The position numbers and the translations under genes are program-made. A stretch of DNA of 64,000 nucleotides from Mobula hypostoma (lineage: Eukaryota): positions 110,050,001 to 110,114,000 of the forward strand of contig NC_086101.1 in NCBI RefSeq assembly GCF_963921235.1, read 5' to 3'. This document shows positions 1 through 64,000 of this stretch, piece after piece (within the stretch, counting starts at the first letter, position 1; the number at the start of each line of letters is the position of its first letter). The notes below the pieces were generated by a model. That model was given only the letters and a program-made list of their open reading frames with translations. It did no database searches and was not told the DNA's origin.

Positions 1-465
1 ATTTTCTGCCTGCACTGCACTCTTTCTGTAACTGTAACACTTTAATATGCATTCTGTTATTGTTTTTGGGTGGTGGTACGTCAATCCAAGGCTCTCTTTC
101 ACTCTTCTCAGTGATTCAGGAACAGCTTCTTCCTCTCTGCAATCCGATTTCTGAATGGACATTGAACCCATGAACACCACCTCGCTACTTTTTATTTTTT
201 TTATCTAAGTATTTACTGTATGTGTATATATATATTTACTGTTATTCAGTTCTCATTTCTCTCTATTATTATGTTTTGTATTGTACCGCTGCTGCAAAGT
301 TAACAAATTTCACAACATATGCCAGTGATATTAAACCTGATTCTGATTCTGCTGGCCTGCAGGTCACCCGTGGGCAAGGTGTAGCACCTGCCTAGCACAT
401 CACGTCCTCTTTATGTGACCACTGACACCAGGCTGATAATCTCTGAAGATTATTGGTAATAAGAC

Positions 466-2340
466 CATAAGACCAGAAGATATAGGAGAAGAATTAGGCC
501 ATTTGGCCCATCATGTCTGCTCCGCCCTTTCATCATGGCTGGTCCAATTTTCCTCTCAGTCCCCCAGTCTCCTGCCTTGTATCCCTTCATGCCCTGACCA
601 ATCAAGAATCTGTCAACCTCTGCCTTAAATATATTTACAGACTTGGCCTTCACAGGTGCCTGTGGCAAAGAATTCCACAGATTCATCACTCCCTGGCCAA
701 AGAAATTCCTCCTCATCTCCATTCCAAAAGGACGCCCCTCTGTTCTGAGGCTGGTCTTACTCTCCCATCATAGGAAACATCCTCTCCACATCCTCTCCAA
801 GGGCTTTCACTATTTGATAGGTTTCAATGAGGTCACCCCTCATTCTTCTGAATTCCAGTGACTATAGGCCCAAAGCCATCAAGTGCTCCTCACATGTTAA
901 CCCTTTCATTGCCAGAATCATTTGCGTGAACCTGCTCTGGATCGTCTCCAACGCCAGTACTTCCTTTCCCAGCTAAAGGACCCAAACCTGCTCACAATAC
1001 TCCAAGTGAGGGCTCACCAGTGCTTTATAAAGTTTCAACATTACATCCTTACTTTTATATTCTGTCCTATTGAAATGAAAGCTAACGTCACATTTGTCTT
1101 CCTCACCAACAACTCAACCTGCAAATTAACCTTTAGGGAATTCTCCACAAGGACACTTTGCACCTCAGTGTTTGTATTTTGTTTCCATTTAGAAAATAGT
1201 CAACCCTTTCATTTCTTCTACATGACTTCCTGACACTGTATTCCATCTGGTGGGAGGAGAAGATGGCAGCACGCCGCGCGTGTGGAGCTCTCCGGTGAAA
1301 AATGATATCGTATCTGTTAAATACGGGCCATGGACAATTCTGATTTGATGGAGAATGGACGTGAAATCACAGAGGAACATCTGGAGAAATATCTGAAACG
1401 CCCGTCTGCTGTTGTCGTTACTGTGTGGTCGGGAATCTTTTGGAGGGTCGGCCTCAAAATCCCTGGCTTTGCCTGCTTTTGGTGACCGAGAAGGAGGTCG
1501 AATCATTCGGACACAGATGCCGCTCAGTAGTCGGTGTCGGAGAGCTGATCAGAGCTCGAAGTTTTCGGATGACTCAGAGTCGGATTGTGGTTGGCATGGC
1601 AGGGAGAGTTTTTCTTCCTTCTCCTGTCTGCATGAGATGTGGGACATTTGAGAAACTTTGAACTTTACTGTGCTCACGGACTTTCTTCATCAAGTTATAG
1701 TATTGTTACACTGTTTGTAACTATATGTATAATTATGTGGTTTTGTCAGTTTTTTCAGTCTTAGTTTGTCCTGTGTTTTGTGATATCACAACAGAGGAAA
1801 TAATGTATCATTTCTTAATGCATGCATTACTAAATGACAATAAAAGGGGACTATGCGTCTTCATAATCTAATCTGCCACATCTTTGCCCATTCTCCTAAC
1901 CTGTCTAATTCCTTCTGTAGCCTCTTCGCTTCTTCAAAACTACCTGCCCCTCCAGCTATCTTCATATTGTCTGCAAACCTTTCAACAAAGCCATCAACTC
2001 CATCATGCAAATCATTGACATATAACATAAAAAGAATCTGTCGCAAAACAGACCCCTGTGGAACACCACTAGTCACTGGCAGCCAAGCAAAAAATGTTCC
2101 CTTTATTCCCATTCTTTGCCTTCTGCCAATCAGCCCTGGCTTCATCCATGTTAGAATCTTTCCTATAATATCATGGGCTCGTAGCTTGTTAAGCAGCCTC
2201 ATGTGTGGCAGCTTGTCAAAGGCCTTCTGAAAGTCCAAGTACACAACAACAACCAATTCTCCTTTGTCTATCCTGCTTGTTATTTCTTCAAAGAATTCCA
2301 ACAGATTTCTTTGGCAAAATTTCCCCTTGAGGAAACCACG
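466..2340 (-). mobile_element. CR1-clade LINE, degraded 3' half (RT remnant), interrupted by the element at 1250-1874
   Basis: Minus-strand ORF 1861..2301 has CR1 RT motifs (YLDFQKAFDKLPH, SGVPQGSVL, FADNMK); CR1-type 3' tail near 466-510. Confidence 0.85.
1250..1874 (+). mobile_element. Non-autonomous retroelement of about 620 nt with an L1-like 5' end and an (AATCT)n tail
   Basis: Starts GGGAGGAGAAGATGGC and ends AATAAAAG...AATCTAATCT; interrupts a CR1; homologous copies at 20239 and 43846. Confidence 0.7.
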
Positions 2341-2980
2341 CTGACATGGGCTATTTTATCATAATGGCTGGGGTCACCTGTCTTGCAAAGACACTGCCCA
2401 GAAGAAGACAATGGCAAACCACTTCGGTAGAAAAATTTTCCAAGAGCAACCATGGTCAAAGACCACGATTGCCCATGTCATATAACATGATGATGTTATT
2501 GTTTACCCTTGTAATACTTCGATGCACTGTTGTAATGAAGGTTCTATGTGGGCAGTGTTTTTTTGCTGTACGTTCGTACATTGCGATAATGAACTAATTT
2601 TCCCATTTTCATCTGTCCAGGAGGACTGACTGCTCAGCGTCCACTCAAAGCCTCGGAGAGACAGTGCTTCACGCCTATCATCTTTCAGTTTCAAACCTGT
2701 GGGATTTGGGGGCATCAGATCAAAACATATCCAACTTAACCCTTCAGATGGCAACATTTCTTCCACAGCTGAAATGTTCATTATAGCTTCGGAACTTCTC
2801 AGAGTTGTCGAGGTACAAAGAGACTTTGCGCTATTTCCTAGATAATGCCACAGTGCTAAGTCTTGTTGATATTGAGTAGCTAAAGTCCTGGATTTATATG
2901 CAAGGTAGAAAAAATAAGACTTTATTCCTTGGAGTGTAGAGACTGAGGAGTGGCTTTATAAAGATGCATAGAGTCAGGTA

Positions 2981-3707
2981 CAGTACCGCGCAAAAGTCTT
3001 AGGCACAGATCATAAGTTGCCTGACTCTTGCACAGAACTGTAGTAATTTTGTGTACGGAACAGCACTGCTGCTGCTGCAGAGTAAGGTAATTCCCAACAT
3101 ACGTGAGTGATGATAAACCTGATTCTGATACGGGTCTCCATTGTGGTCTGAGAGTGGGAAGGGGGCAGGGAGAGGGGAATCATGGTTGGGAAAAGGGGAA
3201 GGGAGAGGGAAGCACCAAAGAGACATTCTGTAATATCAATAAACCAGTTGTTTGGGATAAAATGACCTTGCCCCCTCATTGCAGAATGGTGATGGTGGAG
3301 TGCCACTGGAGGGGCTGTGAGGCAGCTGGCAGAGGAGGAGTGCCAGGGCTGGGGATGGGGTGGTGGTGTGGGTGCAGACACACACAGCTCTGAGACACCA
3401 GGCATTTGAATTTAAGCAACTGGTTTATTGATCATTACAGAATGTCTCTCTGCTACTTCCCGCTCCCTCCCCTCTCCCTTCCCCTTTTCCCAAACATGAT
3501 TCCCCTCTCCCTGCCCCCTTCCCACTGTCAGTCCACAATAGAGACCCATATCAGAATCAGGTTTATCATCACTCACATCTGTCATGAATTTTTGTTTGTT
3601 CCTGTGGCAGCAATATAGTGTAATACATAAAATTACTACAGTACTGTCGAATTGTCTTGGGCACCATAGCTCTATATATGTGTGCCTAAGACTTTTGCAC
3701 AGTACTG
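2981..3707. mobile_element. Tc1/mariner-type foldback MITE
   Basis: TIRs CAGTACCGCGCAAAAGTCTTAGGCAC and GTGCCTAAGACTTTTGCACAGTACTG; TA on the left flank, TG on the right; long internal inverted arms. Confidence 0.8.
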
Positions 3708-3746
3708 TGGGCTGTCTGTCATCCTCCTCTTCTATCCATGTACTGA

Positions 3747-4264
3747 TATGTCCACTTTATTAGGTACCTGCTTGTTAATGCAAATATCTGATCAGCCAAT
3801 CACATGGCTGCAACTCAATGCATAAAAGCATGCAGACATGGTCAAGAAGTTCTGGCGAAGCATCAGAATGGGGAAGAAATGTGATCTAAGTGACTTTGAC
3901 CTTGGAATGATTGTTGGTGCCAGACAGGGTGGTTTGAGTATCTCAGAAACTGCTGATCCCCTGAGATCTGCATAGACGGCATTTTCTCAAGTTTATGGAG
4001 AATGGTGATGAAAACAAACAAAAAGATCCAGTGAGCAACAGTTCTGTAGGCAAAAATGCCTTGTTAATGAGAGAGATCAGAGCAGAATGGCAAACTGGTT
4101 CCAGCTGACAACACGTTAAAATACCATGTGTTACAGCAGAGGTAGGCAGAAGAGCATCTCCGAATGCACAACACGCTGAACATTGAAGTGGATGGGCTAC
4201 AGCCGCAGAAGACCACAAACATACTCTCAGTGGCCTGGAGGGATCTAATAAAGTGGCCACTAGA
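3747..4264 (+). mobile_element. Internally deleted Tc1-like transposon with the N-terminal HTH remnant
   Basis: From 3868 reads MGKKCDLSDFDLGMIVGARQGGLSISETA; inverted ends CCACTTTATTAG and CTAATAAAGTGG. Confidence 0.8.
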
Positions 4265-4689
4265 GGGGTTTTAAATGTTGCTAATATGCTGCCGCAACCT
4301 CAGTTTCTGGCACCTCTTCGCTCACTGACGACTTACACAACTGCAGCATAAGAGATTTAGTTACTTCATGTTTTTACTTTGGATTTCCGGCATCTGCAAT
4401 AATTTGCCCCCTGATGAAGTGCTTCCTCCAAGAGAACCACAACCTCTTCGTAGGGTTTGGAGGCTTGCGTGCCTTAATGACCTGGAGAGCTACGTTGGCT
4501 GGAGGTAGAGCTTTATGGTTTGGCTCTCGGTAGGGTCACCCATTCCAAACAAGTCAGAGGGTAGAGGCCAGACTAAGGCTGGTCCATTGTTCCTCCAGGT
4601 TCGGGGTTTCAGCTCAGGGCAAACAACCCTGACTGGTAAAACAAATTTTTTTTATGGACACAGCAATGAAGAATCCTTCTACATCTGTT

Positions 4690-4894
4690 ATTGTCCCTTT
4701 TCACACCTTGTGGCACATCAGTCAGCATTTTTTGCCATTTCCTTATCATCTTGTCTGTTTTTTCACAAGGCTGAGCTGCTAGCTCAGCACTCAACCCAGC
4801 ACGGATGGACAGCTTGCAAGGAGCTGGCTGGATTCAAACCCGGTGCCATCTACCTCAAAGTCTGGTGCAGATGCCACGACATCACTGGCTGGCC
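4690..4894 (-). mobile_element. tRNA-derived SINE remnant
   Basis: Reverse complement shows degenerate A-box and B-box (GGGTTTGAATCC) motifs. Confidence 0.45.
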
Positions 4895-5111
4895 ACATCT
4901 GAGTGCGATAGTATTCCTGGGTCTACCCTCACCACTGCCCCCAATCCCCTGGGAGTTGCATGACTGACAAGGGTGGAGTTTGAGAGGAAGCCACTGGCAC
5001 AATGGAGGCAGCACTGAACACCACAATCGAACACCTTCATAGCCGCCCCAAACAGCAGCGTTGTAATGAGCAGTAAGTGATGAACTGTTTCAGAAAGCAA
5101 TCCTAAACTAA

Positions 5112-5155
5112 TGATAAGATCAGACCTCTGTGGCTTTTGATGAGTCACAGCCAAT
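5112..5155 (+). promoter_or_regulatory. Putative gene 1 promoter motifs: GATA (TGATAA 5112), AP-1 (TGAGTCA 5141-5147), CCAAT (5151-5155)
   Basis: Motif cluster about 170-200 nt upstream of the leader ATG; short motifs also occur by chance. Confidence 0.3.
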
Positions 5156-5317
5156 GAAAGGCAAAAGCTTACAGGCAAAACCTTTCATCATACTTTGTGG
5201 GAGGCTGCAGACCTTCAGAAACCATGGTAGGGATTGTTTTACTCATATGGTAAAGACCTGATGCTACTAAGCGCCTCAGAGTACCTGTGCCCTCTCTGAT
5301 CGTCACTGCACTGGGCA

Positions 5318-5387
5318 ATGGGCTGCTTTGGAAGGTCACAGGCGGTGCTGGGATCCATTCTCTGGTTACATCTTATGCAAATCAGAG
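5318..5387 (+). CDS. Gene 1 exon 1, signal peptide MGCFGRSQAVLGSILWLHLMQIR(G)
   Basis: ATG at 5318; hydrophobic core; strong donor AG|GTAAGC; phase 1 matches the V-exon acceptor and gives ...QIRG-AMG. Confidence 0.75.
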
Positions 5388-6309
5388 GTAAGCAGACTGA
5401 CCTTCATTGTCTCTCCCTGCTTCCTTCACTGCTTAGTGAGTCGCAGTCTTCAGTTCGAGAAGAGGTTTGATCTAGGCTGGTGGTACTGAGGGAACAGAGA
5501 ACCGTCAGAGGCACTAGATTTCACAAGAGGCGCTGGCTGCTTTACCGAGGAAGTGAGAAGTGTAGCCAGAGTCTAGAGAGGGAAGGCTGGTTTCTGTGAT
5601 GTGTTGAACTGTGACAACAAGAAACCAAGTTCAACTCCAATTTCAGTATGGAAGACAAGCTTTTCACTATACATGTGACAATAACAAACCAATTTGAACA
5701 AGCGGAGAAGTTTGGATATACACACCAGTCCTCATAGAGGGATCAGAAGTGGAGAGAGTGAGCAATTTCTAGTTCCTTGGTGTTGCTGTCTCTGAGGACC
5801 TAATCTGGTCCTAACATATCGATGCAGTGATAAAGAAGGCATGGGTGGGGGGGGGGGGAGTGGGGCTTTGGCGTTCTAACGTTTTTCTGTCATCCATTCT
5901 TTGGGATATTTCTTCTGTTTTGTGGGTGCCTGTGAAGAGTAAGATTTTCACATTGGATATTGTATACATTTCTTGATACTAAATGGAACAACTGAAGCAT
6001 TGAACGAAGTATAACAGCTACAGAGAAATTGCAGTAGAGGCAGACAAAAAAAAAGTACGAGACTGCAGTGAGGTAGGTTACGAGGACAAGAACCTGTCTT
6101 ATCATTCAAGGGGACTTTTCAAAAGTCTCATTAAAAGTAACTCTGTTCCCTCATTCAGGTCTCTTCCACTGGTGGAAATATCTCTACCCCTCACAATGTC
6201 TTGATAAAGTCACCCCTCATTTTGCAAAATTCCAAAGAATATCAAGCTGACTTTTATAGCTGTTTGGGATGGGACACTATCTCATCCTGGGCTAACCTGA
6301 AAATCCTTT

Positions 6310-6600
6310 CTCAAATTGGCCTCAGTTGTAGCGTGGACTAGGCCTCAAGCTGCAGGCTTGCCTGTTGCTGCAGTCCAGGAGTGGACACGCAGGAGGCGGT
6401 GTAGCGTGGTGTCCGTACTCTGTTGGGGGCTGGCCTCTCCTATAGGTACTGCCCTCCAGTGCTCAATTGGTGGAACGACAGGCGGGATGGCCAGGAAATG
6501 TGCCATCAATTTGCAAGACATGTCACTCAGGCTCTTGGACTATAGATGTGGTTTTTTTTGCATGAATATATATATATTAATTGCTTTCTATTTTGAATGT
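6310..6600 (+). mobile_element. Interspersed repeat, with an inverted sister copy at about 7575-7825
   Basis: GGACTAGGCCTCAAGCTGCAGG matches the reverse complement of CCTGCGGCTTGAGGCCTAGTCC, and the alignment extends about 250 nt. Confidence 0.55.
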
Positions 6601-6639
6601 GCTGTGTATGTTTTGAAACAAACAGTGCAATATAAAGCA

Positions 6640-7140
6640 ATACACAAAATACTGGGGGAGCTCGGGTCAGGCAGCATCTATGGAAATGAATAAACAGTCA
6701 GCGTTTCAGGCCAAGACGCTTCTTCAGGACTGAAAAGGAAGGGGGAAGTCGCCAGGATAAAAGGTGAGGGGAGGGAATGGAGGTTAGTAGAAGGTGATAG
6801 GTGAAGCTAGGTGGGTTGAAAAGTTCAAGGGCTGGAGTAGAAGAAATCTGACAGGAGGGTAGAGTGGACCATAGGAGAAAGGGAAGGAGGAGGGGACCCA
6901 GGAGAAAGTGATAGGCAGATGAAGAGAGGTTAAAGGTCAGAGTGGGGAATAGTAGGAGGGCAGGGGGAGGCAAAACTTATTTTACTGGAAGAAGAAATGG
7001 ATATTCATGCCATCAGGGTGGAGGTTACCCACATGGAATTTAAGGTGCTGCTCTTCCACCCTGAGAATGGGAATGTGAATGGGAATTAAAATGTTTGACT
7101 CCCGGGCAGTCCCACTTCTGGCAGATGGAGCGGAGTGCAA
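6640..7140 (-). mobile_element. Penelope-like 3' remnant
   Basis: Minus strand reads ...LRVEEQHLKFHVGNLHPDGMNI..., matching the end of the Penelope ORF at 12807, followed by the same 3' tail. Confidence 0.65.
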
Positions 7141-7189
7141 TACGTCATTCATGTCAACGACCAACCCAGTCTGAGGATTGTGGTTGGGG

Positions 7190-7420
7190 CAGCCCACCAG
7201 TTTTGCCGCACATCCGGCGCTAACGTAACCTGCCCACTAACTCACTAACCCTAACCCGTACATCTTTGGAATGTGGGAGGGAACTGGAGCACCCGGAGGA
7301 AACCCACATGGTCACAGGGCGACGGTATTAGCTTCTTACAGACAACAGTGAGTTTTGAACCCTAATTGGGAATTGATGGCTCTATAAAATGATTGCTCTA
7401 ACCGCTACATTACCGCAGGG
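7190..7420 (-). mobile_element. tRNA-derived SINE (V-SINE/HE1-like) remnant
   Basis: Reverse complement contains GTGACCATGTGGGTTTCCTCCGGGTGCTCCAGTTCCCTCCCACATTCCAAAGA, similar to the SINE at 28240. Confidence 0.55.
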
Positions 7421-7944
7421 CCGCTAAACTGCGGCACCATAGTCCCAAGAGCACCAAACTTCCAGAATTTTATCAAGTCAAATCAAATCTGGTTTAACTA
7501 TCATTGAGCCATACGTGGATACAGCCGAATGAGACAGCATTCTTCTGCAGCCAAGGTGTAAAACGTACACAGCATATTAAAAAAAAACAAAACATAGACA
7601 TGTAAGAAAACACATATATAGTACAAGACCCTGAGCAGCATGTCCCGCAATTTGATAGTACAGTTCCTGGCAATCCAACCTGTCATTGCACCAACAGTGG
7701 AGGAAAGCACTGATGGGAGACTCCTGCCCACAACCGAGCACCAACACCATGCTACACCGCCTCCAGCATCTTCTCACCTGGATTGCAGCAGCAGGCGAGC
7801 CTGCGGCTTGAGGCCTAGTCCCCACTCCAACCAACGGGGTGTACAGTATACGAGGTACAGGTGGAGTAGATAGCCAGCACCAATGACTTAGACTGAGAGG
7901 TTGAGAGTTAGTCATATGTAAGAACCCAAACTCCCAGAAAGAAG

Positions 7945-8500
7945 GGTAATGCACACAGTATACTGGAAGAAATCAGCAGGCCAGGCAGCATCTATAGAGG
8001 GGAATAAGGAATCAACACTTTAGGCCGAGACCCTTCATCAGGACAGGAAGGGAAGGAGGCAGAGTAAGGAGGTGGGGAGAAGGGGAAGCTGTACAAGCTG
8101 GCAGGTGATGGGTGAGATCACATGAGGGGGAAGGTAGGTGGGCGGGGTATGGGGATGAAGTGAGAAGCTCGAGGTGATAGGTGGAAAATATAAAGTGCTG
8201 ACCAAGGAGGAATCTGATAGGAGAGAATTGTGGACAGTGGGAGACAGGAAAGGAGGAGGGGTACTAGAGGGAGATGGGCAGGTGAGGAGAAGGGAAGGGT
8301 TAAGAGGGGAGTCAGAATGGGGAATGGGAAAAGAGAGAAGCGGGGGGTGGGGAAGACATGACCAGAAGTCAGAGAAGTTGATTTTCCTGCCATTAAGTTG
8401 GAGGCTATCCAGACAGAATATCAGGTGTTGCTCCTCCATCTGAGAGTGGCCTCATCATAGCAGTAGAGGAGACCGTGGCCTGACATGTCGGAATGAGAAT
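7945..8500 (-). mobile_element. Penelope-like 3' remnant
   Basis: Minus ORF 8038..8439 begins MEEQHLIFCLDSLQLNG; the tail is homologous to 14100-14180. Confidence 0.65.
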
Positions 8501-8986
8501 GGAGATTGGGACTTAAATGGTTGGCTTCTGAAAAACAAAGACTGGCGAAAGCTAACATGGAAAAGGAGACAAGCTGCGTAAATACAAGTAGTAGTAGTAA
8601 TAATAAATAGATAGGTAGGTAAATAAATGAATAACATTGAATACATGAGATGTCGAGTCATTGAAAGTGAGTGCACAGGTTGTGGAAACAGTTCGGAATT
8701 GAGGTGAGTGAAGTTATCCAGTCTGGTTCAGGAGCCGGATGGTTGTAGAGTAGTAACGGTTCCTGATCCTGGTGTTGTGCGACCTATGACTGATGATAGA
8801 ACACGGTCCTATAAATGATTACATGCATTAAAAGTAAGAAACACAAAACGTAAGAAATAACAGACGCTGGCGAGTTTCGTCAAGGATTTGCATGACGGCA
8901 ATTTGGGGCATGGACCTTTCTGCTAACGTTTCAGCTTTCAAGCAGAATAATCCCATCTGAGTTGCTCTTGTCTGCAACACACACAG

Positions 8987-9361
8987 GTGCAATGGGGATT
9001 GTCATGGTCCAGCAGACCCCAGCTACCCTCTCTGTGATGGAAGGGAAACCATTCCGTCTCCGCTGCCAGCTCAATACGACAGAGGTCACGCCACTGGAAA
9101 CGGTGATCTTCAAATGGACCATAGGGAACTCCCAGCTCCAATTCACAAAGACCCTGATGAACATCACATACTGGAACAACAGCACAAATCAGAGCAGGGA
9201 GATGCACGTCGAGGAAGAGGAACAGGGCTGGGCAACCAGCCTGGTGGTGGTGAGCGCAAGGAGAGGGGACAGTGGTGAATACCTGTGTGACATCACTGTT
9301 ATCAGGCCGATGTCAATGCAGAACGACTACCATGGCAATGGCACCAGGGTGGAAGTACTCG
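8987..9361 (+). CDS. Gene 1 exon 2, IgV domain of CD28/PD-1/TMIGD2-family type
   Basis: ACACAG| acceptor and |GTAAGG donor, phase 1-1, 375 nt; B-strand Cys (FRLRC), C-strand Trp (FKW), ARRGDSGEYLC, J-like GNGTRVEV. Confidence 0.9.
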
Positions 9362-9440
9362 GTAAGGTCACCAGACCACGGGACAAGCAGGGCACAGGGG
9401 AGAATGAGAGCAAGCTAGGAGATCACTGGGGAATGGGTCA

Positions 9441-9802
9441 TACACACACACACTGACCCTCACTAGGGGATGGTCCCACACACACTGACCCCCACTGGGG
9501 AAAGTCCCACCTACACACACTCACTCTCACTGGGGGACTGGTCACACACACACACACTGACCCTCACTGGACGACTGGTCTCTCTCTCTCTCACACACAC
9601 ACACTGACCCTCACTGGGGGACTGGTCCCCCACACACAGTGACCCTCACAAGAGGACTGGTCCTACACACACTGACCCTTACCAGGGGACAGTCCCACCT
9701 ACACACACTGACCCTCATGAAGAGACTGGTCACACACACACACTGACCCTCACTGGGGGACAGTCCCACCTACACACACTGACTCTCACTGGGGTCAGTC
9801 CC

Positions 9803-9852
<50 letters not shown>

Positions 9853-9880
9853 GACCCTCAGTGAGGGAATAGTTCCCACA
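9441..9880. repeat. Minisatellite of about 30-40 nt (CACACACTGACCCTCACTGGGGGACTGGTC-like) ending in a (CA)n run at about 9806-9849
   Basis: About a dozen degenerate units visible directly. Confidence 0.9.
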
Positions 9881-9982
9881 CGCACATTGTCTCTCACAAG
9901 TTGTTGAGTTTATTCCCTCTGATTTACTCTGACACATCTCACTGTGTTTAAGGTGATTTGAATGCGCTTTGGTTTGTTTCAG

Positions 9983-10084
9983 CTGCAGGGGCACTGCCTT
10001 CCTCCTCGTGGTACCTCTTTCTAATTGGGCTGGTTCCGCTCCTGTTGTTTGCTACCTGGATGTTGGTGAGGAAAGACTGCCAAG
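9983..10084 (+). CDS. Gene 1 exon 3, TM exon (A)AGALPSSSWYLFLIGLVPLLLFATWMLVRKDCQ
   Basis: TGTTTCAG| acceptor and |GTGAGA donor, phase 1-1; 20-residue uncharged helix followed by RK stop-transfer residues. Confidence 0.85.
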
Positions 10085-10173
10085 GTGAGATGGCCTCCCT
10101 ACTCCCACCCTTAACCTTCCCACCATCCCTCACTGGAATCGTTTTCCGTCAACGGAACAGAACAGTGTTTCAG

Positions 10174-10260
10174 TCAAAGAAACACTGCGGATTCAGCAGC
10201 AGTCGCGGGCGGCGGGTCCTGAGCTCCGCCGGGTCCTAAAGTCCACCCGAATTTAGACAG
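10174..10260 (+). CDS. Gene 1 candidate exon 4 (V)KETLRIQQQSRAAGPELRRVLKSTRI*, with TAG at 10254-10256
   Basis: GTGTTTCAG| acceptor after an 89-nt intron; CAG|GTAAAA donor; 87 nt, phase 1-1; GC-rich compared with its flanks. Confidence 0.45.
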
Positions 10261-10271
10261 GTAAAATAGGA

Positions 10272-11564
10272 CAGGGGTCCCCAACCTTTTTCGCACTGCG
10301 GACCGGTTTCATATTGACAATATTCTTACGGACCGGCCGACCGGGAATGAGGGGTGGGGTGGTGGTGGTAGGGTTGCCACGGCCAAGAGTAGCAGTCTAG
10401 TCCTGACGAAGGGTCTCGGCCTGAAACGTCGACTGCACCTCTTCCTAGAGATGCTGCCTGGCCTGCTGCGTTCACCAGCAACTTTTATGTGTGTTGCTTG
10501 AATTTCCAGCATCTGCAGAATTCCTGTTGTTTGCAGTCAAATACGTCCGGTTTCCCCCTAAATAGACTACAATGACCATGAAGCCTTGCGCGGGCACCAG
10601 TGCGCATGCGTGTACGATTTTTTTCTACAAATCGATTTTGGCGATTCTGTTCGGCGCGGCGGCCGGAATATCGGTAATAAGTGGCTAATACACTCAATTT
10701 CCTTTCTGAAAGGGTTTATCGAACGAATTTAATATTAAACACCAGCGCATATTTTCCTCGCATGAATACAGTGATACGTCAATTATCAGGAGAGGACAGG
10801 GGAGCTTTAAGTAAGCATTGAACGAACTTCCAGTAGAAGTGGTAGAGGCAGGTTCGATTTTTTCATTTAAAGAAAAATTGGGCAGCTATATGGACAGGAA
10901 AGGAATGGCGGGTTATGGGCTGAGTGCAGGTCGGTGGGACTAGGTGAGAGTAGCGTTCGTCACGGACTAGAAGGGCAGAGATGGCCTGTTTCCGTGGTGT
11001 AATTGTTATATGGTTATATAAGTCAATAGCATCATAACATTTTAAGTAACGTTTGGATATTAAACACGCAGCACATATTTTCCCCATATGAACATATAAA
11101 ATCATTGCAACACACCAATATCGCTGAATCAGTGCGAGCCCTGGGCTTGTTTTCCTGCAACAGGACGGTCCTATCGAAGGCTGACGGGAGACAGCGATAG
11201 GCGAACGGGGTTCCTTATGTCCAGTCTAGTCCACAATTTAGTTTTCGTTGCATTCATTGCAGAGATAAGTTGGAAATGGAAGGAACGTTTTCAGTGCTTT
11301 CGTGGCTATCTCAGGATTTTTAGCCTTGACTTTGATCCGGAATGCCAGCAGAGATGTTAATGTCAAACATACTTTCCAGCCCGCCGTCATTCACAAGCTC
11401 GAGGAGTTGATCTCCTTCCCGTGCTGACATGGATGACGCGCGGGTAATGACCTCGCGTGCGTAATGGCTCAACAGTGGCCGTGACAGGGAATGAGGAAAG
11501 GTGCAGCTGTCTCATATCGCCAAATCATATCGCTTCCTCGCGGCCCGGTGGTTGCGGACCGCTG
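10272..11564 (-). mobile_element. Non-autonomous hAT (Charlie/Buster-like) DNA transposon
   Basis: TIRs CAGGGGTCCCCAACC and GGTTGCGGACCGCTG; near-perfect 8-bp TSD AAATAGGA/AAAAAGGA; contains a transposase C-terminal remnant. Confidence 0.85.
11129..11412 (-). pseudogene. hAT transposase C-terminal dimerisation-domain remnant (frameshifted)
   Basis: Hand translation gives DQLLELVNDGGL...EIATKALKTFLPFPTYLC...KTKLWTRLDI...AGKQAQGSH*. Confidence 0.75.
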
Positions 11565-11754
11565 AAAAAGGACAAGTGGGGGCGGTGCTGACTGAAAAGG
11601 TGGGGGGGGGGTCAGGGTGAATCTTGCTAAGAACATTTTAAATCAAATACAAAGAAACACACTCAACACAGTGTTAACGGCAACGTAATCCGACTTAAAA
11701 TACCGGACGGCGTTCTCCTTCCTCGAGTTGACGAATTATTAATATAATAGGCTT

Positions 11755-11930
11755 AATGGCAGGCCGTTCGTAAGTACGAGTTGTTTGTATGTCGGACGTT
11801 CGTAACGCGGGGACACCCTGTAATGGAACTTACGAAAGGCCCTGCCCCGATGAAAGCTACAATTATTACTAAGCAACGCAGTCGTTTAATTATTGAAATA
11901 CATACGAGTTACGAATGTCCAACTTAATTA
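11755..11930. mobile_element. Tigger/pogo-like DNA transposon end fragments
   Basis: GGACGTTCGTAACGCGGGGACACCCTGTA resembles a pogo-type terminus ending CTG+TA. Confidence 0.4.
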
Positions 11931-11935
11931 AACCA

Positions 11936-14900
11936 CTGTAGGTTTCAATGAGATCCCCATGAAGTCTTCTAAATCCCAGTGAGTATAGGCCCAACACTTT
12001 CATTCCCAGAATTATCCCCATGAACCTCCTCTGGATTCTTTCCTTTGACAACACACCCTTTCTGAGATATGGGGCTCAAAACTGTTGCCAGTAGTCCAAG
12101 TGCCATCTGACTAGTGTCTTCTTAAGCCTCACCATTATCTCCTTCAAATAAATGCCAACATTGCACTTGCCTTCTTTACCAGAGAATTAACCTTCTGGGT
12201 GTAATGCATGAGGACCCCTAGGTCCGTTTGCACCTCTTTTGTTTGAATTTTCTCCCTATTATTGGATACTCTGCCCTCATATTTAATCTTTTCCCTGATG
12301 ACTTTGACTTATGTTGGATTTTAAAAGCTTCCCAATCATCCAACTTTCCACTCACCTTTGCTAGCTTATATGTCCTTTCCTTGCCTTTTATGCAGTTTTT
12401 AAGTTTTCTTGTCAGCCAAGGTTGACTACCCCTGCCATGTGAGAACGTCTGTGGGACATGTCTCTCCTGCATCTTCCGAATCATTCCCAGAAACTTCAGC
12501 CATCTCCGCTCTGCTTTCAGCCCTGCCAGTATCCTCCCCCAATCCAGCTGGGCAAGCTCCTCTCTCATTCCTCTGTGATTCCCTTTATTCCATTGCGATA
12601 CTGATACATGTGTTATGCTTCTCCCACTGAAATTGAATTCAATCATATTATGATCACTGCCTTCTTAGGGTTCCTTTACGTTAAGCTGCTTAATAAGATC
12701 TGGGTTAATACACAACACCCAATCTAGATAGCCTTTCCCCAATTAAGCTTAAGCACAAGCTGCTCTAAAAAGCCACCTTGTAGGCATTGAACACAAGGGT
12801 GTAGCTATGGGCACTCGCATGGGCCCCAGCTGTGCCTGCCTCTTTGTTGGTTATGTGGAACAGTCTGTGCTCCAAACCTCTGCTGGTACTGCTCCCCAAC
12901 TTTTCCTTCGCTACATTGACGACTACATTGGTGCTGCCTCCTGCACCCATGCTGAGCTCGTCAATTTCATCAACTTTACTTCAAACTTTCACCCAACCCT
13001 CAAATTCACTTGGTCTATCTCAGACACTTCTCTCCCCTTTCTCAATCTCTCGGTCTCCATCTCTGGAGACAGACTGTCCACTGACATCTTTTATAAGCCC
13101 ACTGACTCTCATAACAACCTCGACTATACCTCTTCCCACCCTGCCACATGCAAAAATGCCATTCCCTATTCCCATTTCTTCTGTCTCCACCACATCTGCT
13201 CCCAGGATGAGGCTTTCCATTCCAGGACATCTCAAATGTCCTCTTTCTATAAGGATCGTGGTTTCCCTTCTACCATCATCAACGAAGCCCTCACCCGCAT
13301 CTCCTCCATTTCCCTCACTTCGGCTCTCACCCCATCCTCCCGCCACCACAACAGGGACAGAGTTCCGCTTGTCATCACCTACCACCCCACCAGCCTCCGA
13401 ATCCAGCACATTATCCTTCGCAAGTTCCACCACCTTCAACAGGACCCCACCACTAAGCACATCTTTCCCTCTCCACTCTTCTCCGCTGTCTGCAGGGATC
13501 GGTCCCTCCGCGACTCCCTGGTCCACACGTCCCTCCCCACAGATCTGCCACCTGGCACTTATCCCTGTAAGCGTAAGTGCTACACCTGTCCCTACACCTC
13601 CTTTCTTGCCACCATTCAGGGCCCCAACCAGTCCTTCCACGTGAGGCAACATTTCACTTGTGAGTCTGTTGTGGTCATCTATTGCATTCGGTGCTCCCTT
13701 CTCTACATCGGTGAAACCCGACGCAAATTGGGGGACCGCTTCGTCGAGCACCTCCACTCTGTCTGCCACAACAGACAGGATCTCCCGGTTGCCACCCAAT
13801 TCAACTCTGCTTCACATTCCCATTCGGATATGTCCATACATGGCCTCCTCTACTGCCATGATGAGGCTAAACTCAGGTTGGAGGAGCAACACCTCATATA
13901 CTGTCTAGGTAGTCTTCTGCCTCCTTCTACTACCTATTGTGCTTTCCCCTATTCCTTCTTCACCTTTCCTGCCTATCACCTCTCTGCTTCCCCTCCCCCA
14001 CCCCTTTATCTTTCCCCTTACTAGTTTTTCACCTGGAGCCTTCCAGACTTCTCCTTCCCACCCTCCCGCCACCTTCTTTATAGGGCCTCTGCCCCTTCCC
14101 TCTACAGTCCTGATGAAGGGTTCCGGCCAAAAACGTTGACTGATCGTTTCCACGGATGCTGCCTGACCTGCTGAGTTCCTCCAGCGTGCGGCGAGTGAAC
14201 ACGTTCCCTCTCTTGTGATCCAAACACCATTCTGCTTTTCCCAATCCACTTGCATATTGAAGTCCCCCATTACAATTGTATCATTACGCTCATTACATGC
14301 CTTTTCGCAATCCCTTTGCAATCTCAATCCCACATCCTGGCTACTATTTGGAGGCCTATATATGATTTCCCTAATGCTTTTTATACCCTTGCAATTTCTT
14401 AACTCCACCCACAAGGATTCAACATTCTCTGACCCTATGTCATCTCTTTCTAAAGATGTAAATCCATATCTTTCCAACAGAGCCACAGCACTGCCTATGC
14501 CTTCCTGCCTTTCTATGCCTTTATGCCTTTCGATATAAAGTATATCCCTGGATGTTAAGCTCCCAGCTATGGCCTTCTTTCAGCCACGACTTAGTTATGC
14601 CCACAATGTCAAACTGACCGTTCTCTAATTGTGCCACGAGTTCCTGCACCTTATTCTGAATGCGATGGGCATTTAAATACAACAGCTTCAGTCCTGCATT
14701 CTTCACCCTTTTGAACTTTGCCTCTGTGGTACAATTTAACTCCTCACTCTGTCTGCATTTGTAGTCAATCGTTGGCTTGTCCTTCCTTGCATTCAACTTG
14801 CACCCATCATCTACTTGTAAACCTGCTGGCTCAACCTTAGCTCTATCATCCTGGTGGCCATCATCCTGCCATATTAGTGTAAACTGTTCTCAACAGCTCT

Positions 14901-15874
14901 TGTCAGTCTTGCCAGAATAATTGCCCCCCTTCGATTCAAGTTCAACATATCCCTGTTGTACAGGTCCCACCTGCCCCAGAAGAGGTCCCATTATCCAGAA
15001 ATTTAAACCCCTGCTCCTGCTCGAATTCTTCAGTCATGCTTTTGTCTGCCACCTCATTCTATTCCTATCCTCACTGTCAGTGGCACAGGCAGCAATCCAG
15101 AGATTACTACCCTTGAGTTCCTGCTTCCCAGCTTCCTTCCTAACTCCCTATGTTCTTTTTTTCAGGATCGCCTCACTTTCTCTTCCCATGTTTTTTTGTA
15201 CCAATATGTACCACGACTTCCGGCTGCTCACCCCACAGCCCTTTTCAAGTTACTGTGGGCACGTCCAGAAACATCTCAGACCCTGGCACCTGGGAGGCAA
15301 ATTACAATATGTGTTTCCTTTTCGCGTCCACAGAATCATCTATCTGTCCCCCTGACTATAGAGTCCCTAATTACTGCTGCCAGCCTCTTCAGTTCCTTAC
15401 CCTTCTGACCCACAGGGCCTGACTCAGTGCCAGAGGCACAGCCATGGTTGTTTCCCCCCAGCTAGGTCATTCCCTCCCTCCCTCAACAGTATTCAAAATG
15501 GGGTACTCAAAATGGTGACTACATCCCTGTAGCTTCTGTCTATCACTGCTTCACTTTCCCCAACAAGCTGAAGGTCATTGAGCTGTAGCTCCAGATCCCC
15601 AACACTGTGTCTAAGGAGCTGCATCTCGATGCATCTGCACAGATGTGGGGAGGCAGGGAGTTTCCTGGAAATCCCACATCTGATAGTCAAAACAAGACAC
15701 TGGCTCTGTAGATATACCCCTTGTCTAGAATTGAATAAGGAATGAAGTTACCTCGACTCCACCTGTTCTTGCCAAGCTTTGTTTGGGCCAAAGCCTTCAA
15801 CTCTGACTCACTGCTCCCACGATGACTGCTTGGCTAGGTGGAACCTCTCCTTTATAGAGACTGGGTTTCCCATC
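11936..15874 (-). mobile_element. Degraded CR1 LINE reaching its 5' end (ORF1 zinc-finger/leucine-zipper and esterase remnants; ORF2 endonuclease remnants)
   Basis: Minus ORFs 15493..15690 (HLCRCIEMQLLRHSVGDLELQLNDL), 14521..14796 and 14215-14486 (LYLNA, VELRN, IVMGDFN); paralogous to 36093-39526. Confidence 0.85.
12795..14202 (+). mobile_element. 5'-truncated Penelope-like retroelement (RT C-terminal half plus GIY-YIG endonuclease)
   Basis: ORF 12807..14024 with MGTRMGPSCA, LRYIDD, and IYCIRC..LYIGET..LGDRFVEH; flanking duplication TGAACAC at 12788-12794 and 14196-14202; empty site in units B and C. Confidence 0.92.
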
Positions 15875-15924
15875 GAAAAGCTTTGTCAGACCTGTGCAGG
15901 AACTCTCCTGTCACGTCTGCACAG

Positions 15925-15999
15925 TACTCCAGTCAATCACTCCGCTCTGTGTTCTCTGGGGTGCTGCTCAGCAGCATATTCCCAGCACCACAGAGATGG
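15925..15999 (+). other. Candidate 75-nt phase 1-1 cassette exon (V)LQSITPLCVLWGAAQQHIPSTTEM; copies at 39577-39651 and 60205-60279
   Basis: Pyrimidine-rich CTCTCCTGTCACGTCTGCACAG acceptor; weak G|GTACAG donor; no stop codon; identical in all three units. Confidence 0.3.
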
Positions 16000-16034
16000 G
16001 TACAGACCATTGCTCACCACGTCCGTCTGCTCAT

Positions 16035-16558
16035 CAGCACTCGGTGCACAGTATTGTGCCTGAGGCTTTTGCACAGTGCTGTAGTAATTTAATGAATTAT
16101 ACTCTACTGTGCCAAAAAATAAAACACATCATGATATAAGTGAGTGATGATATGCCTGATTCTACTATGGGTTTCTAATGTGGACCAAGAGTGAGAAGGG
16201 GGCAGGGAGATGGGAATTATTGTTGGGAAAAGGGGAAGGCAGAGGGGAAAGAGCTGGAAGCAGCAGAGAGACATTCCACAATGATCAATAAAGCAATTGT
16301 CTGGAATCGGACTGGACCTTGCCTGGTGTCTCAGGGCTGGGTGTGTCTACACCAGTGCTACCCCAGCACTCCTTCTCTGCCACCTATACTATGTCCCTCC
16401 TACAACACTCCACTCTCAATATTCCATACATCCTTCGCTGCCCATAGATTTACAAACTCCCACTCTGCTCCATGATGACAAACACAGCACTATGCAAAAG
16501 TCTCAGGCGCCCTCGCTGCAGTGCATGTATGAGCCTAAGAATTTTTCACAGTACTATT
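16035..16558. mobile_element. Partial copy of the 2981-3707 MITE family (also at about 39687-40210 and 60315-60838)
   Basis: Shares GCACAGTGCTGTAGTAATTT, the purine-rich arm and the TIR-like GCAAAAGTCTCAGGC. Confidence 0.7.
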
Positions 16559-16656
16559 CTGCTGTCACCTGGTTGGATAAGCAGATGTCCTGACTACCAG
16601 TCGCACCATCTCTGCCAGTTGAGTTCACAATTAAGAATCTATCTGCCTGTTTCCAG

Positions 16657-16709
16657 ATGCCAACACTCGGAGAGTGAACAAGGAGACAGTCCAGGAGACC
16701 CAGCTCTGA
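16657..16709 (+). CDS. Terminal exon copy in unit A, (D)ANTRRVNKETVQETQL*; orphan, or used by gene 1
   Basis: CTGCCTGTTTCCAG| acceptor; phase-1 frame open to TGA in all three copies; AATAAA at 16923. Confidence 0.5.
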
Positions 16710-16922
16710 GAATGAATTCTCCCAGACAGTGTCGGGTCAGACGGTGTAACCCTGGTCGTCTGGGCACCGGGTGAAATGGAGATCACTCAACAATGCCACA
16801 TGAGATCACGTCACAGTGACAGAGGTGGAAGCGGAAGGGCCAGAGCCAATCTTAGAATCCAAGTGATCCTATCTCTTCCAAAAATGTATGGTTTACGTGC
16901 AACGTCTTATTATTATCCGTGT

Positions 16923-16928
16923 AATAAA
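16923..16928 (+). terminator. Putative polyadenylation signal AATAAA
   Basis: About 215 nt after the stop codon; conserved at 61202-61207. Confidence 0.5.
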
Positions 16929-17059
16929 AACCCCAGAACTATGTGAGATATTTTCATAGCTTGAATGACCAATACTGTTTAATGGTGTTGGCATTTATTT
17001 TGAACTGTTTCCTCTTTAGTTTTGCGGAAGAATATATTAGTAGTGCAATGCCATAAACA

Positions 17060-18123
17060 CAGGACGTTGAAAGTTGCTGGAAATCCAGAAGAACACGCAC
17101 AGAATGTTGGAGGAGCTCTGCAGATCAAAATGCATCAATCGAAATGAATACATGGTTACAATTTCAGGCTGAAACACTTCTTCTGCACTGGGGAGGAAGG
17201 GGATGTGGCCAGAATAAAAAGGTGGGGGATGGGAAAGAGAACTAGTTGGAAGGTGATAGTTGAGGTCAGGAGGGTGCGGAACTTATAGGGCTGGAGAACA
17301 AGGAATCTGATGCAGGAGAGGAGTGCGGACCATGAGGGATAGTGAAGAAGGGGTGCACCAGAGGGAGTTGATTGGACTACTTAGGAGAAGGGGTAAGAGG
17401 CCAGAGTGAGGAATAGAGGGAAAATATTGGAAGGAGGAATCGATGTTCATGCCGCTAGTTTGGAGTATACCTCTCACCACCTGGTCTCATGTAAAAGTGC
17501 AATTCCCTTTCCTCAGTTCCTTCGTCTATACCATCTGCACTTCATCCACCACACTGTTCCCAGGATGAGGATTTCCCTTGCAGGACACCAGAGATGTCTT
17601 CTTTCTCAAACTGGGTTTGAGTTGATGTTTCCAACACCCACATCTCCTCGATTTCCCATATGTCCACACTTACACCATCTTCCAGTAGTTTTAGCTTGGA
17701 TAGCGTTCCACATGTCCTCAATTATCACCACATTTGCCTCCACATCCAACACAAAGTTCACCATCTTCAATGGCATCCCGCCGCCATACAGATCTTTATC
17801 TCCTCACCCTCACCGTCCACGCTTCGCAGGGCTCGCTCCTTCCATAAATTCCTGTTTATTCCACCATCCCTATTACTCTCGCTCCTGCCCTTCTGGCTCA
17901 TACCCTGCAAGTGAAAGAAAAGCTGTATTTGCCAATTCAACTTCCTGTCCAGCATCGAGTCAGGGCCCCAAGTAGTCCTTATAGTTCAGGCCTCACTTTA
18001 CCTGCAAATCTGCTGGGCTATTCTATTCAATGCAACCTCACCAAATCGTGGTGAGACTGGAGGTGAATTTGCTGGCCACTGTCACCAGCAACTCCACTCC
18101 ATCTGTGGTTAACCATTTTAATT
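17060..18123. mobile_element. Penelope-like remnants (3' tail on the minus strand, then RT/GIY-YIG remnants on the plus strand)
   Basis: Homologous to parts of 13100-14180; paralogues at about 40730-41787 and 61350-62400. Confidence 0.6.
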
Positions 18124-21100
18124 AGAACATAGAATAGTACAGCACAGTACAGGCCCTTCGGCCCACATTGTTGCACCAACCCTCAAACCCTGCCTCCCAT
18201 ATAACCCCCTGCCTTAAATTCCTCCATATACCTGTCTGGTAGTCTCTTAAATTTCACTAGTGTATCTGCCTCCACCACTGACTCAGGCAGTTTATTCCAC
18301 GCACCAACCACTCTCTGAGTGAAAAACCTTCCTGTAATATCCCCCTTGAACTTCCCATCCCTTACCTTAAAGCCATGTCCTCTTTTATTGAGCAGTGGTG
18401 CCCTGGGGAAGAGGTGCTGGCTATCCACTCTATCTATTCCTTTTATTATCTTGTACACCTCTATCATGTCTCCTCTCATCCTCCTTCTCTCCAAAGAGTG
18501 AAGCCCTTGCTCCCTTAATCTCTGATCATAATGCATACTCTCTAAACAAGGCAGCATCCTGGTAAGTCTCCTCTGTATCCTTTCCAATGCTTCCACATCC
18601 TTCCTATAGTGAGGCGACCAGAACTGGACACAGTACTCCAAGTGTGGTCTAACCGGAGTTTTATAGAGCTGCATCATTTCCTCACAACTCTTAAACTCTA
18701 TCCCTCGACTTATGAAAGCTAACACCCCATAAGCTTTCTTAACTACCCTATCTACCTGTGAGGCAATTTTCAGCGATGTGTGGATGTGTACCCCCAGATC
18801 CCTCTGCTCCTCCACACTACCAAGTATCCTGCCATTTACTTTGTACTCTGCCTTGGAGTTTGTCCTTCCAAAGTGTACCACCTCACACTTCTCTGGGTTG
18901 AACTCCATCTGCCACTTCTCAGCCCACTTCTGCAACCTATCAATGTCTCTCTGCAATCTTTGACAATCCTCTACTCTATCTACAACACCACCAACCTTTG
19001 TGTCATCTGCAAATTTGCCAACCCACCCTTCTACCCCAATATCCAGGTCGTTAATAACAATCACGAAAAGTAGAGGTCGCAGAACTGATCCTTGTGGGAC
19101 ACCACTAGTCACAACCCTCCAATCCGAATGTACTCCCTCCACCATGACCCTCTGCCTTCTGCAGGCAAGCCAATTCTGAATCCACCTGGCCAAACTTCCC
19201 TGGATGCCTTCTGACTTTCTGAATAAGCATGCCTTCTGAATATCCATGCATAACTTTCTGAATAACCATGCCTTCTGAATTTCTGAATAAGCCTACCATG
19301 TGGAACCTTGTCAAATGCCTTACTAAGATCCACATAGATCACATCCACTGCACTACCCTCATCTATATGCCTAGTCACTTCCTCAAAAAAATCTTTCAGG
19401 CTCGTTAGACATGATCTGCCCTTCACAAAGCCATGCTGACTGTCTCTGATCAGAACATGATTCTCTAAATACCTGTAGATCTTATCTCTAAGAATCTTTT
19501 CCAACAGCTTTCCCACCACAGACATAAGGCTCACTGGTCTATAATTACTCGGACTATCCCTACTACCTTTTTTGAACAAGGGGACTACATTCGCCTCCCT
19601 CCTATCCTCCGGTACCATTCCTGTGGACAACGAGGACATAAAGATGCCAGCCAGAGGCTCAGCAATCTCTTCCCTCGCCTCATGGAGCAGCCTGGGGAAT
19701 ATTCCGTCAGGCCTCGGGGACTTATCTGTCCTAATGTATTTTAATAACTTCAACACCTCCTCTCCCTTAATATCAGCATGCTCCAGAACATCAGCCTCAC
19801 TCATATTGTCCTCACCTTCATCAAGTTCCCTCTCATTGGTGAATACTGAAGAGAAGTACTCATTGAGGACCTCGCTCACTTCCACAGGCTCCAGGCACAT
19901 CTTCCCACCTTTATCTCTAATCGGTCCTACCTTCACTCCTGTCGTCCTTTTGTTCTTCACAAAATTGAAGAATGTCTTGGGGTTCTCCTTTACCCTACTC
20001 ATCAAGGCCTTTTCATGCCCCTTTCTTGCTCTTCTCAGCCCCTTCTCAAGCTGCTTTCTTGCTACCCTATATTCCTCAATAGACCATCTGATCCTTGCTT
20101 CCTAAACCTCATGTATTCTGCCTTCTTCCATCTGACTAGATTTTCCACCTCATTTGTCACCCCTGGTTCCTTCACCCTACCGTTCTTTATCTTCCTCACC
20201 AGGACAAATTTATCCCTAACATCCTGCAGGAGATCCCTGGAGGAGAAGATGGCGGCGCAACGCAGCGTGCAGCCTCTCCGGTGAAATGATATTGCATTTG
20301 TTAAATAGAGGGCTGTACACAATCTTCATTTGATGGAGACGGACATGAGAAGCACGGAGGAACATCTGGAGAAACTTCTGAGATGCCCGGTTCTCTGCCG
20401 CTGCCACTGTGCAATTGAGAATCTCTGGAGAGAAGGCCCCAAATCCTCGATTTTGCCTGTTGCTGGCGGCCAGGGCTGGGGTCAAAGCACTCAGCAGAGA
20501 TGGTGCTCGGTGCTCAGTGTTGGAGGGCTGGTCGGTGGCTCGAAGTTTTCAGACGGATTGAGAGTCGGACTGTGGTCGGGTGCTTCCAGGATGCTGTATC
20601 GTCAAGTTTGCAGCGCTGGAAGCTCATGGCAGGGGAAGTTTTCTTCCTTCTACCATCTGCGTGAGATATTGGGAGTTTTGAGAGACTTTGAGACTTTTTT
20701 TTACCGTGCCCATGGTCTCTTCTATTAAATTATGGTATTGCTTGCACTGTTGTAACTATATGTTATAATTATGTGGTTTTTGTCAGTTTTTCAGTCTTGG
20801 TCTGTCTTGTGTTTCTGTGCTATCACACTGGAGGAAAATTGTATCATTTCTTAATGACAATAAAAGAGGACTGCGTGTCCTCAAAATCTAATCTAATCAT
20901 CGACCACATGTCCATAGTACATTTCCCTGCAAAAACATCATCCCAATTCACACCCGCAAGTTCTAGCCTTACAGCCTCATAATTTGCCCTTCCCCAATTA
21001 AAAAATTTCCTGTCCTCTCTGATTCTATCCTTCTCCATGATAATGCTATAGGCCAGGGAGTGGTGGTCACTGTCCCCCGGATGCTCACCCACTGAGGGAT

Positions 21101-22000
21101 CTGTGACCTGACCCGGTTCGTTATCTAATACTAGGTCTAGTATGGCATTCCCCCTAGTCGGCCTGTCCATATACTGTGACAGGAATCCATCCTGGACACA
21201 CTTAACAAACTCTGCCCCGTCTAAACCCTTGGAACTAATCAGGTGCCAATCAATATTAGGGAAGTTAAAGTCACCCATGATAACAATCCTGTTATTTTTG
21301 CACCTTTCCAAAATCTGCCTCCCAATCTGCTCCTCGGTATCTCTGCTGCTACCAGGGGGCCTATAGAATATCCCCAATAGTGTAACCACTTCCTTCCTGT
21401 TCCTGACTTCCACCCATAATGACTCAAAAGAGGATCCTGCTACATTATCCACCCTTTCTGTAGATGTAATAGTATCCCTGACCAGTAATGCCACCCCTCC
21501 TCCCCTTTCCCCCCTTCTCTATCCCTTTTAAAGCACTGAAATCCAGGAATATTGAGAATACATTCCTGCCCTGGTGTCAGCCAAGTCTCTGTAATGGCCA
21601 CTACATTATAATGCCATGTATGTATCCAAGCTATCAGTTCATCACCTTTGTTCCTGATGCTTCTTGCATTGAGGTACACGCACTTTAGCCCTTCTGCCTT
21701 CCTACCTTTACACCCTTTATTCTGCTTCTCTTTCCTCAAAGCCTCTCTATATGTTAGATCTGGCTTTACTCCTTGCACCTCTTTCACTGCTCTATCGCTC
21801 TGGGTCCCATCCCCCTTGCAAGTTAGCTTAAACCCTTCCGAACAATGCTAGCAAACCTACCTGCAAGGATATTGCTCCCCCTCGAGTTCAGGTGCAACCC
21901 ATTCAATCTGTACAGATCCCACCTTCCCCAGAAGAGATCCCAATGATCCAAAAATCTAAAGCCCTGCTCCCCTGCACCAACTCCTCAGCCAGAGGGCAGG
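18124..22000 (-). mobile_element. CR1 LINE of about 3.9 kb (RT, APE endonuclease, end of ORF1), frameshifted
   Basis: Minus ORFs 18183..19247, 19109..20005 (NYRPVSL, DLSKAFDKVPH), 20844..21494 (MGDFNFPNIDW, LDLVL) and 21440..21787 (YLNARSI); absent in unit C. Confidence 0.92.
20239..20897 (+). mobile_element. Second copy of the L1-like-headed non-autonomous element, nested in a CR1
   Basis: Starts GGAGGAGAAGATGGCGGCG and ends AATCTAATCTAATC. Confidence 0.75.
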
Positions 22001-22106
22001 GTTTTAGATATCATTTTAGAATCCATATCCCCATTCCCCTTCTAACTGTCTCTGCATTTGCTATGGTCAGGCCACACTCAGGATGGAGAAGCAGCACATC
22101 ATATTC

Positions 22107-22375
22107 ACATCAGGACATGTCTTTAAGGTAAGGGGTGGGAAGTTCAAGGGGGATACTAGAGGAAGATTTTTTACTCAAAGAGTGGTTGGTGCGTGGAATG
22201 CACTGCCTGAGTCAGTGGTGGAGGGAGATACACTCGTGAAGTTTAAGAGACTACCAGACAGGTATATGGAGGAATTTAAAGTGGGGGTTTATATGGGAGG
22301 CAGGGTTTGAGGGTTGGCACAACATTGTGGGCCAAAGGGCCTGTAATCTGCTGTACTGTTCTATGTTCTATATTC
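22107..22375 (+). mobile_element. Short 3' CR1 insertion with an ATATTC TSD, inverted relative to the CR1 end at 18124
   Basis: ATATTC at 22101-22106 and 22370-22375; unit C has a single CATCATATTCCGTC. Confidence 0.8.
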
Positions 22376-23049
22376 CGTCTAGGTAGCCTCTAATCCGATG
22401 GCATGGAGAACGATTTCTCCAACTGGTAATTCTTTTCTCTCCCTTTCCCTCTTCTTTTCCCCACTGTTGCCTCCTACCCCTTCTACACACCTGCCTATCA
22501 ATTCCCCCCGTGCCCCTCCTCCTCCCCCTTCTCCCATGGTCCGTTCTCCTCTCATATCAGGTTATTACCTCTCCAGCCCTTTACCTTTTCCACCCACCTT
22601 GCTTCACCTTCCACCTCCCAGCTCGTCCTCCTTCCCCTCCCCCACCTGTCTATCGTGCGATGTCATTCTGTACATCACAGGCCCATCACTACGCACCATC
22701 GGTAAAGACTACAGGAGGGGCTGCTTCAAGGCGGCAACATCCATCATTGAATAGCGCAGCATCCAAGACATGGAATCTGCTCACAGGCAGGAGGTACAGA
22801 AGCCTAAGATCCCATATCACTGAGTAAAAAGAAGACCTACTTCCATTCAACCATTAGGTTCCTGAACCAACCGGCACAGCCCTCATCAGTAGAGCTCAGT
22901 GACATTATGACAACTGTGACTTTGCACTGAAATAGACTTCACTTTCTAACGAATTGTATACAATTTGTGTATAATAAATGTTTTGCTTGTGCATGCTGCT
23001 TATGTGATGCTATGTGTGTGTGATGTGGCTGTGAACCAGTTTTTCATTT

Positions 23050-24110
23050 TATCTGTGCACACATGAAGTTCTTTAACATTAATCCTCAACATTACATCGT
23101 TCCTTTTCTATTCTCAAAAGAATGCTAGCATTGCATTTGCCTTTCTCACCACAGATTGACATACAAATTAGCCTTTACGGAATCCTGCATGAGGATTCCC
23201 AAGTCCCTTTGCTGCTCAGAACTTTGACTTTTCAGATCACCTAAAAATAGTATGTGCTTTTATTTCATCGAACAAAGTGCATGACCACACACTTCCTGAC
23301 ACCATATTCTATCAACCATTACTTTGCCCATTCTCCTAGTCTGTCTAAAATGACATAGCATCTCTGCTTCCTCGAATCTGCCTACACCTCCAGCTATCTT
23401 TGTAACAAATTTAGGCACAAAGTCGTCATTTCTGTCATCCAAATCATTGATGTTTGATGTAAAAAGTCATTCCAACACTGACTCCTGTGGAACGCCATTC
23501 ATCTCCAGGCAGCCAACTTAAAAGGCTCCTTTTATTCCCAATATTTGCCTTCGGCCCATCAGCCAATGTTTCATCCATGCTAATATCTTTCCTGTAATAC
23601 CATCAGTTCTTAAATTGTTAAGCAACCTCATTTATGGCACCTTGAGAAAGGTTTTCTGAAAATTGAAGTACACAACATCCATCGATTCTCTGTTGTTTAT
23701 TGTGCTTGTTGTTTTCTCAAAGAATTCAAACAGGCAAGATTTACCCTGAAGTAAAACTATGCTAACTTTGGCCTATTAAATCATGTGGCGTCAAGTTCCC
23801 TGAATCCATATCTTTAATAATTGACTCCAACATATTCCGAATCACTGAAATCAGACCAACTTCCGAATAATTTTCTTTCTTTTGTCTTTCTCCCTTCTTG
23901 AAGAGTGGAGAGATATTTGCAAATTTCCAGTCCAATGCTACTTTGCCAGAGTCCATGGATTCTTGTAAGATCATTACTAAGCCTCAGCAATCTCTTCAGC
24001 CAACTCTTTCAGAACACTGGGGTGAAGATCATCTGGTCCAGGTGACTTATCTCACTTCAGAACTTTCAGTTTTCCAAGAAACATCTCCCTAGTAATGGCA
24101 AAAAAAAAAC
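23050..24110 (-). mobile_element. Old CR1 RT remnant (paralogues at about 45440-46500 and 63180-64000)
   Basis: Minus ORFs 23260..23442 and 23762..23974 (DWKFANISPLFKKG). Confidence 0.75.
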
Positions 24111-24291
24111 TAACCACTGCCCCTGAAACTCTTGAACTTCCAGTGTACTGGTAGTGTGTTCCATATTCCCACAATGGTTATTATTCTTATTCTTCTACTT
24201 CATCTTATAAAGTTTGATGGCAGTGTCAGACTAAAATAAGGTGCATTACCACCACCTGCTGAATAGGAGTGTAAAACAAAGAGACTGGAAG

Positions 24292-25518
24292 TGTCATGGT
24301 CCGGTCCATGAGTCCGCATTCCAGTTCACGGTCTGGTCTGTGGACTCACAACGCCGGGTATTCCAGCTTCCCTTGTTTAAGTTAATCATAGGCACCTGAT
24401 TCCCATCTTTGGGCTTGCAATATAAGTAGCCTTGGGGCTGAGTGTGGGCTGCTGGTTTGTCTTGTCAGTTCCCCTTGGAGCAACCTGCTGATGGAAGGCT
24501 AGTGAAACCATTTGTGATCTCTAGGCCTGGGTGGAGGACCACTGCTCCATGGAGCCTTGTTGCCACTCATTGGAGTAGTCTTTGTGGTATGGATTTGGCT
24601 GTTTCCCAGGCCAGCTGAATGATTACCAGCCACTCTGAGCTAGGTAGGGATCTGGCTGTTTCTGTAGCCAGCTGAGGCTGCTGGCTGAACTGAGACTTGG
24701 AGCTACCTCAGAGCAGAGATGGAACTGTCTGTTGTTCTTTGGTGTTGTCACTTCTTGTCCTTGCCTCTGTGGGGTAAGTCAGGCTGTTTTTCCATTGCCC
24801 TGTGGGGGGTATCTGCCTTGTCTTGTCGTTGCCTCTGTTAGGTAAGTCCGGCCGTTCTGCCGTTAGCTGATAGAGGGACCTGTCCCACCTTGGTGTGGAG
24901 ATGAAGTTGAGTCCTGGCTTGTCTTGGGATAAGTCCTGGCTCTATGTCTATGTTCTGTCCTATCTCATGTTAGTGTCATGTTAAAGATGAGTCCTGGCTT
25001 ATCGAAGAATAAATCCCAGCTCTATGTTGATGTTCAGTTCCCAGTCTGTCTCTGAGCTCCAGGCACCCAAGCCTCGACGATCCCGCGGCCCAGCTCGAGA
25101 CTCGGGGACCCAAGCCTCGACGATCCCGCGGCCCAGCTCGAGACTCGGGGACCCAAGCCTCGACGATCCCGCGGCCCAGCTCGAGACTCGGGGACCCAAG
25201 CCTCGACGATCCCGCGGCCCAGCTCGAGACTCGGGGACCCAAGCCTCGACGATCCCGCGGCCCAGCTCATGTCCTTGCCTGGTTCCGGGGTCCGAGCCTG
25301 AGGCAAGACCCAGGCTCTGGGTCCTACTCCAGGCTTGGAGTCGAAGCCTTGTCTCCTAGCCCATGGTTCCTAGTCCTGGTTCCGCTTTCCCTAGCCCAAG
25401 TTCTTGTCCCTGCTCCTTGCCTGAATCCTGTCACTTCCCTGCTCTAGTCAGGTCCAGTTCCTTGTACTTCAGTGTCTGTGTCTTGCGTTTGGGTCTGTTC
25501 CCAGCACCCCATGTGACA
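24292..25518. mobile_element. Probable solo LTR (1227 nt) with a 5-bp TSD
   Basis: Ends TGTCA...TGACA; GGAAG TSD at 24287-24291 and 25519-25523; empty site GAGACAGGAAGTA at about 46666 in unit B. Confidence 0.85.
25066..25268. repeat. Perfect 43-nt tandem repeat, about 4.7 copies
   Basis: CCCAAGCCTCGACGATCCCGCGGCCCAGCTCGAGACTCGGGGA starts at 25066, 25109, 25152, 25195 and 25238. Confidence 0.97.
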
Positions 25519-25779
25519 GGAAGTAGAAATATGAAATCCAACATGCCCCCCACAAAATATCTCAAGTAATATCAAGAAATCTAATGCTTTTCAGAAAGTA
25601 AAATGCACACTCACATGCATATTACGATAGGAGTCATATCCTAATATTTCCAGTTTAATTTCCTCTGTCCCAAAGATTTCAATTTAGCAATTTGAAGTTT
25701 CTTTCGCTCCTCTTAGAAACTACATTCAAGCAACATATATGGCACCAATTCCTGAACAGTGCACTTCGTACAGATGCTG

Positions 25780-28230
25780 CTATCGTACGATCATAAGATA
25801 TCGGAGCAGAGTTAGACCATTCAGCCCATTGAGTCCACTCTGCCATTTCATCTGGCTGATCCAGACCATGTTCAATCAATAGACGTGTCCTCTCACGATA
25901 TTCCTTGATGCTCTAACCAATCAGGAATCTACCAACATCTGCTTTAAATATACCCATGGACATTATCCCTACCATAGTCTTTGGCAGAGCATTCCACAGA
26001 TTCACTGTTCTTTGGCTAAAAAAAAAAATTCTTCTTACTTCTGTTGTAAAAGGTTGCCACTCAATGTTAAGGCTGTGCCCTCTAGTTCTGGATACCTCTA
26101 CCAGAGTGCATATCCTCTCCACATTCACCTTATCTAGTACTTTCAACATTCAGTAGGTTTCAATGAGATTCCCATGCATTCTTCAAAATTCCAGTAAGTA
26201 CAGGCTCAAAGCTGTCAAACCCTCCTCATACATTAACTCCTTCCTTCCTGGAATCATCCTTGTGAACCTCGTATGGAATCTCTGCACTGAAAATACATTC
26301 TTTATGAGATAATGGGCCCAAAACTGTTGACAATACTCCAAGTGAGGCCTGACTAGTGTCTTATAAAGCTTCGGTATTATCTTCTTGTTTTATATTATAT
26401 TTCCCTTTAAATAAATGGCAACATTGCATTTTTCTTTTTGACCACAGAATTAAATTTCTGGAAGTCTTGTATGAGGACTCCTAAGTCCCTTTGCACCTCT
26501 GGTGATTCCTCCCCATTTAGATAATAGTCTACAATATTATTCCTCTTCCCAAAATGCATTATTGTACATTTCAAAACACAAAATTCCATCTGCCACTTTT
26601 TTGTCCATTCTTCCAATTTGTCTAAGCCCTGCTGCAATTGCTTTGTTTTCACAGCACTACCTACATCTCCAGCTATCTTCATATCATCCACAAACTTTTC
26701 TAGAAAGCCATGAATTTACTATCTAAACCATTGATAAACAGTTTGAAAAGTAGCAGTCCTAATACAGAACCCTGAGGAACACCACTAATCACTGGCAGCC
26801 AACCAGAAAATACCTCTTTTATCCCCAATCACTGCATCCTGCCTGTCAGCCATTCATCTATCGATGCCAATATCTTTCCTGTAGCACCATAGTTTATCTT
26901 GTTAAGCAGCCTCATGGGAGGCAGTTAATCAAATGCCTTAGGAACATCTAAGTAAATGACATCCACTACCTTTCCTGGGTCCACCCTTCTTGTTACATCC
27001 TCAAAGAATTATAACAGATATGTCCGGCAAGATTTCCCTTAGCAGAAACCATGCTGACTTTGACTTATTGTATCATTGGTCTCCAAGTACCCCAAGACAT
27101 TGTCATTAATAATGGACTCCAACACTTTAATAACTATTGATGTTAGGGTAACTGGCCTAATCATTTCCTCTCTTTTGTCATCCTCCCTTGTGAAAGAACA
27201 GAGTTACTTTTGCAATTATCCAGTCCTCCAGGACCATGCCAGAATCGAGTGATTCTTGAAAGATCATGCCCAATGTATCCACCATCTCTTCAGCAAACTC
27301 TTGCATTACTCTGGGATGTAGTCCATCTGTCCCAGGTGACTTAGCCACCTTAAGACCTTTGAGTTTACCGAGCACTTTTCTCCTTTGATTGTTTGTGATA
27401 GCAATGGCACTCACTCCTGCTCCCTGACACTGACGGACCTCTGGAACACTGCTAGTGTCTTCCATTGTGAAGACTGATGTAAAGTACCCGTTTAGTTTAC
27501 CTGCCATTTCTTTGTCCCCCATTACTACTTCACCAGCATCATTTTCCAGTGGTCCAATACTCTCACATCTCTTTTCCTCTTTATTTATCTAAAAAAACCT
27601 TTTAGTATCCTACTTTATATTATTGGCATGTTTGCCCTCATATTTAATTTATTCCCTTCGAAAAGATTTTTAGTTGCCTTTTGTTGGGAACAACTTCTTC
27701 TTCTGTGGGATATATCTACCCTGGGCTTTGTGAACTATTCCCGGAAACTTCAACCACCCCTGTTCTGCTGTCAGCTCCGCCAGTATCCCCCTCCAACCCC
27801 CCGGGAAAGCAGCTCACTCATGCCTCTGTAATTCCCTTTATTCCGTTGTGATACTGTACTGATACACGTGACTTTGGAATCTCCATCTCAAACTGCGGCA
27901 TGATCACTGCTTCCCAGGGGATCTTTTACGTTAAACTGACTGATAAGATCCGGCGTATTACACAACATTCAATCTAAGATAGCCTTTCCCCAAGTAGGCT
28001 AGAACACAAACTATTCTAAAAAAAACATCTCGAAGACACTCAAGAAATTCTCTCTGTTGCGAACCGACACCAAATTGATTTTCCAAATCCCCTTGCGTAT
28101 TGAAGTTCTCCATTACAATTCTGAAATTACCCTTATTACATGCCCTTTCCAACTCCCTTTGCAATCTCAACACTACGTTTTGGCTACTATTTAGAGGCCC
28201 ATATATGCTTCCCATAATGGTTTCTAACAG
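25780..28230 (-). mobile_element. Degraded CR1 LINE (paralogue at about 46940-49010)
   Basis: Minus ORFs 25913.., 26407.., 27178.. and 27958.. show RT and endonuclease remnants. Confidence 0.8.
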
Positions 28231-28239
28231 AATGAATAC

Positions 28240-28475
28240 GCTTGATACTGGTGTCTATGTCTGTAATGAGTTTGGACGTTCACCCTGTGACCCAGTGGGT
28301 TCCCTCTCGGTGTTCCGGTTTCCTCCCACAGTCCGAAGACGGACTGGTTGGTGGGTTAATTGGTCATTGTAAATTGTCACGTGATTGGGCCACGGTTCAA
28401 TCAGGGGCTGTTGAGTGGCGCGTCTCGAAGTACCGGAAAGGCCCATTCGGCGCTGTAACTCAATAAATAAACTAT
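28240..28475 (+). mobile_element. tRNA-derived SINE (paralogue at about 49040-49270)
   Basis: GTGACCCAGTGGGTTCCCTCTCGGTGTTCCGGTTTCCTCCCACAGTCC core; AATAAATAAA tail. Confidence 0.65.
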
Positions 28476-28809
28476 TTAATAGCATGTCCAATACAAAAAC
28501 ATGTCAGTAGTCCTTTTATACAAACGTCCCACCTGATTTCCCACCATCCTCTGAATTTTATATAAACGCCGTCCTTCGTTTTCTTTATCGCAACCTAGTT
28601 GCCACAGTGATCAAATAGACTTTTTAATTCTGGATTTCATCTCTCCATCTCTCCATCTTTCTCTCTCTCCCTCTCACGAAAGGCACCTCTATATTTATAT
28701 CCTAATGATAAGCGATTGTTTGGCAAGAATCAATGTCTCTTTGCAGGCTCCTAACTTCTGTTTCTGGCTGCTGCCAATCAGCTAATTAACCAATCAATTT
28801 CCTCCCAAT

Positions 28810-29228
28810 AATTTGCAAAAAGTGTCTCTTTCGGGCTTCAGAACATTTGAACTCTGCAATACGTGTGGAGACACAACATTTATCACAACTCCCGCCTCCT
28901 GCTCCAGCCTGCGCCTCACTCGTTTGTGGTGCTGCTTTCCCGCTTCACTGACTCTCCCGTCACCAACTCAACCTCAGTACAGGAGAATTCACCTCACTCC
29001 CCACTTTGGCCGCACAAGCCGACCCAAGTGTAGAGAGCGGCGGGTGGGGCAGGAGCAAGAGAAATGTCCCGAGGGGTGATGGAGCCCAAGAGCTGGAGGC
29101 GGAGTCGGGGGACTGAAGAAAGCAGAAGCATTGATTCAGTGTCAGTGACAGGGCAGTCGTGAGTCATAGTCAGAGTCACCGACCGACGCGATCAGGTCCA
29201 GAGAGGGAGTGTCGGTGGGGGAGACGCC
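28810..29228 (+). promoter_or_regulatory. Proximal promoter and 5'UTR of gene A (RUNX-like TGTGGT 28925, GC/CACCC boxes, AP-1 TGAGTCA 29160-29166)
   Basis: Directly upstream of a Kozak-context ATG (GCCATGG); near-identical at about 49589-50007. Confidence 0.5.
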
Positions 29229-29271
29229 ATGGACGTTTCGCTCTGTCTGGTGTTGCTACAGTTGACAGTGG
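29229..29271 (+). CDS. Gene A exon 1, signal peptide MDVSLCLVLLQLTV
   Basis: GCCATGG start; G|GTGAGT donor, phase 1; identical in gene B. Confidence 0.88.
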
Positions 29272-29739
29272 GTGAGTAGACCCAGCTTCATTACGTACCA
29301 CCTCTATCCCCATTCCTCACCCACCCCCCCCCATCAGCCAACCCCTCCTAGAATACTCGGCATTGTTTATGGAGGTCCCCCTCCAGTCCCAGCTCTCCAC
29401 TTCAGAGAGGAAGCTCGTGTGAAGCCGTCCCGGGTTGGAGGAACAAATGCCTGTATTTGAATAGCACCCTCAGTGGAGATTAGGAACAACTCGCAGTGCT
29501 TCCTACCCGCTAACGGGTAAGAAGAGTAGAAATAGGGAACAGGAGATCTGGGAAAGGCCTGTTGCTAAAGTCGGGGTTAAAGTTGGGGGGTTGCTGAAGT
29601 GAATGGGTTTTTCGAGCGAGACCATTTGATGCGGCTTGTGCAGCTGATCGGAGAGAGGACAGGGACAGATCGGGCAGAGAGAGCTCGAAGGGCGGTAGGG
29701 CGAGATCTGCGTTTTAGGCTTTCACTCCGTCAGTAACAG

Positions 29740-29950
29740 ATTCCCGGGGATTGTTACAGGTTGGAATCCAATAAAAGGATTGAAGGTGTTTGTACGTGAA
29801 TCGCAGATTCTGAAGGTACAGGCTGCAATCTTCACTCTCTCACTCTCAACACACACACAGTTTTGAGAGGATTCGAGGTATTTATACAGTCAATAACAGA
29901 TCCGGAAGCGTTTGATACAGGCTGGAATCTAATCCCTGCATTTCAGGAGT
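29740..29950. repeat. Degenerate intronic satellite of about 60-65 nt (ACAGGCTGGAATCTAATC...GGGTTT...ACAGATCCCGG); also about 31100-31700, 50550-50820 and 51980-52570
   Basis: Recurring ACAGG(C/T)TGGAATC and ACAGATTCC motifs. Confidence 0.55.
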
Positions 29951-30466
29951 TTATACCTGTGTTGCCTGATTCCCCATTGGTGGTCATAGGCTCGGAGTGT
30001 GAAAGGTAAAGGTAAAATTTGTTATCGATGTAGGCAAATGCCACGATATTTCAGAATCATTTTCTTGCAGATATTTCAGGAAAATAATGTAATACAATAG
30101 AATCTGCACATAAGCAAAGACTGGCAACCAATGCGCAAAGGAAGTCAAATTCTGCAAACAATATTTATACTGACAACTAGATTTGTAAAGAGATCTTGAA
30201 GTGAGCGTGCAGGTGGGAGAGTGAGTTCACAGATTCAGTGTGTGAAGTTCTCCACGCCGGGTCAGGGTGCTGGTGGTTGGTAATGCGGGTCTGTTGCAAT
30301 TTGGATTTAACGGGTTTGAGAGGAGAAAGAATTGTTCTGGAGTTCGGTCTGTCAATCAGAGGGCAGGGACTTGCCTGGCGCTGAGAGAATTACGGGCTGA
30401 TTATCCGCCGGGTGAGATGTGGGTGGAGGTTCCCAAATGACCATTTGCTCCCTCCCTCTCCCTCAG

Positions 30467-30823
30467 CATGGAGCAGCGGAAGTGGCTTCCGGGTGGAGCA
30501 GCCGAAATACATCGAGGCTGTAGTGAACGAGCCCGTCACTCTCACCTGCACCTTTACCCACCCGGAAATCTCCTCACTCCGAGACATTGACATCAGATGG
30601 AGAGTTCGCAATTACTACACGGCAGATATATTCAGATATCTAGATAACTACACGCTCAAAGATTTCAGAGGCCGGATCAAGTTCCTGGGTTCGCCATTTA
30701 GAGACAAGACGGGCTCCATCCGCTTACTCCGGGTCAGAGAAGAGGACAGCAACATGTACTTCTGCAGTGTGGTGATCTTGGGGGAAGAGTACACAGGTCC
30801 TGGGACCGTCCTGTCGGTTCAAG
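30467..30823 (+). CDS. Gene A exon 2, IgV domain D1 (PILR/NKp30-like, J-like GPGT)
   Basis: CCCTCAG| acceptor and |GTGAGA donor; 357 nt, phase 1-1; VEQPKYIEA, LTC, RW, FRGRI, DSNMYFC, GPGTVLSV. Confidence 0.92.
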
Positions 30824-31888
30824 GTGAGAACCCCTTCCTCTGTCTCAGAGTTGTTGCGGCTGGAGGTGTTGTCTGGGGTTGGGGTGTTGCAGGTGAGGGA
30901 ACAACGAGTGGTAAATGGAGGAAGCTACGGGTTTACGGAGTTTACATGTCTCTGTGCCGAATAAGGAATTAGACAGGCAGACGAAGCAGATGAAACTGCG
31001 GGAGTCTCACAGACACACACAGGCACGAACACACACATAGCGATTCCTGACAGTCCGTGATGAGAGGGGAGTCGGGTCGAGCATAATGTAATTATGTTGG
31101 ATAACAGACCCCCGGGATTCAACTACTGAAGTGGATGTAACTTCGGCGCTCCGTGGGTTTATATATCGATTAAGTGATACATAGCTGTGAGATGCAGGCG
31201 GGGATCTAATCCAGGGGTTCGGGTGTTTCTATGCAAGAGACCCCAGAGAGTTAGTAGTGAGTGGAATCTTATCCAGGGGTTCATTGAATTTATGTTGTGA
31301 AATACAGATTCCCAGATGTGAGTTAGACGCTGTGATCTCTGTAAACAATTTGGGAGTTTAATATAGAGAATAGCAACTAACCATGGGTTCGATGCGGACT
31401 AGAATCTAATCTAATATGGTGTTCAAATTGTTTACCTAGCGATACACAGATTCCCGTCAGTTGCAGACTGGACTGGAATCGCGGGTTCAGGGGGTTTATA
31501 TTCAGAAATATATGTCCAGAGGGAGTTACAGGCTGGGATCTATTGTTGGATCTTCCGGATTATATATCGAATAACAAATTCATATCTATGGGTTACACGT
31601 TGTGATCTAATGCAAGAGTTTAAACGGTATTTGTTGAGAATGGCAGGTCCACGGAAGTGAGTTTGATGCTGACATGTAATCTAGGGGCTCAGGGTTCGAT
31701 GCCTGATTTGCCTAATCACCAGTTGGTGGTCACAGGCTTGGAGAATGGACGATTTAGTCTGGATTGGTCTAGTTTATGAATCAGAGCGCAGGGACTAATC
31801 TGTTGCTGAGACTATTATGGGATGGTTTTCTGCCGGATGAAATGTGATAGGAGGTTCCCGAATGATCGTTTGCTCCCTTTTCCCTCAG

Positions 31889-32263
31889 CACGGACCGGTA
31901 GCCGTGAGCGCTGGGTGAAGCAGCTGGGGTACCAGGAGGCTGCAGAGAATGGGTCCGTCATTCTCCCCTGTTCCTTCACTTACCCGGACACTTATACACC
32001 CAGAGACATTCATATCACTTGGAGAGTGGGTGGCTTTCATGGTACAGAGATATTCGATTCTTCACGAAACAACGCACTCGGGGAATACCGAGGCCGGATC
32101 GAGTTCCTGGGCTCCCCATTGCGAAACAAGACGGGCTCCATCCGCTTACATCGGCTGAATGGAAATGACTCCAATTTCTATTTCTGTGGTGTGACAATTT
32201 TGGAAGATCATGGTCAGCTGGTTGGATGGCAAAGCAGCTCAGGAACGTTTCTGTCAGTGAGAG
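31889..32263 (+). CDS. Gene A exon 3, IgV domain D2 (PILR-like)
   Basis: CCCTCAG| acceptor and |GTGAGT donor; 375 nt, phase 1-1; GSVILPCSFTYP, ITWRVGGFHG, YFCGV, WQSSSGT. Confidence 0.92.
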
Positions 32264-32999
32264 GTGAGTCCTGAATCCTTACCCTGACCTCTGCTCTTGT
32301 CTGAAGATTCTTTCAAATAATCCCTGTGCATCAACCCAGCTTCATGTCTTCACATTCTCATCCTGCAGAAGGTCAGACCACTCAGTCCATCACATCCATA
32401 CTGACCGATTGACTACCATCCGCATCAAGCTCACCTCCGGGGGTTCGTCCCTCACCTGTCCCCAGATAGTTCAGGTATTGGTGTAGATAATTCCGAAAGG
32501 ATATCAGTGACTGCTCCGCCCCTCCCTCTCTGGCAGTGGGTTCCAAATACTCACCGCTCTCTGTGTGAAACTTCCTTCTCAGACCCCCTCGATATCCCTT
32601 ATCCTTCACCTAGATGTTTTACCAAATATTACGTTTAGTCCACCCTGTCAATACACTCATGTGTATGTACAACTCAGTCATATTCCTGGACGACCACGTC
32701 CATTGCAGGGAATACAGACCTAGTCTCTCCTTATTACTGAAGCACTCTGTCCCAGATGATATCCTGTGGACATTCTTCACACTTTCTGTAGTGAGAACAC
32801 CCCCTCCACTCTCTTCCTCAGTATTCCATGTCCAGGTCTCATTAATCTTCAGAATGACTTTTAGCTCAAACTTCTCTGGAATAAATAACCTGGGTGATAT
32901 CTCAGCTCATTTCACCAACACAATGAGTTTTAGTATTGACAAGTTTACCCTCCACACTGTCCATAATATCATTGATTTTGCAGAGTAGAACATAGAACA

Positions 33000-33660
33000 T
33001 TACAGCACAGTACAGACCCTTCAATTCATAAGTTGTGTCGGCATTTTGTCCTATTCTAAAATCAATTTAACCCAGCCCTCCTACATAGTTCTCCATTTTT
33101 CTATCATCCTATCACCCTATCTATGAGTTTGTCAAATGTCTCTAACGTATGTGGCTCTACCGCCACCACTGACAGGCTGTTTCATGCACCCACAACGGTC
33201 TGTGTAAATACAAACTTACCTATAAAATCCACCCCCCCCCATACCTCCCTCCAGTCACTTTACAAGTACACCACCTTTGATTCAGGATTGCACCCCTGGG
33301 AATGTCACTGTCTGCCCACTGAATACAGGTCTCTTATCATCTTGTGACTTTCTATTAAGTCACCTCTCATCCTGCACTGCTCCAAAGAGAAAAGCATGAG
33401 CTCGCTCAACCTCTCTTCATTGGAAAGGCTCTCTCGTACAGGTACCATCCCTCTAAATCTCCTCTGTGCCCTTTCTAATGCCTCCACATCCTTCCAGTAC
33501 TGAGGTAACCGGAACTGAATGTGATATTCCGAATGTGATCTAATCAAGAACTTATAGTGTGGCAACATAATTCCACGGCTCTTGAACTCTTTCCCCTTCA
33601 CCTTTGACGGCCTACCAACCATATGCTTTCTTAACCACCCTATCGACCTGTACAGCACTT
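33000..33660 (-). mobile_element. CR1 3' remnant (paralogue at about 53764-54310)
   Basis: Minus ORF 33305..33658 (YWKDVEALERAQRRF, LFSLEQCRMRGDLIE). Confidence 0.8.
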
Positions 33661-34312
33661 TTAATGAATCTGCTCTTCTCTGTGAACTTACTGATCAGCG
33701 AGCAACGTCCATGATGAATGATCTAATCAACTGCTTAATATCATTTTCAGGCAGCTGCCACGGGGAGGGAGGTATAGAGGAGTGAAGTCCCACACCACCA
33801 GGTTCAAGAATAGCTGTATCCCTTCAGACATCTGCTTCTTGAGATATCCAACACAAAACTAACCATTACTTTAACAGACCAACTCTATGTCAATTTGGAC
33901 TATAATGGACCTTGATTTTTCTTCTTCTAATCACATTTGGCCTTATAAAATTCATGTCCCCTCTCTCCAAGACCTGGGATGCTTCCTAAGGTTTGACACA
34001 TTGATTTCATTCCAGTCTGTCAGTCCCCTTCTCCTCAGGGTGTGGAACACCCTTGTGCTTGGGACATTGTGTCTGTGCTGAATCACAATCACAACTCTCC
34101 AGAGTTGGAAACACCTCAGGATTATTCAGATTCCGCCCCCACCCCCAGTACCCCTGACTCTCCCCTCTCCTGTAGCATTGGGTCACAATCTCCAAACTTG
34201 ATCCCATGTGTTACCCCTGTCCTTCACAACCGGTTGCTCTCTCCACCCTCTCCTCCTGTGTCTCAGTCACTGCTCTGGATCACAACTCACAGGAGGTTCA
34301 TTGACCCCACAG

Positions 34313-34447
34313 TGACCACAGTAACTCAGGAGATGCAGAACCTGAGCCACGGCTCCATCCTGATGATCCGGGCAGTGCTGGTTCTAGTACCGCTGGCAAT
34401 GGCGTGCACCACGGGCATTTACCTGACCAAGAGGAGCCCAGTTACAG
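34313..34447 (+). CDS. Gene A exon 4, stalk plus TM (V)TTVTQEMQNLSHGSILMIRAVLVLVPLAMACTTGIYLTKRSPVT
   Basis: TTGACCCCACAG| acceptor and CAG|GTAAC donor; 135 nt, phase 1-1; Arg codon at 34369-34371 inside the helix. Confidence 0.85.
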
Positions 34448-35739
34448 GTAACCTGCATTCTCTGTCCTTGCTGATCCCTGTCCGACGGAATGAATCACAT
34501 GAGCTTCCCGTTTGACTTGGTGTACTGTTTATGTACCGTCCACAGTCAAACACAATCTGGGGCTCTGAATGATGGTTCCAGACTTTGTAACACCCCATCC
34601 TCCTCCACTGAAAACTCTACCACGGTGATTCTCAGCATGCCGAGCCCATCCATCCCTCTCAGGTCCCCTTCGGAAAACAGGAGCAGGATTAGGCTACTCG
34701 GCCCCTCAAATAAGCCTCAGCTTTTAGTGAAACTTCAGCAGATGTACCCCAGGCCTCATCTCACTTTCCCTGCCATTTGCAAGGAGCCTCAATATCGAAG
34801 TGTTGGAAAGTCCAACCCCTTCCGATCTGAAATGCTCCAGAAGATTTTGCAAAGAATTCCAGAGATGCACCAACTTTTGCAGCAGTTTTAAATTACCACC
34901 TCCTCCCAGGGACATGAAGGGAGTGGAGATATCTTTATGTAGCCAGGTTAGTTAACTGTGCCATTACTAGTTTTATTGGATCAGTACAAAATCATGGGCC
35001 GAAGGGCCTTTTCCTGTGAAATCCTGCTCTTTACTCAGTGGCCACTCTACTTCGTGCAAAAGTGGAACCCAGTGTTGTCTCCACGTTCAATTTCACATTA
35101 ATCATCACATATCCATACAGGTGTATATAGTTAAACAAATTACCATTTGAAACAGCTCGTCCTGCCCATCCACTTCAAGATTAGGTGTGTTGTGCATTCA
35201 GTGATGCTCTTCTGCACTCCACTGTTGGAATGTGTCCACATTTCATTCACTGTCACCTTGAACCAGACTGCTCATTCTCCTCTCATCCCTCACATTAACC
35301 AGGTGCTTCCACCCACAGAACATCTACTCACAATTTGACATGTATTATTCACACTATTCTCTGTAAAGCCTAGAGACTGTTGTGCATGTAATTCACAGGA
35401 GATCAACTGTTTCAGAGATACTCAGTCTAATGTCCAAGTAAGTTCAATCACATTTCTTCCCCATTCAGAGATTTGGTTTGAACATCTGAACCTCGACCAT
35501 AGAACATAGAACATACAATAGTACAGCACAGTCCAGGCCCTTCTGCCCACAATGTTGTGCCGACCCTCAAACACTGCCTCCCATATAACCCCCTACCTTA
35601 AATTCCTCCATACACCTCCATATAATTACATGGTTTTTTTGCATTGAGTTTGTGCCATATATCTGGTTGATTAAACATTTGCATTAGCCAGCAGGTGCAC
35701 AGCTACAGCTAATATGATAGCTGCTAAGTGTCCATAAGA

Positions 35740-38700
35740 CCATAAAACACAGGAGCAGAATGAGGCTTTTCAGCCCATAGATTCTGCTCTGCTATTCCAT
35801 CATGGCTGATCCCGGATCCCACCAACCCACCCACCTTCTTGCCATATACTTTGATGCTCTGACTGATTAGGAAATGATCGCCTTCTGCCTGAAATATGCC
35901 CACAGACTTGACCTCTCCTTCAGTCTGTGGCAGAGCATTCCATAGATTTACTACTCTCAGCTAAAAAAATTCCTCCTTACCTCTTTTCTAAAGGGTCGAC
36001 CCTCAGTTTTGAGGTTGTGCCCTCTAGTTCTGGATACAGGCACCATAGGAAACATCCTCTCCATATGCGCCCTGTCTAGTCCTTGGAACATTCTGTAGGT
36101 TTCAATGAGATCCCTATGAATTCTTCTAAATCGCAGCGAGTATCGTCCCAAAGCTGCCAAACGCTCCTCATATGTTAACCCCTTCATTTCCACAATTATC
36201 CCCATGAACCTCCTCTGGATTCTTACCATTGACAACACATCCTTTCTGAGATATGGAGCCCAAAACTGTTGACAGTAGTCCAAGTGCGGCCTGACTAGTG
36301 CCTTCTAAAGCCTCACCATTATCTGCTTGAAATAAATGCCAACATTGCACTTGCCTTCTTACCCAGAGAATTAACCTTCTGGGTGTCCTGCATGAGGACT
36401 CCAAGGTCCATTTGCACCTCTGTTGCTTGAATTTTCTCTCTATTTAAAGAATAGAACGCACTATTGTTCCTTTTACTAAAAAGCACTAGCATACATTTCC
36501 CAACATTGTATTTCATCTGCCACTTTTTTTGCTCACTGTTCCAATTTGTCTATGTCCTGCTGCAATTACATTGCTTCCTCAGCACTACCCATTTCTCCAG
36601 CTATCTTTGTATCATCTGCAAACTGTGCCACAAAGCCATCAATTCCATTATCTAAATCATTCACAAATAATTTGAAAAGTATCGGTCCCAAAACTGACCC
36701 TTGAGGAGCACCATGTGTCTCTGGCAGCCAAGCAGAAAAGGCCTTTTTTGTCCGGTTGCTGCCTCCTGCCTGTCAGCCATTCCTCTATCCATGTCAGTAC
36801 TTCCTCAAAGCACACTAATAGATTAGTAATGTACTCCAACACTTTCCCAACCACTAAGGTTTGGCTAACTGCCCTATCATTTCCTCTCTTTTGTCATCCT
36901 CCCTTCTTAAAGAATGTAGAGACATTTGCAATTTTCCAGTCTTCCAGGACCATGCAGAAATCAAGTTGATTCTTGAAAGATCACGACCAATGCATCCACT
37001 CTCAGTACTCTGGAATGTCGTCCATCTGGCCCAGGTGACTTGCCCACCTTAACACCTTTGAGTTTTCTTAGCACTTTTTCCTTTGCAATAGCAATAGCAC
37101 TCACTCCTGCTGTCTGACAGTCACGGACTTCCGGCACTCTGCTAGTATCTTCCACAGTGAAAACTGATGCAGAGTACCCATTTAGTTCATTTGCCATTTC
37201 TTTGTCCCCCGTTGCTACCTCACCAGCATCATCTTTGAGTGGTCCAATATCAATGCTAACCTCCCTTTCAGTCTTTATATAACTGAAAAAACTTTTGGTA
37301 TCCTGCTTTATATGATTTGATACTCTGCCCTCATATTTAATCTTTTCCCTTCTTATAGCTTTGACTTTTGTTGAATTTTAAAAGCTTCCCAATTGCCCAA
37401 ATTTCCACTCACTTCTGCAAGCTTGTATGTCCTTTCTTTGGCTTTTATGCTGTTTTTAAGTTTCTTCGTCAGCCAAGGTTGACTACCCCTGCCATGTGAG
37501 AACGTCTGCGGGATATAACTATCCTGCGCCTTCTGAAATATTCCCAGAAACTTCCGCCATCTCCGCTCTGCTGTGTGCCCCGCCAGTATCCTCCCCCAAT
37601 TCAGCTGGGCAATCTCCTCTCTCATTCCTCTGTGATTCCCATTATTCCATTGCGATACTGGTACATGTGTTATGCTTCTCCCAGTGAAACTGAATTCAAA
37701 AATATTATGATCACTGCCTCCTTAGATTCTTTTACGTTAAGCTGCTTAATAACATCTGGGTTAATACACAACACCCAATTTAAGATAGCCTTTCACCGAG
37801 TAAGCTCAAGGATAAGCTGCTCTAAAAAGCCACCTCGTAGGCATTGAACACATTCCCTATCTTGTGATCCAAACACCATTCTGATTTTTCCAATCCACTT
37901 GCAGATTGAAGTCCCCCATTACAATTGTATCATTATGCTTATTACATGCCTTTTCCCACTCCCTTTGCAATCTCAACCCCACATCCTGGCCATTATTTGG
38001 AGGCCTATATATGATTGCCATAATGGTTTTTATACCCTTGCGATTTCTTAACTCCACCCACAAGGATTCAACATTCTCTGACCCTATGTCATCTCTTTCT
38101 AAAGATGTAAATCTATATCTTCCCAACAGAGCCACACCACTGCCTATGCCTTCCTGCCTTTCTATGCCTTTATGCCTTTCGATATAAAGTATATCCCTGG
38201 ATGTTAAGCTCCCAGCTATGGCCTTCTTTCAGCCACGACTTAGTTATGTCCACAATGTCAAACTGACCATTCTCAATTGTGCCACGAGTTCCTGCACCTT
38301 ATTCTGAATGCGATGGGCATTTAAATACAACAGCTTCAGTCCTGCATTCTTCACCCTTTTGAACTTTGCCTCTGGGTACAATTTAACTCCTCGCTCTGTC
38401 TGCGTTTGTAGTCAATCATTGGCTTGTCCTTCCTTACATTTAACTTACACCCATCATCTACTTGTAAACCTGCTGGCTCAACCTCAGCTCTATCATCCTG
38501 GTGGCCATCATCCTGCCATATTAGTGTAAACTGCTCTCAACAGCTCTTGTCAGTCTTGCCAGAATAATTGCCCCCCTTCGATTCAAGTTCAACATGTCCC
38601 TGTTGTACAGGTCCCACCTGCCCCAGAAGAGGTCCCCATTGTCCAGAAATCTAAACCCCTGCTCCTGCTCGAATTCAATCCTGTATTTGTCTGCCACCTC

Positions 38701-39526
38701 ATTCTATTCCTATCCTCACTGTCGGTGGCACAGGTAGCAATCCAGAGATTACTACCCTTGAGCTCCTGCTTCCCAGCTTCCTTCCTAACTTTTATCAGAA
38801 TATCCTCGCTTTCTCTTCCCATGTTGTCTGTACCAATATGTACCACTACTTCTGGCTGCTCACCCCACAACCCTTTTCATGTTATTGTGGGCACATCCAG
38901 AAACATCTCAGACCCTGGCACCTGGGAGGAAAATTACTACTGTATCTGTGTTTCCTTTTTGCGTCCACGGAATCATCTATCTGTCCCCCTGACTATAGAG
39001 TCCCTTGTTACTGCTGCCAGCCTCTTCAGTTCCCTACCCTTCTGAGTCACAGGGCCCAACTCAGTGCCAGAGGCACGGCCGTGGTTGTTTCCCCCCAGCT
39101 AGGTCATTCCCTCCCTCCCCCAACAGTATTCAAAATGGGGTACTCAAAGTGGTGACTACATCCCTGTAGCTTCTGTGTTTCACTGCTTCACTTTCCCCAA
39201 CAAGCCGAAGGTTATTGAGCTGTAGCTCCAGATCCCCAACACTGTGTCTAAGGAGCTGCATCTCGATGCACCTGCGCAGATGTGGCCATTGGGAAGACAG
39301 GGAGTCTCCTGGAAATACCACATCTGATTATGAGAACAGTACACCGGCTCTGTAGATGTACATCCTCTCTAGAATTGAATAAGGAATAAGGAATGAAGTT
39401 ACCTTGACTCCACCTGTTCTTGCCTAAGCTTTGTTTGGGCCAAAGCCTTCAACTCTGACTCACTGCTCCCACGATGACTGCTTGGCTAGGTGGAACCTCT
39501 CCTTTATAGAGACTGGGTTTCCCATC
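35740..39526 (-). mobile_element. Degraded, near-full-span CR1 LINE in the last intron of gene A
   Basis: Minus ORFs with RT remnants, endonuclease remnants (37857..38135), ORF1 esterase (PEVVVHIGTD, 38589..38870) and zinc-finger remnants (39130..39321). Confidence 0.85.
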
Positions 39527-40310
39527 GAAAAGCTTTGTCAGACCTGTGCAGGAACTCTCCTGTCACGTCTGCACAGTACTCCAGTCAATCACTCCGCTCT
39601 GTGTTCTCTGGGGTGCTGCTCAGCAGCATATTCCCAGCACCACAGAGATGGGTACAGACCATTGCTCACCACGTCCGTCTGCTCATCAGCACTCGGTGCA
39701 CAATATTGTGCCTGAGGCTTTTGCACAGTGCTGTAGTAATTTAATGAATTATACTCTACTGTGCCAAAAAATAAAACACATTTCCTGATATAAGTGAGTG
39801 ATGATATGCCTGATTCTACTATGGGTTTCTAATGTGGACCAAGAGTGAGAAGGTGGCAGGGAGAGGGGAATTATTGTTGGGAAAAGGGGAACGCAGAGGG
39901 GAAAGAGCTGGAAGCAGCAGAGAGACATTCCACAATGACCAATAAAGCAATTGTCTGGAATCAGACTGGACCTTGCCTGGTGTCTCAGGGCTGGGTGTGT
40001 CTGCACCAGTGCTACCCCAGCACTCCTTCTCTGCCACCTATACTATGTCCCTCCTACAACGCTCCACTCTCAATATTCCATACATCCTTCGCTGCCCGTA
40101 GATTTACAAACTCCCACTCTGCTCCATGTTGACAAACACAGTACTATGCAAAAGTCTCAGGCGCCCTCGCTGCAGTGCATGTATGAGCCTAAGAATTTTT
40201 CACAGTACTATTCTGCTGTCACCTGCTTGGATAAGCAGATGTCCTGACTACCAGTCGCACCATCTCTGCCGATTGAGTTCACAATTAAGAATCCATCCGC
40301 CTGTTTCCAG

Positions 40311-40363
40311 ATGCCAACACACAGAGAGTGAACAAGGAGACAGTCCAGGAGACCCAGCTCTGA
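40311..40363 (+). CDS. Gene A terminal exon (D)ANTQRVNKETVQETQL*
   Basis: CCTGTTTCCAG| acceptor; phase 1 matches the TM exon; similarity between copies drops after the stop codon. Confidence 0.6.
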
Positions 40364-41787
40364 GAATGAATTCTCCCAGATAGTTTCGGGACAGAATGTG
40401 TAACCCTGGTCTGGGCACCGGGTGAAATGGAGATCACTCAACAATGCCAAGTGAGGTCACGTCACAGTGACAGAGATAGAAGCGATAGGGACAGAGGCCA
40501 ATCTTAGCATCCCTGTGATCGTATCTCTTCCAAGTATGTACAGTTTCTATGCAACATCTCATTGTTATCCGTGTAAAAAAAAAACCCAGAACTAGTTTCC
40601 AAATACGTGGGATATTTTCATAGCTTGAATAGCCAATACTGTTTAATGGTGTTGGCATTTATTTTGAACTGTTTCTTCTTTAGTTTTGTTGCTGAATATA
40701 TTAATAGTGCAATGCCATAAACACAGGGCATTGAAAGTTGCTGGAAATCCAAAAGAACATGCACAGAATGTTGGAGGAGCTCTGCAGGTCAAGATGCATC
40801 AATCGAAATGAATATACAGTTACAATTTCAGGCTGAAACCCTTCTTCTGCACTGAGAAGGAGGGGGTTGTTGCCAGAATGAAAAGGTGGGGGATGGGAAA
40901 GAGAACTAGTTGGAAGGTGATAGTTGAGGTCAGGAGGGTGCGGAACTTATAGGGCTGGAGAACAAGGAATCTGATATAGGAGTGGAGTGTAGACCATGAG
41001 GGATAGTGAAGAAGGGGTGCACCAGAGGGAGTTGATTGGACTACTTAGGAGAAGGGGTAAGAGGCCAGAGTGAGGAATAGAGGGAAAATATTGGAAGGAG
41101 GAATCGATGTTCATGCCGCTAGTTTGGAGTATACCTCTCACCACCTGGTCTCATGTAAAAGTGCAATTCCCTTTCCTCAGTTCCTTCGTCTATACCATCT
41201 GCACTTCATCCACCACACTGTTCCCAGGATGAGGATTTCCCTTGCAGGACACCAGAGATGTCTTCTTTCTCAAACTGGGTTTGAGTTGATGTTTCCAACA
41301 CCCACATCTCCTCGATTTCCCATATATCCACACTTACACCATCTTCCAGTAGTTTTAGCTTGGATAGCATTCCACATGTCCTCAATTATCACCACATTTG
41401 CCTGCACATCCAACACAAAGTTCACCATCTTCAATGGCATCCCGCCGCCATACGGATCTTTATCTCCTCACCCTCACCGTCCACGCTTCGCAGGGCTCGC
41501 TCCTTCCATAATTTCCTGTTTATTCCACCATCCCTATTACTCTCGCTCCTGCCCTTCTGGCTCATATCCCGCAAGTGAAAGAAGTGCTTCATCTGCCAAT
41601 TCAACTTCCTTTCTAACCTTGAGTCAGGGCCCCAAGTAGTCCTTACAGTTGAGGCCTCACTTCACCTGCAAATCTGCTGGGCTCTTCTATTCGATGCAAC
41701 CGCACCAAATCGTGGTGAGACCGGGGGTGAATTTGCTGACCATTTTCACCAGCAACTGCTCTCCATCTGTGTTTAACCATTTTAATT

Positions 41788-44555
41788 AGAACATAGAATA
41801 GTACAGCACAGTACAGGCCCTTCGGCCCACATTGTTGTGCCAACCCTCAAATCCTGCCTCCCATATAACCTCCTGCCTTAAATTCCTCTATATACCTGTC
41901 TAGTAGTCTCTTAAATTTCACTAGTGTATCTGTCTCCACCACTGACTCAGGCAGTGTATTCCATGCACCAACTACTTTCTAGGTAAAAAACCTTCCTCTA
42001 ATATCCTCCTTGAACTTCCCACCCCTTACCTTAAAGCCATGTCCTCTTATATTGAGCAGTGGTGCCCTGGGGAAGAGGTGCTGGCTATCCACTCTATCTA
42101 TTCCTCTTAATATCTTGTATACCTCTATCATGTCTCCTCTCATCCTCCTTCTCTCCAAAGTGTAAAGCCTTAGCTCCCTTAATCTCTGATCATAATGCAT
42201 ACTCTCTAAACCAGGCAGCATCCTGGTAAATCTCCTCTGTACCCTTTCCAATGCTTCCACATCCTTCCTAAAGCGAGGTGACTAGAACTGGACACAGTAC
42301 TCCAAGTGTGGCCTAACCAGAGTTTTATAGAGCTGCATCATTACCTCACGACTCTTAAACTATATCCTTCAACTTATGAAAGCTAACACCCCATAAGCTT
42401 TCTTAACTACCCTATCCACCTGTGAGGCAACTTTCAGGGATCTGTGGACGTGTACCCCCCAGATCCCTCTGCTCCTCCACACTACCAAGTATCCTGCCAT
42501 TTACTTTGTACTCTGCCTTGGAGTTTGTCCTTCTAAAGTGTACCACCTCACACTTCTCCCGGTTGAACTCCATCTGCCACTTCTCAGCCCACTTCTGCAT
42601 CCTATCAATGTCTCTCTGCAATCTTTGACAATCCTCTACGCTATCTACAACACCACCAAGCTTTGTGTCGCCTGCAAACTTGCCAACCCACCCTTCTACC
42701 CCCACATCCAGGTCGTTAATAAAAATCACGAAAAGTAGAGGTCCCAGATCCGATCCTTGTGGGACGCCACTAGTCACAATCCTCCAATACGAATGTACTC
42801 CCTCCACCATGACCCTCTGCCTTCTGCAGGCAAGCCAATTCTGAATCCACCTGACCAAACTTCCCTGGACCCCATGCCTTCTGACTTTCTGAATAAGCCT
42901 ACTGTGTTGAACCTTGTCAAATGCCTTACTAAAATTCATATAGATCACATCCACTGCACTACCCTCATCTATAGTCCTGGTCACTTCCTCAAAGAACTCT
43001 ATCAGGGTTGTTAGACACGATCTGCCCTTCACAAAGCCATGCTGACTGTCCCTGATCAGAACATGATTCTTTAGATACCTATAGATCCTATCTCTAAGAA
43101 TCTTTTCCAACAGCTTTCCCACCACAGACGTAATGCTCACTGGTCTATAATTACCCAGACTATCCCTACTACCTTTTTTGAACAAGGGGACTACATTTGC
43201 CTCCCTCTAATCCTCCGGTACCATTCCCGTAGACAACGAAGACATAAAGATGCTAGCCAGAGACTCAGCAATCTCTTCCCTTGCCTCGTGGAGAAGCCTG
43301 GGGAATATTCCATCAGGCCCGGGGACTTATCCGTCCCAATGTATTTTAGTAACTTCAACACCTCCTCTCCCTTAATATCAACATGCTCCAGAACATCAAC
43401 CTCACTCATATTGTCCTCACCTTCATCAAGTTCCCTCTCATTGGTGAATACCGAAGAGAAGTATTCATTGAGGACCTCGCTCACTTCCACAGGTTCCAGG
43501 CACATCTTCCCAGCTTTATCTCTAATCGGTCCTACCTTCACTCCTGTCATCCTTTTGTTCTTCACATAATTGAAGAATGCCTTGGGGGTTTTCTTTACCC
43601 TACTGGCCAAGGCCTTCTCATGCCCCCTTCTTGCTCTTCTCAGCCTCTTCTCAAGCTCCTTTCTTGCTTCCCTATATTCCTCAATAGACCCATCTGATCC
43701 TTGCTTCCTAAACCTCATGTATGCTGCCTTCTTCCACCTGACTAGATTTTCCACCTCACTTGTCACCCATGGTTCCTTCACCCTACCATTCTTTATCTTC
43801 CTCACTTGGACAAATTTAACCCTAACATCCTGCAGGAGATCCCTAGAGGAGAAGATGGCGGCGTGACGCAGCGCGCGGTCTCTCCAGTGAAACGACATCA
43901 TATTTATTAAATAGAGGCCGTGCACTATCCTGATTTGATGGAGACGGACATGAGAAGCACGGAGGAATGTCTGGAGAAACTTCTGAGATGCCTGGTTCGC
44001 TGCCACTGCTGCTGTGCAATCGAGAATCTCCGGAGAGAAGGCCCCAAATCCTCGACTTTGCCTGTTGCTGGTGGCCGGGGCTGGGGTCGAAGCACTCAGC
44101 AGAGATGGTGCTCGGTGCTCAGTGTTGGAGGGCTGGTCGGAGGCTCGAAGTTTTCGGATGGACTGAGAGCCGGACTGTGGTTGGGTGCTTCCAGGATGCT
44201 GCATCGGTAAGTTTGCAGCGCTGGAAGCTCATGGCTGGGAAAGTTCTCTTCCTTCTACCGTCTGAGTGAGATGTTGGGACTTTCAAGAGACTTTGAGACT
44301 TTTTTTACCGTGCCCATGGTCTGTTCTTCTATCAAATTACGGTATTGCTTGCACTGTTGTAACTATATGTTATAATTATGTGGTTTTTGCCAGTTTTTCA
44401 GTCTTGGTCTGTCTTGTGTTTCTGTGCTATCACACTGGAGGAACATTGTATCATTTCTTAATGCATGCATTACTAAATGACAATAAAAAAGAGGACTGTG
44501 TGTCCTCATAAGCTAATCTAACCATCGACCACATGTCCATAGTACCTTCCCCTGC
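41788..44555 (-). mobile_element. CR1 LINE paralogous to 18124-22000, with its 5' part deleted; nested non-autonomous element at about 43846-44520
   Basis: Minus ORFs 41979..42260, 42412..43185 and 43191..44204; same insertion point as in unit A. Confidence 0.9.
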
Positions 44556-47500
44556 AAAGGGAAGTTCAAGGGGGATATTAGAGGAAGGTTTTTCAGAGAG
44601 TGGTTGGTGCGTGGAATGCATTGCCTGAGTCAGTGGTGGATGCAGATACACTAGTGAGGTTTGAGAGACTACTAGACAGGTATATGGAGGAATTTAAGGT
44701 GGGGGCTTGTATGGGAGGCAGGGTTTGAGGTTCAGCACAACATTGTGGGCCGAAGGGCCTGTAATGTGCTGTACTATTCTATGTTCTATATTCCGTCTAG
44801 GTAGCTTCATGGTCTAGGTAGAATGATTTCTCCAACTGGTAATTTTTTTCTCTCCCTTTTCCCGCTTCTATTCCGCACTGTTGCCTCGTACCCCTTCTAC
44901 ACACCTGTCAATCAATTCCCTGTGCCCCTCCTCCTTCCCCTTCTCCCATGGTCCGTTCTCCTCTCACATCAGGTTACTATCTCTCCAGCCCTTTACCTTT
45001 TCCACCCACCTTGCTTCACCTTCCACCTCCCAGCTCGTCCTCCTTCCCCTCCCCCACCTGTCTATCGTGCGATGTCATTCTGTACATCACAGGCCCGTCC
45101 CTCCCCACCGTCGGTAAAGACTACAGGAGGGGCCGCTTCAAGAAGGCAACATCCATCATTGAATACTCCCAGCACCCAGAGCATGCCAGCTGCTCACAGA
45201 CAGGAGGTACAGAAGCGTAAGGTCCCACATCACTGAGTTAAAGAAGACCTACTTCCTGAACCAACCAGCACAACCCTCATCACCAGAGCTCAGTGACATT
45301 TTGCCAACTGTGACTTTGCACTGAAATAGACTTCACTTTCTAATGAATTATATACAATAAATGTTTTGCTCGTGCATGCTGCTTATCTGATGCTACGTGT
45401 GTGTGATGTGGCTGTGAGCCAGTTTTTCATTTTATCTGTTCACACACCACACATAAAGTTCTTTAACATTAATCCTCAATATTACATCCTTCCTTTTCTT
45501 TTCTCAAAAGAATGCTAGCATTGCATTTGCCTTTTTCACCACAGATTAATGTGCAAATTAGCCTTTACAGAATCCTGCACAAGGATTCCCAGGTCCCTTT
45601 GCTGCTCAGAACTTTGACTTTTCTGATCAGCTAAAAATAGTATCTGCTTTTATTTCATTGAACGAAGTGCATGACCTCACACTTCCTGACACCATATTCT
45701 ATCAGCCACTACTTTGCCCATTCTCCTAGTTTGTCTAAAATGACATAGGATCTCTGCTTCCTCAAAGTTGCCTGTCCCTCCAGCTATTTTTGTAACAAAC
45801 TTAGGCACAAAGTCGTCATTTCTGTCATCCAAATCATTGATGTTTAATGTAAAAAGTCATTCCAACACCGACCCCTGTGGAACGCCATTCATCTCCAGGC
45901 AGCCAACTTAAAAGGCTCCTTTTATTCCCAATATGTGCCTTCGGCCCATCGGTCAATGTTTCATCCATGCTAATATCTTTCCTGTAATACCATCAGTTCT
46001 TAAATTGCTAAGCAACCTCATGTATGGCACATTGAGAAAGTTTTTCTGAAAATCCAAGTACATAACATCCATTGATTCTCCCTTGTTTATTGTGCTTGTT
46101 GTTTTCTCAAAGAATCAAAACAGGCAAGATTTACCCTGAAGTAGAACCATGCTAACTTTGTCCTATTACATCATGTGGCGTCACATTCTCTAAAACCATA
46201 ACTTTAATAATTGACTCCAACATCTTCCGAATCACTGAAGTCAGACTAACTTGCCAATAATTTTCTTTCTTCTGTCTTTCTCCCTTCTTGAAGAATGGAG
46301 AGATATTTGCAATTTTCCAGTCCAGTGGAACCTTGCCAGAGTCCATTGATTCTTGTAAGATCATTACTAAGCCTCAGCAATCTCCTCAGCCACCTCTTTC
46401 AGAACACTGGGGTGAAGATCATCTGGTCCAGGTGACTTATCTCACTTCAGAACTTTCAGTTTCCCAAAAAACTTCTCCCTAGTAATGACAAATTCACCAC
46501 CCACTGCCTCCGAAACTCTTGAACTTCCAGCGTACTGGTAATGTCTACAATACTCCCACAATGGTCATTCTTCCTCTGCTTTTACTTCATCTTATGAAGT
46601 TTGGTGGTGTCAGAGCAAAATAAGGTGCATTACCACCACCTGCTGAATAGGAGTGTAAAACAAAGAGACAGGAAGTATAAGTATGAAATCCACCATGTCC
46701 CCCAAAATATCTCAAGTAATATCAAGAAGTCTAATGCTTTTCAGAAAGTAAAATGCACACTCATATGCATGATATGATAGGAGTCATATCCTAATAAAAT
46801 TTCCAGCTTAATCTCCTCTGTCCCAAGGATTTCAATTTAGCAATTTGAAGTTTCCTTTGGTCCTCTTAGGAACTGCATTCAAGCAACATATACGGCACCA
46901 ATTCCTGATCAGTGCACTTCGTACAGATGCTGCTATTGTACGATCATAAGATATCAGAGCAAAGTTAGGCCATTCAGCCCACTGAGTCCACTCTGCCATT
47001 TCATCCTGACTGATCCAGATCCCATTCAACCCCACACATGTGCCCTCTCAAGATATTCCTTGATGCCCTGACCAATCAGGAATCTATCAACTTTCGCTTT
47101 AAATATACCCAAGGACATAGCCTCTACCACAGTCTTTGGCAGATCATTCCACAGATTCACCATTCTTTGGCTGAAAAAAATTCCTCCTCACATTTGTTGT
47201 AAAAGGTTGCCACTCAATGTTAAGGCTGTGCCCTCTAGTTCTGGATACCCCCACTAGAGGGCACATCCTCTCCACATTCACATTATCTAGTACTTTCAAC
47301 ATTCAGTAGGTTTCAATGAGATTCCCATGCATTCTTCAAAGTTCCAGTGAGTACAGGCCCAAAGTTGTCAAAACCCCCTCATATGTTAACTCCTTCCTTC
47401 ATGAAATCAACTTTGTGAACCTCATCTGGGCTCTCTCCATTGAAAATACATACTTTATGTGAAAGTGGGCCCAAAACTGTTTACAATACTCCAAATGAGG

Positions 47501-50007
47501 CCTAACAATTGTCTTATAAAGCTTCAGTATTATCTGCTTGTTTTATATTCTATTTCCCTCTAAATAAACGGCAACATTGCCTTTGTCTTTTTGACCACAG
47601 AATTAAATTTCTCGAAGTCTTGCATGAGGACTCCTAAGTCCATTTATATCACTGATGTTTCCTCTCTATTTAGATAATAGTCTGCAATATTATTCCTTTT
47701 CCCAAAATGCATTACGGTACATTTCCCAACATGAAATTCCATCTGCCACTTTTTTGTCCATTCTTCCAATTTGTCCAAGCCCTGCTGCAATTGCTTTGTT
47801 TTCACAGCACTACCTACATCTCCAGCTATCTTCATATCATCCACAAACTTTTCTAGAAAGCCATGAATTTACTATCTAAACCATTGATAAACAGTTTGAA
47901 AAGTAGCAGTCCTATTACAGAACTCTGAGGAACACCACTTGTCACTGGCAGCCAACCAGAAAATGCCTCCTGTATCTCCACTCACTGCATCCTGCCTGCC
48001 AGCCATTTCTCTATTGATGCCAATATCTTTCCTGTGGCACCATAGTTTATCTTGTTAAGCAACCTCCTGTGAGGCAGTTAATCAAATGCCTTATGAACAT
48101 CTCAGTAAGTGACATCCACTGCCTCTCCTTCGTCTTCCCTGTTTGTTACTTCCTCAAAGAATTCTAACAGATATGACCAGCAAGATTTCCCTTAGCAGAA
48201 ATCATGCTGACTTTGACTTATTGTATCGTTGGTCTCCAAGTACCCCGAAACCTCTACATTAATAATGGACTCCAACACTTTCCCAACCATTGAGGTTTGG
48301 CTAACTGGTTAATCATTGAGGTTTGGTTAATCTCTTCCCTTCAAAATGCTTTTTTAGTTGCTCTTTGCTGGGTTTTAAAAGCTTCCGATTCATCTAACTA
48401 ACCACTCACTTCTACCATGTATAACTTTTCCTTGGCTTTTATGCAGCCCTTAACTTCCCTTGCCACCCACTGTGCCTCGCCCTGCCGTTTCGGAACAACT
48501 TCTTCAGTGGGGTATATCTATCCTGGGCTTTGTGAACTATTCCCAGAAACTTCAACCACCCCTGTTCTGCTGTCAGCTCCGCCAGTATCCCCCTCCAACC
48601 CCCCGGGAAAGCAGCTCACTCATGCCTCTGTAATTCCCTTTATTCCATTGTGATACTGATACACGTGACTTAGGCATTTCCCTCTCAAATTGCGGTATCG
48701 TCGCTGCCTCCAAGGGGATCCTTTACGTTAAACTGACTGTTTGATCCGGCTTATTACACAACATTCAATCTAAGAAAGCCTTTCCCCATTTAGGCTAGAA
48801 CATAAATTGTTTAAAAAAAAACATCTCGAAGACATTCAACGAATTCCCTCTCTTGCGAACCGCCACCAAATTGATTTTCCAAATCCCCTTGCGTATTGAG
48901 GTTCTCCATTACAATTCTGAAATCACCCTTATTACATGCCCTTTCCATCTCCCCTTCCAATCTCAACACCACACCTTGGCTACTATTTAGAGGCCCATAT
49001 ATGCATCCCATAATGGTTTCTAACAGAATGAATATGCTTGATACTGGTGTCTGTGTCTGTAATCAGTTTGGATGTTCACCCTCTGACCCCGTGGGTTCCC
49101 TCTCGGTGTTCCGGTTTCCTCCCACAGTCCGCAGACGGACAGGTTGGTGGGTTAATTGGTCATTGTAAATTGTCCCGTGATTGGGCCAGGGTTCAATCGG
49201 GGGCTGTTGAGTGGAGCTTCTCGAAGGGCCGGAAAGGCCCATTCGGAGCTGTAACTCAATAAATAAACTATTTAATAGCATGTCCAATACAAAAACATGT
49301 CAGTATAACTTTTTAGTCCTGTTATACCAACCTCCCACTTGAATTCCCGCCATCCTCTGAATTACATAGATGCTGTCCTTCGTTTTCTTTATCCCAATCT
49401 AGTTGCCACGGTGATCAAATAGACTTTTTAATTCTGGATTTTATCTCCCTCTCACGCAAAGGCACCTCTACATTTATATCCTAATGATAAGCGATTGTTT
49501 GCCAAGAATCAATGGCTGTTTGCAGGCTCCTAACTTCTGTTTCTGGCTACTGCCAATCAACTAATTAACCAATCAATTTCCTCCCAATAATTTGCAAAAA
49601 GTGTCTCTTTCGGGCTTCAGAACTTTTGAACTATGCAATACGTGTGGAGACACAACATTTATCAGAACTCCCGCCTCCTGTTCCAACCTGCGCCTCACTC
49701 GTTTGTGGTGCTGCTTTCCCGCTTCACTGACTCTCCCGTCACCAACTCAACCTCAGTACAGGAGAATTCACCTCACTCCCCACTTTGGCCGCACAAGCCG
49801 ACCCAAGTGTAGAGAGCGGCGGGTGGGGCAAGAGCAAGGGAAATGTCCCGAGGGGTGATGGAGCCCAAGAGCTGGAGGCGGAGTCGGGGGACTGAAGAAA
49901 GCAGAAGCATTGATTCAGTGTCAGTGACAGGGCAGTCGTGAGTCATAGTCAGAGTCACCGACCGACGCGATCAGGTCCAGAGAGGGAGTGTCGGTGGGGG
50001 AGACGCC

Positions 50008-50050
50008 ATGGACGTTTCGCTCTGTCTGGTGTTGCTACAGTTGACAGTGG
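50008..50050 (+). CDS. Gene B exon 1, signal peptide MDVSLCLVLLQLTV
   Basis: Identical to gene A exon 1; G|GTGAGT donor. Confidence 0.88.
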
Positions 50051-51343
50051 GTGAGTAGACCCAGCTTCATTACGTACCTCCTCTATCCCCATTCCCCACC
50101 CCTCCTCTCATCAGCCAACCCCTCCTAACACGCCCTCCAGAATACTCTCTCCGGTGCAGAACCCTCGGCACCGTTTCGAGAGGCCTCCCTCCTGTCCCGC
50201 CTCTCTAATTCAGAGAGAGAGTGTTAGTCCGTGTGATGCCTTCCCCGGCTGCAGGAACAAATGCCTGCATTTGACTAGCACCCTCACAGGAGATTAGGAA
50301 CAGCTCGAAGTGCTTCCCACCCGCTAACGGGTATAAAGAGTTGAAATGAGGAACAGAAGATCCGGGAAAGGCCTGTTGCTAACGTCGGGGTCATAGGTGG
50401 AGGTTTGCGGAGGCGGAGGATTTCTTTTTTTGGAGAGAAACCATTTGTTGCGGCTTGTATAGCTGATCGGAGAGAGGGCAAGAACAGAACGGGCAGAGAG
50501 AGCTCGAAGGGCGACAGTGCGAAATCCGGGTTTTAGTCCATAACCGATTCCCGGGGATAGTTACAGGTTGGAATCCAGTAAAAGGTTTTAATGTGTTTAT
50601 ACAATGAATGACAGATCCTCAGGGGTTAGTTCCAGGCTGGAATCTCATGCAAGGGTCTGCGGTGTTTATACAGTGAATAACAGATCCGAAGGGTTAGTGC
50701 CAGGCTGGAATCTACACACGCAGGAGCACACACACATAGTATTGCAAGGGTTAAATGCGTTTATATGGTCAATAACATTCCCGAAGTATGTAGATTCTGA
50801 AACCTAATCCCTGGGCCCAGGAGTTTAAAGCTGTGTTGCCTGATTCCCCATTGGTGGTCTTAGGCTCAGAGTGTGAAAGGGAATCGTAAAATTTACTATC
50901 GATGTAGGTAAATGTCACGATATTTCAGAATTTCAGGACAATAATGTAATAATGTAATACAATGGAATTTATGATAATCGGCACATAAGCATAAAACTGT
51001 CAACCAATGCGCAAAGCAAGTCAAATTCTGCAAACAGAAATTTTACTGACAACTAGATTTGTAAAGAGATCTTGAAAGTGAGTGTGCAGGTGAGAGAGTG
51101 AGTTCACAGATTCAGTGTGTGAAGTTCTCCACGCCGGGTCAGGGTGCTGGTGGTTGGTAATGCGGGTCTGTTGCAATTTGGATCTAACGGGTTTGAGAGG
51201 AGAAAGAATTGTTCTGGAGTTCGGTCTGTCAATCAGAGGGCAGGGACTTGCCTGGCGCTGAGAGAATTGCGGGCTGATTATCCGCCGGGTGAGATGTGGG
51301 TGGAGGTTCCCAAATGACCATTTGCTCCCTCCCTCTCCCTCAG

Positions 51344-51700
51344 CATGGAGCAGCGGAAATGGCTTCCGGGTGGAGCAGCCGAAATACATCGAGGCCGTAG
51401 AGAACGAGCCCGTCACTCTCACCTGCACCTTTACCCGCCCGGAAATCTCCTCACTCCGAGACATTGACGTTAGATGGAGAGTTCGCAATTACTACACGGC
51501 AGGTATATTCAGATATCTGAATAACCACACACACAAAGATTTCAGAGGCCGGATCAAGTTCCTGGGTTCACCATTTAGAGACAACACAGGCTCCATCCGC
51601 TTACTCCGGGTCAGAGAACTGGACAGCAACATATACTTCTGCAGTGTGGTGATCTTGGGGGAAGTGTACACAGGTCCTGGGACCGTCCTGTCAGTTCAAG
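51344..51700 (+). CDS. Gene B exon 2, IgV domain D1
   Basis: 357 nt, phase 1-1, intact splice sites; 12 amino-acid differences from gene A by hand count. Confidence 0.92.
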
Positions 51701-52833
51701 GTGAGAACCCCTTCCTCTGTCTCAGAGACGGTGGAGTTTGTTGCGGCTGGAGGTGTTGTCTGGGGTTGGGGAGTTGCAGGTGAGGGAGCAACGAGTGGTA
51801 AATGGAGGAAGCTACGGGTTTACGGATTTTACATGTCTCTGTGCCGAATAAGGAATTAGACAGGCAGACGAAGCAGATGAAACTGCGAGAGTCTCACAGA
51901 CACACACAGGCACGAACACACACGTAACAATTCCTGACAGTCCGTGGTGAGAGGGGAGTCGGGGCGGGTATAATGTAATTATGTTGGATAACAGACCCCC
52001 GGGATTCAACTACTGAAGTGGATGTAACTTCGGCGCTCCGTGGGTTTATATATCGATTAAGTGATACTTAGCTGTGAGATGCAGACGGGGATCTAATCCA
52101 GGGGTTCGGGTGTTTCTCTGCAAGAGACCCCAGAGAGTTAGTAGTGAGTGGAATCTTATCCAGGGGTTCATTGAGCTTATGTTGTGAAATACAGATTCCC
52201 AGACGTGAGTTAGACGCTGTGATCTCTGAAACAATCTGGGAGTTTAATATAGAGTATAGCAACTAACCATGAGTTGGGTATGGACCAGAATCTAGTCTGG
52301 TGTTCAGATTGTTTGCCTAACAATGCACAGATGCCCGGGAGTGAGTTGCAGACTGGACTACAATCAAGGGTTCAGAGGTTTTATATTTAGAAATATATGC
52401 CCAGAGAGAGTTTCAGGCTGTGACAGGTTGTTTGCACTTCGGGATTATATATAGATAACAAATTCTCATCTACGTGTTACACGTTGTGATCTAATTCAAG
52501 AGTTTAAACGGTCTTTGTTGAGAATGGCAGGACCCCAAAAGTGAGTTTGATGCTGACATGTAATCTCGGGGCTCAGCGGTTGATGTCTGATTTGCCTAAT
52601 TCCCGATTGGTGGCCACAGGCTTGGAGAGAGGACGATGCTAGCGGTTAGGAATGGGGACTTGTTTTCAGTAAGCATTTGATGGATTTGGAAGGGGAAGGA
52701 TTTAGTCCGGAGGTTAGTTTATTAATCAGAGCGCAGGGACTTGTCTGTTGCTGAGAGTATTATGGGATGATTTTCTGCCGAATGAAATGTGATAGGAAGT
52801 TCCCAAATTATCGTTTGCTCCCTTTTCCCTCAG

Positions 52834-53208
52834 CACGGACCGGTAGCCGTGAGTTCCGGGTGAGGCAGCTGGGGTACCAGGAGGCTGCAGAGAATGGGTC
52901 CGCCATTCTCCCCTGTTCCTTCACTTACCCGGACATTTATACACCCAGAGACATTCATATCACTTGGAGAGTTGGTGGCTTTCATGGTGCAGAGATATTC
53001 GATTCTTCACGAAACAACGCACTCGGGGAATACCGAGGCCGGATCGAGTTCCTGGGCTCCCCATTGCGAGACAAGACGGGCTCCATCCGCTTACATCGGC
53101 TGAAAGGAAATGACTCCAATTTCTATGTCTGCCGTGTGACAATTTTGGAAGATCATCGGAAGCCGACTAGATGGCAAAGCATGTCAGGGACGTTTCTGTC
53201 AGTGAGAG
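52834..53208 (+). CDS. Gene B exon 3, IgV domain D2 with YVCRV and WQSMSGT
   Basis: 375 nt, phase 1-1, intact splice sites; Arg codon CGT at 53133-53135. Confidence 0.92.
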
Positions 53209-53481
53209 GTGAGTCCTGAATCCTTAGCCTGACCTCTGCTCTTGTCTGAAGGTTCTTTCAATTAATCCCTGTGCATCAACCCAGCTTCGTATTTTCACAT
53301 TCTCATCCTGCAGGAGGTCAGTCCACTCAGTCTATCACATCCATACTGACCGATTGACTGCCACCCGCATTAAGCTCACCTCCGGGGGTTCGTCCCTCAC
53401 CTGTGCCTGGATAGTTCAGGTATTGGTGTAGATAATTCCGAAAGGATATCAGTGACTGCTCCGCCCATCTCTCTCTGGCAG

Positions 53482-53574
53482 TGGGTTCCTATGTCTGCCG
53501 TGTGACAATTTTGGAAGATCATGGTCAGCTGGTTGGATGGCAAAGCATCTCGGGGACGTTTCTGTCCGTGAGAG
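53482..53574 (+). other. Duplicated D2 F-G segment forming a possible 93-nt in-frame mini-exon (V)GSYVCRVTILEDHGQLVGWQSISGTFLSVR
   Basis: CATCTCTCTCTGGCAG| acceptor and AG|GTGAAT donor; phase 1-1, no stop; duplicated block spans 53490-53763. Confidence 0.6.
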
Positions 53575-54965
53575 GTGAATCCTGAATCCTTACCCTGACC
53601 TCTGCTCTTGTCTGAAGGTTGTTTCGATTAATCCCTGTGCATCAACCCAGCTTCACGTCTTCACATTCTCATCCTGCAGGAGGTCAGTCCATCACATCCA
53701 TACTGACCGATTGACTGCCACCCGCATTAAGCTCACCTCCGGGGGTTCGTCCCTCACCTGTCCCTATCTATGAGTTTGTCAAATGTCTCTAATGTATGTG
53801 GCTCTACCGCCACCACTGACAGGGTGTTTCATGCACCCACAACTGTCTGTAAATACAAACTTACCTATAAAATCCATCCCCCACCCCATACCTCCCTCCA
53901 GTCACTTTACAAGTACACCACCTTTGATTCAGGATTGCACCCCTGGGAATGTCAGTGTCTGCCCACTGAATACAGGTCTCTTATCATCTTGTGACTTTCT
54001 ATTAAGACACCTCTCATCCTGCACTGCTCCAAAGAGAAAAGCATGAGCTCGCTCAACCTCTCTTCATTGGAAAGGCTCTCTCGTACAGGTACCATCCCTC
54101 TAAATCTCCTCTGTGGCCTTTCTGATGCCTCCACATCTTTCCAGTACTGAGGTAGCCAGAACTGAATGTGATATTCCGAATGTGATCTAATCAAGAACTT
54201 ATAGTGTGGCAACATAATCCCATGGCTCTTGAACTCTTTCCCCTTCACCTTTGACGGCCTACCAACCATATGCTTTCTTAACCACCCTATCGACCTGTAC
54301 AGCACTTTTAATGAATCTGCTCTTCTCTGTGAACTTACTGATCAGCGAGCAACGTCCATGATGAATGATCTAATCAACTGCTTAATATCATTTTCAGGCA
54401 GCTGCCACAGGGCGGGAGGTATAGAGGACTGAAGTCCCACACCACCAGGTTCAAGAATAGCTGTATCCCTTCAGACATCTGCTTCTTGAGATATCCAACA
54501 CAAAACTAACCACTAGTTTAACAGATCAACTCTATGTCAATTTGGACTATAATGGACCTTGATTTTTGTTCTTCTAATCACATTCTTCCTTATAAAGTTC
54601 AAGTCCCCGCTCTCCAAGCCCTGGGATGCTTCTTAAAGTTTGACACACTGATTTCATTCCAGTCTGTCAGTCCCCTTCTCCTCAGGGTGTGGAACATCCT
54701 CGTGCTTGGGACATTGTGTCTGTGCTGAATCACAATCACAACTCTCCGGAGTCGGAAATACTTCAGGATTATTTGGATCCCCCCCCACCCCCCACCCCCA
54801 GTACCCCTGACTCTCCTCTCTCCTGTAGCATTGGGTCACAATCTCCAAACTTGATCCCATGTGTTACCCCTGTCCTTCACAACCGGTTGCTCTCTCCACG
54901 CTCTCCTCCTGTGTATCAGTCACTGCTCTGGATCACAACTCACAGGAGGTTCATTGACCCCACAG

Positions 54966-55100
54966 CAACCTCAGTAACTCAGGAGATGCGGAACCTGAGC
55001 CACGGCTCCATCCTGATAATCCGGACAGCGCTGGTTCTAGTACTGCTGGCAGTGGTGTGGACCACGGGCATTTACCTGATCAAGAGGAGCCCAGTTACAG
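54966..55100 (+). CDS. Gene B exon 4, stalk plus TM (A)TSVTQEMRNLSHGSILIIRTALVLVLLAVVWTTGIYLIKRSPVT
   Basis: 135 nt, phase 1-1; TM Arg codon at 55022-55024. Confidence 0.85.
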
Positions 55101-56389
55101 GTAACCTGCCTTCTCTGTCCTTGCAGATCCTTGTCCGATGGAATGAATCACATCAGCTTCCCATTAGACTTGGTGTACCGTTTATGTACCATCCACAGTC
55201 GAGCACAATCTGGGGCTCTGAATGATGGTTCCAGACTTTGTAACACCCCATCCTCCTTCACTGAAAACTCTACCATGGTGAATCTCAGCATGCCGAGCCC
55301 ATCCATCCCTCTCAGGTCCCCTTCGGAAAACAGCAGCAGGATTAGGCTACTTGGCCCCTCAAATAAGCCCCAGCTTTCAACGAAACTTCAGCAGATGCAC
55401 CCCAGGCCTCATCTCACTTTCCCTGCCATTTGCGAGGACCCTCTCTATCGAAATGTTGGAAAGTCCATCCCCTTCCGCTCTGAAATGCTCCAGAAGATTT
55501 TGCAAAGTATTCCAGAGATGCACCAACTTTTGCATCAGTTTTAAATAACCACCTCCTCCCAGGGACATGAAGGGAGTGGAGATATCTTTATGTAGCCAGG
55601 TTAGTTAACCGTACCATTACTAGTTTTATTAGATCAGTACAAAATCATGGGCCGAATTGCCTTTTCCTGTGATATCCTGCTCTTTACTCACTGGCCACTC
55701 TACTTGGTGCAAAAGTGGAACCCAGTGTAGACTTCAAGTTTAATTTCACATTAATCATCACATATCCATACAGGTGTATACAGTTAAACAAATTCCCATT
55801 TTGAAACAGCTCATCCTGCCCAACCACTTCAAGGTTAGGTGTGTTGTGCATTCAGTGATGCTCTTCTGCACTCCACTGTTGGAACGTGTCGGCATTTCAT
55901 TCACTGTCACCTTGAACCAGACTGCTCGTTCTCCTCTCATCCCTCACATTAATCAGGTGCTTCCACCCACAGAACATCTACTCACGATTTGACATGTATT
56001 ATTCACACTATTCTCTGTAAAGCCTAGAGACTGTTGTGCATGTAATTCATAGGAGATCAACTGTTTTGGAGATGCTCAGTGTAATGTCCAAGTTAGTTCC
56101 ATCACATTTCTTCCGCATTCAGAGGTTTGGTTTGAACAACATCTGAAACTCAACCATTGAACATAGAACATACAAGAGTACAGCACAGTCCAGGCCCTTC
56201 GGCCCACAGTGTTGTGCCGACCCTCAAACCCTGCCTCCCTTATAACCCCCACCTTAAATTCTTCCATATGCCTCCATATATTTGCATGTTTTTTTTTTTG
56301 CATTGAGTTTGTGCCACATAACTGGCTGATTAAATATTTGCATTAACCAGCAGGTGTACAGCTACACCTAATATGATAGCTGCTAAGTG

Positions 56390-59300
56390 TCCATAAGACC
56401 ATAAAATACAGGAGCAGAATGAGGCTATTCAGCCCATAGATTCTGCTCTGCTATTCCATCATGGCTGATCCTGGATCCCACCAATCCACCCACCGCCATA
56501 TACTGTGGTGCTCTGACTGATTAGGAAATGATCGCCTTCTGCCTGAAATACACCCACAGACTTGACCTCTCCTTCAGTCTGTGGCTGAGCATTCCACAGA
56601 TTTACAAATCTCTGGCTAAAAAATTCCTCCTTGCCTCTTTTCTGAAGGATCACCCCTCAATTTTGAGGTTGTGCCCTCTAGTTCTGGATACAGGCACCAT
56701 AGGAAACATCCTCTCCACATGCGCCCTGTCTAGTCATTTGAACATTCTGTAGGTTTCAATGAGATCCCCAGGAATTCTTCTAAATCCCAGTGAGTATCGG
56801 CCCAAAGCTGCCAAACGCTCCTCATGTGTTAACCCCTTCATTCTCAGAATTATCCACAAGAACCTCCAGTAGATTCTTTCCATCGACAACACGTTCTTTC
56901 TGAGATATGGGGCCCGAAACTGTTGACAGTCGTCCAAGTGCAGCCTGACTAGTGTCTTCTTAAGCCTCAGCATTATCTCCTTGAAATAAATGCCAACATT
57001 TCACTTGCCGCCTTTACCAGAGAATTAACCTTCTGGGCGTCCTGCATGAGGACCCCTAGGTCTGTTTGTGCCTTTTTTTGTTTGAATTTTCTCCCCATTT
57101 AGATAATAGTACACACTATCATTCCTTTTACCAAAATGCACTAGCATACATTTCCCAACATTGTATTTCATCTGCCACATTTTTTGCTCACTGTTCCAAT
57201 TTGTCTAGGTCCTGCTGCAATTACATTGCTTCCTCAGCACTACCCATTTCTCCAGCCATCTTTGTATCATCTGCAAACTGTGCCACAAAGCCATCAATTC
57301 CATTATCTAAATCATTCACAAACAATTTCAAAAGTAGCGGTCCCAAAACTGACCCCTGAGGACCACAAACAACAGGAATTCTGCAGATGCTGGAAATTCA
57401 AGCATCAAGCATGCTGGAAATGTGTGTTCCCTGAGGACCACCTTGAGTTACTGGCAGCCAAGCAGAAAAGGCCTCTTTTATTTCCAGTTGCTGCCTCCTG
57501 CCTGTCAGCCATTCCTCTATCCATGTCAGTACTTCCTCAAAGCACTCTAATAGATTAGTAATGTACTCCAACACTTTCCCAACCACTGAGGTTTGGCTAA
57601 CTGGCCTATCATTTCCTTTCTTTTGTCATTCTCCCTTCTTAAAGAATGGATGGACATTCGAAATTTTCCAGCCCTCCAGGACCATGCAGAAATCAAGTGG
57701 TTCTTGAAAGATCATGACCAATGCATCCACTCTCAGTACTCTGGGATGTAGTCCATCTGGCCCATGTGATTTACCCACCTTAAGGCCTTTGAATTTACCT
57801 AGCACTTTTTCCTTTGTAATAGCAATGGCACTGACTCCTGCTGCCTGACATCCACGGACTTCTGGCACACTGCTAGTGTCTTCCAAAGTGAAGACAGATG
57901 CAGAGTACCCATTTAATTCATCTGCCATTTCTTTGTCCCCCATTACTAACTCACCAGCTTCATTTTCAAGTGGTCCAAAATCAACTCTAACCTCCCTTTT
58001 AGTCTTTATATATCTGAAAAAACTTTTGGTATCCTGCTTTATGTTATTAGATACTCTGCCCTCATATTTAATCTTTTCCTTTCTGATAGCTTTGACTTCT
58101 GTTGGATTTTAAAAGCTTCCTAATCATCCAACTTTCCACTCACTTTTGCTAGCTTATATGTCCTTTCCTTGTCTTTTATGCAGTCCTTAAGTTTCCTTAT
58201 CAGTCAAGGTTGCCTACCCCTGCCATGTGAGAACATCTGTGGGACATATCTATCCTGCGCCTTCTGAATCATTCCCAGAAACTTCAGCCATCTCCGCTCT
58301 GCTGTGTGCCCCACCAATATCCTCCCCCAATCCAGCTGGGCAAGCTCCTCTCTCATTCTTCTGTGATTCCCTTTATTCCATTGCGATACTGATACATGTG
58401 TGATGCTTCTCCCAGTGAAATTGAATTCAATCATATTATGATCACTGCCTCCTTAGGTTCCTTTACGTTAAGCTGCTTAATAACATCTGGGTTAATACAC
58501 AACACCCAATTTAAGATAGCCTTTCAGCGAGTAAGCTCAAGCACAAGCTGCTCTAAAAAGCCACCTCGTGGGCATTGAACAAATTCCCCCTCTTGTGATC
58601 CAAACACTATTCTGATTTTTCCAATCCACTTGCAGATTGAAGTCCCCCATTACAATTGTACCATTATGCTTGTTATATGCCTTTTCCCACTCTCTTTGCA
58701 ATCTCAACCCCACATCTTGGCCACTAATTGGAGGCCTATATATGATTGCAATAATGCTTTTTATAACCTTGCAATTTCTTAACTCCACCCACAAGGATTC
58801 AACATTCTATGACCCTATATCACCTCTTTCTAAACATGGAAATCCATATCTTTCCAATAGAGCCACAGCACTGCCTGTGCCTTCCTGCCTTTTGATATAA
58901 AGTATATCCCTGGATGTTAAGCTCCCAGCTATGGCCTTCTTTCAGCCACGACTTAGTTATGCCCACAATGTCAAACTGACCATTCTCTAATTGTGCCACG
59001 AGTTCCTGCACCCTATTCTGAATGCGATGGGCATTTAAATACAACAGCTTCAGTCCTGCATTCTTCACCCTTTTGAACTCTGCCTCTGTGGTACAATTTA
59101 ACTCCTTGCTCTGTCTGTATTTGTAGTCAATCATTGGCTTGTCCTTCCTTGCATTCAACTTACACCCATCATCTACTTGTAAACTTGCTGGCTCATCCTC
59201 AGCTCTATCAAACTGGTTGCCACCACCCTGCCATATTAGTGTAAACCGCTCTCAACAGCTCTTGTAAATCTGCCTGCAAGAATATCGGTCCCCCTTCGAT

Positions 59301-60154
59301 TCAAGTTGAACACATTCCTTTTGTATAGGTCCCACTTGCCCCAGAAGAGGTCCCCATTATCCAGAAATCTCAACCCCTGCTCCTGCTCAAATTCTTCAGT
59401 CACGTATTTGTCTGCCACCTCATTCTATTCCTATCCTTACAGTCGCTTGGCACAGGCGGCGATCCAGAGATTACTATCCTTGAGGTCCTGCTTCCCAGCT
59501 TCCTTCCTAACTCCCTATAATCTTTTTTCAGGACATCCTCCCTTTTCCTTCCCATGTTGTTTGTACCAATTTGTACCACGACTTCCGGCTGCTCACCCCA
59601 CACCCCCTTTTCAAGTTACTGTGGGCACATCCAGAAACATCTCAGGCACTGGAGTCCCTTGTTACTGCTGCCAGCCTCTTCAGTTCCCTACCCTTCTGAG
59701 TCACTGGGCCCGACTCAGTGCCAGAGGCACGGCCGTGGTTGTTTCCCCCAAGCTGGGTCATTCCCTCCCTCCCCCAACAGTATTCAAAATGGGGTACTCA
59801 AAATGGTGACTACACCTCTGTAGCTTCTGTGTTTCACTGATTCACTTTCCCCAACAAGCCGAAGGTCATTGAGCTGTAGCTCCAGATCCCCAACACTGTG
59901 TCTAAGGAGCTGCATCTCGATGCACCTGCACAGATGTGGCCATTGGGGAGGCAGGGAGTCTCCTGGAAATCCTACATCGGATAGTGAGAATAGCACATCC
60001 TCTTCAGAATTGAATAAAGAATGAACTTACCTCGACTCCACCTGTTCTTGCCGAAGCTTCCTTTGGGCCAAAGCCTTCAACTCTGACTCACTGCTCCCAC
60101 GATGACTGCTTGGCTAGGTGGAACCTCTCCTTTATAGAGACTGGGTTTCCCATC
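56390..60154 (-). mobile_element. Degraded CR1 LINE in the last intron of gene B
   Basis: Paralogous to 35740-39526; ORF remnants at 57626, 58537, 58820, 59400 and 59784. Confidence 0.85.
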
Positions 60155-60938
60155 GAAAAGCTTTGTCAGACCTGTGCAGGAACTCTCCTGTCACGTCTGC
60201 ACAGTACTCCAGTCAATCACTCCGCTCTGTGTTCTCTGGGGTGCTGCTCAGCAGCATATTCCCAGCACCACAGAGATGGGTACAGACCATTGCTCACCAC
60301 GTCCGTCTGCTCATCAGCACTCGGTGCACAGTATTGTGCCTGAGGCTTTTGCACAGTGCTGTAGTAATTTAATGAATTATACTCTACTGTGCCAAAAAAT
60401 AAAACACATTTCATGATATAAGTGAGTGGTGATACGTCTGATTCTACAATGGGTTTCTAATGTGGACCAAGAGTGGGAAGGGGGCAGGGAGAGGGGAATT
60501 ATTGTTAGGAAAAGGGGAAGGCAGGGGGGAAAGATCGGGAAGCAGCAGAGACACATTCCATAATGATCAATAAAACAATTGTCTGGAATCAGACTTGACC
60601 TTGCCTGGTGTCTCAGGGCTGGGTGTGTCTGCACCAGTGCTACCCCAGCACTCCTTCTCTGCCACCTATACTATGTCCCTCCTACAACGCTCCACTCTCA
60701 ATATTCCACACATCCTTCGCTGCCCATAGATTTACAAACTCCCACTCCGCTCCATGTTGACGAACACAGTACAATGCAAAAGGATTAGGCGCTCTAAATA
60801 CAGTACATGTATGAGCCTAAGACTTTTGCACAATAGTATTCAGCTGTCACCTGCTTGGATAAGCAGATGTCCTAACTACCAGTCGCACCAACTCTGCCGG
60901 TGGAATTCACAATCAAAAATCCATTTGCCTGTTTCCAG

Positions 60939-60991
60939 ATGCCAACACTCGGAGAGTGAAGAAGGAGACAGTCCAGGAGACCCAGCTCTGA
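60939..60991 (+). CDS. Gene B terminal exon (D)ANTRRVKKETVQETQL*
   Basis: GCCTGTTTCCAG| acceptor; phase 1; TGA at 60989-60991. Confidence 0.6.
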
Positions 60992-61201
60992 GAATGAATT
61001 CTCCCAGGCAGTGTCGGGACAGACGGGCTAATCTTGATCCAGACTCGGGTCAAATGCAGATCACTCGTCAATGCAAAGTGAGATCACGTCACAGTGACAG
61101 AGATGGAAGCAGAAGGGACAGAGGCCAATCATAGCTTCCCAGTGATCTTACCTCTTCCAAGGATATATGGTTTCTGTGCAACGTCTCATTGTTATCCATG
61201 T

Positions 61202-61207
61202 AATAAA
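61202..61207 (+). terminator. Putative polyadenylation signal AATAAA for gene B
   Basis: Same position relative to the stop codon as 16923. Confidence 0.5.
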
Positions 61208-64000
61208 AACATCAGAACTAGTTTCCTAATATGAGGGATATTTTCATAGCTTAGATGACCAATACTGATTAGTGATGTTGGCATTTATTTTAAAATGTTT
61301 CCTCTTTAGGTTTGTTGATGAATATATTAATAGTGCAATGCCATAAACACAGGGCATTGAAAGTTGCTGAAAATCCGGAAGAACACGCACAGAATGTTGG
61401 AGGAGCTCTGCAGGTCAAGATGCATCAATCGAAATGAATACACGGTTACAATTTCAGGCTGAAACCCTTCTTCTGCACTGAGAAGGAGGGGGATGTCGCC
61501 AGAATAAAAAGGTGGGGGATGGGAAAGAGGACTTGTTAGAAGGTGATAGTTGAGGACAGGAGGTGTTGGAAATTATACGGCTGGAGAACACGGAATCTGA
61601 AAAAGGAGAGGAGTGTGGACCATGAGGGATAGTGAAGAAGGGGTGCACCAGAGGGAGTTGATTGGTCTCGTTATGAGAAGGGGTAAGAGGCCAGAGTGAG
61701 GAATGGAGGGAAAATACTGGAAGGAGAAATCGATGTTCATGCCATTAGTTTGGAGTTCAGCTCGTACCACCTGGTCTCATGTAGAAGTGCAATTACCTTT
61801 CCTCAGTTCCTTCATCTATACCATCTGCACATTGTTCACCACACCTGTTCCCAGGATGAGGATTTTCTTTCCAGAACACCAGAGATGTCTTCATTCTCAA
61901 ATTGGGTTTGAGCTGATGTTGCCAGTACACACATCTCCTCGATTTCCCATATGACCGCACTTCCAGTAGTTTCAGCCTGGATAGAGTTCCACATGTCCTC
62001 ATTATCATCACATTCACCTCCATATCCAACACAAAGTTCTCCACAGCTTCCACGATCTTCACCGTGATCCCACCACCATAAACATCTTTATCTCCTCACC
62101 CTCACTCCACTTTTCGCAGGGCTCGCTCCTCCATGATTTTGTGTCTATTCCACCCTCCCTATTAATCTTGTTCCTGCCCTCCTGGCTCATACCCTGCAAG
62201 TGAAAGAAATGCTACATCTGCCAATTCAACTTCCTCTTTAACCTCAAGTCAGGGCTCCAAGTAGTTGAGGCCACACTTCACCTGCAAATCTGCTGGGCTC
62301 TTCTATTCGATGCAACTTCATCTACATCGTGGTGAGACCAGGGGATAAATTTGCAGACCATTTTCACCAGCAACTCCTCTCCATCTGTGTTTAACCATTC
62401 TAATTCCTATCCCCATTCCCTTTCCAACTGTCTCCACATTTGCTATGTCAGGCCACCCTCAGGATGGAGAAGCAACACATCATATTCCGTCTACGTAGCT
62501 TATAAGCTGATGGCATGGAAAGTGATTTCTCCATCTGGTAATTTTTTTCTCGCCCTTTTCCCTCTTTTATTCCCCACTGTGGCAGCCTACCCCTTCTACA
62601 CACCTGCCAATCAATTCCCCCCGTGCCTCTCCTCCTTCCCCTTCTCCCATGGTCCATTCTCATCTCATATCAGGTTATTACCTCTCCAGCCGTTTACCTT
62701 TTCCACCCACCTTGCTTCACCTTCCACCTTTCAGTTCAGCGTTCTCGCCTACCCCCACCTGTCTATCGTGCGATGTCATTCTGTACATCACAGGCCCATC
62801 ACTACGCACCATCAGTAAAGTCTACAGGAGGGGCCGCTTCAAGAAGGCAACATCCATCATTGAATATCCGCAGCACCCAGGGCATGCCAGCTGCTCACAG
62901 ACAGGAGGTACAGAAGCGTAAGGTCCCATATCACTGAGTTAAAGAAGACCTACTTCCATTCAACCATTAGGTTCCTGAACCAACCGCCACAACCCTCATC
63001 ACCAGAGCTCAGCGACATTTAGCCAACTGTGACTTTGCACTGAAATAGACTTCACTTTCTAACGAATTGTATACAATTTGTGTACAATAAATATTTTGCT
63101 TGTGCATGCTACTTTTCTGATGCTACGTGTGTGCGATGCGGCTGTGAACCAGTTTTTCCATTGTATTTGTGCACACATTAAGTTCTTTAACATTAATTCT
63201 TAACATTACATCCTTCTTTCTCTATTCTCAAAAGAATGCTAGCATTGCATTTGCCTTTCTCACCACAGATTAATGTGCAAATTAGCCTTTAGGAAATCCT
63301 GCACGAGGATTCCCAGGTCCCTTTGCTGCTCAGAACTTTGACTTTTTTGATCAGTTAAAAATAGTATCTGCTTTTATTTCATCTAAGAAAGTGCATGACC
63401 ACACACTTCCTGACACCATATTCTATCAGCCACTACTTTGCCCATTCTCCTAGTCTGTCTAAAATGACATAGCATCTCTGCTTCCTCAAATCTGCCTGTC
63501 CCTTTGGCTGTCTTTGTAACAAACTTAGGCACAAATTCATTATTTCTGTCATCCAAATGATTGACGTTTAATGTTAAAAGAAGTCGTCCCAACACAGACC
63601 CCTGTGGAATGCCACTAATCTCCAGGCGGCCAACTTAAAAGTCTCCTTTTATTCCCAATCTTTGCCTTCAGCCTATCAGCCAATGTTTTATCCAAGCTAG
63701 TATCTTTCCTGTAATATCATTGGTTTTTAAATTGCTAAGCAACCTCATGTATGGCACATTGAGAAAGGCTTTCTGAAAATCGAAGTACATAACATCCATT
63801 GATTCTCTTTTGTTTATTCTGCTTGTTGTTTTCTCAAAGAATTCAAATAGGGAACACTTACCCTGAAGTAAAATCATGCTAACTTTGTCCTATTACATCA
63901 TGTGGCGTCACATTCTCTAAAACCATAACTTTAATAATTGACTCCAACATCTTCACAATCACTGCAAACAGAGTAACTTGCCAATAATTTTCTTTCTTTT

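Follow-up and report, generated by a model that had tools for sequence, protein, structure and literature searches.

A V-set gene of Mobula hypostoma that can probably splice to the tail exon of a truncated PILR-beta-like unit

Gene 1 and the PILR-beta-like genes A and B

The DNA examined (hereafter, the window) is a 64,000 nt stretch of the Mobula hypostoma genome. It contains gene 1 (LOC134346253), which codes for a V-set domain and a transmembrane (TM) segment, and two PILR-beta-like genes, A and B. The coordinates of the features are collected in Table 1. The RefSeq annotation of M. hypostoma drew on RNA-Seq data from the same species; three of its gene 1 isoforms (X2, X3 and X4) were compared, X2 being the longest product on record.

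Table 1. Features of the window that bear on gene 1, the truncated copy 1 and units A and B
Feature	Coordinates	Strand	Basis
Gene 1 leader exon, phase 1 donor	5318..5387	+	tblastn of P0001; translation check
Gene 1 V-set exon	8987..9361	+	Pfam V-set E 7.7e-9; 100% identical to P0001
Gene 1 TM exon, uncharged helix; donor CAAG/gtgaga, phase 1	9983..10084	+	ends (C-Q/R-G) like the exon of the shark relatives
Read-through extension in X2 and X3; stop codon 10237-10239	10085..10239	+	P0001 and P0069 sequences
Filler without A/B homology, TE-like; TIR-like palindrome 11879-11938 at its end; 11126-11165 excluded from part of the searches	10240..11935	.	
Truncated homologue: 3' part of the A/B last intron, forming the 3' part of the gene 1 terminal intron	11936..16656	+	
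Insertion found only in copy 1; 405-aa open frame 12807-14024	12796..14195	+	
Copy 1 of the tail exon, (D)ANTRRVNKETVQETQL + stop; last coding exon in X4	16657..16709	+	RefSeq isoform match
Copy 1 3' UTR, intact AATAAA 16923-16928	16710..16928	+	
Gene A Arg-TM exon, phase 1 donor	34313..34447	+	
Unit A tail exon; polyadenylation signal AAAAAA instead of AATAAA	40311..40363	+	
Alternative terminal coding exon G-D-P-stop, in a repeat; present in the two RefSeq isoforms of gene A	43836..43846	+	
Unit B tail exon; AATAAA kept	60939..60991	+	

Genes A and B resemble PILR-alpha and PILR-beta in having a PILR/Siglec-like V-set domain (the ectodomain is recognized as V-set by Pfam), a basic residue in the TM exon and a short tail, and RefSeq names isoform X2 of gene A 'paired immunoglobulin-like type 2 receptor beta'. 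They differ from PILR in having two V domains instead of one. The basic TM residue is a lysine in mammalian PILR-beta, but an arginine in genes A and B. The exons for the two domains (D1 and D2) and for the TM segment were found only at ~30466-34452 and 51343-55105; tblastn with the gene A protein and its Hypanus relatives returned none upstream of 16657, in agreement with the initial annotation.

The tail exon itself is present three times, the copies differing at 1-3 bases and having the acceptor context and the stop codon in common. The third of them, copy 1, is intact and followed by its AATAAA at 16923, as had been annotated. All three copies end in E-T-Q-L plus stop, a C-terminus of the class I PDZ-binding type (X-[S/T]-X-hydrophobic), as does the relevant gene of the outgroup Hypanus. 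A conserved ...QETQL C-terminus is not known as a feature of mammalian PILR-beta. The tail exon is unfit to show selection, since it is too short and too likely to have been homogenised by gene conversion.

The A/B-type gene of Hypanus sabinus (LOC132396364; P0075) codes for D1, D2, an Arg-TM segment and the same tail (...KKETFQETQL), so that in this species the tail exon lies in its native D1-D2-ArgTM context. An ITIM-bearing inhibitory partner (P0080) is located 8 kb downstream. According to the initial annotation, gene 1 lies upstream of the terminal exon found also in A and B. This sharing was confirmed for the Hypanus orthologue, but not for gene A of M. hypostoma, since the RefSeq models of the latter end at 43836 and leave its ETQL exon unused. 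No publication dealing with PILR in sharks or rays turned up in a literature search, and the mobulid genome preprint makes no mention of immune receptors.

RefSeq isoform X4 joins gene 1 to the copy 1 tail

In isoform X4 (XP_062903655.1; P0070), the TM-exon donor at 10084 is joined to tail copy 1 at 16657. The sequence across the junction reads ...VRKDCQ/DANTRRVNKETVQETQL; over its final 17 residues, X4 is 100% identical to copy 1 and 94% identical to the copies of A and B. X4 thus places exons of two unrelated parental lineages (the gene 1 V and TM exons, and the copy-1-specific tail) in one mRNA model, which supports the earlier proposal of an exon-shuffled chimera. The tail-joined form is therefore already present in RefSeq, listed as an 'uncharacterized protein'.

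X4 is the only tail-joined RefSeq model, and it lacks the gene 1 leader and signal peptide. Its 5' end, like that of X2, is an exon of the upstream RNF167-like gene spliced into the gene 1 V exon. Isoforms X2 and X3 pass donor 10084 unspliced and end at the stop at 10239; X3, the leader-bearing model, is thus a read-through of the donor and is not tail-joined. The phase reported earlier for donor 10084 was found to be correct: it is phase 1 and fits the tail acceptor, and a translation check of leader + V + TM + tail, with exon 4 skipped, gave a product of 199 aa with ETQL as its C-terminus. The annotated exon 4, with a donor at 10260, did not withstand the same scrutiny; an in-frame TAG lies just before the donor in every phase-compatible version, and none of the three RefSeq isoforms uses it. 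Relative to the initial annotation, the leader is corrected to 5318-5387 and the end of the V exon to 9361. Gene 1 has kept its V exon intact, with 94% conservation in the M. birostris protein; an annotated isoform with this V exon is 233 aa long. In the M. birostris model, the TM exon is joined to another downstream gene.

In the RNA-like runs, the words of the copy 1 tail and UTR were represented at 0.81 (run X15) and 0.65 (run X1), only 0.16 of them being common to A or B. The gene 1 words were represented in run X1 at ~0.31, the value expected from the exons alone being 0.39. Run X2 contained gene 1 exons and was not listed for the tail, while run X15 contained the tail and was not listed for gene 1; this mismatch indicates that gene 1 exons and tail are not tightly coupled in these runs.

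Copy 1 begins abruptly within a LINE

Self-BLAST confirmed that homology to the last intron of A and B starts abruptly, at 11936-11938. Position 11936 of copy 1 corresponds to 36093 in A and 56747 in B, with identities of 82-94%. From there, the match is unbroken: it takes in the tail exon and extends into the following unit (14196-19228 versus 37845-42898, 93.6%). The homologous segment includes a minus-strand CR1-like LINE whose 3' side is cut off. A six-way alignment showed A, B and three independent LINE copies to remain collinear leftwards of the breakpoint, where copy 1 turns to unrelated sequence. Pfam detected endonuclease and RT remnants of this LINE on the minus strand; its C-terminal ORFs matched no Pfam family. 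The earlier statement that the breakpoint lies within a CR1 therefore holds in that it lies within a LINE. As to its name, we take the element to be CR1/L2 from its C-terminal motif and from the repeat census of the genome paper.

DNA-transposon fragments had also been proposed just before the breakpoint. TIR-like palindromes do abut it, but they are not accompanied by a transposase ORF. Recombination between two transposons at this point was considered and rejected, since the window has a single occurrence of the 20-base terminal palindrome arm and thus no second copy in support of it. Further downstream, the 405-aa ORF of the copy-1-specific insertion matched no Pfam family; it is presumably Penelope-like, to judge from a GIY-YIG motif.

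The relatives of gene 1 carry ITIM/ITSM-like tails

The V-set domain of gene 1 is related to those of P0005, P0013, P0020 and P0041 (E 3e-22 to 1e-7). Relatives with tails containing xIYSSL and TxYxTV were found in Heptranchias, Scyliorhinus, Chiloscyllium, Heterodontus and Microcaecilia. In the shark relatives, two more exons code for cytoplasmic sequence with ITIM- and ITSM-like motifs; in the Heptranchias gene, both come after a TM exon with the same end point as that of gene 1. When the five relatives were used as queries, no ITIM/ITSM exon was detected in the window outside the V and TM exons (E < 0.7), and isoforms X2, X3 and X4 contain no tyrosine motif. None of the gene 1 relatives compared ends in ETQL. 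That gene 1 is orthologous to the shark genes is judged from identities of 29-43%.

The ITIM-like motif followed by an ITSM-like one in the shark relatives of gene 1 reproduces the order seen in PD-1, and the V domain of gene 1 matches PD-1 and TCR V-alpha weakly (E ~0.004). Unlike PD-1, gene 1 itself has no tyrosine motif in isoforms X2-X4.

Origin of the gene 1 tail

On sequence grounds, the direction of transfer is resolved: copy 1 is a truncated PILR-beta-like unit, and gene 1 gained the tail, since the same tail is present in the Hypanus A/B-type gene, the ends of the gene 1 relatives differ from it, and the LINE is cut in copy 1 only. Of the two scenarios put forward initially, the favoured one is hence the fusion of gene 1 with the 3' end of a copy of the A/B type, as indicated by the Hypanus tail, the ITIM/ITSM-like tails of the relatives and the truncation of the LINE.

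Under this scenario, copy 1 (11936-~19200) is the remnant of a PILR-beta-like tandem unit that lost its leader, D1, D2 and Arg-TM exon together with the first ~1.6 kb of the last intron. It kept the rest of this intron, the tail exon coding for ETQL, and the 3' UTR with its poly(A) signal. It starts 1.85 kb downstream of the gene 1 TM exon, and a single deletion may have removed both the 3' exons of gene 1 and the 5' half of the unit. Since the TM donors of gene 1 and of A/B are both phase 1, the gene 1 pre-mRNA is able either to undergo the 10084 to 16657 splice or to read through the donor. The former would generate a short cytoplasmic tail with a class I PDZ-binding-type ETQL end, and the latter an intron-encoded tail ending at 10239. 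The leader-bearing mRNA might also use the tail, and the ETQL end might bind PDZ proteins. Taken together, gene 1 probably no longer has inhibitory tail exons of its own and is able to splice to the tail exon of a truncated PILR-beta-like unit. A more ambitious version is unlikely as a whole: that one deletion rewired a PD-1-like ITIM/ITSM receptor to a PILR-beta-like ETQL tail, that the 199-aa protein with the leader is produced, PDZ scaffolds mediating its localisation or signalling, and that gene A, with its poly(A) signal lost and a repeat-derived terminal exon, is giving up the tail.

A different view of the same observations is that copy 1 is an orphan remnant and the junction is splicing noise; the 10084-to-16657 join would then be low-level and occur mostly in RNF167 read-through transcripts, the real product being X3, or gene 1 becoming a pseudogene. 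The passage of X2 and X3 through the donor and the missing leader of X4 agree with this, but donor and acceptor are strong and phase-matched. The RNA-like runs are out of step in their holdings of gene 1 exons and tail, yet the copy-1-specific UTR is well represented in them. The loss of the ITIM/ITSM exons fits decay. The intact V exon and its conservation in M. birostris (94%) speak against this view, as does the retention in copy 1 of the ORF and of the AATAAA, a signal lost in A. We regard splicing noise as an unlikely explanation.

The second of the initial scenarios, in which the tail was originally the last exon of gene 1 and was captured by the D1-D2-TM genes during tandem duplication, is very improbable. 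The array is seamless when counted from 11936, as would formally be expected of a tandem duplication beginning there; in A and B, however, the point corresponding to 11936 is interior to an uninterrupted LINE, with which independent copies of the element run collinear, and it is therefore not a duplication junction. Further, the A/B-type gene of Hypanus has the tail already and adjoins its inhibitory partner, and no gene 1 relative has the ETQL ending. Just as little credence can be given to the unit having been split rather than deleted, with RNF167 and gene 1 brought in by an insertion or inversion that parted a PILR-like unit into a far-upstream 5' half and the 3' half seen here, since this would need a rearrangement far larger than a local deletion and would not account for the disappearance of the tail exons that gene 1 once had. 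An assembly misjoin at 11936 is extremely improbable: the sequence around the breakpoint is repeat-rich but offers nothing direct in its favour, the window contains no N, the long-read assembly has a contig N50 of 23 Mb, and a RefSeq intron crosses 11936, linking gene 1 to the copy-1-specific tail.

Parallels with known systems

In the KIR, Ly49 and LILR clusters, activating forms derive from inhibitory ones via the exchange or loss of 3' exons. The acquisition of a PILR-beta-like tail by gene 1 appears analogous, in that an ectodomain with its V and TM exons would have been kept and the signalling tail changed by unequal recombination or deletion in a tandem cluster. It differs in that the donor and recipient in Mobula are unrelated V-set families, and in that the tail gained by gene 1 brings a PDZ-type C-terminus, with no ITIM and no charged TM residue. 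Tail swapping is already known from immune receptor clusters; the gene 1 case exemplifies this established process and is no new kind of system. Since such swapping has been documented mostly in the mammalian KIR, Ly49 and LILR clusters, it would provide an example from a cartilaginous fish. It also suggests that a tandem immune-receptor array can pass a ready-made terminal exon to an unrelated neighbour, here with breakpoint and direction resolved, and that an inhibitory-type receptor can shed its tyrosine motifs in one step.

Gene 1 isoforms X2 and X4 begin in an RNF167-like exon, as conjoined (read-through) genes do. The join to RNF167 is, however, a separate event at the 5' end, while the capture of the tail at the 3' end would be a genomic rearrangement and not read-through alone.

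The ETQL end of HPV-16 E6 binds Scribble PDZ domains (PMC9987997). Its last four residues are identical to those of the ray tail, although the motif alone is common and the comparison is between a receptor tail and a viral oncoprotein. The conserved PDZ-type C-terminus of the ray PILR-beta-like receptors is a testable candidate.

Structure and isoforms of gene 1

An initial annotation of this locus had proposed that gene 1 (LOC134346253), a single-V-domain receptor gene, could be spliced to the terminal exon of the neighboring PILR-beta-like genes A and B. Translation of the joined leader, V and TM exons plus the tail exon at 16657-16709 gave the 199-aa product it had predicted. The additional 'exon 4' it had placed after the TM exon did not stand, an in-frame stop lying just 5′ of its donor. 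A full HMMER scan found a protein 100% identical to the gene 1 V exon, in clusters naming Mobula hypostoma as the source and LOC134346253 as the gene. Isoform X4 of this gene (208 aa, XP_062903655.1) contains an RNF167-like first exon followed by V and TM, and ends in ...VRKDCQDANTRRVNKETVQETQL. In tblastn, its last 17 residues aligned to 16656-16706 with 100% identity and to the A and B copies with 94%. The proposed junction is therefore already in RefSeq, and the tail-joined transcript is public as an uncharacterized isoform. To our knowledge, Gnomon builds alternative isoforms from transcript evidence only. The M. hypostoma RefSeq annotation was made with same-species RNA-seq and Gnomon (mobulid genome preprint).

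Coordinates of gene 1 exons, tail exon copies and array units, with the isoforms that read through the TM donor
Feature	Position or length	Details
Gene 1 leader	5318-5387	phase 1
Gene 1 V exon	8987-9361	phase 1
Gene 1 TM exon	9983-10084	phase 1
Isoform X3	233 aa	leader + V + TM, donor read through to stop at 10239
Isoform X2	242 aa	3′ end as X3; first exon identical to part of RNF167-like proteins
Tail exon, copy 1	16657-16709	
Tail exon, unit A	40311-40363	
Tail exon, unit B	60939-60991	
First array unit	11936-36092	self-comparison, counted from 11936
Second array unit	36093-56746	self-comparison
Third array unit	56747 onwards	self-comparison

The RNF167-like first exon was not found in the window by tblastn. 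LOC134346253 spans 53.5 kb, placing the start of isoforms X2 and X4 some 43 kb before the window. Both lack the gene 1 signal peptide, and they look like conjoined read-through transcripts. In Mobula birostris, a 94% identical orthologue (XP_072115573.1) is a 416-aa model fusing the gene 1 V and TM exons with another V-set gene, the gene spanning 42.9 kb. Within the V-TM intron of gene 1, 9423-9900 comprises tandemly repeated units of ∼190 bases and then a (CA)n run.

A tandem array with a truncated first copy

Self-comparison revealed that the window contains a tandem array whose units repeat every ∼20.6-24 kb. It bore out that copy 1, the cut-down A/B-type unit downstream of the gene 1 TM exon, matches A and B from 11936 onwards, with 82-83% identity over the first 325 bases and 88-94% thereafter. 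Relative to A and B, copy 1 alone carries a 1.4-kb insertion (12796-14195), while ∼0.87 kb common to A and B (36445-37310 in A) is missing from it. The insertion has an intact 405-aa open frame that matched no Pfam family; it includes a GIY-YIG-like motif that we take to be Penelope-like. The tail exon is present three times in the window, with 1-3 differences and the same acceptor context, and reads (D)ANT[R/Q]RV[N/K]KETVQETQL plus stop. When the window was searched by tblastn with the annotated protein of gene A and related Hypanus proteins, D1, D2 and TM exons were detected in units A and B only; the copy 1 tail exon thus indeed lies without D1, D2 or Arg-TM exons upstream.

Identity among the units is mosaic (15457-17928 versus A and B). 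Across the intron stretch 200-1200 bases before the tail exon, identity is 95-98% in every unit pair; it falls to 83-87% in the 3′-UTRs, and 400-1000 bases downstream copy 1 and A are 98% identical. This pattern suggests that gene conversion or unequal exchange occurred among units.

Gene 1 appears to have acquired the tail of its neighbor

Two origins had been envisaged for the shared tail: gene 1 was fused to the 3′ end of an A/B-type copy, or A and B captured a tail belonging to gene 1. The breakpoint lies in a LINE on the minus strand, which has endonuclease remnants at 13905-14796 and, in family copies, an RT domain. In a six-way alignment, A, B and three unrelated LINE copies continued collinearly leftward across the breakpoint, and copy 1 changed over at 11936-11938 to a TIR-like palindrome unrelated to them. 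The part missing from copy 1 is the LINE 3′ end. LINE insertions, which proceed by target-primed reverse transcription, always include this end; copy 1 was therefore cut after the LINE inserted, and the position in A and B that corresponds to 11936 is not a duplication junction.

Two further lines of evidence point the same way. Hypanus sabinus LOC132396364 (320 aa), with an ITIM-bearing partner 8 kb downstream, combines D1 and D2 with an Arg-TM exon and ends in the tail DATSRGLKKETFQETQL. The ETQL tail is therefore part of the PILR-beta-like lineage in a second ray family. The gene 1 relatives compared (Heptranchias, Scyliorhinus, Chiloscyllium, Heterodontus and a caecilian) resemble gene 1 in the V domain and in a TM exon that ends C-Q/R-G. 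An xIYSSL and then a TxYxTV motif follow, and none of these relatives ends in ETQL. The Heptranchias locus has two extra exons beyond the TM exon, and no exons like these were found in the window. These three independent lines agree in supporting the first origin: the native tail exons of gene 1 were lost, and the tail of its neighbor was gained. Most economically, one deletion would have taken both the 3′ exons of gene 1 and the 5′ half of the unit; a split of the tandem unit instead is an unlikely alternative. A tail swap within an immune receptor cluster is a known kind of event; here, the breakpoint and polarity are unusually clear. No publication on ray PILR-like genes or on the gene 1 chimera was found in the literature.

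Predicted working of the tail-joined form

The gene 1 donor (CAAG/gtgaga) and the tail acceptor (cag preceded by a pyrimidine run) are strong and phase-matched, and copy 1 has kept its AATAAA. Two 3′ ends of gene 1 would compete, one made by splicing to the tail and the other by reading through the donor to the stop at 10239. In the spliced product, a putative PDZ ligand, the cytoplasmic part is 22 residues long and has a C-terminal ETQL, the pattern of a class I PDZ-binding motif. The ETQL of HPV-16 E6, an identical motif, binds Scribble (PMC9987997).

Transcription was assessed in RNA-like read runs by the share of a region's sequence words that each run contained. For 8987-10084, the small runs X1 and X2 contained 0.31 and 0.27 of the words, against an exon share of 0.39, which fits spliced RNA rather than DNA. 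For the copy 1 tail and UTR, run X15 contained 0.81 and run X1 0.65, while only 0.16 of these words also occur in A or B. The 3′ end of copy 1 is therefore transcribed, and run X1 contains both ends (gene 1 exons and tail). However, run X2 was not among the runs listed for the tail, nor X15 among those listed for gene 1, which counts against tight coupling of the two; the tail region may be transcribed from elsewhere too.

Genes A and B

The terminal exon said to be shared by gene 1, A and B is indeed present in all three units, but the RefSeq model of gene A (LOC134346254; isoform X2 is named 'paired immunoglobulin-like type 2 receptor beta') ends elsewhere. Both of its isoforms end in G-D-P-stop, encoded at 43836-43846 inside a repeat, 3.5 kb past the ETQL exon of A. 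The poly(A) signal of A (40560-40600, the counterpart of 16915-16945) is AAAAAA, versus AATAAA in copy 1 and B, and this may explain the switch to the G-D-P exon. The RefSeq product of gene B (50008 onwards) has 509 aa versus 306 aa in A and runs on beyond the locus shown; the model thus probably continues into the next unit. In the first unit, the homologue of the G-D-P exon (20230) has TGG where the G-D-P exon has its TAG stop, which would extend the reading frame by 34 codons.
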